Below are positions 1-64,000 of a DNA stretch of 64,000 bases, piece by piece; the stretch's first letter is position 1; each line of letters starts with the position of its first letter. Source of the stretch: Phyllobates terribilis (lineage: Eukaryota); contig NW_027362769.1 in assembly GCF_046119375.1 (NCBI RefSeq), forward strand, positions 370,574,001-370,638,000. The letters run 5' to 3'. The notes under the pieces were generated by a model that had not been told where the DNA came from, made no database searches, and worked only from the letters and a program-made list of their open reading frames with translations. The position numbers and the translations under genes were made by a program.

Positions 1-3000
1 ATCACTGTGTGTATTATCCCTGAACTGTGACATCACTGTGTGTATTGTCCCTGTACTGTGACATCACTGTGTGTATTATCTCTGTACTGTGACATCACTG
101 TGTGTATTATCCCTGCACTGTGACATCACTGTGTGTATTATCCCTGTACGGTGACATCACTGTGTGTATTATCCCTCCACTGACATCACTGTGTGTATTG
201 TCCCTGTACTGTGACATCACTGTGTGTATTGTCCCTGTACTGTGAAATCACTGTGTGTATTGTCCCTGTACTGTGACATCACTGTGTGTATTGTCCCTGT
301 ACTGTGACATCACTTTGTGTATTGTCCCTGTACCGTGACATTACTGTGTGTATTGTCCCTGTACCGTGACATCACTGTGTGTATTGTCCCTGTACTGTGA
401 CATCACTGTGTTTATTATTTTCGCACTGTGACATCACTGTGTGTATTATTCCTGAACTGTGACATCACTGTGTGTATTATTCCTGAACTGTGACATCACT
501 GTGTGTGTTCTCCCTGCACTGTGATATCACTGTGTGTATTATCCCTGCACTGTGATATCACTGTGTGTATTATCCCTGCACTGTGATATCACTGTGTGCA
601 TTATCCCTGTACTGTGACATCACTGTGTGTATTATCCCTGTACTGTGACATCACTGTGTGTATTATTCCTGTACTGAGACATCACTGTGTGTATTATCCC
701 TGCACTGTGATATCACTGTGTGTATTATCCCTGCACTGTGATATCACTGTGTGTATTATCCCTGTACTGTGACATCACTGTGTGTATTATCCCTGTACTG
801 TGACATCACTGTGTGTATTATCCCTGTACTGTGACATCACTGTGTATTATTCCTGTACTGTGACATCACTGTGTTTATTATTTTCGCACTGTGACATCAC
901 TGTGTATATTATCCCTGTACTGTGACATCACTGTGTGTATTATTCCTGTACTGTGACATCACTGTGTGTATTATCTCTGTACTGTGACATCACTGTGTGT
1001 AATATCCCTGTACTGTGACATCACTGTGTGTATTGTCCCTGTACTGTGACATCACTGTGTGTATTATTTTCACACTGTGACATCACTGTGTGTATTATTT
1101 TCGCACTGTGACATTACTGTGTGTATTATCCCTGTACTGTGACATCACTGTATTGTCCCTGTACTGTGACATCGCTGTGTGTATTGTCCCTGTACTGTGA
1201 CATCGCTGTGTGTATTATCCCTGTACTGTGACATCGCTGTGTGTATTGTCCCTGTACTGTGACATCGCTGTGTGTATTATCCCTGTACTGTGACATCACT
1301 GTGTGTATTATCCCTGTACTGTAACATCACTGTGTGTATTATCTCTGTACTGTGACATCACTGTGTGTATTATCCCTGCACTGTGACATTACTGTGTGTA
1401 TTATCCCTGTACTGTGACATCACTGTGTGTATTATTCCTGTACTGTGACATCACTGTGTGTATTATTCCTGTACTGTGACATCACTGTGTGTATTATCCC
1501 TGTACTGTGACATCACTGTGTGTATTGTCCCTGTACTGTGACATCACTGTGTGTATTGACCGTGTACCGTGACATCACTGTGTGTATTGTCCCTGTACCG
1601 TGACATCACTGTGTGTATTGTCCCTGTACCGTGACATCACTGTGTGTATTGTCCCTGTACTGTGACATCACTGTGTGTATTGTCCCTGTACTGTGACATC
1701 ACTGTGTGTAGTGTCCCTGTACTGTGACATCACTGTGTGTATTATCTCTGTACTGTGACATCACTGTGTGTATTATCCCTGCACTGTGACATCACTGTGT
1801 GTATTATCTCTGTACTGTGACATCACTGTGTTTATTGTCTCTGTACTGTGACATCACTGTGTGTATTATCCCTGTACTGTGACATCACTGTGTGTATTAT
1901 CCCTGTACTTTGACATCACTGTGTGTATTGTCCCTGTACTGTGACATCACTGTGTGTATTGTCCCTGTATTGTGACATTACTGTGTGTATTGTCTCTGTA
2001 CTGTGAGATCACTGTGTGTATTATTCCTGTACTGTGACATCACTGTGTGTATTATCCCTGTACTGTGACATCACTGTTTGTATTATCCCTGTACTGTGAC
2101 AATACTGTGTGTATTATCTCTGTACTGTGACATCACTGTGTATATTCTCCCTGTACTGTGACATTACAGTGTGTATTATCCCTGTACTGTGACATCACTG
2201 TGTTTATTATTTTCGCACTGTGACATCACTGTGTGTATTATGCCTGTACTGTGACATCACTGTGTATTATTCATGTACTGTGACATCACTGTGTGTATTA
2301 TCCCTGTACTGTGACATCAGTGTGTATTATTCATGTACTGTGACATCACTGTGTGTATTATCCCTGTACTGTGACATCACTGTGTGTATTATCCCTGTAC
2401 TGTGACATCACTGTGTGTATTGTCCCTGTACAGTGACATCACTTTGTGTATTGTCCCTGTACCGTGACATTACTGTGTGTATTGTCCCTGTACTGTGACA
2501 TCACTGTGTGTATTATCCCTGTACTCTGACATCACTATGTGTATTATCCCTGTACTGTGACATCACTGTGTGTATTATCCCTGAACTGTGACATAACTGT
2601 GTATTATTCCTGTTCTGTGACATCACAGTGTGTTCTCCCTGCACTGTGACATCACAGTGTGTTCTCCCTGCACTGTGACATCACTGTGTGTATTATCCCT
2701 GTACTCTGACATCACTGTGTGTATTGTCCCTGTACTGTGACATCACTGTGTGTGTTCTCCCTGCACTGAGACATCACAGTGTGTTCTCCCTGCACTGTGA
2801 TATCACTGTGTGTATTATCCCTGTACTGTGACATCACTGTGTATTATCCATGTACTGTGACATCACTGTGTGTATTATCCCTGTACTGTGACATCACTGT
2901 GTGTATTATCTCTGTACTGTGACATCACTGTGTGTATTATCCCTGTACTGTGACATCACTGTGTGTATTATCCCTGTACTGTGACATCACTGTGTGTATT

Positions 3001-3781
3001 ATCCCTGTACTGTGATATCACTGTGTGCATTATCCCTGTACTGTGACATCACTGTGTATTATTTTCGCACTGTGACATCACTGTGTTTATTATCCCTGTA
3101 CTGTGACATCACTGTGTGTATTATCTCTGTTCTGTGACATCACTGTGTGTATTATCCCTGTACTGTGACATCACTGTGTATTATTTTCGCACTGTGACAT
3201 CACTGTGTGTATTATCCCTGTACTGTGCCATCACTGTGTGTATTATCCCTGTACTGTGACATCACTGTGTATTATCGCTGCACTGTGACATCATTGTGTG
3301 CATTATCCCTGTACTGTGACATTACTGTGTGTATAATCCCTGTACTGTGACATCACTGTGTGTATTATCTCTGTACTGTGACATCACTGTGTGTATTATC
3401 CCTGTACTGTGACATCACTGTGTGTATTATCGCTGCACTGTGACATCACTGTGTATTATCTCTGTACTGTGACATCACTGTGTGTATTATCCCTGTACTT
3501 TGACATCACTGTGTGCATTATCCCTGTACTGTGACATCACTGTGTGCATTATCCCTGTACTGTGACATTACTGTGTGTATAATCCCTGTACTGTGACATC
3601 ACTGTGTGTATTTTCCCTGTACTGTGACATCACTGTGTGTATTATCTCTGTACTGTGACATCACTGTGTGCATTATCCCTGTACTGTGACATTACTGTGT
3701 GTATAATCCCTGTACTGTGACATCACTGTGTGCATTATCTCTGTACTGTGACATCACTGTGTGTATTATTTTCGCACTGTG
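1..3781. repeat. 31-bp minisatellite (TGTGACATCACTGTGTGTATTATCCCTGTAC)n, about 120 copies, continuing off the left edge
   Basis: Direct tandem periodicity of 31 bp with occasional 2-bp deletions. Confidence 0.98.
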
Positions 3782-4176
3782 AACACTGAAAACAATACAA
3801 GCAATAAATAAAATAATTTTGTATGAAATGTCCTTTTTTGATGACAGTAAGCAGCACTGGCTTCTTCCACAGCTGTCACTTTCCTCATTTCCACCATTGT
3901 CTTCTTTTCATTTGAGAGGGAGGAAGTATTTAACGAGAATGACGCATATAAGCAAGTGTTGTTTTACATTTCTTTACTGGGGAGGGGGTTGAGGTGACCA
4001 CAATGGCCGCATTATAAAGCTGTTAATTTTACATGAAAATAACATATTAATGTTTGCCATGAAAGTCAGCTTAAAATGGACTGACTTCTAATGCCTTAAA
4101 TAACAGCTCAAAAAAACCCCAATGGGGCGATCCACTTTTTATAACCATTTTCAGATCCAAACTGTTTGCTGTCTTC

Positions 4177-4271
4177 CTGCAGCCGCCACTAGGGGGAGCT
4201 TATGAGCTTACTGCATACTATGCTCAGTGTATTCACAATATGCAGTGAGCTCCCTCTGGTGGTGGCTGCAG
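4177..4271. mobile_element. Short palindromic MITE-like element (copy 1) with CTCF-like arms
   Basis: CTGCAGCCGCCACTAGGGGGAGCT ... AGCTCCCTCTGGTGGTGGCTGCAG inverted termini; second copy at 7268-7363. Confidence 0.65.
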
Positions 4272-4439
4272 GTAGTCAACATGTTAACTTTTAAATCCAT
4301 ACCTACAGTATACAGAGGATTTGGTGCTCTGTATCAGGAAAACAAAACCCCGACCGTGATAAAGATATATTAACAAAATAATAATCATAACATTTTTAAC
4401 CTATAGGATAAAAAAAAAAAAGGATGCACCTTCAATTAT

Positions 4440-4800
4440 AGCTTTTTATCGGCATCCCAAATTGGAAAAAAGTCTCAGGACACATGCCCCGGTTGACACA
4501 TACTTGCAATTCTTAGGGTTCATCATGGATACAGTTTTATAAAAATCCGCAATGCTGCATTTCCATTCTCGGTGCTCTCTCTTATTTTCCGATCATATTG
4601 TGACTAAGCAATGAAATGAATTATTATTCCATCGATCGATATCCCTTTATTGATAGATTCATCGATCGGCCTCAGCGCAAAACATTTGATTTGGAAAAGT
4701 AGAATAATTTTTCCAAAATGGAAGTCCGGTACTTATTAATTATTTAGGTGATCAAATTGTGCGGCACTTTGTGGAAGGCGTATAACGCACAGATCATCCT
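4440..4800 (+). mobile_element. Possible highly degenerate DIRS-type RT fragment
   Basis: Translation ...PVDTYLQFLGFIMDTV resembles the DIRS RT motif L.FLGI.IDTV; multiple stops and frameshifts. Confidence 0.25.
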
Positions 4801-5499
4801 AAAATAATAGAGAACTTATTCTGCTCCAATTCCGATACATTTAGGGTGTTTTTAGCCTTGGACGCTGCCTTTATATTAGAATGATCACCGTTGATCTGCT
4901 GTGGAGCCGAGCAGGAAGTGTTTGCTTTCTCTGCAGCTCCCCCACAGGTGAAATGAGGAATTACACAAATCATTAGAACTATATATGTAACAGGTCCTCC
5001 AGATCAAAAGACACTCATTACAGCAGCTTTTCACTCTAACTAAATGAAATTTTATATTACAAAATATTGTTAAAGAAAAAACCCTCTTAATTGCGAAATG
5101 AAAGATGTAAAAAACAAAACAGAAAACGTTTTGTAGATTGCGATTCAATTTCTCTGTGATTTGCACACATTTGCCAGTACGGCCTTGTATTATACTATCC
5201 TGACAGACTTAAAAAAACACCAAAAATAACAAAAATAAAAAAATCAGTGATGCAGCAGTACCATCTACCTCCACTAGGCGGATACAGACACACAACAACA
5301 TGTGGTACATCTATTGCTATACTTCACTCCTCTCCTTCTCATCTACCCTGCTGTGTACCTGCTCCTCCACCCAAAAAACACGATTTTGTATTATTGTGCA
5401 GATTCAGACTGACTGACATTCATTGTCCAGAAATGCTGATACCGAACAACTAACACTTTTATATTATTCTTGTAACTTCATCTCAAATGATACCACTTT

Positions 5500-6700
5500 T
5501 ATAATGTGAAGATAATGCTACCACTTATAGCCCACATAATATCACCATATAGTGCTAAGATAATACTGTCATATACAGCCCACAAAATACCAGACAGTGC
5601 CACAATAATACTTCGTATATACAGTCCACATGGTGCAACCATATGGCGCTACGATAATACTGCCATATACCACCATATACTGTGGTGCCAAGTCATAATA
5701 GTATTACCATATACTGGCAACCTAATACTACCATATAGTTCCAGGATAATATTGCCATATACAGCCCACATAATACCACTGTATAGTACTGACATAATAC
5801 TGCCTTTTACAACCTACATAATACCACCATATAGTGCCAAGGCATGATATTATTTCCGTATAAAGGCAACATAATACTACCATATAGTTCCAGGATAATA
5901 CAGCCACATACAGCCCACATAATACCTTCATACAGTGTCAAAATAATAATGAAATAAATTGCCTACATAATATTATATAGTGGCAGGATAATACTGACAG
6001 GTGTAGCTCACAGAATACACAATATAGTGCCAAAATAATACTGTTATGTACAGTACACACAATCGCCATACAGTGTCAACATAATACTGTTGCATATAAC
6101 CCAGATAATACTGCCACACGGTACTCAACTGAAATACAGTATTACAATGCCACTTTTCATAGTTCTGCCATATATTTTCTTACTCAGTTTACAAATAATA
6201 CCACCTTTCACCATTAAGTAATACAAACTACCACCATTTGATGCTAGGATAGCACTGTTTTATATAAGCTTACATAATACCGCCATATAGTGCCATGATA
6301 ATACTGGCATATATAGCTCAAATAATACCACCATATAGTACCATAATACTGCCATATACCACTAACATAGTACCAAAATAATACTGCCATATACAGCCCA
6401 CATAATCACCATACAGTATCATGCCGATATTGTCAGATAGAGCCCATATAATACCACCATATGGTATCAACATAATACTGCCATAAACAGCCCACATAAT
6501 TCCACTATATAACCCACATAATAGAACCACATAGTACCAAAATAATACTGCTATATACTGTCCATGTATTCACCATACAGTCTCAAGATAATACTGTCAT
6601 TTGTAGAACACATAATACCGCCATATAATGCTCAATTTATATACAGTATTGTTATCCTAAATAAATAAATCCTACTTTTAATAATACCGCCATATAGTTC
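5500..6700. repeat. Degenerate AT-rich tandem repeat (about 50-bp unit built of ATAATAC..CCATATA subunits)
   Basis: Recurrent ATAATACTGCCATATACAGCCCACATAATACCACCATATAG motifs. Confidence 0.8.
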
Positions 6701-7267
6701 TGAACTCAATTCACAAATACCAACACACACCACAAAAAAAAAAAAAAAGTTCCTCTGTGGTTTGAGCAATGGACCAGTTTCCCACCTCAAACCTGCCCTG
6801 CGGTCAACATCGTTGATGCAATATGGCGGTTTTTATGAGTGAGAGAAACCATAACTGTAGTCCGCTCTGCCCGTGAGGTCAGTAATTTCTTTCTGGTTCA
6901 TAATTATAAACTTTTTTTTTTTTCCTGGAGTTTACAGAAGAAATCTAAAGTGCACAGATACGGTATAGTGGAAGGAAAGCCCCAGAAATACCAGGCGGTG
7001 ATTGTGTAATTCTTTATTGAATGCCCCCTGCCAGCCTAAGGCTTTCTGAGATATGGAAGACACGGTCAGCGCAGCAATCTGTAATGATTTCCCAGGAGTT
7101 TTATCCCTACGAGCGCTGAATAATATGGAATATCGGTCCCTGGTGGATGCTGTCTCTTTCTGGATGACGTACATCTTTCCAACCCCATACTATAAATACT
7201 ATATGTATAACATTTGAAGGTTTTCTGATTCCAAATCTCCTGAGTTGAAATGATAAATTCTTGCTAC

Positions 7268-7363
7268 CTGCAGTCACCACTAGGGGGAGCTTACTTCATA
7301 CATTGAACTCAATAATAAAGCAGTATGCAGTAAGCTCCTGAGCTCCCTCTGGTGGTGACTGCG
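7268..7363. mobile_element. Short palindromic MITE-like element (copy 2) with CTCF-like arms
   Basis: CTGCAGTCACCACTAGGGGGAGCT ... AGCTCCCTCTGGTGGTGACTGC; same family as 4177-4271. Confidence 0.65.
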
Positions 7364-8109
7364 AGAAGATAAAATGTTCTCCACGTGAAAAAACAAAGAA
7401 AAATATTATTAGACGCAGAATTTCGATTTGGGTTGGGGAAAGAACCCACTAAATTTGGTGGGTAAAATCAAACACTGCCCCCTATTGGTATATTAGTATA
7501 CAATGAATTAAATTATGGGGGATAATTTAATTTAAACATCTGGTTATAGCATAGAAGACACTTCTCTCCCTCCTAGGAGGCATTAACCCCGTAGTTTCCA
7601 TGCCCGGGCAGAGAAAGGTCACTGATTATGGGAAACGCTAAGAGGTTTGGAATGGAAGACATTGATTTTTCCCAATGAAGTTTTCTTTCTTCCGGGAACG
7701 CATTATTCCTGGGGAGGGGGAGATGACGGACAGGCGGCGGCTCTGGACATCTCAACCAGATGCAATATTCCTAAGTCTTCTCCGATTTCACAATTATCAG
7801 ACAATCGCAGGCTCCGCGATGGAACAATAGGAGGATTTTTTTTTGGCCAGGAGTGAAGCTGGCAGCTGCCGGCCCCAGGCACCATATTTCCATTATAACG
7901 CCGTCGTAAACAGTAATGCCGTTAGATTGCTGTAATGTTTTCTACAAATTAAGATGATGATGAGGATAATAATGACACGGGTGGTAATTAGCTCGGGTCG
8001 TCTGACCATGACTAAACCCAACTTGTGTGGCAGATCGCTATCAGAGCGAGTGGTCCTGCAGGACACGAGTTATGTGCTTGTATGCATGGTGGTCTCACCG
8101 GGACCGCTG

Positions 8110-10070
8110 GGATCTGATCTGAGGGACCACAGGGCAAGGATAAGGGAGCAGGAGCTAATATGAGGGTCCACAGCTGAATAAGGGGTCCATAGCTGAATGT
8201 GGGGACAAGTGAATATGAGTGTCCACAGGTGAATGTGGGGTGAGAGATAATACAGGGGTCCACAGCTGAATCCGGGGTCCACAGCTGAATACAGGGTAAG
8301 AGCTAATACGAGGGTCCATAGCTGATTATGGGGCAGAAGCAAATATGAGGGTCCGCAGCTGAATATGGTGTAGGAGCAAATAAGATGGTCCACAGCTAAA
8401 TATGTGTAGGAGCGAATACGAGGGTCCACAGCTAAATATGGTGTAGGAGCGAATACGAGGGTCCACAGCTGAATGTGGGGCAGGAGCTAATATGAGGGTC
8501 CACTCCTGAATGTGAGGCAGGAGCTAATATGAGGGTCCATGGGAATACAAGGGTCCACAGCTGAATGCGAGAACAAGGGAATACGAGGGTCCACAGCTGA
8601 TTTGAGGGGAAGGAGCTAATACGAGGGTCCACAGCTGATTTGGGGGGAAGGAGCTAATACGAGGGTCCACAGCTGATTTGGGGGAAGGAGCTAATACGAG
8701 GGTCCACAGCTGATTTGGGGGGAAGGAGCTAATACGAGGGTCCACAGCTGATTTGGGGGGGGGAGCTAATTCGAGGATCCACAGCTGATTTTGGGGAAGA
8801 AACTGATATGAGGGTCCATGGATGATTGTGGGGCAAGAGCACATAAGGTCCACAACTGAATGTGGGGCAGGAGGTTATCAAAACTGAATAAGGGGGCCGG
8901 TAGCTAATCTAAGAGAACACAGCACAAAAAGTAGAGGGCAGAAGATAATTGGAGAGTCCACACCTGAATCAAGGGCAGGGGCCAGAACTCATCGGAGAGA
9001 TCAAAGATAAAAGGGGTTCCGTCCCCTAGGAGCTGATCTCAAGGACCATGGTTGAGTAATGGACCCAGGAACTGATCTGAAGGACTGCAGCTGAATATAA
9101 GGGTGTAAGAAGCATATCTGAGGTACTAATGTTGAATGAAGTGGCCCCAGAAGGTGGTCTTTGTGATAATAGCTGAATGTGAGACCCTAGGAAATGAGCT
9201 AAGGGACCATAACTGAATAATGGGGTCTCTAAGAGCTGAGTTGTATACCGCAGGATGGATGAAGTGGTGAGTTGATCGGGACTTCAGTGCTGATTTGAAA
9301 GACCATCCACAGCTGAAGCATGGGTGACCATAAGAGATGATTTGAAGGCCACCGCTGGATGGAAGAGCCCTCAGTGCTAAACCGTGAGACCAAAGTTAAA
9401 TGGCGGGGCCCTAGTAAATTGTCTGAGGAAATCCAAATAAATAAAGGGGCTCTGGGAACTGATCTACGGGACCATAGTGGAATAAAGTGGCCATGGGATT
9501 TGATCTTTGGGACCACAGCTGAATAGGGATGTCCTTAGGAAATTATATGGGGGACCATAACTACTTAAGGGGTCACTAGGAACTTATTTGTGCATCATGG
9601 CTGGATAAAGAGGTTCTCATTGCTGATTTGAGGGACCTGAAGCTAAATGATAGGAGACCCTAGAAGCTAATCTGAAGGACCACAGCTAAATGGAAGGGCC
9701 CTGGAAGTTGATCATATGAACCACAGATGAATGACGGCGGGCCCTTGGAAATTATCTGAGGGAACACAAATACGGAGGCACTAGGAGCTGATCTGTACAC
9801 CACAGATGGATAGAGCAGCCCAGTGTTGATTTGTAGGATCACAGTTGAATGTTGGGACCGCAGGAGTTGTTCATAGGGACCAGAGCTGAATAGGGGGTCA
9901 TTGGGACCACAGCTAAATGTATGGGTCCTAAGAGCTCATGTAGGAGACCATAGATGAATGTTGGGCCCTGAGAACTAATCTAGGAGACCACAGACCCTAC
10001 AAGCTGATCTGAGGGACCGCAACAGAGGTGGACTGCCCAAGAACTGATGTGAGGGGGCACGGCTGATGTG
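8110..10070. repeat. 37-40-bp tandem repeat (GAGGGTCCACAGCTGA...GGAGCTAATAC), homogeneous core about 8580-8790, degenerate rightwards
   Basis: GGGTCCACAGCTGA recurs every 37-40 bp. Confidence 0.85.
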
Positions 10071-10966
10071 GGGGGGTATTGTTTATTTAATGTTATTCAC
10101 CTCTCAGCTGCTCCCCTGCCTAAAATGGCTGATAACAGGGAACAATAGGTTCCAAAGAACTGCAAATGGAGAGAAGACCAGGTTCTGACTTCAGCACCAC
10201 GGATAGTTCCTCTCGCCTACTTTGCATCACAGTCCGTCCAGAGTCTAATAAAGCCAGTGACAAGTTCTCGGTCCGAGCACTGATGAGGAGACCATGGTAT
10301 TAAAACCCGCAGCTGTGGAATCTTACAGGGAGACGGGGGAACGTTCTGCTGCCGCGGATTATGGCATTTGTCTGCAGGCTGATTAAACACGGCGAGCGCG
10401 GCCTGCAAACCTCCAGATGTAGAGCCACAATTAACAGCCGCTCATATGGTCAGGTCAACGGGATTGAGCGGCTTTACGAGACCTTCTGCGGTTGCATCGG
10501 TCAGAAAGCCATATAGGGTATTATAGGGACGCCCCGTAGATATAGGTGATGTCACATTACTGGAAAGGTCGCTCACCAGACAGATGTCCAGCGCCGGTGG
10601 CTGACTGATAACTTAATACTGATATATTACTGTCTGCCGCAGTCTGAGAAAATAATCCTGACTGCAAAGCTGAGCCTTAATCTTACACGTAGCACATTGA
10701 CCTCCCGTCTGTGTCCAGGAGGAATTAGCAAAGACCATGGATGATTAATGTAAAAAAAAAAAAAAGTCTATCAAGGCCTTTACTCCATTTTTCTGATGTA
10801 AAAAAAAAAAAGTCGTAAATTTTGGCCAAGATATTTTTGCACAGAAATTTGCGCTGTTCCTGCAGACAAAAATAATAAAAAATGCAGTATATCATAATAT
10901 TTCATTTTGAGCTGCACCGATGGGTAAAAATGTACTAAATTTATTAGAATTGTGCTTCCCTTAAAG

Positions 10967-11032
10967 CACAGATGTCAAACTCAAACACACAGAGAGCCAT
11001 AATTATAAACTTGGACAAAGTCGTAGGCATAC
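10967..11032 (+). mobile_element. hAT-like terminal sequence preceding the 31-bp array
   Basis: CACAGATGTCAAACTC resembles the CAGGGGTGTCAAACTC TIR type of non-autonomous hAT elements; the partner end was not found. Confidence 0.4.
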
Positions 11033-12238
11033 CAGTATACAGTATAATGGGCCCCACATAGTCCTCCATACAGAATAATGGGCCCCACATAGTCCTCCAT
11101 ACAGAATAATGGGCCCCACATAGTCCTCCATACAGAATAATGGGCCCCACATAGTCCTCCATACAGAATAATGGGCCCCGCATAGTCCTCCATACAGAAT
11201 AATGGGCGCTGCATAGTCCTCCATACAGAATAATGGGCTCCACATAGTCCTCCATACAGAATAATGGGCCCCGCATAGTCCTCCATACAGAATAATGGGC
11301 CCCGCATAGTCCTCCATACAGAATAATGGGCCCCGCATAGTCCTCCATACAGAATAATGGGCCCCGCATAATCCTCCATACAGAATAATGGGCTCCGCAT
11401 AGTCCTCCATACAGAATAATGGGCTCCACATAGTCCTCCGTACAGAATAATGGGCCCCGCATAGTCCTCCATACAGAATAATGGGCGCCGCATAGTCCTC
11501 CATACAGAATAATGGGCCCCGCATAGTCCTCCATACAGAATAATGGGCCCCACATAGTCCTCCATACGGAATAATGGGCCCCGCATAGTCCTCCATACAG
11601 TATAATGGGCCCCACATAGTCCTCCATACAGAATAATGGGCCCCACATAGTCCTCCATACAGTATAATGGGCCCCACATAGTCCTCCATACAGAATAATG
11701 GGCCCCACATAGTCCTCCATACAGAATAATGGGCCCCACATAGTCCTCCATACAGAATAATGGGCCCCACATAGTCCTCCATACAGAATAATGGGCCCCG
11801 CATAGTCCTCCATACAGAATAATGGGCGCTGCATAGTCCTCCATACAGAATAATGGACTCCACATAGTCCTCCATACAGAATAATGGGCCCCGCATAGTC
11901 CTCCATACAGAATAATGGGCCCCACATAGCCCTCTATATAGTATAATGGGCCCCACATAGTCCTCCATACAGAATAATGGGCCCCACATAGTCCTCCATA
12001 CAGAATAATGGGCCCCGCATAGTCCTCCATACAGTATAATGGGCCCCACATAGCCCTCTATACAGTATAATGGGCCCCACATAGTCCTCCATACAGAATA
12101 ATGGGCCCCACATAGTCCTCCATACAGAATAATGGGCCCCACATAGTCCTCCATACAGAATAATGGGCCCCACATAGTCCTCCATACAGAATAATGGGCC
12201 CCACATAGTCCTCCATACAGAATAATGGGCCCCACATA
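11033..12238. repeat. 31-bp minisatellite (CCCCACATAGTCCTCCATACAGAATAATGGG)n, about 39 copies
   Basis: Direct periodicity; explains the 327-444 aa minus-strand ORFs. Confidence 0.97.
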
Positions 12239-12239
12239 T

Positions 12240-12900
12240 GGGTGGCTGTTCTGGAGTCGCAGGCCAAATATAACCACCCCGGGGGCCAGAGTCTGACATG
12301 TATGCTTTAAAGGGTTTGTACCAAGATTGGAAGTCATCGTTTATCCATAGAGCAGGAGAAAACTTCCTGATCGCTGGGAGTCGGACCTCTGGGACTATCA
12401 CTGATCCAGAGAACGGGGCTCATCTAAAAGTATGTGCACCTCTACGCCATTCATTCACAGTGGGACTTCTGGAGAAAGCTGAGCGCAGCCCCCAATAAGG
12501 ATGAATGGAGCAGAGGTGCGGATGACAGATCCCACTCCATTGAGATGGGACGTACTTTGGATCGTCAGGGGTCCAGTGATCAGACCGCCTTCGATCAAGA
12601 ACTATGGATAGAGAATATCTTCCAAAGTAATATATTTGCGATGTTTTACTCCGGTGCACTGATGTGTAAATTCCCCTGGAGTGGGTATGGGAGTCAGCGG
12701 ACCCCCTGTTCTGGAGACATTTATTAAACTTTGGATATACCATAAATGTCTAGAATGGAAATTCCCCTGATGTCGGCAGAGCACCGGGACCTTGTAGGAT
12801 CGGTTAGGATTCCCCGAGCTTATGCATCCCCCTTTAATAGCTAATTTTGAGGTCTGATCATGATTAATGCAAACTGGGTATTTAACCTACATGTATGAAG
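12240..12900 (-). mobile_element. Possible degenerate DIRS/Ngaro-like tyrosine-recombinase fragment
   Basis: Minus-strand PFILIGAAL...EWRRGAHTFR resembles the YR C-terminal HSFRIGAA...GRW.S.AY..Y.R motif; frameshifted. Confidence 0.33.
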
Positions 12901-14102
12901 CGCCAAGAATAATGGGGTCAGCTCCAAAGTCATCCATCTGAACCAAGGTCAAGAACATGACCTGAAGGAGAAGCCTGCTCATGGCTATCCCCCGATACCA
13001 CGGCGCCCTCTAATGGTTAGCTTAGGGAAGTACAACAACAGATCTATGAGAAAAGTCTCCGTTACAGCAGAGGCAGAGCTGCAAAAATTACTAAATGGAG
13101 ATGTCTAGTCCTCTAAAATGATGATTTTCTACTTTACCAAGGTCCAAAGGGAAGCATATTCCATCTATGATCAATAGGACATAGTACGTGCTGCTCTTTA
13201 AAAGGAGTATTCCCGTCTCATAAAAGGTGATGGTATATTGCAAGGATGTGCTATGACGCAATGATCAGTGGGGGTCTGACCTCTGGGGGTCCCATTAATC
13301 CTGAGAATAAAAGGGCTGCAATGCTGATTGAGCACTGCATGTCCCCATTCAGTTCCATGTAGCTGTGCTGGAATTCCCTGCAAAGTGGGTGACCATAAAA
13401 ATTGCATCACTACCCCGTTATAAGGACATATTTTAGGGTCAGGGTATTTCAGCCTCAATTTCCGAAACCCATTCGCATAGGACCTTGTAATCATGGGGGT
13501 CCGCCTTTGCATTGACCCTAAATCACATGAAATTGACTTTTCATTCTGGTGGTCACCCAACTTTCCTGAAAACTGAAAAACCAGGGCAAGATTTAATATT
13601 GCACCTACAGACATTATATAACTTTAGGAGGTCACGATCATTAGGGTATGTCTGGTAAAGAGGGGCACGGCATGTACATACTGATTTTACAGCAATTTTC
13701 CCGCAGGCAACAGTTCTATAAAGCAGCAATGTCCTGATGTCCGGGGCCCCCGCCGATCCTGAGAATGAAGGGGCTGCAGCGCTGCTGTAGAGTCTCTGCG
13801 TGGCTGGAGGCGTCTCTGTGCAGGGAATAGTGATGAAGGGGAAACAGCACTGCAGCCCCTTTCTTTTTATGATCCATGGGGGTCCAAGCAAACGTTAAGT
13901 GAAGGCAAATCATACTGAATACAGCTTTAATAAAGGGGCGCCATATTGCATTGCTTCTAGGACAGTATAAGGCGTCCTACCGAGGCACCACACAGTAGTA
14001 CGTGGGTGCTTTATATTACAGACCCTCGGAGCCCCCATACACACAAACCGGCCACGTGCATAAGGTGATAGAAAGGAAAAAAACAGAAGACCAAAACTCC
14101 CT

Positions 14103-14403
14103 GACACCCGGGGCTCCACGACACCCGGGGCTCCACAACACCCGGGGCTCCACGACACCCGGGGCTCCACGACACCCGGGACTCCACGACACCCGGGGCT
14201 CCACGACACCCGGGACTCCACGACACCCGGGGCTCCACGACACCCGGGGCTCCACGACACCCGGGGCTCCACGACACCCGGGACTCCACGACACCCGGGG
14301 CTCCACGACACCCGGGACTCCACGACACCCGGGGCTCCACGACACCCGGGACTCCACGACACCCGGGACTCCACGACACCCGGGACTCCACGACACCAGG
14401 GAC
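14103..14403. repeat. 17-bp GC-rich minisatellite (CTCCACGACACCCGGGR)n, about 17 copies
   Basis: Direct periodicity. Confidence 0.97.
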
Positions 14404-14788
14404 TCCTCAGCACCCAGGAGTGATTCCCTTTTTATTTGCGCTCATGGTTTCCATTAATCTGAGGTGAATGTCTATTTAACCCTCCTATGTCAGCAGCAAC
14501 CTAATATAAAAAGCCCTGCTGGCCTCAGCTGTAGTTAATGTTTCGTGGATTGAAATCTCCCAGATCCGGGCCGGCGGTATGGATATTTGTGATAGAATTA
14601 GTGGTACTGCCGGCAGGTCTGGATGCCTCTTTGTAACCACACAAATCCATCAGGAAGGTAAAGCAATGGCCACAGACGTTCTCAGAAGTGTAATTATTGC
14701 AGGAAGGACGGGCACGGAGCGCTGGGATGGGAAAAGAAAGTAGACAAAGGATGATGGGAGTGTGAGACGACCAGAGTGTTACACTGAT

Positions 14789-15327
14789 ATGTGTGTGTAC
14801 GGGTACATGTACTACTACCCCACATGTGTACGGGTACATGTACTACTACCCCACATGTGTACGGGTACATGTACTACTACCCCACATGTGTACGGGTGCA
14901 TGTACTACTACCCCAGATCTATATGAGTACATGTACTACTATCCCCAGATCTATACGGGTACATGTACTACTGCCCCACATCTATACGGGTACATGTACT
15001 ACTACCCCACATCTCATCTTTACAGTACATGTACTACTGCCCCACATCCATACGGGTACATGTACTACTACCCCACATGTGTACAGGTACATGTACTACT
15101 ACCCACATCTATACGAGTACATGTACTACTACCCCACATCTATACGGGTACATGTACTAGTACCCCACATCTATACGGGTACATGTACTAGTACCCCACA
15201 TCTATACGGGTACATGTACTACTACCCCACATCTATACGGGTACATGTACTACTGCCCCACATCTATACGGGTACATGTACTAGTACCCCACATCTATAC
15301 GGGTACATGTACTACTACCCCACATGT
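14789..15327. repeat. 31-bp minisatellite (GTGTACGGGTACATGTACTACTACCCCACAT)n, about 17 copies
   Basis: Direct periodicity. Confidence 0.95.
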
Positions 15328-17466
15328 GTATTTAGATACATAGAAGTCTTTTGTTCTCTGTTATCAGCCATCTCAGGGCAGACGCCGGGTGTTTTTTCTA
15401 ATGGGATGAGTTACAGGAAGAGCAGATAAATGCCGTCTCTTTGATCACCACTTTCTCACGTGTCCTCAGACCCCCCAGGACATGTTATGTACAGAGGTGT
15501 GGACGGCGTCACGTTCCGGCGTCCATGGCGGGTGCGACGCTTCTTACGCAGAACATTAGGACGTCTCTATCTCTCTCTCTTTCTTTTTAGCATTTGCTCC
15601 TTTCGATATATAATACAATATCCACAAGTAGTGACGGACAGTGGGATTATTTCTGGGGGCGACGCTCGGTCTCTGTGCACATGACAGTGTATGTGAAGAG
15701 GGGCGAGAGAAACTGATGTGACAGAAGGGGGGCGCCGCCGAGCGCAGAAGATATTTTTAGGGTAAGAGAACAAGAATCTGCAGGTGAGAGGAATGAAAAT
15801 AAAAAGGCGGCAGGAGGAAAGTGAACAAGTTGAGGAAGACGGTATTTTTAGGATGTCTCGTACCTTGGTATATCTATGGTATCTATTGACTAATCTGACA
15901 TTAGGGAATTAAATGAGGGGTTCATACACACCAGACTTTTTTTTTTATATGTCACCAATAGCCATGACAGAGAGGTGAAAGTTATCACACTCCAGGCTAA
16001 AAAAGGGATAAACATATTCATTAAATCAAAACATCACATAAGTTATGGAGAGAAAATCATCCAGGACCCAGAATGCATTGCTCTCACTATTAGCATTTTT
16101 TTTTTAAAGAGATATTACACATTAAGTAGATAAAGCCTATTCTTGTATAATGATAACTTATACTTTTTTGTATCAGTGGCTCATGGCTTTTTTTTCCCCA
16201 AGATCTCTGCTTGCTGTCACCCACTAGGAACCTTCATTGTTTACTCCCAACGCCCCGGGGTCCTGTGATGATCAGGGCTCGTTACACAACAGCGTCCAGT
16301 ATGAAGGGTCACGGTTAAAAACTGCGGGGTTGCTATGATATTGTATGGAATCATATAAAATTAGTTTGGCACCTTAATAAAACTTTAGAAAATTCCATAA
16401 TCAGTCAGGTGTGGGCAGAATTAAAGAATTGGCACTGCCCACGTTAAATAGGGTGAATAAAGGAAATAGCTTATAGGTTGGTGATGGCCAAAAAAAATGT
16501 AAAAACTGAATATTTTCATGTTTACGCCATGCCATATAAAGTGACCTTGTGCCGCCTGGCACCCTAACCATCTGGGTACATATATCAGTGTCATGCCCAC
16601 GCTCACCTTGTGCTTGGCAGCTGCTGCAGAGCTTTCCGATGGAAGCAGATGAAGCAGAAGGACTCCATGAGCCAGCTGGGTGAGATAACATGAAGGATCC
16701 CCAGACTGGGGTTGGCACACCTGGTGTCGAATCTTTTAGAGTTTCTCCCACACCAACCAGGGCACAAGATGCCAAGTCTGCAAGAAAAATGAGAAAGTCT
16801 TGTGGATGGAGTATGACTCCTATCAGACAGCCCTGGAGTACGAGGATACGATGACTTTCTTAGTCTCTTCTTTCGCGAGATGACCACAGAAACGCAAGGA
16901 GTTTACGGAGCGATGCTCTGCAGGCGTTAAAGAGGCAGATCTCCTCTAATGGGTCTCCTTAGAGGATGACAATGATGGAAACAGGCAGGTTTAATTGATT
17001 GATGCTCTGCAGGATTAAAGTGTTGGATGCTCTGCAGGAGACGTCCTGTGAATGAAGCCTGTGCTGCGGACTGGATGTCCTAGGGGCTTTCATCCTGCAT
17101 TTTGTGTCTTACTCCCCCAGGACCGGGGCTGCATGTGGCAGATTTGACCCAAGCTGCGGAGAGAGCTGCCATCACACCGCCACGCACACACTTGTGTACA
17201 CACACAGAGGGGTGTGCGAGCAGCCTGCCGGCGGTAACAGACACAGCCTGGTATAAATAGCTCATGCTACCAATTCTGCCAGGGTAACCCTTTCTCATCC
17301 GTCACAGCGACAGCACGGATATATACCGCCATACACGGGGAACCTGCGGTGTGCCGCTAATCACTAAGGGGATGGATGGATAGAAATGATACCGAAGAAA
17401 TTATAGATAGATATGATTGATAGATAGATAAAACAATATGAGATATGATACAGAGATACATACAGT

Positions 17467-18971
17467 CGGGGCCGGTTTTAGATAAAGTCGGTCCCCGGGC
17501 AAAAGTTTAAAGTAGGGCCCCAAATGCTGACATACTGTACCATCACATAGAAGCATTTCGATGGTATTTACAAGCGCTGAGTTCAGGCCGTTAATCGACA
17601 GTATTGAAGTTGTTCGACGCTTGTTTCCCGGCCTCTGTACACTGGATGACAAAGAATGATGGGCACAGAACAATCACTAATAGATCAGTCTGTCCCCATA
17701 CAGTATCATGATGTTATCGGCAGCGCATCTGCAGTTGTCACCGGCGATGTGCTGCTGAGAACAATGATTTTTGTTCCAGCATAAACAATCCAATCGCTTG
17801 ATGAATAGGCAGCATTATGCTCGTTTAGTATAATGCACCCCATAGTCCTCCACATAGTATAATGCACCCCCTAGTCCTCCATATAGTATAATGCACCCCA
17901 TAGCCCTCCATATAGTATAATGCACCTCATAGTCCTCCATATAGTATAATGCACTCCATAGTCCTCCATATAGTATAATGCACCCCATAGTCCTCCACAT
18001 AGTATAATGCACCCCATAGTCCTCCATATAGTATAATGCACCCCATAGTCCTCCACATAGTATAATGCACCCCATAGTCCTCCACATAGTATAATGTACC
18101 CCATAGTCCTCCATATTGTATAATGCACCCTCCATAGTCCTCCATATTGTATAATGAGCCCCATAGTCCTCCATATAATATAATGCACACCCCATATTTG
18201 TCCATACAGTATAATACCCCCCCATAGTCCTCCATATTGTATAATGCATCCCATAGTCCTTCATATAGTATCATGCCCCCTATAGTCCCTCATATAGCAT
18301 AATGCACTCCCCATAGTCCTCCACATATTATAATGTGCCCCATAGTCCTGCATACATTACAATGTACCCCTTAGTCCTCAATAGAGTATAATACACAGCA
18401 CATAGTCCTTGATAGAGTATAATGAACACCCCACATAATATAATGCAGCCCACATATAGTATAACGCAGCCCCCATATACTATAATGCCACCCCCATGTA
18501 GTATAATGCAGCCCCAATAGTCCTCTAGTATTATGGTCATCACATACTAACTGATTTAAAATAATAAATACAATACTCACCTCTCCCGGTTCCCCCGGTC
18601 TCTGCAGTGTGTCTCAGCAGCTCCACTGCTCGACACAGCGTGGCACGATGAAGTAACGTCATCGTGCCCCCTGGCTCAGACATCAGACGCAGAGGGGGAA
18701 TGATGGGAGAGGGAGCGTCACCTGATGACTCCCTCCTCCATCATTTCTTTCAACTGTATTGGCATCTACGATGCCGATAAAGTTGAATGTGTAATGCCGG
18801 ACGCAGGGGGAGGGACTGGAGCCAGAGCTGGCACCAGGCCCCCCTGACTCACGGGCCTCATGGCGGGCGTGTGGTATGTTGCTATTAGCAGCTCACCACT
18901 GGCTGGGGGCCCCTGGGGTAGTGGAGGCCCAAGGCAAATGCTTAGTTTGCCTCGCCCTAATTCCAGCCCTG
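17467..18971. mobile_element. Non-autonomous hAT-type element with 8-bp TSD, carrying an internal minisatellite
   Basis: Imperfect TIRs CGGGGCCGGTTTTAG / CTAATTCCAGCCCTG; flanks CATACAGT (17459-17466) and CATGCAGT (18972-18979) match 7/8; inserted into a (GATA)n tract. Confidence 0.7.
17825..18520. repeat. 29-31-bp minisatellite (ATAGTATAATGCACCCCATAGTCCTCCAT)n
   Basis: Direct periodicity, degenerate at the right end. Confidence 0.93.
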
Positions 18972-19117
18972 CATGCAGTATATACAGTAAGATGATAGAT
19001 TACAGTCTTATCTATCCATCACCATCAAACTCGATAGATAATAGATAGATAGATGATAGAGAGATAGATAGATAATAGATATAGAGATAGGTAATATATA
19101 GATAGATAATAGATATA

Positions 19118-19274
19118 NNNNNNNNNNNNNNNNNNNNNNNNNNNNNNNNNNNNNNNNNNNNNNNNNNNNNNNNNNNNNNNNNNNNNNNNNNNNNNNNNNN
19201 NNNNNNNNNNNNNNNNNNNNNNNNNNNNNNNNNNNNNNNNNNNNNNNNNNNNNNNNNNNNNNNNNNNNNNNNNN
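19118..19274. other. Assembly gap (157 N) inside a (GATA)n microsatellite
   Basis: Run of N flanked by gataga repeats. Confidence 0.99.
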
Positions 19275-21323
19275 GGATAGATAGTGATTATCTAGACCTC
19301 ATTGCTTGAAAATAGTTCCTATATTCTGTTTGTAAACTAGGCTTCTGTTCCTGTCGATTCCCATCTTCCATTATGATGGGCCATGTGAATGTCTGCTCTG
19401 ACTGAATGCTGAAAGGCTGCTGCCGATCAGCAGCCACTGATTGACTGCAGCGGTCACGTGGCGTAACAATGACTTGCGATAGACTTCCCTCATTCTACAC
19501 ATAAAAACACAGCAGCAAAGTCGGGATGTGTAAATGTTTGGTGAAATAAGCAAAAAAAAAGGTCAGGAAGTGGTTAACAGACGATATGACAAAGCAAGGG
19601 AGTGTCGAAACTTTTGACCCAGATTTTTCAGCTGAAATGTCCTTTTTGGGTGATACATTTTAATTTCACGAAAGCCCCTTTAACTTCATATGGGTCGGAT
19701 CCCATAGATTAGATTATAAAGTGATTTTTATAGTAATATGTAAATGACTGCAGCGATCGGTTGTGATTCGTGGGGGAACCTTGCTGCAAGTGATCAATAT
19801 CCCTGCAGTGACACCACTGGACAAATATGGTATTACACCTTGCCCAATGAAATGTATGGGATGTCTGGGCAATGTATGGACATGCCGGATCCTCCAGAGA
19901 GAAGGAGAATTGCTCCAGGTAGCCACTTTCTTCGGCAGCTAATTAATGGAGACAAGAACTGAGCGCCCCTCGCCTTTTTAAAGCAGAACTATCCCTAACT
20001 TGATATGGCTTTACTTAATTAATAACCCCTTTAAGATTACATCATAAAGGATTGGTTTTCGATCGACCTCTCTAGAAGGTGAACGGAGACATAACTGTAG
20101 TGAATACAGGGGCTGTAGTACTAGCCGGATCCTGGGGGGGGGGGGGGGGGGCAAAAGATCTCTATGAATAGACCAGTGATAGTTGGGGATTTTGCATTGG
20201 GGTCCACAAGCTTCAAGTGACGTCACTGGGAGGTGAAGGGTTAAAAGTCCTGGTGTTTTCCAGGCCCCTGGCACCAGAGGGGTTACTAGGATGAGGCACT
20301 TTCCATTGATAATGTGAATTATTAATCAGTTTATCTTTGCGTTTTATTTTCCAGGATGAGAAAATCAATTTGTATTCATTTAGTGCTTATTGCCATAATG
20401 TAGACGGATTAATCAACCTGTTTATTACTTGTTGCCTTTTTATACAGATTAAAGTCATTAATGACCCATAGCAAAAAGGTACTCCGAAGCGTAAAAGGTC
20501 CCACCTCTGGGGATATATATATTTTTTTTACTTAAATGCATTCATGAAAAACGTTCAGTTTGCCTTCTATCCTCTATGCTGCATTGTCTATTGCTGGCTG
20601 CAGAATGAGTTAACTGAGATTATGTCAGCAAGCTTGTCCTGACAGGGAGTTTGTAACTTTTATCTGAGCTCCTCTCAGCTGATTTATGGCCACAGACAAC
20701 ATCAAAGTTGAATGTGCAGAGAAACAGATGACCAATAAAAGCCAAACCAGGCAACATTTTTTATTAAATCAAATTTTTTAAGTAAAGAAAAAAGTTTTAA
20801 CCATCTCTCTCCTTTCCATTATGCTTAACCTAGCCCGATTTTTTTCTCCTTTGTTATAGAAAGCATAATCCAAGTTTTTGGAAACTTTTCCAACAACTTT
20901 GGTTTGGCACCATGCACAGTTTTTAGTACTTGGCTCCTCCCATAATAATGAGGCCACGCCCCCAAATCACAACTGTATGTATAGTAAAAAAAATAGTGGT
21001 CATATAATTCCGCCATACAGAGTCTATATATTTTGCAAATCTTTCACCTTAGGCACACATGAAGATAAGAGCACAGATATATAGTATACAGCAGAGTATA
21101 CATGTATCACGTGACTGTAGCAGGAGATAACATCGTATGGACGTCATATCCTTGCGACCCCCTCCGCCGAAAAAAATGTATAAAGGAAAATCCATTGTAA
21201 ATCTGTCTTGTGTCAGCTACCCTTAAAAAATGGAAAGTGTGGGCAGCAAGCAGATACTAATGGTGCAATGGAAGCAAGTTTTATCAGTGGAGTTATAAAA
21301 GTGGGATTCATGTCAGGACTGAA

Positions 21324-22934
21324 GACACTGGACACAGCTGTCGATTACAAGGAAGGTCCTGCCACCACTGTAGAAGGGGTATGAGGGCTATGGTTGCCAT
21401 CTTTCCAGGCCTCAGAGGAACCATAGAAGCTTCTTCATGGGCGGTGCTATTGCCAGAGCAGCGGCTAATTGGACCAGGGGCAGCCAGATTGTTCCTTGGT
21501 TGATGCTACATGTTCTCCTTTGTAAAACCTACAAAAGACAAAAAATATATCTCATACCCTACCATCATTATATATAAATGTAAAGCAAAGTTGCATATTA
21601 GATATAGGGTACTTAGTGAACTATTTTTGATCAAAAAAAGTATACAAGCCGTTAGTATACATATATACTAACCAGCTCAACAAGGGGGATACCACACCCC
21701 TAATTTGCACAGAATGCAAACAAGACAAAAAACCAAGCAATGTGAACTGAGGTTTTTTGTCTTTTGTAGGTTTTGCATCTTTTTGCTAGTGTGAACATGC
21801 TCCTATTTCTTGCATGTGTACCATCTTAGACCTCAGTTCACATTGCTTGGTTTTTTGTCTTGTTTGCATTCTGTGCAAATTAGGGGTGTGGCATCCCCCT
21901 TGTTGAGCTGGTTAGTATATATGTAGCTTACCACGGGCTTGGGTGGTCTGATATTGGGACCCGGTTCTATTTGTCTACCCTTTTATATGCATTACTTCAA
22001 CTTTGATATACTGTAAGGTTTTTAATATAGACAGTGTAGGACCGTCCCAATTTAGGGTCACCTTGTCGCTGGTGGGACGGCTTGTATACTTTTTTTGATC
22101 AAAAATAGTTCACTAAGTACCCTATATTTCATATACAACTTTGCTTTACATTTATATATAATGATGGTAGGGTATGAGATATATTTTTTGTCTTTTGTAG
22201 GTTTTGCATATTTTTGCTAGTGTGAACATGCTCCTATTTCTTGCATGTGTACCATCTTAGACCTCAGTTCACATTGCTTGGTTTTATGTTCTCCTTTGTG
22301 TAGGACTAAAGACACTGGGCACAGCTGTAGATTATAAGGAAGGTCCCTGAGCAAGTACCTGCCACCACTGTAGAAGGGGTATGAGGGCTATGGTTGCCAT
22401 CTTTCCAGACCTCAGAGGAACCATAGGAGCTTCTTCATGGGCGGTGCTATTGCCAGAGCAGCGGCTAATTGGACCAGGGTCAGTCAGATTGTTCCTTGGG
22501 TGATGCTACATGTTCTCCTTTGTGCAGGACTGTAGACACTGGACACAGCTGTCGACTACATGGAAGGTCCATGAGCAGGTACCTGCCACCACTGTCCATT
22601 GTAGGAGGAGTATGAGGGCTATGGTTGCCATCTTTCCAGGCCTCAGTGGAACCATAGGAGCTTCTTCGTGGCAGGCGCTATTGCTAGAGCAGCTGCTAAT
22701 TGGACCAGGGGCAGCCAGATTGTTCCTTGGTTCATGCTACATGTTCTCCTTTGTGTAGGACTAAAGACACTGGGCACAGCTGTAGATTATAAGGAAGGTC
22801 CCTGAGCAAGTACCTGCCACCACTGTAGAAGGGGTATGAGGGCTATGGTTGCCATCTTTCCAGACCTCAGAGGAACCATAGAAGCTTCCTCATGGGCGGT
22901 GCTATTGCCAGATCAGCTGCTTAATGGACCAGGG
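21324..22934. repeat. Four copies of a 200-225-bp unit, interrupted between copies 1 and 2 by a nested inverted-repeat block
   Basis: GACACTGG..CACAGCTGT..ATTA.AAGGAAGGTCC...GAGGGCTATGGTTGCCATCTTTCCAG at about 21324, 22308, 22535 and 22765. Confidence 0.9.
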
Positions 22935-23229
22935 ACAATGAAATTGTGTCCTGCAGGGCAGGGGTGTACATAGAAATCATGGCGCCCATAGCAGAAATTC
23001 TAATTGCCATCCCCTCCCCACCCCCCAAAAAAAAAGAAAAACAAAAGTTAAATATTTGTCGGGGTCACAGAAGAGCATATCTCACAACTTTCCAGCCCTA
23101 CATAGTAATTTTTCTCCTGCTGAAGTCCTAGATTCCTCTTTCATTGCCCCATAAAGTATGATGACAACAAAAGTGCCCCCCAAACACAGTATGATACCCC
23201 AATGGTGAATTCCTCCACATTAGCCTCCA

Positions 23230-24070
23230 CATGCACAGTATAATGACCCTACTGTGCCCCACCTCAACTCCCAAGGCAAAGTATGGTGACCCCAACACAG
23301 TATGATCCCCCAACTGTGACCCCCACACAGCCCTCCGTGAGGTATAATCAGCCTACATACAGTATAATGGCCCACACTAGCCCTCCACACAGTATGATGG
23401 ACCCCACACAAACCTTCACACTGTATAATTGCTTGTATAAAGTATAATGGCCCACCACGTAGCCTCCCATATACTATAATGCGCACCCCATGGTCCTGCA
23501 CACAATATAATGCACGCCCCATGGTCTTCCACACAATATAATGCACCCCCCATGGTCCTCCACACAATATAATGCACCCCCCATGGTCCTCAACACAATA
23601 TAATGCTCCCCCCATGGTCATCAACACAATATAATGCACCCTCCATGGTCCTCCACACAATATAATGCACCCCCCCATGGTCCTCCACACAATATAATGC
23701 ACCCCACATGGTCCTCCACACAATATAATGCACCCCCCATGGTCCTCCACACAATATAATGCACCCCCCATGGTCCTCCACACAATATAATGCACCCCCC
23801 ATGGTCTTCCACACAATATAATGCACCCCCCATGGTCCTCCACACAACATAATGAACCCCCCATGACCCTCCACACAATATAATGCACCCCCCATAGTCT
23901 TCCACACAGTATAATGCACCCCCCATAGTCTTCCACACAGTATAATGCACTCCCCATAGTCCTCCATACAGTATAATGCAGCGCCATAGAATATAATGCA
24001 TCCCCCATAAGGTATAATGCAGAACCCAAAGGGTAAAATGCAGCCCCCTATGGTATAATGCAGCCCACAG
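23230..24070. repeat. 31-bp minisatellite (CACAATATAATGCACCCCCCATGGTCCTCCA)n, core 23490-23990
   Basis: Direct periodicity. Confidence 0.93.
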
Positions 24071-24083
24071 TTCTCCAGTATTA

Positions 24084-25485
24084 CACTGTGTTCCAAATTA
24101 TTATGCAAATAATATTTTCTCAGATTTTCCCAAATTACCTATATGAATTGCAGTCATTGTAATTTTCCAGTCAAATAACTATTAGAGTACAATTGAAAGG
24201 TTTTTGTACAAACTGCCTATGATAACAGTATATTTTTAAAAAAAATAAAAAACTCAAACTGCACTCAAAATGCATGTTCCAAATTATTATGCACAGCAGT
24301 TTTCAACCTTTTCATTTTAATAAAGAACAAAAAAAAATGGTCATTTTTGAAATTATAAGCATTAGCAGGTTATTACAAACTGAAATCAAACAGTTTTCAA
24401 CTCAAAACTTTATTCTAGGTGATGTAACATTTGCACATAGGACCCCTTGTTCGAAAGGAGCTTCTGAACTCTCTCGTCCATTGAATTTGTCAGGTTTTGG
24501 ATGGTTTCTGCTTCAATTGTTTTGAATGAGGACAGAATACCCTCCCAGAGCTGTTGCTTAGATGTGAACTGCCTCCCGCCATCATAGACACTTGATGGTC
24601 CAGATGGATGGAGTGGAGGATAGCTGGTTGATGGACACCCCATGCAAACACGGCTACGGCGCTAACAAGGAGGAGGTGGAGTAATGTTTTGGGCTGGAAT
24701 CATGGGGAGAGAGATTGTCGGCCCTTTTAGGATCCCTGAAGGGGTAAAGATGAACTCCATAATGTATGTTGAGTTTCTCAAACAGCACTTCCTTCCATGG
24801 TTCAAGAAGAAGAACCGTGCATTCCGCAGCAAGATCATTTTCATGCATGATAATGCCCCGTCTCATGCTGCACATAACACATCTGCATCTCTGGCTGCTA
24901 TGGGCATAAAAGGGGACAAACTTATGGTGTGACCCCCATGCTCCCCTGACCTCAACCCCAATGAGAACCTCTGGAGCATCATCAAAAGGAGTGTCTATGA
25001 TGGCGGGAGGCAGTTCACATCTAAGCAATAGCTCTGGGAGGGTATTCTGTCCTCATGCAAAACAATTGAAGCAGAAACCATCCAAAGCCTGACAAATTCA
25101 ATGGACGAGAGAGTTCAGAAGCTCCTTTCGAACAAGGGGCCCTATGTGCAAATGTAACATCACCTAGAATAAAGTTTTGAGTTGAAAACTGTTTGATTTC
25201 AGTTTGTAATAACCTGCTAATGCTTATAATTTCAAAAATGACCATTTTTTGTTCTTTATTAAAATGAAAAGGTTGAAAACTCTGCTGTGCATAATAATTT
25301 GGAACATGCATTTTGAGTTTTTTATTTTTTTAAAAATATACTGTTATCATAGGCAGTTTGTACAAAAACCTTTCAATTGTACTCTAATAGTTATTTGACT
25401 GGAAAATTACAATGACTGCAATTCATATAGGTAATTTGGGAAAATCTGAGAAAATATTATTTGCATAATAATTTGGAACACAGTG
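24084..25485 (+). mobile_element. Tc1/mariner (DD34E) transposon derivative with about 500-bp inverted arms and TA TSD
   Basis: TA|CACTGTGTTCCAAATTATTATGCA ... TGCATAATAATTTGGAACACAGTG|TA. Internal transposase remnant TLDGPDGW...GGGVMFWAGI...FMHDNAPSH...SPDLNPNENLWSIIKR with premature stops. Confidence 0.95.
24590..25157 (+). pseudogene. Truncated Tc1 transposase (C-terminal DDE part, in-frame stops)
   Basis: HDNAPSH and DLNPNEN motifs present; the DNA-binding domain and first catalytic D are missing. Confidence 0.9.
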
Positions 25486-26265
25486 TATTGGATGCAGATA
25501 ATTGACTAACTTGTGGACCCCAACGCAAAATTTCTAAGAGGGTCCCCAACCATCAAGAGTCTGACATTCTGGACCCCCTTAGGCTCCAGGTTGACTGCAA
25601 CTAATATAGTAAAGCCCTGGATACTGACATAATACAACCCTACTATAGTGCATATAGTAAAACACCACCACGACCCCCAAGATGACAAGAGGAGCCATGA
25701 CCACTGAACCCACCAATGAGATTACAGCTTTCATTTTCGAGACGCCCTTTTTGAAATGAGAACTGCAACTCCATTGGCCACCAGAGCCAAGTTCTCCATG
25801 TTTCCTTTGCACTTGTTTTCATAAATCCACCCCCTTCCCGCTTAATTGTTTTCTTTTATGACGGACGGCCATAATCACCAGCCACATTTCTAAGATAAAT
25901 CTTTTGTGCCAATGCTGTAGATATGAGATCATTCACACTGAACGACTGCCGTGTATGTGGTAGACATTAATGTAATAAAATGCAATCCAATCCATTAGCA
26001 GGAAGCTGGCGGGAGGATGATGGGAGAGTTAGAGGTCAGACCCCCTCCCCTCCTCTGTGTACAAGGATACGTACGGCTATATATAGGCCATGAAGGACTG
26101 AGGAGTCACGAGATAATCAATACTGTCTGCAAGTAACTCTGCCGTCCCACCAGAGACTGCTCATGGCGGCCGATCCGGCCCAAACACCTGATCGCCTGAC
26201 TGTGACGCTCCTCCAAATCCAATAATTCTATAAAAAGGCGAAGGTTTGATATAAAAATCCAGTAA

Positions 26266-26694
26266 GGCCTCATTGTAATGGCGGCGTTGCCCATAGCAAC
26301 CACCTATAATCTGATGTGTTGCTATGGTATAAAGGCCTAGTTTTACATTTGTGGCAAAGCCGGGTGACAACCAACAAGATGCCCATTATTTTTTTTTAGA
26401 CAGGAAAGGAGGTTACTACCAACCAAGACTTATTTTTAACCCCCTTATCAGGTATTGCCCCTTCTATAACCCTTCTTGCCCCCCAGGACAGCAGGTCTTG
26501 AAGGAACCATTGGGGGTAGTACTGACCTTGCAGGAAATTTGTGACTTGCCCATTCAGGAGTCTAAGAAAGCATGTCTGAAAAATAATTGCCCCTTGTTGG
26601 TTGTCACCATGCTTTACCAGAAACAGATATAAGTAAAACTTAAGTGGTTGCTATGGGCAACGCCTCCATTTTGTTTCTACGTTACAAAGAGGCC
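26266..26694. mobile_element. Harbinger-like MITE (429 bp)
   Basis: Inverted ends GGCCTCATTGTAA..ATGGCGGCGTTGCCCATAGCAACCAC / GTGGTTGCTATGGGCAACGCCTCCAT..TTACAAAGAGGCC; flanks TAA / TAG. Confidence 0.6.
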
Positions 26695-27469
26695 TAGCAG
26701 CTGTTATCACCCATACATTCTCAAAAAATCAGAAATATGGGACGGCTATTTTTTCCCAAAACAGCGCCACTTTTGTCTGCAGGCTGTGTTTGTTATTGCA
26801 GCAAATCATTAAAGTAAAAATAGTAATACCTGGCACAACTAGTGGACGAGAGTGGCGCTGTTTCTTAAAAAAAAAAAAAGCTAAATCTCTCTTTCCTAAG
26901 GGGACCCTTATTTTTTTCCTGGTGGGACCCTGTGTCTGCAGTGTGATAGCCAGTATATGCGCAGGGTCTTCACAGGTAAGCATAGCCCGCTATCTACCCA
27001 AAGCAAAACTGACACCTAATGTGACAGGTTCCTACAAGTCGAGAGGAAGTTTATTCTGAGATATTCCTTAGGGTGAGATCTTGGCGCTTGCACAGTGGCA
27101 GCGCGTGGCACTCTGCTGATGAACAGACACAGAAGTGTAAGTGCCCAGTAATGTGGGTAAGACGCACATATTACCACCCTGACAGAGACATCACAAGCAT
27201 ACATTGATATACTCGCTGCTATTTGTTCCCCCCTCGCAGAAGGCTTCTGTGCGAGTGCAAATCATGGAGGGAGAGCGGTGCAAGAGCAAGATGTAACATG
27301 ACAGCCCCCCAGGACACGGCAAGAATGTCACATATCTGAAGAAGCACAGCTGAAACCTTTCCCATAGTCACAGGAATCAGCCCGGGCCCTGCACTGACTA
27401 TACACATAACGGACGAAGGTCAGATGTCAGGTCCTAATACACAGGTGTCAGAAAACACATCTGTAACAT

Positions 27470-30400
27470 CAGGACACAGCCCCATCCTCCTCCTAATGTA
27501 CAAATCAGGACGCGGACCAGTCCTCCTCCTAATACACAGGGATCAGGACGCGGCCCCGTCCTCCTCCTAATACACAGGGATCAGGACGCGGCCCCGTCCT
27601 CCTCCTAATACACATGGATCAGGACGCGGCCCCGTCCTCCTCCTAATACACAGGGATCAGGACGCGGCCCCGTCCTCCTCCTAATACACAGGGATCAGGA
27701 CGCGGCCCCGTCCTCCTCCTAATACACAGGGATCAGGACGCGGCCCCGTCCTCCTCCTAATACACAGGGATCAGGACGCGGCCCCGTCCTCCTCCTAATA
27801 CACAGGGATCAGGACGCGGCCCCGTCCTCCTCCTAATACACAGGGATCAGGACGCGACCCCGTCCTCCTCCTAATACACAGGGATCAGTACACAGCCCCG
27901 TCCTCCTCCTAATACACAGGGATCAGGACCCGGCCAGTCTTCCTCCTAATACACATGGATCAGGATGCAGCCCCGTCCTCTTCCTAATACGCAGGGATCA
28001 GGACGCGGCCCCGTCCTTCTAATACACAGGGATCGGGACCCGGCCCCGTCCTCCTCCTAATACACAGGGATCAAGACACGGCCCCGTCCTCCTCCTAATA
28101 CACAGGGATCAGGACACGGCACCGTCCTCCTCCTAATACACAGGGATCAGGACACGGCACCGTCCTCCTCCTAATACACAGGGATCAGGACACGGCCCCG
28201 TCCTCCTCCTAATACACAGGGATCAGGACCCGGCCCCGTCCTCCTCCTAATACACAGGGATCAGGCTACGGCCCCATCCTCCTCCTAATACACAGGGATC
28301 GGGACACGGCCTCGTCCTCCTCCTAATCCACAGCCATCAGGATACGGCCCCGTCCTCCTCCTAATACACAGGGATCGGGACACGGCCCCGTCCTCCTCCT
28401 AATACACAGGGATCAGGCCCCATCCTCCTCCTAATACACAGGGATCGGGACGCGGCCCCGTCCTCCTCCTAATACACAGGGATCGGGACGCGGCCCCGTC
28501 CTCCTCCTAATACACAGGGATCGGGACGCGGCCCCGTCCTCCTCCTAATACACAGGGATCGGGACGCGGCCCCGTCCTCCTCCTAATACACAGGGATCGG
28601 GACGCGGCCCCGTCCTCCTCCTAATACACAGGGATCGGGACGCGGCCCCGTCCTCCTCCTAATACACAGGGATCGGGACGCGGCCCCGTCCTCCTCCTAA
28701 AACACAGGGATCGGGACGCGGCCCCGTCCTCCTCCTAATACACAGGGATCGGGACGCGGCCCCGTCCTCCTCCTAATACACAGGGATCGGGACGCGGCCC
28801 CGTCCTCCTCCTAATACACAGGGATCGGGACGCGGCCCCGTCCTCCTCCTAATACACAGGGATCGGGACGCGGCCCCGTCCTCCTCCTAATACACAGGGA
28901 TCGGGACGCGGCCCCGTCCTCCTCCTAATACACAGGGATCGGGACGCGGCCCCGTCCTCCTCCTAATACACAGAGATCGGGACCCGGCCCCGTCCTCCTC
29001 CTAATACACAGGGATCGGGACGCGGCCCCGTCCTCCTCCTAATACACAGGGATCGGGACGCGGCCCCGTCCTCCTCCTAATACACAGGGATCGGGACGCG
29101 GCCCCGTCCTCCTCCTAATACACAGGGATCGGGACGCGGCCCCGTCCTCCTCCTAATACACAGGGATCGGGACGCGGCCCCGTCCTCCTCCTAATACACA
29201 GGGATCGGGACGCGGCCCCGTCCTCCTCCTAATACACAGGGATCGGGACGCGGCCCCGTCCTCCTCCTAATACACAGGGATCGGGACGCGGCCCCGTCCT
29301 CCTCCTAATACACAGGGATCGGGACGCGGCCCCGTCCTCCTCCTAATACACAGGGATAGGGACGCGACCCCGTCCTCCTCCTAATACACAGGGATCGGGA
29401 CGCGGCCCCGTCCTCCTCCTAATACACAGGGATCGGGACGCGGCCCCGTCCTCCTCCTAATACACAGGGATCGGGACGCGGCCCCGTCCTCCTCCTAATA
29501 CACAGAGATCGGGACCCGGCCCCGTCCTCCTCCTAATACACAGGGATCGGGACGCGGCCCCGTCCTCCTCCTAATACACAGGGATCGGGACGCGGCCCCG
29601 TCCTCCTCCTAATACACAGGGATCGGGACGCGGCCCCGTCCTCCTCCTAATACACAGGGATCGGGACGCGGCCCCGTCCTCCTCCTAATACACAGGGATC
29701 GGGACGCGACCCCGTCCTCCTCCTAATACACAGGGATCGGGACGCGGCCCCGTCCTCCTCCTAATACACAGGGATCGGGACGCGGCCCCGTCCTCCTCCT
29801 AATACACAGGGATCGGGACGCGGCCCCGTCCTCCTCCTAATACACAGGGATCGGGACCCGGCCCCGTCCTCCTCCTAATACACAGGGATCGGGACGCGGC
29901 CCCGTCCTCCTCCTAATACACAGGGATCGGGACGCGGCCCCGTCCTCCTCCTAATACACAGGGATCGGGACGCGGCCCCGTCCTCCTCCTAATACACAGG
30001 GATCGGGACGCGGCCCCGTCCTCCTCCTAATACACAGGGATCGGGACGCGGCCCCGTCCTCCTCCTAATACACAGGGATCGGGACGCGGCCCCGTCCTCC
30101 TCCTAATACACAGGGATCAGGACACGGCCCCGTCCTCCTCCTAATACACAGGGATCAGGCCCCGGCCTCCTCCTAATACACAGCCATCAGGACACGGCCC
30201 CGTCCTCCTCCTAATACACAGGGATCAGGACCCGGCCCCGTCCTCCTCCTAATACACAGGGATCAGGACGCGGCCCCGTCCTCCTCCTAATACACAGGGA
30301 TCAGGCCCCGGCCTCCTCCTAATACACAGCCATCAGGACACGGCCCCGTCCTCCTCCTAATACACAGGGATCAGGACCCGGCCCCGTCCTCCTCCTAATA

Positions 30401-30817
30401 CACAGGGATCGGGACACAGCCCAGTCCTCCTCCTAATACACAGGGATCGGGACACGGCCCCGTCCTCCTCCTAATACACAGGGATCAGGACACGGCCCCG
30501 TCCTCCTCCTAATACACAGGGATCGGGACACAGCCCAGTCCTCCTCCTAATACACAGGGATCGGGACCCGGCCCCGTCCTCCTCCTAATACACAGGGATC
30601 AGGACACGGCCCCGTCCTCCTCCTAATACACAGCCATCAGGACACGGCCCCGTCCTCCTAATACACAGCCATCAGGACACGGCCCCGTCCTCCTCCTAAT
30701 ACACAGGGATCGGGACACAGCCCCGTCCTCCTCCTAATACACAGGGATCAGGACCCGGCCCCGTCCTCCTCCTAATACACAGAGATCAGGACCCGGACCC
30801 GTCCTCCTCCTAATACA
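27470..30817. repeat. 38-bp CpG-rich minisatellite (GGCCCCGTCCTCCTCCTAATACACAGGGATCGGGACGC)n, about 88 copies, ending about 180 bp upstream of the XPO6 promoter
   Basis: Direct periodicity with a homogeneous core at about 28440-30110. Confidence 0.98.
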
Positions 30818-30995
30818 TGGCCCCTTCCAGGGACATACTGTATGTATTAACACCTTTGTTGCCCTAGTGCACCAGGGATATTTAAGGCAGAAACCACATC
30901 TTACATTTGCTCCCTTCTGTTAAGACATCTCTTTGCTAACATAACTGTCTGTGAAAAGCTGTCATTCCAGTCTGCAATTGCATCTGTTCCTCAAC

Positions 30996-31230
30996 CAACA
31001 TGGCGGCTAAAAGCGCACAACTACAGATCACGTGACAGGGGCATTTCAGTTCCGAACTTTCTCAGGCTCTGCTGTCATTGGTCGGCTCCAGCAGCTAAGA
31101 CGAGACATTCCCCTACCAATATGGCCGCAGGTCTCTTCCCTTACGCTGATTGGCCGCTCTTTCGTCTTAACGTTATCTGATTGGCTCCGGTCCCGGGCCG
31201 GCCAGGATGACTTCCGGCCAAGCGGAAGGA
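30996..31230 (+). promoter_or_regulatory. Probable TATA-less housekeeping promoter of XPO6
   Basis: YY1-like CAACATGGCGGC (30996-31007); E-box TCACGTGAC (31028-31036); CCAAT/ATTGG boxes at about 31078, 31116, 31149 and 31180 (the last three 31-33 bp apart); ETS ACTTCCGG (31210-31217) and GCGGAAG (31222). CpG-rich and about 580 bp upstream of the ATG. Confidence 0.7.
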
Positions 31231-31807
31231 GTGTAAGGCTCTGTCAATTAAACGGGGAGACGACAGAAGAGAAACGGCTGAGGCGACACTCCCCCCAACC
31301 CCAGGACAGGAAGCGTAACACAAGCTCGATAGAAACCCCCTTGGGAGTGGTGAAGACTGACCTCTGACCCCCCGTATAGGCATTGCTAACTGGGTGTGGC
31401 CCCCAACACTGACAGGGGCCACATGTGCTCTATATCTGGCTCCCAGTAACCATATTGGTTATTAGCAGTAATTTTATGTCTCCACCATTCATCTCTGTCC
31501 CTGTAATTACCGAGCTGGAGCTGTGTGCCCCCCCCAGAGCTGCCAGAATGGACTGCTCCTTATAACTTGTTGCCCCCTTAGGGGTAAACCAAGGGCTCAC
31601 CCTGTGGGGTTGTTTTTGTGTTTTTAGATTTTATTGTGTATGCTGTAATGATGTATTAGGCTGGTGGAGGGCGCAGCGCTGCCAGCTCATACAGTGCCAT
31701 TTTATACCCAGTGTGGGGGAGATCTGGGTCACATCTAGTCAGCGGGGTGACATGTGCCCGGAAAAAGGCGGAGAACCAAAGAGAAGAGCGTGAGAACCAA
31801 TCACAGG

Positions 31808-31810
31808 ATG
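31808..31810 (+). CDS. XPO6: XPO6 exon 1 coding part (ATG only)
   Basis: acaggATG|gtgagt has a strong donor directly after ATG. Exon 2 starts in phase 0 with GCA TCC GAG GAG (ASEE), so an ATG-only first exon is required. After splicing the Kozak context is -3 A, +4 G. Confidence 0.72.
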
Positions 31811-34800
31811 GTGAGTGTCTTGGCATGGGAGATAGACCACCCGGCCTCAGGGGGCATTGCTATGGGGACGCTGACAGGACCCTGCTACATTTTTTTTGCA
31901 TTTGCAGCTCTGGACATCTACTTTGCACCTCTGCCCCTTCCCCAATATTCATTGTCGGCGCCTATTAGGGCCATTTTGGGGCAAGGAACTTTTGTAAAAT
32001 TGATTTGCCCTCTAAGATCAGGTCCTGAGGACGCTTAAAGAGGAAACACTGCTGCAGCGATGACATCTCCACACAGTGACATGTGATAGCTGCAGCCAAT
32101 GACTGACTGCAGCGGTCACATCTTAAGTGGGCGCATTATAGCTGAAGCCTGTAGTTAGCACAATGGGGGAGATGAAATGGTTAATTTTTTTATTTAAAGG
32201 GGTTGTCCCTTATCAAAAAACTTCTCTCTATATGCAAAAAAACAAAACAAATTGAGCTTTACTCATCTCCCTGTGTCCAGCCTGCGCCTCTGTCCCGGTC
32301 TCGTTTGGGATTGGCTGCAGTGGTGACGGCACGTCAACAGCTCTGCAGCCAGTAACTGAGCTCAGAGGCTCGGCTGATATAGACAGCGCAAACTGATTGG
32401 CTGCAGCACTGTCAAAATTACATCACCGCTGCGGCCGAATAACAGAGAACAGGGCAGCGACGGAGACCCGGGGAGGGTGAGTAAAGCTCAGTTTTTGTTT
32501 TTTTACTCATCATTTTGGGCAAAAGTTTTGCTCATGAAGGGTAACAACCCCTTTAATACAATGATCTGTTGCATTTTTTTTTTTTTTTTTTTAAATCTTT
32601 TTACGTTTGCAATTTTTTTTTTTTTAAAGTGGTGAAAATTTTTGAAGCGATTTTTGTTTTTTGTCTCCTTTTTCCAAGACCCAGAATTTTTAGATTTCTC
32701 CACCGAAGGAGCTGTGTGAGGCCCTAGCTCTTTGCATGGCGAACTGACCTTTGTATTGTTACCATTTTGTTTTAGCTACTACATTTTGATCCCTTCTTAT
32801 TGCATTTTTTTTGCGGCATCTGAAAAAAACCCCAGTTCTGGCAAGTTTTTTTTTTTCTTGTTACGCCATTTACTGTACCGGGTTAATTAATTTTGTATTT
32901 TTGTAGACCGGACTTTTATGTATGCAATGAAACCAGATATGTTTGTCTCTTTAATTTTTTGATAGGGGAAAAATAAAAAATAGAAATTGTGTAGTAAAAA
33001 AAAAAACCCTAACTTTTATTTTTTATCCACTTAGTATACTTTACTCTGCGATCTTTCGATTGCTTATGCTATATTCCGCAATACATCAATGTTGCAGTAT
33101 ATAATGAAAATGGAGGTCCCTTTATAAAGCTCCGCCTGTGGCTGGACTTCACAAGAGGACCGCGATGGCAGCAATAAGGAAGCCTATAGTAGGCTTCTGG
33201 TGCCAAGCTACCCTATTGGTACCCCTTGATTGTATTGCGGGGAGAGTAATTGGCATTGGTAGCCATTCCATTTAAATGCCACTATTGGAGATTGACAGCA
33301 ATATCTAAATGGTTAACAGCAGCAATCTGAGTTCAGCTCTGGCTGCTGCTGTTAGTACATACCGCAATTATAATTATATGACAATTATATGACTACTACT
33401 CCCACCATCTGACTGTATAATCTCTTTCTATTCCCAGGCATCCGAGGAGGCCTCGCTCCGGGCCTTGGAGAGTCTTATGAGCGAGTTCTTTCACACCAGC
33501 ACATCAAATGATCGAAAAAGAGAGATCGGTGAGACCACCAGTAATGACATTTAGCACTGGGGGTGGGGGGGTGTTGTATTTTTAGGTGACCTTGGTTAAT
33601 GCTGCTGCTATTGGATAACCAAAGGGGGTGTAGACTGCTGCAGCCGGGCCCTTCCCTGCTCTTAAAGGGGTTGGTCTTGTGCCCCTTGGGATAAATGGAG
33701 CTGATAATAGGGGGCTTGGTAATGAATAAAGAACTGCTGTCTAAAGATTTCGCATGACCATGTATTATACAGTCGCCTTTTACTGTGACCTCATAAATTT
33801 AAAGGGATCACGGACTTATAGAAAAGAGCAAGGAGATTTGGTCCGGTCCCCTTTTGGACTGCACTTTTGTGACGAGCAATTCTTGGGGGTCTCTGGCCGT
33901 CACAAAACTAAAATCTTGGGGAGCTTTCTTGTATCTATCGGATGAGTTTCTCACCGGTTGGAGAGCCACCGGCCAAAAAAAGTAAAGACGATCTATTGTA
34001 AAAAGAGGAGGGAAACCAACATGTCTATATGTGCAGCCCTCAGAGAAGGATCCTGTTCTGGCTGCACTAACGCGTTTCAGACCAGACACGATTACGTGTG
34101 TTCGTTGCTGTGTAACTTCCTCTTGTGCTTCAAAAAACAACTAAAAAAAAAAATCTTCATTTTCATTTATCTCCAATTCAGTTTATTAACCAGAATTGCA
34201 GTAAAGAGTTAATAAATGACACCCGGGGTCCATGCACCATTCACAGGGTTTTCCATACATTTTTTTTGGGGGGGTTAATACACTAGATCTCTGTTTTAGG
34301 GGCAGTGATTGGGAGCGTTATTGTTCCTACACAGAGCGGCCCATGTACTTCACATCCGAAGGGTGTAACCTGCACTGAATGCCGGCTCTCCGCTGCTGCT
34401 CCTGTCTCTGGCGGTGACATCACGTCAGCTGCTCATATCACCACTGCAGCCAATCACTGAGCTTGCGGGTTTGTGCCGTATACATCAGCAGAACTGCTCA
34501 GTGATTTGCTGCAGCTGTCATATGAGCTGTGAACTTGACGTGACAGGAGCAGCGGATGAGAGCTGGCGCTGGACCTGGGGAAGGCGAGTACCATCTGGTT
34601 TTGTCACTTTACATTACTCTCAGCACAAAATGACTGTCCAAACCAAGCACAGGGGTTCTGTGCACCCGTGCTGATTGACAGCTCCAGCTTTACAGGAGGA
34701 TGGAGATAGATGGGAAGTAGGAAGGAAGCTGCGCCAAAATGTTTGGGCACAGCAAGGGTGCACCGAGCGCCTGTGCTTGGTTTGGACAGTCATTTTGTGC

Positions 34801-37667
34801 TGAACACTTTACATCAGTTGTTTAGGAATAGAAAGACATGACTGATTTTCCTCAAGATCCAGCATAGCTCCTGTCCACAGGTTGTCTGCACCCCATGGAT
34901 CGGTGCAGAGCCGTTTCTAGAAGACGGCAGCCATGTTTTTCTAAAACGACCCCTTGCGTGCTGGGTATCGGGTCGGTGTTAGTGATTCATGAATTCTATT
35001 ATTTTCGCCCCATTTATATGAAAGTCCAGAATACTGTTTGCTGAAACTACAACTCCCAGCATGTGTTTATCCTGTACCTGCTATATACCATATCCCGGTG
35101 TGCCTTTTCCTCCCTGGTCACGCTCTGCTTTGCTCTTCTGCACAGAGGCGCTGCTGAATAACTTTGCTCAGCAGCTCGGGGCCTGGAGGTTCTGCTTCTA
35201 CTTCCTGTCCAGCTCGCACAATGACTACGTCCTGATGTACAGTCTCAGCGTGTTTGAGGTGAGAGCTCCTCACTTATTGTCACACTGCCTACATCTAACA
35301 TTGCTCTTAAAGGGGTTTTCCAGGACTCTGATATTGATGGCTTATCCTCGGACTAGAAGATCGATATCAGAACCGCAGAGGTCCAGCACCCCCTCTGCTT
35401 GGCGGCGGCCATGTGTAAGTAGTGTATGTAGCGGGACATCACAGCTTCATACTCTCCTGGTTACTGCAGCTTAGCTACTAGTCACTTTAGTAGGAGCATA
35501 GCTACAGAACCTGGCAATGGCCCGTACATGCTGTGGTGTTGAGGCTTCATCCACTATTTACATATGAGCTCCAAACAGCTGATTGGGGAGCTCTGGATGT
35601 CAGATGAGCAGAGGTCCAGCACCCCCTCCACTTGGCGGCGGTCACGTGTAAGTAGTGTACATAGCGGGACACCACCTCTTCATCCGCTCCTGGGTACTAT
35701 AGCTTAGCTACTAGTAACTTTAGTAGGAGCATAGCTACAGAACCTGGCAATAACCAGTACATGGAGCTGTAATGTTGAGGCTTCATCCACTATTTGCATA
35801 TGAGCTCCAAACAGCTGATTGGGGGGGCTCCAGGTGTCAGCCATATTAATCACCCATCCTAAGTATAGGCCATCACAGTCCTGGACAACCCCTTTAAAGG
35901 AATTGTCCACTTTTCTGTATGTACTTTGATGGTAAGCTTAAAGCCAGGATGACTTGGGGGCTGAGTTGGGCTTCGGAGGTGATTTAAGGAAGAGCTAGGT
36001 GTTTGACATCTAGTGAGGTTTTGCCAGACTTGGCATATCTTCTTCTCCCTGCCTGGTCAAGTTTTGATTGTCTAATAATAAATCTTCCCCCATTGTTTTA
36101 ATCATACAGAACCTAATCAATAAGATGTGGCTGGGCGTCCCATCAGAGGAGAAGATGGAGATCCGTGGCTCGTTGCCCAAGCTTCTTCTGAGCCAGCACA
36201 AAGCTCTGCCCGGCTTCATCTGTAACAAGCTGTGTAAGGTGATCGTGGACATGGGCCGACAGGACTGGCCCATGTTCTATCATGACTTCTTCACCAACAT
36301 CCTACAGGTGAGGGCGAGCTTTAATTAGGGATTGAATAGAAAAGAAAAGCTGCTTTTTTTTTTTTCCCAAGAAACCACGCCACGACTGCCCATTGTCATT
36401 GCAGCTTGGCTCCATCTAGCCGAGCTGTAATACCACATTTGACCTGTGGACAGGTGTGGCGCTGGTTTTGGCCATGGTTTTTCTAATTCTGCACAACTTC
36501 TTTTAAGAGCCAGTCTTGCAGCACACATTTACTGTAGGCCTCTTTAACCTCTCATGTAGCTTATCCAGACCCCCAGCACAACTCCTCTGGGACTGATCAT
36601 GCTGAAGACGGCATCTGAGGAGCTGGCATGTCCCCGAGAGGACCTGAGCGTGGCCAGGAAGGAGGAACTTCGCAAACTGCTGCTGGAGCAAGTGCCAACC
36701 GTGCTAGGTCTGCTGACAGGTAGGACCATCGCTGGAAAACAAGTTGCACTATAGGGGGCGCTAGAATTGGGAAAGGATTTTTCATTCTGGCCGATGGTGA
36801 CGTATTGACCAAGTATATGCCAAGAGCCACGTATATCCGGCCCTATGGATATGTCTGGTGTCTGCTCTGTATCTGCCAAACCTCATCACAAAATAATGGG
36901 ACCAGAACTTAAAGGGGGTGTCCAGGACTGGCAAAATAAAATATCACATTTTAGTGGAACATGCAACTTTGCAAAGTTTATGAACCATGTGTGATGTTTT
37001 TGAGGCATTTGGCACAAAAAAAAATAAATGAAAAAAAATTGCTGACTCGGGCCATTAGTCACTTGATTTCTGGGGCCACTGATTGATAAACAGGTCGTCA
37101 TCCGAAAAGGGAGAAAAGACGTTCGGTCGTGTGACTGAATGTAGGGGACGTCATCACTTCTCGTCTTGGCAAATCTTTTTGGTGAACGGGCTAAATGTGA
37201 AATCCCCTTCAAAGATCGGCCCTATAAGTAATTCGTAGGTCGGCCCTACTCATAGACTGTAAGCTTGCGAGCAGGGCTCTCACTCCTTTTGATTTGAGAA
37301 ATGCTTATTCTGTATTGTTTGTATAAGTCCCCCCTAATATTGTAAAGTGCTGCGGAATATGTTGGCGCTATAAAAATAAAAATTATTATTATATATTATG
37401 GGGCGGTTGATTATTTACACACTGGAGGATCTGGTCTCTTTCCTTCCTTGGAGCCAATGGCAGGTTTCAGACTTCATGGTCGGAGTAAAGACTCCTCTTG
37501 TCTCGGGCGATAATCCATTATTTGTATAGAAACAGGAACCTTTTATACTTTCATATTCATTCCTGTTGAGAAGGGGGTGTTAATTATTTTTATTTTTTCA
37601 TTGCTCTTCCGGTTGCATAGATTTTTTTTTTTTACTAAATTCCAAAATATAGTTCTAAGCAACTGGG

Positions 37668-37712
<45 letters not shown>

Positions 37713-40700
37713 CTATTTTGTGCTAAGGTTTTCCTTTTTGTTGAAATCTAGGAGTTCTTGAAAGTATATGGGATAAGCACAGCGTAACTGCAGCCACTCC
37801 TCCACCGTCGCCAACTGCTTCAGATGCCGGTAAGTGCTCCAGCTTCTTATACGGTAATCCTATATATGTCGTCTTAAGTTTTCAGTGATTTTTCATTGAT
37901 ATTGATACTGTGAAGTATATGGTCCTTGCACTTGACGAGCATTCGCTGGAAACTGAAGCACTTAAAGGGGCTCTGCAGACGTCGCTCTGATGGCCACTGA
38001 CGGGTCCTGTGCACTATGGATGGGTACAGTGCCTGGTACAGCCATGCACGAGACCTGCCCATACTTGACGTGTGGTGTTCGTTGTTCCAATGCTCGCATC
38101 GCTTCTCGACAAAGGAAAACTGTCTACAAAGAGTCTTTTAAGATGCAAGCAGTCCTGCTGAAGTTTGCAAGACGAAATTGCATCTCTTTTCTGAAACTGG
38201 TTTGCTGTCATTTTTGCATCTGCTCTGACATTGGCATCTTTTTCTATAAGTTTTGATAACTAGCAAGAATGGCCAAAAAATGAGTGTGCTGCTTCTTTTT
38301 AACCACTTGATGGTTTCCAAACCCGAAGTATCGAAAGACTGAACTTGTGCAGAGCAGTGTTGTTTTTACATTGCTGCACACTATGTTCCTATGAAAAAAG
38401 ACGCTGTGTGCACGTAACCTAAGGGGTTAGAACGTGGCACATAGATTCCCGCTCAGATACTGGTAGTCTGTTAGAAAAACATGGCTGCTTCCCTCCCTTG
38501 TGCATAGGCTGCGTCTGGTTTTGCTGCTCTGCCATCATTTGGGTGAATGCCGCACACCGCCCCTGGATAAGAGGCATTTTTGTGTAGGTATATGGGTTCA
38601 AGGATAGTACTGACTGCTCTGCTCATATCTTGGAGAAGACCCAAAGGGACTTAGCCATCAGCTGAGCTCCTCTGCCCATTTGTTTCAAGAATCGATGGCC
38701 TCCAGACCCCTTCGTCATGCCTTGTTAGAGTATATAGACTTTGTAGACGGGGGTCCTGCACTCGGCAGTCTCATTAATGAGCCGGGGCAGAGATCTTTGA
38801 CTCTGCTATAGCCGGATGACTCTTCCCTCCTGGCAAAATCCGCTTTTTGCCAGGGGTCGGATCGCCAGGGTCAGCACTCTTAGACAACCCCTTTAAGGTC
38901 AGTCAGTGACTGTCTCTTGCAGAGGACTGGAATCGCTCTACTATTTCACATCCTCGATGAATGAGGACATTGCAGTTTCTGCACAGCGTCTCCGTAATAA
39001 TCATGTCATCAGCACAGCCCTGTCTTCGTCACGCATCGTCTTCCGGCATGTATGACATTTTCTCCCGAGATCAATGGTGTCTGCTTGTTGCTTATTTCCT
39101 TCCTGTTCACAAAAGCATTTGTGGTTCCCTTGTGTAATGCGGCTGAGCACCGTGTGTACTTGTCTAATGACGGGGTGCGGAGAGTTGCATTCTTATTTCC
39201 TGGACGAGCCCTTTAAATCTGCCGCATCGTAATATCTAAATGAATGGAGCCAGATGCACCACAAGGGGGTCATTGGTATCTGTGGGGGGTCGCCAGCCGA
39301 GCGATCATACAGTAATCGTGTGCGGATAGGTGATAAATGTATTTAGGAGCAACCCCCTCTTCCTCCATTTTTAAGGGTCTGTTCACACTTTGCACTTCAC
39401 CGTATCGCTGATCCATGTAATAGTGCAGCTTTTGGAAGCACGCAGAGATGTAATATAGGCATATGGAAGGTTAATTTGCAGTGTGCATTAGGCCTTACAT
39501 GACAACGTATCCTCGGCTGGGCGCTCAGCTGGTTTTGTGCCGTCCTGAATACAATATCGGGGGCGACTTGCAGCAAGTACGGGGGCAGAGAAATGCTAAA
39601 GCGATGGCTTTCTATATATTCTCTAATACATACATTTAGTCCACGGTGTTAATAAAGGGCACAAAGCCCCCTCCACTATAAATATAGGGTTGCTGGCCCG
39701 CATGCATTTACTAGCCGCCCCGGGGTCCACATTTCCATATGCTTTACATCAGGTCCAGCTAATTTCCCAGCAGAAATATGCAGCTTTTATATTTCAATTT
39801 ATACAAAAAATATTGTAATATTTTCTACAAATGGTCTCGGGCTTGGTTGGATGGGTCAGCGCCGGCTGCGGGCAACGTCTGCTGTGTGCTAATGACTCTC
39901 GCCTTGCTGGAAGCGTCCCAGAGATGTGTGGTGTAATGATACAGACCCGCCGCTCCATGGGGTGAGGGGACGTCAAGGGTTTACACTAAGAAAGCCTGGA
40001 ATACTTCAGCGGGCGACCTTGAAACCACGGGAGTATACCCTTCTGGAGGGTGGGGGGTCGGTATACATATGGGATTAGCTTAAAGCTCATCTGTATTATA
40101 TAAGTTTCCACTATGAGTTGTTTTCTGTCCTCTATTTGGTATCTATCCCATATCACTACATGTCAGGCCATGCTGGGAGTTGTAGTTGTGCAGCAGCTGG
40201 CTGGATCACGGAGCGATGCTTTCTTTAGCTGAGGCTACCGTGATGGATCTGATTGTTAACCCAGCACATTCCTGACCTGTCATCATAAAGCGAAGGCAAA
40301 TGCCCCCTGATCCTCAGAATGAAGGGGTCCTAGCGTTGATGCAGCCCCTTCAGTTTCTTGCACTGCACGGTGGAGCCCAGCCGCACGCCGGTGCAGAAAA
40401 CTGCAGCACGGCTCTACACAAGTGACCGGGGCTGCAATTCCCTGCACAGCCAGATGTCTGAGTGTGTCGCCATGCAGGGGAAAGGGTCAGTGGGCCACAG
40501 CCATGTATCTCTGTATCGGTGGGCTCCCGGCGTCTGGGCTATTTCAGTCAGGTCACTTGGTGAGATGGGAATGGCCATTAAAAACACATAAGTATATAAT
40601 TTTCAATTCCCAAAATACAGGTAGGCAACAATTGAAAGCTCCTTGGGCCGCCTGATTGTTGAAGGGGAATGTGTCTGGAGAGCTGTGCTTTGCTCTGAGG

Positions 40701-43700
40701 CTGCGTCATTGGAGGGACTTGTCAATCAATAAGTCAAAAGACGCCGCCGAGCCGACTCTTCTCCCCACTGCATGGTCTTTCTTTTCTCTTATTCTCTATC
40801 TTCTCACTGCTTTGACCCTTGTCCATAGCTTTTTCCCTTCTCCGCGGTGATCAGTCTCCTCTTCGCTGACCGGTCTTTCTCTTCTCTTCCCTGCCCGCTG
40901 ACCGGTCTCTTTCTCTTCTCTTCCCTGCCCGCTGACCGGTCTCTTTCTCTTCTCTTCCCTGCCCGCTAACCGGTCTCTTTCTCTTCTCTTCCCTGCCCGC
41001 TGACCGGTCTCTTTCTCTTCTCTTCCCTGCCCGCTGACCGGTCTCTTTCTCTTCTCTTCCCTGCCTGCTGATCGGTCTCTTTCTCTTCTCTTCCCTGCCT
41101 GCTGATCGGTCTCTTTCTCTTCTCTTCCCTGCCCGCTGACCGGTCTCTTTCTCTTCTGTTCCCTGCCCGCTGACCGGTCTCTTTCTCTTCTCTTCCCTGC
41201 CCGCTGACCGGTCTCTTTCTCTTCTCTTCCCTGCCCGCTGACCGGTCTCTTTCTCTTCTCTTCCCTGCCTGCTGATCGGTCTCTTTCTCTTCTGTTCCCT
41301 GCCCGCTGACCGGTCTCTTTCTCTTCTCCCCGCTTTCACCCTTCACCTTTTCCATAGCTCATTTTTCCAATCATGTTTTCTTTGGAATAAAGGAGCGTTG
41401 CAAGGTAACACCGTCTGTCTGTAATACCCGAACCTGTTGGGATTTCATGTTGCTCGGATGATGGGTTCCTGTACAGTCATCTCCTTATTTCCCGCCATGA
41501 GCGTTACTGCCTGTTGCAGCCGCAGTCCGCCGTCTCTCCGAGCTATGTGCTTAGGGAAACATGGCAATTGAAGCTTCTTGCACATCTTCCTTTTTCCTTT
41601 ATTTTTTTTTAAAGAGGCTTTTGATGTTACTTAAGCGACCAATTCGTCCTCTGTTCTGTCTCTGTCTCCCATCATCCACTGGCCATGTCAGTAGTCCCAG
41701 AGCCTGGCCAGCCTCCTCCTAGCTGCCAGGATCTCCAGGCGCTGCACCACGTCACCGTCATTCGCCGGATATCTGAGCAGGTAGGAGATGGTTCTTGGCG
41801 AATGTGGGCTACCAGTGTGGCCACTGGACCCGGGTCTTGCAAATCTTTTTGATTTACTCTATTCACTACTATTTTCTTTGTGATCGAATATGAAAATTGA
41901 ATCATCCTTGCAGTAGGTCTTTATTAATGTCTTTGTTTTGTGCCTACTGCTCCTGCTCTGCATTGGAGCTATGAACGCAAAACGGTAAAAATAAAATCAA
42001 GACCGTTTTTAAAGACTGAGGCTTTCTTGTTGGTTCTTAATATATAATATATATTAATTCAAATGTTTTTCTTCCTCCTTAGACGACCTCCTCAGTAACC
42101 TTGTCCGCACACCAGCCTTGTCCAAGCAGCTGAGCCAACCACCTCCGAGCCTGGAGGCCGAGAGCGAGCGAATCTGTGCCCTGGCCCTCGAGTGCCTCTC
42201 GCATCTCTTCAGTTGGATCCCCCTCTCCGCCAGCATCACCCCCTCGCTGCTCACCACAATCTTTCACTTTGCCCGCCTGGGATGTGACGCCCGGTCACGA
42301 AGGACTCACACTGTCAACAGCACCAATGCTGTCACCCTAAACGGGGGCGGCAGCAATAGCCCCCCGTTACCATTGACATTGCCAACCTCTCAGCAAGACT
42401 GTAACAGACTGGGGGTCTTAGCGATGTCCTGTATTAACGAACTGATGTGTAAGAACTGTGTTCCCCTGGAGTTCCAGGAATACCTGTTACGCGTGTGCCA
42501 GCAGACCTTCTACCTCCTGCAGAGGATCACACGGGAGACCAACGCCCACAGCGTGCGCAGCCGGCTGGAGGAGCTGGACGAGAGGTAAGGCCAGGACCCT
42601 GTCCCCATGGAGACACACAGGTCTGCAGAAGAGCTGCATACACGGATCAGGCCCAGCATGCAAACTGCTGACTGTCATGGTGGACAATATTATCTGGTGA
42701 TAATGGCGACTGTCAGGTTGGATGCTAATAGGCAGCAAGTGATCAGTCAGTGCTTGTCACGCATTGCAAGCAGGAAAAATGGGCAAGCGGAAGGATCCGA
42801 GTGGCTGACAAATGACCTATGTCTAAATGACTGTTTAAGAGTGTCTCCAAAATGGCAGGTCTAGTGGGGCGTGTCTGCTGCTATCTGGTAGGAGGTGTCG
42901 TGTGCTGCTGTGGGGGGGAATGTCTGCCATCGGGGCCTGGCTTTGTGGGGGTGGGTTGTCTGCCGCCGGGGAATGGCGTCGGGGCGGGGGTCTGCCGCCG
43001 GAGCCTGGCGTTGTGGGGGTGGGTTGTCTGCCGCCGGGGAATGGCGTCGGGGCGGGGTGGGTTGTCTGCCGCCGGGGAATGGCGTCGGGGCGGGGTGGGT
43101 TGTCTGCCGCCGGGGAATGGCGGGGGGGGGGGGTGTCTGCGCCTTGGGCATGGCGTCGGGGGGGGGGGGGGGGTTTCTGCGCCCGGGGCCTGGCGTTGGG
43201 GCGGGGTGTCTGGCACTGGGGCTGGAATTGGGGGGTAGGAGGGGGGTCTGCCGCCGGGGCCTGGCGTTTTGGGGTGTCTGCCGCTGGGGCCTGGCCGAAC
43301 TTAGTCCAAGGAAAGGCAACTGCTGATACTGTGACGGGGTGATGGGTGTCCGGGGCTCCTCAATATTTGGCGCCCATCTGATCCAGCCACACAGAAGATT
43401 GACCGTGTCCCAAACTGCTGAGAAAGTGTCGGATCCTGCAGAGAAGCATCAGACCTGGACCGTGGAGCAATGGAAGGAGGCGTCCAGTCTGATGAATTCA
43501 CATTTCCTATTCCATCATGTTACCTGGAGAAGTGATGGCCGTATGTGAACACCGATTGGCTGGCTGTAACAAAACCATAGGGGGCTGCAGAAGCCCCTGC
43601 TGTACAGAACAAGGCTCCGTAGTTAGGAAAAGCATCATTCAAAGATGGAGTAAGAGGGAATTGGGCAGGAGACGGGTCACGGACCGGGTATGGGTCGCAC

Positions 43701-46700
43701 CGCTCTTCTGCAGCCTACAGACATGCAGCAACGTCCCTCCTTGCCGACTCTTATAAGCCGCAGAGCGTTTCACTCTTACATCCCATGTTAACCTCTTCTT
43801 TCCGTCTTTACAGTTATGTGGAAAAGTTTACAGACTTCCTTCGACTCTTCGTCAGCGTCCACTTAAGGAGGATAGAGTCCAACGCCCAGTTCCCTGTGGT
43901 TGAGTTCCTGGCACTACTCTTCAAATACACCTTTCACCAGGTAACGCGGTGGTCTCGAGTGGGAGCGCAGCATTGTGACTGCACTGAACTTCGGATGCCG
44001 ACATATTGCCTCCATTGGCCCAGTATTAGATCTAGAGACCAGCCTTGGTTCAGACTCTGCGCTGGACCTGGGGAGGGGGAGTATAGCTCTGTTTAGATTG
44101 GTGAAAGAGAAACAAATGGGCTGGCGACCACAATAGATTTCTTATGGTGATAACGTATTTGTCTCTGCAGCCGACACATGAAGGTTACCTCTCGTGTCTT
44201 GACATCTGGGCGCTCTTCTTAGACTATCTAACAAACAAGATAAGAAACCGGCTAGAAGACAGAGAGACTGTTATGGGCAGGTAAGGGGGTTTCATGATCA
44301 TGTGGCTGTAAGGTTGGGGGCTTACCAGTGGACATATGAGGGGGGGGGGGGGTCACTACTGGCGGTCTAATATTTCGTCCCTCGTAGGTACGAAGACGCC
44401 CTGGTGCTGCTGCTCACCGAGGTGCTGAACCGGATCCAGTTCCGCTACAACCAGACGCAGTTGGAGGAGTTGGATGACGAGACGCTAGATGACGACGTAC
44501 GTATGGCGGTACATTCACTGCCGCTGCTGCTTTTGCACATTTGGTGCTGAAAGTAACTTACCACAGATGCCAGATATACTCTCCTGCAGTACCTAACGTG
44601 AAAGTTCTCAATTTTTTTTTGTAATTTTTTTTCTGCTGACCAGTATGTTACATCTTGCTTTACAGCAGCAGACGGAGTGGCAACGATATCTACGTCACAG
44701 CTTAGAAGTGGTAGCCAAAATCATGGAATTGCTCCCAACGCATGCCTTCAGCACTTTGGTAAATACCTGGTTGAGACACTTTATACATATCATCTTTTAC
44801 TGATTGTCTTGCTTGAGTTGTATCCTGTATTATACTCCAGAGCTGCACTCACTATTCTGCTGGTGCAGTCACTGTGTACATACATTACATTACTGATCCT
44901 GAGTTACATCCTGTATTATACTCCAGAGCTGCACTCACTATTCTGCTGGTGCAGTCACTGTGTACATACATTACATTACTGATCCTGAGTTACATCCTGT
45001 ATTATTCCCCAGAGCTGCACTCACTATTCTGCTGGTGCAGTCACTGTGTACATACATTACATTACTGATCCTGAGTTACATCCTGTATTATACTCCAGAG
45101 CTGCACTCACTATTCTGCTGGTGCAGTCACTGTGTACATATATTACATTACTGATCCAGAGTTACCTCCTGTATTACACTCCAGAGCTGCACTCACTATT
45201 CTGCATCCATACATTACCTATCCTGTATTATACTCCGGCGCTGTGCAGCTTATGTTTACAGTCCTGTCGCCCATCACTGTATAGTGCATGCCTCTCCGAT
45301 CATTTACAGACATTGAGATTTCCATTCTTGTAGACTGTTGCAAAAAAAAACAGCAAAAAACTCTTCTGTGCCATAATGGAGCCGGCGAGAGGACGTCTGG
45401 AGCCGGAGTGCACTGACTCTTTCCATTTTATTCATTTTCCGTTCTGCGGGGTTTCAGCTCTTCCATTATCTCGTCTCGGACACTTTGCATTTTCAATCCA
45501 TTTTCCAGCATGACCATTTTTGTAAATTGGACAATTTTTTTCTAATTGACCTTTTCTGAATTTCCTTTAATTTGCTTTTTTAATACTCCATTTGGGAAAC
45601 GTCTTTATTCCGGCCGGTGATTTCAGTGGTTGGGATTGTAGTAGGACATGAATATTTATCAGAGGTGGACGAGCTGTTAGTGCCCGGCAGTCCCCTTTTA
45701 TTCTATGGATTTCCTACTAAGCTGACAACATGGTGTCCTACTGCTGAGATCCCCAGCAATAAGCTGTAGTCTGCAGGGAGACAAGGGACAAGTGTCCAGT
45801 TACCCTGCAGTGACTCTGCAGGAAAAATTAAGTATTTCACAAAGTCCTCCAGAACAAGGTGCGTGCTGACTAATTCAGGTCCTGAAAGGTGTCCCTCCTC
45901 TCACCCATAAATCAGGTGTAGTGGAGTTATGACAGTTGTCAAGTTTTTCTTTTTTTTTGCTTCTTTGCAGTTCGCTGCTCTGCAGGAGAATTTGGACGTC
46001 TATCTGGGGCTGCAGCGGTGTATAGTGAACACAGGGGCAGGTATGTATCGCCGCCAACTGGTAAGACTCCCGGTATAAGATGAGCTTTAATGCTGGTTAA
46101 AGGGATGTAATAATTTTAAAGGGGTTGGCCACTTTCCAGCCAAATGTTTACAGTGCGGTTGTGCTGCAGTCACAAACGCCTTGTAGTTTTTTTTTGTTTT
46201 TTTTTTACCCCTTCACTGCATTTTAAGGCCTCCTACTGCCCACTGTTCAGGGGTATAGGGTGGCTCTTCTGTGGCCAAAGTGGCACCTGTCATGTGATTT
46301 ACTCTACTGCTTCCTCAGCTCTGCCCCCTTTTCTGCACAGGTGCCGAAGGCGTTAAAACCGCTCCCCTGCCCAGGCGCCGGAGGGGTTAAAAGCGCTCCC
46401 CTGCCCAGGCGCCGAGCGATTTCGCTGCCATTGAGAAGGATAAATAATTAGGAAGCAGTTTCACGACCGCCACAATCTTAAAGGCAGCGAAGGCTTAAGA
46501 AGTGGGGGTCAGGACACTACACTTTTAGGACACTGTAGCGTTCCACGGGTTGCAGCGGATAACTGTTATTTCTGCTCTTACAGAACAGCGTCTCAATGTG
46601 ACTGCGGAGAACGACTGTCGCAGGCTGCACTGCTCCTTGCGTGACCTCAGCTCCCTCCTTCAGGCTGTCGGCCGTCTCGCCGAGTACTTCATCGGGGATG

Positions 46701-49700
46701 TGTTCGAAGCACGCTTCAATGATGCCCTTACAGTTGTGGAAAGGTAATTGCTGATATGACACTGGCTTAAAGGGGATGTCCACTACTTTTATATTGAGAG
46801 GGTGACACCAGGAACCCCTATTAATTAGTGGTTGGATGTAATGAGCTGCACAGCCCCAACTGTATGGAGACTGCGACCAGTACTACATCTGACCTTGCTT
46901 GAATGAATGGGAGTGGTTCTGCTGTACCCCGCTGTGGCCACTATATAGTAGTCCAAGCTCTGCTGTTCCTCAACTGATCACATCCGGACGCCTCCGTCAT
47001 CTGATATTGATGACATAGCTCGATGATCATATCAAAATAGTGGACAACCCCTTTAAAGAAAAAAGCAATGCATGTACTGCAGATTACATTGACGTTTTCC
47101 TTCATCCTCTTCCTCTCTCTTCTCCACCAGATTGGTCAAAGTCACGTTATACGGCTCCGAGATCAAACCGTACAATATGGAGACTGCGGTGCCGTCAGTG
47201 CTGAAGCCGGACCTGGTGGATGTGTGAGTATTTCATCCCTGTACCATTCCTTCACCACAGATGAGGGCTTTTCTGTATTCTTGGCAGATGGCTGGCGGCC
47301 TGGCATGCTGATGTATTATTGATGAGTATAAATTACAGATCCGCCGATAGGTTTGTACATAATATCTGTGGTGTTTTCCTTTGGCAGCCATGCCCAGTCC
47401 CTGGCAGCATTACAGGCCTATTCACACTGGCTCGCCCGATTCTACAGCGAGGTGCAGCACCAGAACCCTCAGCAGTTTGTGTCTATCATATCCTCAGCGA
47501 TGGAGGCGCTACCCCCACTCATCAGCACAAAGGTGAGCCATGGTGGCAGTGGTTGGGATTAAAGTGGCGTTCCCACAAAATCCTGCAGTGCCGATCTAAG
47601 TGCTGCGATCCCTTCACATTTCCAGTGCAGTGAATGGGGGCAGCAGAGTGTACCCTTTTTTAAACATGTCTTCTGGGGGTGATCCTGAAGACCCACCCCT
47701 CCACCCTCGCTAACTTTTGAGTCTTTCTAGGTACAAGAAAAGCTGCTGCTCTCTGCTTGCCATCTGCTGGTCTCTGTGGCCACAACGGTGCGGCCCGTAT
47801 TCCTCATCAACATTCCTGCCGTCCAGAAGGTTTTCAGCCGCGTGACAGACAGCTCTGCGCAGAGACTTCCAGAGGAGGTGAGCTTTCTCATTCGTGCTCG
47901 CTGCACCCGGTGCTTTCTCATTCGTGCTCGCTGCACCCGGTGCTTTCTCATTCGTGCTCGCTGCACCCGGTGCTTTCTCATTCGTGCTCGCTGCACCCGG
48001 TGCTTTCTCATTCGTGCTCGCTGCACCCGGTGCTTTCTCATTCGTGCTCGCTGCACCCGGTGCTTTCTCATTCGTGCTCGCTGCACCGGTTCACATCAGG
48101 ACTTTTGTACTCTAGTGATGCAGCGGCCATAGTGTCCAGTTATATCTTCATGCATACATGTTAGACTGGCAGCAGCTGGGCTTGGTGCCCCTAGGGAAGT
48201 AGTTCTGATGTACGGGTACTACGATCATCCCTGAGCTGGTGGTCCCAGATACCTGTTGTCTCCATGGTGTGTTTTGCGTCCCTATGTCATGCACTAGACA
48301 TAATCAGTTTTGCATGTAGTCTTCCATTAATCTGAGCAGCCTACGAGCCCTGTCCGCACTGGCTGCATCAATCTTGTAAGATTGCAGCAGAGTCCAGCAA
48401 AAAGATTCAGAGAACTCGGGTTCAGCAGTCACTTTGGTAGTCTGTGCATACCAGACCAGAGCCTGTGTACCTGGATGAAGGGGGTGCAGAGTAGAGACCT
48501 GTGATAGGTGACTTTCTGTAATTTAGGGATTGGGGAGATGATAAACACCAGCCGCATCCACATTGACTTCGGTCTGTTTACCAAGCCTCCATCAACCTGT
48601 CTTATAATGATCCTGTCACACTCGAGATCTAGCAAGTGATTTGTGCGCTCTTGGAATATCTACATCCAACGTCTGATAATTCTATAACGATGCCCGATCC
48701 TCCATTGTAAATGATTCCTTCTCCGCCTCCTGCAGGCTCAGGTGCTGCTGTGTCGCGCTCTGTCGAACGTCCTCCTTCTCCCATGGCCAAATGTCCCGGA
48801 GGGCGAGCAGCAGTGGGCAGAGCGCTCTAGTCATCATGCCAACCTCCTGAACAGCTTGACCAGAGACTACCGCCATCTGAAGGGTACGGCGCCTCCTCAG
48901 AGGAAGGGGCAGCTCGAAGCCAGTGAGTATCCGAACTCCACCGAATCCTTGCATTCCTCTGTGATCTTGCACTACAGCACCTGTTTTTTTAATGGTTCCA
49001 TATTTTGCTCACCTACATTTCTTTATTCTACTCTTCCGTAGCCAAGCGTGTCATTTGTCAGACCCTGGGTGTGTTGAAGGACATCGTGGAGAACATCTCC
49101 GGAGAGGGCACCAAATCTCGGCAGATCTGCTACCAGTCTATGCAGGAGTCGGCTCAGCTCTCCCTCGCTCTTTTCCCAGCATACATTCACCAGTCAGGTA
49201 TGTAGATCCTGTGGTTGATGTTGTTTTGTGTTTTTTAGGAGCTGATATTCAAGTCCACTGTGATGGATTTTTGAAGGCTGCAGCCAATCGGTGGCTGCTG
49301 ATTGGCTGCAGTGGTCACATGACATTGGTTATGCTATTAGGCTGGCTGAGGAAACAGGACTCGGAGCAGCGTCGGTCGGCCCCTTTTAAGATCCAGTGAA
49401 GGGTTATGAGATTCACTTAAAGGTGTTATATCCTTTCCTTTCTTCAGGAGCACACCACTCCTCTGTCTCCTTGCCGGTGGGCAGTGCCCTCCTGAAGATC
49501 GACAGTTCGTGCTAGCGTTATGGTTGCACCACTGGTCTGAACTGTGTGTTTCGGGGAGCACAAGGGCACTGACGCTGTGGGGGGCGTGGGGATCAGGGAA
49601 TATTAAATCTCTTTAGTAGCGGGCACAGCGCAGGCTGCAGCAGTCAGCTGCTGCCTCCTGTGCCCCGCTGATCCCCTGCTGCTGCTCCCCCAGACCTCCT

Positions 49701-52700
49701 ACCACGCAGAGCCACAGTATATACAGGGAGATAGTATTCGGACTATAAGACGCACCCCCCACTTTCCTCCAAAATTTTGGAGGAAAAAAGTGCGTCTTAT
49801 AGTCCGAAAAATACGGTATCTATTTTTTAATGATCTGTACACCCTTTTAGCCCCTTAGTAGATCAACACTAATGTCTATGAATAGACCTGGTAAATACAA
49901 GCAATAGGCGATATTATCAGGGGAGTGATTTAATGTAGAAAATCCTTTTACAAAAGTAACACCTCAGTCGCGATCGCGCTGTGCCCTTGGTTCTAGCGGC
50001 CGTGTCATGTACGATAAGTAAGTGCCATGTTGTGAAATTAGAACAGGTCTCGTTGGGAGAAGGATGTGCGCTCCGTACATAAAGGGATATTCTGCTTTTT
50101 TTTTCTGGGCTGGTGGGCTACTCCGGGACTTGTCGCTTTACACATTTGTTCTTTTTGTGCACATCTGATTTTTTTTTTTTTTCTTCTTGCTTAGATGTGA
50201 CCGAGGAGATGCTCAGCTTTTTCTTGGCCTTATTCCAAGGACTCCGGGTACAAATGGGGGTGCCCTTTACCGAGCAGATTATACAGACCTTCCTCAACAT
50301 GTTTACCAGGTAACTACACCCAGCCCTACACCCATTATTATTTATCCCATGGTGATCGGGTGCTTATTATGTCACGCCGTGCCCACAGGGAGCAGCTGGC
50401 AGAAAGCATCCTGCAGGAGGGCAGCGCCGGCTGCCACGTGGTGGAGAAGTTTCTGAAGATCCTGCAGGTTGTTGTCCAGGAGCCTGGTCCAGCCTTCAAG
50501 CCTTTCCTGCCGAGTATCCTGTCCCTGTGCATGGAGCAGCTCTACCCCATCATCGCAGAGGTGAGAAGTGCTCATTGTTGAGAAGTTTTGCTCTTCTTCA
50601 ATTCTTGTTTCTTTCCATTTACTAACTTTCTGCCTATGCAGCGTCCGTCCCCCGATGTGAAAGCCGAGCTGTTCGAGCTGCTCTTCCAGCTGCTGCATCA
50701 CAACTGGAGGTATTTCTACCGAGCCTCTGTTTTAGCCAGCGTGCACCGAGAAGGGGGCGACGAACCCATGGAGAACCAGGCTCAGTTCGTCGGTGTCATG
50801 CAGGTCAGTGCTCAACTAAACCAATTCTATCTTGTCCTTCCCAAGAAGTCACCAGAACACCCCTTTAAATTCCTTTCCTCTAGACGGCATACTATTACGT
50901 CATAGTTTGAGTACTGGTATATCAGGAGCTGATCTTCCACACCACCCAACAGCAGCAACCAGAGGCTAGCTCCGATCGCTGCTGTTTTACCCCTTAAAAT
51001 GCTGCTTTCAATATGCGACAGCTGCATTTTAAGTGGTGTGTCTGTCCTGGCACCCTTCGCCCACGAAGTGATGGCGGCGTTCCAATGAAGGATTGCAGTA
51101 TATAGAAAAAGCAAATCAAATGATCCTATGGTCTAAAAAAAAAATATAAAAATTCAAATTTCCACCAGAACAATACAAATATAACTACAGCTCGATCTGC
51201 AAAAAGTGAACCCTCGCCCCCAGCTCCGGGGACGGAAAAATAAAGTTATGGGTCTTGGAAATTGGCAGCACAAACCAATTTTATGAGGATAATAATAATA
51301 AAAAAAAAAAGTTTGGTATTGTTGTTAATGAATGCTGTAGGAAAACAAAAGCACAAAAAAAAAGTCGGAATTGCATGTTTTTTTTTTTTTTAAATTTCAC
51401 TTGTAATGTACTGAAAAAAAAATTCTAAGGTGATACGAACGGTGTCATAAAAAAACTACAACTTGTCCCTAAAACGGATTGTGGTACTGCTATGTCGACG
51501 GAAAAATATAACAGTTATGGTTCCTGGAAAGAGGGGAGGGAAACAAAGTGCAAAAATGAAAATTTGCTGCAGCGGGAAGGGGTTAATGCACATCATAGAA
51601 GGATTATAATGTAACCTCCAAGAACCAGCAAAAAAAAAAGTTCTTTGTCAAATCTGTGACTGAGAATCAAGTCCTTCATCTTCTCCTATGTTTCCTGCAG
51701 GCATTTGGTCAGTCATTTCTGCAGCCAGATATTCATCTTTTCAAGCAAAACCTTGGCTATCTGGAGACCCTGAACAGCAAACACAAGTTGTACCATAAGG
51801 TGAGACGCAACGTTTAAGTCTGGGATACTCAAGGTTTCAGTCGGAGTGTAAATTCCTCCCTACACATTAGACTATTGTTGGCTGAACCCACCTTTTTTGA
51901 CTGGTTCAGAAGACTGTGAGATGACGATTGTCGGGTGAGATGACGATTGTCGGGTGAGATGACGATTGTCGGGTGAGATGACGATTGTCGGGTGAGATGA
52001 CGATTGTCGGGTGAGATGACGATTGTCGGGTGAGATGACGATTGTCGGGTGAGATGACGATTGTCGGGTGAGATGACGATTGTCGGGTGAGATGACGATT
52101 GTCGGGTGAGATGACGATCGTCGGGTGAGATGACGATCATGCATGTCCGATTTAAGTCTACCAATCATTTTGTTCTCCCAGACTTAAACCGCTGGCCGAC
52201 AGTCGACAGCTTTCTCATAGAGCACACAGGAGCGCTCAGCCTTTGTATGGGAAAGGTGGCCAAGATGACTGGTGGACGACAATGTGTATGGTGGTCTTAA
52301 ATGTAGAAGAGCCACTTGTCAGAAGTTTTGATGTGGGGCGGGATTATGTTTTGAGATCCCACTGATCACTAAAACTAAGGAGAAGAGATCAACCGGTAGC
52401 TGTTGTCCTTCAGCACTGAAGAGCGTCTTAATAAAAAGTTTTTTGACTCCGTCTTTAGTCTGAGGAGAGCGCCCCCTTCACTAAAGCAAAGGATGAGAAG
52501 CCATGTGGGGGGGGACAGCGCACTGATTAATACTGATTAAAACTGATGATATGTCACTAGGATATTTTTAAGTTTTCAGTTTTTTTTCTGGGAGGGAAGA
52601 AACTACTTGTAAAAAGAAACCGTTTTGAGCAAGTTTAGAATCTTTCCTCATCCCTTGTTGCGATGTGTAAAATTTTTCAGGCCGCGTTGGGGGCCTCAGT

Positions 52701-53412
52701 AAAGCACACTTGGCCCGGTTTTTGGCTGCAGGTTTCAAGTGATTGCGGTTTACCTGAAAAATTGGAACCTACATCGGTGCCTCGAACACCAGCCTGTTCT
52801 CCTCACCTCTCCACCCGCCTCTCATCACTTTTCTTTTCTACGTCTCTTCCAGAAACTGTTCCGGGCCATGATGCTGCCGCAGTTTGTCAGTGTTTTACTT
52901 CAGGTTCTTATCCACAAGTCCCATGATCTTCTTCAGGAGGAAATAGGCATCGCTGTCTACAACATGGCATCTGTGGACTTCAGCACTTTCTTCTCTGCCT
53001 TCTTACCCGAATTCCTCGCCGGCTGCCAGGGCCTTGATAGCGGTCAGAAGAACGTCCTTGCCCGTAATTTTAAGATGGAAAGGGTGAGGGCTACAGATTA
53101 TGTCTACAGAATGGAAAAAAAACAAAAACAAAATCATTGATTCTTAAAAGTGATGATCTTTGTTCTTCAGGAGCGCGGCGCTCCCCTGCCTCTCAGCTTC
53201 CTGCTTGCCGGGGGAGGCGTGCGCTCCTGATGATTGACTGTTCAGACCAGTGGCCTGAACACTGATGACCCCAAGAAATAAACCCCCCACTGTCTTCTCT
53301 CTCCTTCTAGGACCTGCCTTCGTTTACTCAGAGTGTTCATCGCTTGGTGAATGACCTCCGGTATTACCGACTCTGCAACGACAGCCTCCCCCCAGGAACT
53401 GTGAAACTGTGA
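31808..53412 (+). CDS. XPO6: Exportin-6 (importin-beta family actin/profilin nuclear export receptor), spliced CDS of 24 exons, 3423 nt, 1140 aa
   Basis: Manual splicing of 24 GT-AG-bounded exons gives an uninterrupted frame from MASEEASLRALESLMSEFFH to RYYRLCNDSLPPGTVKL*, matching recalled human XPO6. Exon sizes and phases match human except exon 7 (+48 nt) and exon 17 (-3 nt). Confidence 0.97.
32198..32552. mobile_element. T2/Kolobok-type MITE in XPO6 intron 1
   Basis: TTAA|AGGGGTTGTCC ... ACAACCCCT|TTAA; internal inverted GAGCTTTACTCA / TGAGTAAAGCTC. Confidence 0.8.
33438..33528 (+). CDS. XPO6: XPO6 exon 2 (91 nt)
   Basis: ttcccag|GCATCC...GAGATCG|gtgaga; ASEEASLRALESLMSEFFHTSTSNDRKREI. 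Confidence 0.96.
35146..35258 (+). CDS. XPO6: XPO6 exon 3 (113 nt)
   Basis: cacag|AGGCG...TTTGAG|gtgaga; EALLNNFAQQLGAWRFCFYFLSSSHNDYVLMYSLSVFE. Confidence 0.96.
35311..35893. mobile_element. T2/Kolobok-type MITE in intron 3 with an internal duplication of about 230 bp
   Basis: TTAA|AGGGGTTTTCCAGGACT ... AGTCCTGGACAACCCCT|TTAA; CAGAGGTCCAGCACCCC occurs twice. Confidence 0.8.
36110..36307 (+). CDS. XPO6: XPO6 exon 4 (198 nt)
   Basis: tacag|AACCTA...CTACAG|gtgagg; NLINKMWLGVPSEEKMEIR...DWPMFYHDFFTNILQ. Confidence 0.97.
36560..36719 (+). CDS. XPO6: XPO6 exon 5 (160 nt)
   Basis: tgtag|CTTATC...CTGACAG|gtagga; LIQTPSTTPLGLIMLKTASEELACPREDLSVARKEELRKLLLEQVPTVLGLLT. Confidence 0.96.
37249..37399 (+). 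mobile_element. 5'-truncated 3' end (about 150 bp) of the same L2 family as 59025-62648
   Basis: CTCATAGACTGTAAGCT...AAAGTGCTGCGGAATATGTTGGCGCTATAAAAATAA(ATT)n closely matches 62495-62648. Confidence 0.9.
37752..37829 (+). CDS. XPO6: XPO6 exon 6 (78 nt)
   Basis: tctag|GAGTT...GATGCCG|gtaagt; GVLESIWDKHSVTAATPPPSPTASDA. Confidence 0.96.
40866..41330. repeat. 34-bp pyrimidine-rich minisatellite (CTGACCGGTCTCTTTCTCTTCTCTTCCCTGCCCG)n, about 14 copies, intron 6
   Basis: Direct periodicity. Confidence 0.97.
42083..42584 (+). CDS. XPO6: XPO6 exon 7 (502 nt)
   Basis: ccttag|ACGAC...GACGAGAG|gtaagg; DLLSNLVRTP...LALECLSHLFSWIPLSASITPSLLTTIFHFAR...RSRLEELDES. Confidence 0.96.
42900..43290. repeat. 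G-rich degenerate repeat (GGGTGGGTTGTCTGCCGCCGGGGAATGGCGTCGGGGCG), intron 7
   Basis: Recurrent TGTCTGCCGCCGGGG units plus G11-G13 runs. Confidence 0.85.
43814..43940 (+). CDS. XPO6: XPO6 exon 8 (127 nt)
   Basis: ttacag|TTATG...CACCAG|gtaacg; YVEKFTDFLRLFVSVHLRRIESNAQFPVVEFLALLFKYTFHQ. Confidence 0.97.
44171..44280 (+). CDS. XPO6: XPO6 exon 9 (110 nt)
   Basis: ctgcag|CCGACA...GGGCAG|gtaagg; PTHEGYLSCLDIWALFLDYLTNKIRNRLEDRETVMG. Confidence 0.96.
44388..44496 (+). CDS. XPO6: XPO6 exon 10 (109 nt)
   Basis: tcgtag|GTACG...GACGAC|gtacgt; YEDALVLLLTEVLNRIQFRYNQTQLEELDDETLDDD. Confidence 0.96.
44666..44758 (+). CDS. XPO6: XPO6 exon 11 (93 nt)
   Basis: ttacag|CAGCAG...ACTTTG|gtaaat; QQTEWQRYLRHSLEVVAKIMELLPTHAFSTL. 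Confidence 0.95.
44822..45232. repeat. 86-bp tandem repeat, about 4.5 copies, intron 11
   Basis: TCCTGTATTATACTCCAGAGCTGCACTCACTATTCTGCTGGTGCAGTCACTGTGTACATACATTACATTACTGATCCTGAGTTACA periodicity. Confidence 0.95.
45971..46040 (+). CDS. XPO6: XPO6 exon 12 (70 nt)
   Basis: ttgcag|TTCGCT...GGGCAG|gtatgt; FAALQENLDVYLGLQRCIVNTGA. Confidence 0.95.
46584..46743 (+). CDS. XPO6: XPO6 exon 13 (160 nt)
   Basis: ttacag|AACAG...GGAAAG|gtaatt; QRLNVTAENDCRRLHCSLRDLSSLLQAVGRLAEYFIGDVFEARFNDALTVVE. Confidence 0.97.
46771..47052. mobile_element. T2/Kolobok-type MITE in intron 13
   Basis: TTAA|AGGGGATGTCCACTA ... TAGTGGACAACCCCT|TTAA. Confidence 0.8.
47131..47223 (+). CDS. XPO6: XPO6 exon 14 (93 nt)
   Basis: caccag|ATTGG...GGATGT|gtgagt; LVKVTLYGSEIKPYNMETAVPSVLKPDLVD. 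Confidence 0.96.
47388..47532 (+). CDS. XPO6: XPO6 exon 15 (145 nt)
   Basis: tggcag|CCATG...ACAAAG|gtgagc; HAQSLAALQAYSHWLARFYSEVQHQNPQQFVSIISSAMEALPPLISTK. Confidence 0.96.
47731..47877 (+). CDS. XPO6: XPO6 exon 16 (147 nt)
   Basis: ttctag|GTACAA...GAGGAG|gtgagc; VQEKLLLSACHLLVSVATTVRPVFLINIPAVQKVFSRVTDSSAQRLPEE. Confidence 0.96.
47881..48088. repeat. 30-bp minisatellite (TGCTTTCTCATTCGTGCTCGCTGCACCCGG)x7 abutting the exon 16 donor
   Basis: Near-perfect tandem copies. Confidence 0.97.
48736..48922 (+). CDS. XPO6: XPO6 exon 17 (187 nt)
   Basis: ctgcag|GCTCAG...GAAGCCA|gtgagt; AQVLLCRALSNVLLLPWPNVPEGEQQW...QRKGQLEA. Confidence 0.96.
49042..49197 (+). CDS. XPO6: XPO6 exon 18 (156 nt)
   Basis: ccgtag|CCAAG...CAGTCAG|gtatgt; KRVICQTLGVLKDIVENISGEGTKSRQICYQSMQESAQLSLALFPAYIHQS. 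Confidence 0.96.
49738..49816. mobile_element. pogo/Tigger-like MITE end (short hairpin)
   Basis: TTCGGACTATAAGACGCAC ... GTGCGTCTTATAGTCCGAAAAATACGG|TA. Confidence 0.55.
50195..50309 (+). CDS. XPO6: XPO6 exon 19 (115 nt)
   Basis: gcttag|ATGTG...TTTACCAG|gtaact; DVTEEMLSFFLALFQGLRVQMGVPFTEQIIQTFLNMFTR. Confidence 0.97.
50389..50560 (+). CDS. XPO6: XPO6 exon 20 (172 nt)
   Basis: ccacag|GGAGC...GCAGAG|gtgaga; EQLAESILQEGSAGCHVVEKFLKILQVVVQEPGPAFKPFLPSILSLCMEQLYPIIAE. Confidence 0.97.
50642..50803 (+). CDS. XPO6: XPO6 exon 21 (162 nt)
   Basis: Perfect TACTAAC branch point at 50620-50626; atgcag|CGTCCG...ATGCAG|gtcagt; RPSPDVKAELFELLFQLLHHNWRYFYR...QFVGVMQ. Confidence 0.97.
50866..51586. mobile_element. 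Probable piggyBac-like non-autonomous element in intron 21
   Basis: TTAA-flanked ends (TTAATTCCTTTCC ... GGGAAGGGGTTAA) with an A-rich interior. Confidence 0.4.
51701..51799 (+). CDS. XPO6: XPO6 exon 22 (99 nt)
   Basis: ctgcag|GCATTT...CATAAG|gtgaga; AFGQSFLQPDIHLFKQNLGYLETLNSKHKLYHK. Confidence 0.97.
51918..52138. repeat. 19-bp minisatellite (GAGATGACGATTGTCGGGT)n, about 11.5 copies, intron 22
   Basis: Direct periodicity. Confidence 0.97.
52853..53083 (+). CDS. XPO6: XPO6 exon 23 (231 nt)
   Basis: ttccag|AAACTG...GAAAGG|gtgagg; KLFRAMMLPQFVSVLLQVLIHKSHDLLQEEIGIAVYNMASVDF...ARNFKMER. Confidence 0.97.
53311..53412 (+). CDS. XPO6: XPO6 exon 24 coding part (102 nt incl. TGA)
   Basis: ttctag|GACCTG...AAACTGTGA; DLPSFTQSVHRLVNDLRYYRLCNDSLPPGTVKL*. 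Confidence 0.97.
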   Translation, partial: DLPSFTQSVHRLVNDLRYYRLCNDSLPPGTVKL

Positions 53413-53950
53413 CAGAACCGCACCACCACCTTTTACCCCCCCCCCCCCCAAACCCAAATCTTGCATCAATAGTCTTAACTCACCTGCTACAGATGTGAAT
53501 CTTTGCTCCTCCACTCATCCCGTATATATTTCTGTTCATATATATATATTATTTTTTTTTTTAATGAAAAGATTTTAGCACTTTCTCTCTGCGAGACTTC
53601 AGTGCCTCCCCTGTTTACGCCAATTTAATCCCTTTGTTTAAAGGGTTCTTATAAATCCCTCTGGTAGCTCAGGGGTTAAGTAAACGCTCCCTTGTTTTTT
53701 AGCTGTAAAAAAAAAAAAAAAAGTCGACTTCACAAAGCTTCAATACCATTCCCTGATCCCGGAGAATGTGGGTGACAGTCGCCCATTATGGACACTGGCG
53801 TCTGGATTTTAAGCCCGTAAAGGCCACTTATTTGCCCCCCGGTCATTTGGGGGTACACTTACTTTATTAAGTATTGTTTTATATAATTTTTTTTTTTTCT
53901 TGTGTGTTTTTTGTTATCATTCCATTGTGAAATTGCAGTCGCTTCTTGCG

Positions 53951-53956
53951 AATAAA
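53951..53956 (+). terminator. XPO6 polyadenylation signal AATAAA
   Basis: First canonical hexamer seen about 540 nt after the stop codon, followed by GT-rich sequence (ggtggttgtgttct). Confidence 0.7.
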
Positions 53957-54321
53957 ACGAATGCCTTGTTTAATTCCTGCGGTGGTTGTGTTCTAGCATT
54001 TAGATAGAGGGGCCGGGGTTTGTGTCAAGACATTGCTTATTAAGAAGCCTCCGACATTACGGTTCTGTGAACTACTTGTATTATTCATGGGGAAAAAAAA
54101 CTATTCTGCAACATTTTTTTTTCCCTACAACTCTACATTGTGCTCTTCCTCTGCTGTGCCTCCTGGAAATGTTATTTCCCTTGGGTTGTGTTCCTAAGTA
54201 CTGTTCACTGAGGGATGGCGATTTAAGAAATGTCTTGTTGAACTGGAGAATGGTAATGCCCAGTTGTTAATTTATTCATGCATTTCCATGAGGAATAACC
54301 GAGAAAAAGAACAACCTGAAA

Positions 54322-54340
54322 TTGCCACTAGAGGGCGCAG
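54322..54340 (+). promoter_or_regulatory. Candidate CTCF site downstream of XPO6
   Basis: TTGCCACTAGAGGGCGCAG matches the CTCF core CCASYAGRKGGCR without mismatch. Confidence 0.55.
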
Positions 54341-54723
54341 TGGTCATCACGTGCCGGTAGGACTAATCCTGCCAATCGGCTGATCTCTTGGGAGGGTCCT
54401 ACAAGCAAAAATGGGATTCTGGAGAAGCCAATTGTTTCCTGCTTCGTTCTCGCTACTGTGTAATCTTCTGGGAAGTCTTCAATGTTTTTGTTGTTTTTTT
54501 GTTTTGCTCCCCCTCCTCATTATAGAACTTCCTCCTAATTGCTAAAATGTCATGTCGGGTTGTAGCATTCATCCATTTATCCCCCCTCCTGGGACCTCTG
54601 ATCCACAGAGCACTTGGATGCAATCATAAAGCCTGCGCCACGTTAGACCTCCGGGTTTTTCTGTGATCTGCTTTCTTACACACTGATGACAGACGTAGAT
54701 TGCTCAGTCCATGAATAGAAATG

Positions 54724-55667
54724 CTTAAATGCTGTCCCGTGCAAGTCCGAGAAAGCGCAGAGGCTCTACAGACACATAGTGTACAGCTGAGAACATACCT
54801 ACTGCAAGAGAAGTAAAAAGGGGAATATACTCTGCCAGAGGGAGAAGGAGACTGATCCCTACCCTGTATCCTTCACCTAGGAGCACGCTTAAGTGCTGTG
54901 CTGTGTAAGTATGAGAAAGAGCAGAGACTCTACAGACGCATGGTATGCAGCTAAGAACATGCCTTCTGCAAGAGAACTAAAAAGGGGAATATATTCTGCC
55001 AGAATAACAGAGGGGGAAGGAGACTGATACGACTGATCCCTGCCCTGTATCCTTCACCCAGGGGAAGGAGACTGATCCCTGCCCTGTATCCTTCACCCAG
55101 GGGAAGGAGACTGATCCCTGCCCTGTATCCTTCACCCAGGGGAAGGAGACTGATCCCTGCCCTGTATCCTTCACCCAGGGGAAGGAGACTGATCCCTGCC
55201 CTGTATCCTTCACCCAGGGGAAGGAGACTGATCCCTGCCCTGTATCCTTCACCCAGGGGAAGGAGACTGATCCCTGCCCTGTATCCTTCACCCAGGGGAA
55301 GGTGACTGATCCCTGCCCTGTATCCTTCACCCAGGGGAAGGTGACTGATCCCTGCCCTGTATCCTTCACCCAGGGGAAGGTGACTGATCCCTGCCCTGTA
55401 TCCTTCACCCAGGGGAAGGAGACTGATCCCTGCCCTGTATCCTTCACCCAGGGGAAGGAGACTGATCCCTGCCCTGTATCCTTCACCGCGCAGCACACTT
55501 AAATGCTGTGCCATGGAAGTCCGAGAGAGAACAGAGGCTCTACTGACCCATTGTATACAGCTGAGAACATACCTTCTGCAAGAGAAGTAAAAAGGGGAAT
55601 ATATTGTGCCAGAATGCCAGAGGGGGAAGGACACTGATCCTGTCCTTATTCTTCACCTAGCAGCACG
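54724..55667. repeat. Triplicated unit of about 165 bp whose middle copy contains a 39-bp array (about 55035-55485, about 11.5 copies)
   Basis: CTTAA.TGCTGT starts at 54724, 54888 and 55498; 39-mer CTGATCCCTGCCCTGTATCCTTCACCCAGGGGAAGGAGA. Confidence 0.93.
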
Positions 55668-56703
55668 CAGCCAAACCATGTGAAAAACTTTGTGGGGGGG
55701 GGGGGATTTATGCACTGTATTTAATGTCACCTTTTTTTTTTTTTTTTTTTTTTTTACAACAAGCTGTATAAATTATTTAATTGAGCTGGGCTGGGCCTGG
55801 CGGGGCTGGTGTACTTACTGTGAAAATTTCATCCAAGAATCGCTTTATAATTCTAATATTAAAATTAGCACTTTTGAGCCTCTCGTCCATTTCATTGTGC
55901 ATTTTATGCAGAAGAAGAGGATGTTCTGTCTGCTGGTGGACGGCAGCGACCGATTCATTTAAAAAGCTTTTATTGCAGTTGTGGCAACTCTATCAGGTGA
56001 GCTACATTTCACCCAAACCTTGCGTAGCCTACTACCCTATGGATAGTTTGTCTCTTTATTTCTTTTACACATGTGATTTTTGACTCATGTTGTCTCTTTT
56101 CGGAGGGAGGGTCTCTGGTGATCTGAAGCTCAAGTGGAAGGTTCCTTGATGGGTTACCTCTGGTTTCACCCTCTAACACTGGTCACTTTTTGTGTTTCCT
56201 TCTTACAACATAAATGTAATATTCCCAATAAGATCAAAGTTTTCTTAGATCTTTTTTGCTTTAAGTTCCTTACTAGGACACGACTTCCTGGAATAAGTTC
56301 TGCTTCGTGACTCTTGTGATCACCGGGTTCTTTGCTTTTGCCTCCAGGTTTGTTTGCTGTTTTGGAGGCAGTTCTCTAGTCTTCTGCTCCTTACCTAGGA
56401 GACCAGCAGCCACTGATGGACTGCAGAGGTAATTGATAACCTAGGCTATGGGAGGTACACAATAAAATTACAAATTCTCTGAATAAGATTACAAATTTCA
56501 AAGTTGCTTATTTTTTTTAAACATTTTGCAGTTTTACATATGAAATAACTTGAGAATAACCCTTTAGATATTTTGCCAGCAGTAATTCTAGCAGGGGTTT
56601 TATTTTTGTGGTAGCACAAGCTTGTGCAAATCTTGTAAATTGATCCATTCCAACAAGGATGTACTCATAACCACAGTTATACTTTTCCACATGCAAAAAA
56701 AGT

Positions 56704-56996
56704 AAATGGATATCATTTCTAAAGGATGCTGTTCATTGGTGCACTAGATGGTTGGTTGAGATGTTTATCCTTGATACAAATGGATACCATTTCTAAAGGA
56801 TGCTGTTCAGTGGTGCACTAGATGGTTGGTTGGGATGTTTATCCTTGATACAAATGGATACCATTTCTAAAGGATGCTGTTCAGTGGTGCACTAGATGGT
56901 TGGTTGGGATGTTTATCCTTGATACAAGTGGATACCATTTCTAAAGGATGTTCGATGGTGCTCTAGTTGGTTGGTTGGGATGTTTATGCTTGATAC
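56704..56996. repeat. 74-bp tandem repeat x4
   Basis: AARTGGATAYCATTTCTAAAGGATG at 56704, 56778, 56852 and 56926. Confidence 0.95.
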
Positions 56997-57129
56997 TTTT
57001 GCATTCTCTGTGACCTAATGTTCAATATTCTTCTGCGTATATGGCCAGAAGAATGTTCTATGACAGGATTGATAGTGTTTGGTTTTTTTTACTCCCAAAA
57101 CCGACAAAAGGCAAAATGGCAAAGTGGGA

Positions 57130-57684
57130 GTTAATATAGGACATCGCCAAAGCCTTCCTAGGATGCATCGCAATGAAGGAAATATGAGCTGTCGAAATCT
57201 AGATACGCCATTACTGATGGCTGAACCAAAGAATCAATCAATGTATTCCTTGATGAGTATCCTAATTGATGGGCTGTTGAGCAGGATGTTGACCTTTTTG
57301 TCTTTCCGTTTTGATCTGGCTCCCTTTTTTTCCCCCTTTTCTGTGGTTGATCCTGCTGAATTTGGTCATACAGTGGAGGAGAAATCCAAGAAAAATTCTG
57401 AACACGTGCTATTTTAGGACTAAGGCATTTGCTTTACAAACCTAAAACTGGTGCAATATCTCCTGGATCCATTGAACAACCATCACTGGACACAATCTCT
57501 TACCTAGGAACCAAACTTATTTTAGGATTCTCCATGCTGTTGGTGATGGTGAAGTATGGTCCACCTTTCATTGAAGGACTTGCTACGAACCAAGTTGTCA
57601 TCAAGATGTGGTTGGCAAATATAATCCCTCAGTCCTTCAAGACATTCTTCCATGTTCTTCTGGAGTTTTGCTTCATTTGTAAGG
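57130..57684 (-). mobile_element. Degenerate Ty3/Gypsy pol fragment (RT to RNase H)
   Basis: Minus strand reads MEECLEGLRDYICQPHLDDNLV (YLDD-like, 57597-57608) and PSVMAYLDFDSSYFLHCDAS*EGFGDVLY; contains stops and frameshifts. Confidence 0.75.
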
Positions 57685-58214
57685 TTACGTTCACACATCT
57701 GTGTCTATTTTTACTTTTTACATCCATGTAAAAAAAAGAGCATTTTTTTTTTTACATAACTGAAGAAGGTAAACTGAACTTTTTTTTTTTTTTTTATCCA
57801 TTCTCTTAATGAATTACTTAAACAGAGATGGAAAACTAATGTAAAAAAAACCAGCACTTGGACATGTCCAAACAAAGGATGTGTGAATGCAGCCTAAGGC
57901 TATGTGCACACAGACTTTTTTTCTTTTAGGTCAGTTTTCAGACATTCTTCCTTTGGGAAGTTGTTTTGAAAAGCTTTTCGTTTCCTGGAATTGCTTTGAG
58001 GAGTTTTTTCAAGCGTTTTTTTTTTTTAAGCCTTTTAATTGGACATCACCTTTTTTGGAGTATGTTCCATCAGGAGCGACTCCTTGAGAAGTTATGCGGG
58101 GGCATTTATGCATATAGCATTTATGCATACTTTATCGAAGTGCCATAATTTAGCAAAGTGCCCTGGCAGTTAGAAAATGGCATTGCTAATATTCATCTTT
58201 CTTCTCTTCTTACA

Positions 58215-58735
58215 GGTATATATTTTTCACTGCTTGTGTGATCTGTCCTGAAAACTGCATTATATCTCCATGCAATGCTCTGCAGCCTATCAATTTCTGG
58301 TATATATTTTTCACTGCTTGTGTGATCTGTCCTGAAAACTGCATTATATCTCCATGCAATGCTCTGCAGCCTATCAATTTCTGGTATATATTTTTCACTG
58401 CTTGTGTGATCTGTCCTGAAAACTGCATTATATCTCCATGCAATGCTCTGCAGCCTATCAATTTCTGGTATATATTTTTCACTGCTTGTGTGATCTGTCC
58501 TGAAAACTGCATTATATCTCCATGCAATGCTCTGCAGCCTATCAATTTCTGGTATATATTTTTCACTGCTTGTGTGATCTGTCCTGAAAACTGCATTATA
58601 TCTCCATGCAATGCTCTGCAGCCTATCAATTTCTGGTATATATTTTTCACTGCTTGTGTGATCTGTCCTGAAAACTGCATTATATCTCCATGCAATGCTC
58701 TGCAGCCTCTCAATTTCTGGTATATATTTTTTCAC
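58215..58735. repeat. 84-bp tandem repeat, about 6.2 copies
   Basis: GGTATATATTTTTCAC recurs every 84 bp from 58215 to 58719. Confidence 0.97.
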
Positions 58736-59024
58736 TCCTCTAGCTTTTTTATTCCATGATACTTAAAGGTCATCACACTTACTTTAAGAGTTTATGATCC
58801 ATGCCGAGTTTACTAGTCTGTTTTTTTTTTTTTCCCTGCACTTTATGGTCTCCTGTTGTCTTTTAAGCTAGTGATTGATTGTTAATGAGTTAAATCTGTG
58901 CAGATCTAAGCAGATACGTCCCTATATATTGAGACTTAGTTAAGGGGAGGCATTTATGCATATAGCATTTATGCATACTTTATCGAAGTGCCATAATTTA
59001 GCAAAGTGCCCTGGCAGTTAGAAA

Positions 59025-62000
59025 ATGGCAGTTGGACAGGGCAGGAGACAGGTAAGACATGCAAGACAATTAAACAAACTTGCTTCCAGGTCATCTTTTT
59101 GGCAAACAGTATTCACCATTTGTATCTGTGCCATTTATACTCTGGTTGCTACAATCATCCACATTCACCGTTCTCCCACAAATGCGGCACACTTCATCCA
59201 TATTAATCCCTCACTCCTCTCTTCTCCTATGTACAGTTGTCATGCTCTCTTCACAATGTTATACCACGCAGATCCATTCATTCCCACCATACAACGCAGG
59301 AAACGCTCTCACAAATCACTCAATCATCTGCTCACTCTCTGTATCTTCCTTCTATTAGTCGCAGGTGATATTTCTCCCAACCCAGGACCCTCCAGTAATA
59401 ATAACACTAACTCTTTCCCTGTTACATTCAGAAACCCTGCTAATCTCATTAATATTCCCTGCATATCTTCTGTCTCATTCAACTGTGCCCTTTGGAATGC
59501 ACGCTCAGCTTGTAATAAACTCTCTTACATCCATGACTTTTTCCTCTCTAATTCCCTCAACCTTCTGGCTCTCACTGAAACCTGGATCCAGCAGTCGGAC
59601 ACCACCGCCGCTGCAGCTCTCTCCTATGGTGGCCTACATTTCTCTCATACCCCGCGACCTGACAACAGATCAGGTGGAGGTGTTGGTCTGCTTCTTTCAA
59701 CAAAATGTACTTTTCAGGTTATCCCCCCTGTACCCTCCCTTATCTTCCCATCCTTTGAGGCCCACACAGTCAGACTCTACTGGCCCTTCTCCCTGCGAGT
59801 GGCGGTTGTCTATCGCCCCCCAGGTCCCCCCCGTCAATTCCTGGATCACTTTGCTGCCTGGCTTACAAATTTTCTATCCTGCGACATCCCCACGATAATC
59901 ATGGGAGACTTTAACATCCCAATTGGCGATCCTCTTTCCCCATCTGCCACGCATCTTTTATCATTAACCTCCTCCTTCGGCCTCTCACAGCTTGCTAATT
60001 CTCCTACACATGAGGACGGGAACACATTGGACCTGATCTTCTCCCGGCTTTGCTCAGTACATGACTTTACTAACTCTCCCCTTCCACTCTCTGACCATAA
60101 TCTTCTTTCATTCTCTGTCAAGAACTGTGACTCTACTCAAGACACTCCCACCGTCCACACTTATAGAAATTTACGCGCCATTAACACCCAGAAATTTATA
60201 AAAAGGTTGCAATCATCATTGGCCCCAATCTCCTCCCTCTCATGTCCCGAATCTGCATTGAAGCATTATAACAAAATAATGCTATGCGCCCTGGATGAAG
60301 CCGCACCTCCTACACAAAGAACAATTCGGCATAGACGGCGACAACCCTGGCACACGCCTCAAACACGTCTTCTCCAGAGGTACTCCAGGTGCGCTGAACG
60401 GCTGTGGAGAAAATCAAATCTGCCCGAAGATTTCCTCCACTATAAATTTATGCTGAAAACATATAACTCTGCCCTTCACCTCTCCAAACAAACCTACTTT
60501 AACAACCTCATCATCTCACTTTCCAATAATCCTAAACGACTCTTTGACACGTTTCATTCTCTCCTCAATCAAACAGCACAGGCCCCGACCACCGACCTCA
60601 GCGCTGACGATCTGGCTAACTATTTCAAAGAAAAAAATTGACCATATCCGACAGGAAATTTTCTCCCAATCCCCAAATGTTATGCATGCTCCCCCCCGCC
60701 ACATTGTATCTTGCTCATTTTCTGACTTCGAACCAGTCACGGAAGATGAAGTGATCAGGCTCCTTGCATCTTCTCGCCCTACCACCTGCACCAGCGACCC
60801 TATTCCCTCACATCTCCTTCAGTCCCTTGCTCCAGCTGTCACCTCTCACCTAACTAAAATTTTCAACCTTTCCCTCTCATCTGGTATCTTTCCCTCTTCT
60901 TTTAAACACGCCAGCATACAACCATTACTTAAAAAACCATCCCTCGACCAGAACTGCACGGCCAACTACAGACCTGTTTCCAATCTTCCCTTTATCTCTA
61001 AACTCCTGGAACGCCTGGTCCACTCCCGTCTAATCCGCTATCTCTCAGACAACTCTCTTCTTGACCCTTTACAATCTGGTTTCCGCTCTTTACATTCTAC
61101 TGAAACTGCCCTCACTAAAGTCTCTAATGATCTACTAACAGCTAAATCTAATGGTCACTACTCCCTGCTGATTCTCCTGGATCTCTCTGCAGCATTCGAC
61201 ACTGTGGATCACCAGTTCCTTCTCTCTATGCTCCGCACTATTGGCCTCAAGGACACGGTTCTCTCCTGGTTCTCCTCCTATCTCTCTGACCGCTCCTTCT
61301 CTGTGTCTTTTGCCGGCTCCTCCTCCTCCCTACTTCCTCTTACTGTCGGGGTTCCTCAAGGATCAGTCCTAGGCCCCCTTCTTTTCTCCTTATACACCGC
61401 TCCTATTGGACAAACAATCAGTAGATTCGGTTTTCAGTACCATCTCTATGCTGATGACACCCAATTATACACCTCTGCTCCGGACATCACCCCTGCATTA
61501 CTACAAAAGACCAGTGATTGTCTTTCTGCTGTGTCTAACATTATGTCCTCCCTCTACCTAAAACTGAATCTGTCAAAAACTGAACTCCTCGTCTTTCCTC
61601 CCTCCATTAATCTACCTGTGCCCGATATTGCCATCTCCGTTTGTGGCTCAACCATTACTCCCCAGCTACAAGCCCGCTGTCTTGGGGTCATTTTTGATTC
61701 AGATCTTTCTTTCACTCCTCACATCAAATCACTCGCTCGTTCATGTCATCTACACCTCAAAAACATCTCAAGAATCAGGACTTTTCTCACCTTTGACTCG
61801 GCAAAAACTCTTACTGTCGCTCTTATTCATTCTCGTCTTGACTATTGCAACGCTCTACTAATCGGTCTCCCTCTTACTAAACTCTCCCCTCTCCAATCCG
61901 TCCTGAACGCAGCAGCCAGGATCATATTCCTCGCCAACTGCTACTCAGATGCCTCTTCCCTGTGCCAGTCATTGCATTGGTTGCCCATCCAATATAGAGT

Positions 62001-62648
62001 TCGTTTTAAACTTATCACGCTTACCCACAAAGCGCTCCATGCTTCAGTACCCCCCTACATCTCCTCCCTTGTCTCAGTCTACCACCCTACACGTGCCCTC
62101 CGTTCTGCAAATGACTTGAAACTAAAATCCTCCATAATCCGAACTTCCCACTCCCGTCTCCAAGATTTCTCGCGTGCTGCGCCAATTCTCTGGAATGCAC
62201 TACCCAGGACAGTTCGATTAATTCCCAATACCCACAGTTTCAAGCGAACCCTAAAAACACATTTCTTTAGACTGGCGTATCACCTAAACACACTCTGTCC
62301 ATCCCAGCTTTCCCCCATATTAAAATCTTCTTCAACTTCGGGTTCAAACCAACCATGCACATAAAAGCCTCTGTCAGGACTGCACACATACTGGCAGGCG
62401 ACCAGTCCATGTATTATTATTTATCCTATTCAGTATATCAAGGCTGCATTATACAATATATGTACTTTTTACCTTTTGTGTCTCCCCCACTTCCTCATAG
62501 ACTGTAAGCTCGCGAGCAGGGCCCTCACTCCTTTCGATATGAGATATGCTTATTCTGTATTGTCTGTATAAGTCCCCCCTAAAATTTGTAAAGTGCTGCG
62601 GAATATGTTGGCGCTATAAAAATAAACTATTATTATTATTATTATTAT
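59025..62648 (+). mobile_element. L2-clade (CR1 group) LINE, near-intact ORF2 (2A-like peptide + APE endonuclease + RT), 3' stem-loop and (ATT)n tail
   Basis: APE motifs WNARS, LTETW, GDFN, LDLIFS, SDH; RT motifs [13 protein letters not shown] and YADD (61447-61458). The two ORFs join if one A is removed from the A7 run at 60631-60637. Stem-loop at 62592-62615. The 5' boundary is uncertain. Confidence 0.95.
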
Positions 62649-63823
62649 AAGTGACATGCACTTTCTTTTCTCCCACCAGGAGTTTTTCAAAACTTTTAAG
62701 TGGAAGAAACCTGCTCAAAAGAGTGAACATAATGAGTGCCAAAGTGGTTTTACAATAGAAATTAATAGGAAGAGTCTTTCAAGGTTGTTGTTTTTTTGTG
62801 TGTTTTTTCAGAGTAGATCCACTCTAAAAGACACCTCAATAAACCGAATCACCCGCAACCCTGAACAGAGATTCTCAAAGGCCGTCTTAGCACGGATATA
62901 ATCCGCTAGGAGAGCTGGTGACTAAGAAATATCTTTTACATGGCCCGCCAACCTGTGTTCCCAACATCCAGTTCCCGTCCTGTGAGAAGTGTTGAACTTG
63001 AATTCTCTGAGCCTTGAACCAATATCTGAAAGCCCCTCTGCCTGAGCTCTGTCGAAAAGTTGCATTACATAGAATTGGAAATAGAGAAGTCTGCTCTCAG
63101 GATGGATGTGAGGAGGCCTCTTTCAGGTGTGGCCTATTGTTGGGTGAGTGGAATTCTGTCTCCTGACCGAGGAGTGGCCAACTATGGAGTGGGGAGAAAA
63201 ACCTGCTCCATCTTGTTTATGTTCCCTGCGCCTGCACCAGTCTATAAATGAAAAGAATTTCGGTCTGGTTCACTGCTCCTCCACATACAGGTTCAGGGAA
63301 GAATAATTCTTCTGCCTTGAGTTTGGTTTGAGGAAGAGAAGTGCAGTCTGTCTCCAACTTTCATCCAGTGTCCCCATCCTGCTGGAACAGGGGAGACGCA
63401 TTACCCTCTCAGATTGATGAGTTTTCCTTTGCCTTACCGCACACGCTCACATATCTGTTAGTTGTCGCGCTCTTACTATGTGTGACTTGTGGTTTGCTGC
63501 TCTGTTGAAGTTCCAGATGTTGGATGTGGTCACTGTCCTGGACCTTTAGCCTGGATCAGACTGGAAGACCGGGCCTGAGAATTCAGGTATTTGGCGTCTG
63601 ACACCATTCCAGACCTCCACCGCTCTACTCTAATACTGTGCCATATACCGTACTTGGCTCTGCTATGTTGCTGTTTTGTGATGCCTCACATACTTATCTT
63701 TGCGACATTGCTGGGCTCTGCTACTTTGTCACTCAGTGCCTCCTGATATACCCCAGGTCTGCTACATTGCCACTTTGTGCCTCCTGATCTAACCAGATCT
63801 GCTACATTGTTTGGTTCTGCTTC

Positions 63824-64000
63824 TGTCACGCGTGTGTCAGAGGTGACAGTCGCCCTGCAGTTGGTTGCAGGAGATCTCTTCGTTTGACATTACAGACATC
63901 TTAGAGGCTGGCTGTCTCTAGGACCCAGCGGGTACCTCCCTCTGGTAATTAACTCCCTGGCCTGGGTGTATAAATACCTGGTGTGCCTGAGAGGGAGATG
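63824..64000 (+). mobile_element. Possible LTR 5' portion, truncated by the window edge
   Basis: Begins TGTCACG and contains TATAAATA at about 63969; no second LTR is visible. Confidence 0.25.

What the first reader, a model, noticed from the sequence alone, without database searches (positions are those of the whole stretch)
59298..59390. 2A-like (StopGo) peptide with hydrophobic leader at the N-terminus of the L2 ORF2
Seen: the ORF reads RKRSHKSLNHLLTLCIFLLLVAGDISPNPG-P about 30 aa before the APE domain, and an apolar stretch (FWQTVFTICICAIYTLVATII) lies further upstream. Established: viral 2A peptides (helical segment + D(V/I)ExNPG-P) cause ribosomal skipping, and 2A-like motifs have been reported upstream of APE in non-LTR retrotransposons (Odon et al. 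2013). Here the consensus E is replaced by S. Inference: ORF2 may be translated as a short, possibly membrane-targeted leader that is separated from a Pro-initiated APE-RT of about 991 aa, or the S variant may tune skipping to partial or none.
Basis: partly seen in the sequence, partly recalled or inferred. Interest (0 to 1): 0.7.

Follow-up and report, generated by a model that had tools for sequence, protein, structure and literature searches.

The report
Frog LINE leader with skip-like peptide
A young frog jumping gene (an L2 LINE) has one reading frame that opens with a greasy, signal-like stretch followed by a ribosome-skipping-like motif already catalogued in Xenopus; the motif is strictly conserved across frogs and likely throttles or only partly frees the copying enzyme, which is untested, and this particular copy carries a frameshift.

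Summary
The peptide is there at the stated coordinates (R92-P122 of a frame starting at 59025). It belongs to a young single-ORF L2 family (about 99% identical copies, no ORF1). The serine in place of the 2A glutamate is not decay or local tuning: GDISPNPGP is the standing form in frog L2s (25 of 27 frog-type homologues that reach it; no amino-acid change at saturated silent change between four families in this genome), and three Xenopus L2 entries with this exact motif are already in print, untested. Published tests are split: two E-to-S peptides were inactive in lysate, while Leu-rich ones were machine-classed as skipping or protein-reducing in cells. Best reading: a weak StopGo/stall peptide that limits ORF2 protein, behind a signal-like N-terminal helix that likely brings the ribosome to the ER. 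That helix recurs in 9 of 22 motif-bearing relatives against 2 of 34 without; I did not find this link in print, but this scan noted it before in another genome (e1-10146537). Correction: this copy has a one-base frameshift at 60631-60637, so the 991-aa product exists only in sister copies.

The parts
58092..59024 (+). 5' untranslated region: monomer-type repeat (93-nt unit at 58090-58182 and 58938-59030) around an 84-nt tandem array; no ORF1
   Evidence: the window and 7 of 20 fetched copies begin at this point with unrelated flanks; longest ATG frame in the stretch is 25 aa; 23 upstream ATGs
58215..58739 (+). 84-nt tandem array, copy number variable between copies
59025..59387 (+). 121-aa leader of the single ORF (ATG in strong context, ends at the Gly of NPG)
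   Evidence: in frame and intact up to the motif in 30 of 30 copies picked by the stretch ending at 59051
59097..59162 (+). hydrophobic helix 1 (aa 25-46), signal-peptide- or signal-anchor-like, preceded by 6 K/R and no acidic residue
   Evidence: role inferred
59196..59264 (+). conserved leader block (I-x-PSLL ... S-x-H-x-L, predicted short helix aa 72-82)
   Evidence: identity 0.50 for aa 58-66; pN/pS 0.28-0.69
59295..59363 (+). basic cluster (aa 91-97), K-S-x-x-H and Leu-rich helix (aa 101-113): upstream part of the 2A-like peptide
   Evidence: (S98, L105, L110 invariant in 17 of 17 rows)
59364..59390 (+). 2A-like core GDISPNPG-P (E replaced by S); predicted skip site between 59387 and 59388
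   Evidence: skipping itself not tested
59391..59477 (+). variable linker with an RNPxNLI block
   Evidence: identity 0.14 for aa 123-136, 0.46 for aa 137-146
59478..60098 (+). APE endonuclease domain
   Evidence: PF03372 E 8.9e-14
60631..60637 (+). run of 7 A that shifts the frame in this copy (6 A in 20 of 20 sister copies)
60931..61692 (+). reverse transcriptase domain, in the second frame (stop at 62362-62364)
   Evidence: PF00078 E 2.7e-35
62365..62648 (+). 3' untranslated region and (TTA)n tail

Best explanation
This is the 2A-like peptide of a single-ORF frog L2 LINE, fixed as GDISPNPGP across frogs, and it likely acts inside the ribosome tunnel as a weak StopGo/stall signal that limits how much free APE-RT enzyme is made. 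Shown: one ORF, no ORF1, a 121-aa leader with two hydrophobic helices, and amino-acid-level conservation that covers about 25 residues and stops dead after the final proline. Inferred: helix 1 emerges first and would recruit SRP, docking the ribosome on the ER; at the Leu helix + GDISPNPG the ribosome would pause, and a minority of events would release the leader and go on to a Pro-initiated 991-aa cytosolic APE-RT, while the rest would end in fall-off, quality-control decay or an uncut membrane-bound product. The pair would so replace the damping that an ORF1 gives in two-ORF LINEs.
For: Conservation pattern typical of a nascent-chain element: identity 0.96 in the nonamer, 0.70 in the Leu helix, 0.51 in the K-S-x-x-H block, 0.14 right after the proline, 0.69 in the APE start (17 frog rows). 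Between four families of this genome the nonamer has pN 0.00-0.01 at pS 0.68-0.84 in 6 of 6 pairs, so the constraint is on the peptide, not the RNA. 27 of 27 frog-type homologues that extend far enough carry the motif, 25 with S, 2 with A. Same position and loss of ORF1 as in Odon 2013. In the 2026 reporter screen, 8 of 21 listed D[IV]S-x-NPGP 20-mers were classed as skipping (5), fall-off (1) or protein-reducing (2), all 8 with a Leu-rich helix like this one, and restoring E in three of them did not raise the class. Signal-like N-termini in 9 of 22 motif-bearing versus 2 of 34 motif-less relatives, p 0.002. Precedent for 2A plus ER targeting: sea-urchin NLR 2A signals.
Against: Both E-to-S peptides tested in reticulocyte lysate were inactive, and non-conservative changes there gave none or very low activity (Odon 2013). 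In viruses position 14 is almost only E, with H the one rare variant flagged, and E14 stacks on a tunnel base (Li 2026). 13 of the 21 S-type peptides in the screen were plain non-skipping, including 3 of 6 with GDISPNPGP; classes are machine calls from sort-seq in human cells, not blots, and the species of origin were not visible. Helix 1 is not conserved in sequence (identity 0.15, pN/pS 0.58-1.04), only in hydrophobicity; the relatives are not phylogenetically independent and many N-termini are gene-model guesses. The basic cluster before helix 2 does not fit a simple stop-transfer topology. Alignment rows and copies were picked for having the motif, which inflates its identity (see full report). 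No expression or protein data.
Confidence: 0.55

Rival explanations
1. No ribosomal event: the leader is a membrane anchor or internal signal, the Leu helix is an h-region with small residues (A/S-G) before a peptidase site, and GDISPNPGP is a post-translational cleavage or binding motif.
For: Basic n-region, hydrophobic h-region and A/S-G c-region are all present; E-to-S peptides were inactive in lysate; only 2 of 41 motif-bearing relatives have E.
Against: Signal peptides do not need nine invariant residues after the h-region (established knowledge, recalled); the invariant residues are exactly those of the StopGo core and conservation ends at its proline; relatives with E in the same place skip (STR-51_SP).
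Confidence: 0.18
2. Skipping is efficient in the native (frog, ER-docked, full 121-aa) context and its purpose is to release the leader as a small membrane protein with its own job, an ORF1 substitute.
For: The leader has its own conserved block far outside tunnel range of the skip site (aa 58-80), kept from Ascaphus to dendrobatids; longer native context raises 2A activity in published tests.
Against: No Pfam family, no atlas hit above the bar, low-confidence model without a compact fold (pLDDT 57); FAST-like features not met.
Confidence: 0.15
3. The motif is an inert relic of a once active 2A.
For: Odon 2013 offer decay of active 2As as the simplest reading; the key E is absent.
Against: Zero amino-acid change at saturated silent change across families and the same nonamer across ten labelled taxa cannot be relic behaviour.
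Confidence: 0.05
4. The Leu-rich stretch is a by-product of a pyrimidine-rich splice acceptor (CAG/G at 59362-59365) paired with the donor-like site at 59051/59052, and splicing removes the leader.
For: Both sites look strong by eye, a donor-like site sits at the same place in all four families, and gene models in other frogs splice into this acceptor.
Against: Family C has no such AG in several copies and silent codon changes run through the motif; the two sites are out of phase with each other; 30 of 30 genomic copies run on past the donor and 29 of 30 have the leader before the acceptor, the exception being a 5' truncation at 59353.
Confidence: 0.05

Closest known systems
Xenopus tropicalis 2A-bearing L2 elements CR1-L2-1_XT, L2-2_XT, L2-3_XT, L2-4_XT (Odon et al. 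2013, PMC3708506; sequences seen in supplementary file 2 of Rao et al. 2025, PMC12338488)
   Same: Same K-S-x-x-H + Leu helix + A-G-D-[IV]-S-P-N-P-G-P (three with GDISPNPGP, one with GDVSPNPGP), same place before APE, same E-to-S change; activity listed as N/A.
   Different: Different frog lineage and family; the upstream signal-like helix, the PSLL block and the monomer-type 5' region are not mentioned in the text I searched (no hit for signal, hydrophob, membrane in Odon 2013; Fig. 2A and supplementary file 1 could not be seen).
Viral 2A/StopGo peptides, class A (FMDV F2A; Li et al. 2026, PMC12846837)
   Same: Leu-rich helix, G-D-[IV], N-P-G-P.
   Different: S instead of the near-invariant E14; no measured skipping.
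Leucine-rich 2A-like peptides that reduce protein abundance (preprint PMC13405545, 2026)
   Same: [quoted passage not shown]
   Different: This 20-mer was not among the rows returned for DISPNPGP; native leader context untested.
Sea-urchin NLR '2A-like signal sequences' (Roulston et al. 2016, PMC4981915)
   Same: 2A-like peptide combined with signal-sequence character; cut and uncut forms go to different compartments.
   Different: There the 2A itself is the N-terminal signal of a host gene; here a separate hydrophobic helix lies about 55 residues upstream of an internal 2A-like peptide in a LINE.

Membership tests
2A/StopGo peptide (canonical) | Core (D/G/C/N)(V/I)ExNPGP | tested here: not met
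   S at the E position; S is not among the viral variants flagged
2A/StopGo peptide (canonical) | Upstream hydrophobic, Leu-rich helix | tested here: met
   aa 99-112 predicted helix, conserved Leu columns
2A/StopGo peptide (canonical) | Co-translational skip of the Gly-Pro bond | not testable with these tools
   needs a reporter; published look-alikes give mixed results
[quoted passage not shown] | Located in the N-terminal region of ORF2, upstream of APE | tested here: met
   30 aa before APE; 121 aa from the ATG, longer than the 40-80 aa quoted
[quoted passage not shown] | GD(V/I)xxNPGP with frequent substitution at E | tested here: met
   identical nonamer to three X. tropicalis entries
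[quoted passage not shown] | Usually no ORF1 | tested here: met
   shared 5' start in the window and 7 of 20 copies, longest ATG frame 25 aa in the window's 5' region
L2 clade LINE | APE + RT in one ORF | tested here: met
   Pfam PF03372, PF00078
L2 clade LINE | RT phylogeny places it in the L2 clade | not tested
   no Repbase set at hand; L2 rests on the peptide match to Repbase-named L2_XT entries and the short-repeat tail (recalled trait)
Signal peptide / signal anchor | Basic n-region followed by a hydrophobic h-region near the N-terminus | tested here: met
   6 K/R, 0 D/E in aa 1-24; top hydropathy window of the ORF at aa 29-47
Signal peptide / signal anchor | Predicted or measured SRP targeting and cleavage | not testable with these tools
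   no SignalP/TMHMM here; only Kyte-Doolittle windows
FAST-like / sORF2 small fusogens (10.1101/2025.03.14.642691) | Single transmembrane segment followed within 15 aa by 3 or more K/R; often MGxxxS/T start | tested here: not met
   two hydrophobic segments, one R in aa 47-61, start is M-A (criteria; sequence)

The most novel reading that the evidence does not exclude
Single-ORF L2-group LINEs from frogs to distant unnamed animals have replaced ORF1 with a membrane-inserted leader protein: a signal-like helix docks the translating LINE mRNA on the ER, a non-canonical S-type StopGo releases the leader there, and the conserved PSLL/SxHxL block tethers or sorts the RNP (ER/nuclear envelope, or vesicles), giving LINEs a membrane route to the nucleus or to other cells.
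Probability: 0.12. Interest if true: 0.8.

Novelty: new member of a known kind. Interest (0 to 1): 0.38.

Why it matters
The motif itself is catalogued, so the finding adds a member, not a kind. What it adds is evidence against the 'decayed 2A' reading of E-less LINE motifs: the S form is under strict purifying selection across frogs, so it does something that lysate assays may miss (stalling, fall-off, ER-coupled skipping). The family is young with many intact copies, which makes the open question of how single-ORF LINEs control and deliver their enzyme without ORF1 directly testable, including the unreported link to a signal-like N-terminus.

Tried and rejected
Expression and splicing from reads: no RNA holder listed; contigs of 7 of the 8 listed runs, none on record as RNA, cover the leader and bridge both splice-like sites and show no GT-AG joint (51 and 5 loose ends not shown); this is no evidence on expression. 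Spliced genomic copies: none in 30 + 30 loci. Leader as a known domain: Pfam only DUF2721 at E 0.23, below cut-off; atlas search with the Bombina homologue P0023 aa 1-100 gave no hit at 0.9 and no TM above 0.5; AlphaFold model too weak (pLDDT 57, pTM 0.29) for a fold search, which was not run. Within-family variation is uninformative: copies are about 99% identical, rows were filtered on the motif and frameshifts inflate the downstream counts. Intronic position in the host gene: rejected, exportin-6 ends at 53409. FAST-like fusogen: criteria not met. Literature searches without result: GDISPNPGP in main texts, 0 papers; non-LTR retrotransposon + signal peptide + ORF2 + L2 clade, 0; five-term search on transmembrane/N-terminal signal/2A-like returned only Roulston 2016; ZfL2 searches gave nothing on the leader (listings only). 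Search of earlier findings by sequence: nothing.

Full report
Observation. The window's + strand from 59025 reads a frame of 538 aa that begins MAVG, holds the apolar stretch at aa 25-46, the basic cluster at aa 91-97, a Leu-rich stretch at aa 101-113 and GDISPNPGP at aa 114-122 (59364-59390), then a 29-aa linker and an APE domain. By composition the loose motif GD[IV]xxNPGP would arise about 8e-7 times per such frame. The frame does not continue to the RT in this copy: a run of 7 A at 60631-60637 shifts it, and the RT lies in a second frame ending at 62364.

The element. A DNA search of the own genome (10.6 Gb) scored 40 of 1712 candidates, all 99-100% identical; a database protein labelled Phyllobates terribilis is 99% identical over the searched region, so the host is a frog. 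I fetched 20 of those 40 at length. All 20 have 6 A at the frameshift site; 11 have an open frame of 1112-1113 aa (121 + 991), 2 have 1103 aa with the same end, 7 are broken; all 20 carry the nonamer unchanged (my notebook's 12 of 20 was a miscount). Copies are 98.7-99.6% identical to the window's over the ORF. The window and 7 of the 20 begin at the same point (about 58092) with unrelated flanks, three more carry 7-8 tandem monomers behind one shared flank, and the window's 5' region has 23 ATGs but no frame over 25 aa. So the lack of ORF1 is not 5' truncation. The tail is (TTA)n. The insertion lies about 4.7 kb downstream of the exportin-6 stop codon, same strand. The L2 label rests on the match to Repbase-named Xenopus entries below; no RT tree was made.

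Conservation across frogs. A protein search with aa 85-330 gave 34 hits; 27 extend far enough upstream and all 27 have the motif, 25 as GDISPNPGP and 2 (Gastrophryne) as GDIAQNPGP; 2 start too close to the APE and 5 lack the APE start. Labels include Ascaphus, Discoglossus, Bombina, Rhinophrynus, Leptobrachium, Mantella, Gastrophryne and dendrobatids, plus one frog parasite record that I infer to be host contamination. In an alignment of 17 frog families mean pairwise identity is 0.96 in the nonamer, 0.70 in the Leu helix, 0.51 in the K-S-x-x-H block, 0.50 in an I-x-PSLL block at aa 58-66, 0.14 in the 14 residues after the proline and 0.69 in the APE start. Rows were required to match GDI..NPGP, so the 0.96 is partly built in; left out were near-duplicates and degenerate cases (P0038 with C, P0045 with Y for N, P0050 decayed, P0044 without motif). 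Three further families were pulled from the own genome. Over 26 copies of the four families, all 6 family pairs show pN 0.00-0.01 at pS 0.68-0.84 in the nonamer, against pN/pS 0.17-0.43 for APE, 0.28-0.69 for aa 58-80, 0.64-1.19 and 0.69-0.80 for the two leader spacers and 0.58-1.04 for helix 1 (uncorrected, silent sites saturated). Copies were chosen to contain GDISPNPG in frame; of the 36 loci of families B-D, 21 were used, and those dropped include two with single motif changes (L068, L073). The result still shows that the families differ at most silent positions of the motif and at none of its residues.

Wider relatives. Of the 150 best 50%-identity representatives, 41 carry a motif; of 71 with at least 60 aa upstream, 37 do. 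At the E position the 41 have S 23, A 5, N 4, H 3, C 2, E 2, D 1, K 1; 18 of the 41 are frog-type and the query carried S, so S is favoured, but among the 23 distant, mostly unnamed ones S still leads E by 9 to 2. E is thus the exception in this group.

The hydrophobic N-terminus. Helix 1 and the Leu helix are the two most hydrophobic windows of the intact 1112-aa frame, and 0 of 24 40-aa blocks of APE-RT reach the 2.0 threshold. Among proteins starting with Met and having a leader of fitting length, 12 of 25 with the motif and 2 of 34 without begin with a segment at or above 2.0; three of the 12 were frog proteins I added by hand after seeing them, and without them the count is 9 of 22 against 2 of 34, p 0.002. 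The rows are related, several N-termini are gene-model artefacts, two degenerate-motif proteins were counted as motif-less, and the threshold was mine. In family C and in the Ascaphus, Bombina and Leptobrachium proteins the Met sits directly before the helix, as in a classical signal peptide; in families A and D about 24 mostly basic residues precede it. AlphaFold on a 14-row alignment gives helices at 6-48, 72-82 and 99-112 and no confident fold.

What is in print. Odon 2013 (PMC3708506; parts 1-5 of 6 of the text read, figures not visible, supplementary file 1 not searchable, files 2-3 without NPGP) reports 2A-like sequences in X. tropicalis L2, a link to loss of ORF1, frequent change at E, and inactivity of the two E-to-S peptides tested. 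Rao 2025 (PMC12338488; passages and part 2 of supplementary file 2 plus search rows) lists four X. tropicalis L2 peptides, three ending in GDISPNPGP, activity N/A. Luke 2013 (PMC3894237; part 1 of 3 and passages) proposes that 2A replaces ORF1 as a damper of ORF2. Li 2026 (PMC12846837; abstract, sections 6 and 9) shows E14 near-invariant in viruses and stacked on a tunnel base. The 2026 preprint (PMC13405545; parts 2-3, section 14, first part of section 15, supplement searches) classes 8 of the 21 S-type 20-mers I retrieved with six search terms as skipping, fall-off or reducing, all Leu-rich, and 13 as non-skipping; three supplementary files too large to read may hold the species of origin. 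Roulston 2016 (PMC4981915; passages) gives the 2A-plus-signal precedent. The FAST-like criteria come from passages of 10.1101/2025.03.14.642691. I found no text linking an upstream signal-like helix to LINE 2As, within a library that lacks most subscription papers and Repbase reports.

Mechanism. Shown: single ORF, two hydrophobic helices, peptide-level constraint over roughly one tunnel length ending at the proline. From established knowledge (recalled): the tunnel holds some 30 residues, so helix 1 would be outside and available to SRP well before the motif is made, while the Leu helix is still inside at the Gly-Pro step. Inferred: ER-docked translation, a pause at the motif, and partition into a minor free APE-RT, released leader, and fall-off or uncut membrane-bound product. 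I put 0.55 on this weak-skip/throttle reading, 0.18 on a purely post-translational role, 0.15 on efficient release of a functional leader, 0.05 each on relic and splice by-product.

Splice-like sites. A donor-like site follows codon 9 (59051/59052) and has counterparts in all four families; families A and B also have a branch-point/pyrimidine/AG site before their tandem arrays (by eye, not scored). 30 of 30 genomic copies selected by the stretch ending at the donor continue unspliced with an intact leader; 29 of 30 selected by the stretch starting at the acceptor have the leader before it, the other is truncated at 59353 (some loci occur in both sets). No spliced form was seen.

Earlier findings. 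My reading was written down before look-ups by words. Note e1-10146537 (another genome) reaches the same reading and names the same papers; it is not independent support. Note e1-8659683 (a CR1 with retained intron-like leader) prompted the check for spliced genomic copies.

Verdict. Real and under selection, but a new member of a catalogued kind, already met by this scan elsewhere; the open, testable part is what the fixed S form and the signal-like helix do. Interest 0.38.

Noticed in passing
window 58092-59030: Monomer-type 5' region with an internal 84-nt array of variable length (0-20 units, 1-8 monomers among 20 copies); family B has the same layout with an unrelated unit of about 60 nt. 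Looks like a repeat promoter of the mouse-L1 kind (recalled comparison).
   Followed up: partly
window 58184-58215 and 59049-59057: Acceptor-like site (branch point, pyrimidine tract, CAG) after the first monomer in families A and B, and a donor-like site after codon 9 with counterparts in all four families; no spliced copy found, purpose unexplained.
   Followed up: partly
window 58218-58928: Summed contig depth over the 5' region is tens of times that over the ORF in four runs, also outside the collapsed array; may point to a separate abundant repeat made of this region. Depth of contigs is a poor measure.
   Followed up: no
window 58956-59021: A 21-codon upstream frame in the last monomer stops 3 nt before the ORF's ATG, in frame; the first monomer's ATG opens a 24-aa hydrophobic frame (58177). 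Neither seen in family B.
   Followed up: partly
window 59359-59898: A 179-codon stop-free +1 frame overlaps the motif and the APE start; probably a by-product of pyrimidine-rich codons; not checked in other families.
   Followed up: no
window 33438-53409: Complete exportin-6 gene on the + strand, 22 matched blocks to a Bufo protein; two stretches near 44126-44281 and 50387-50815 align across short introns.
   Followed up: partly
P0003, P0014 and many Discoglossus/Rhinophrynus gene models: Automatic gene models in other frogs splice unrelated exons into this leader or directly at the motif, so public 'host proteins' with GDISPNPGP are likely LINE fragments.
   Followed up: no
L068 and similar hits; hits on C1 near 1.075-1.078 Gb: Broken L2 copies recur dozens of times with the same open-frame length on small contigs or in one cluster, suggesting they ride inside a large tandem or segmental repeat.
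   Followed up: no
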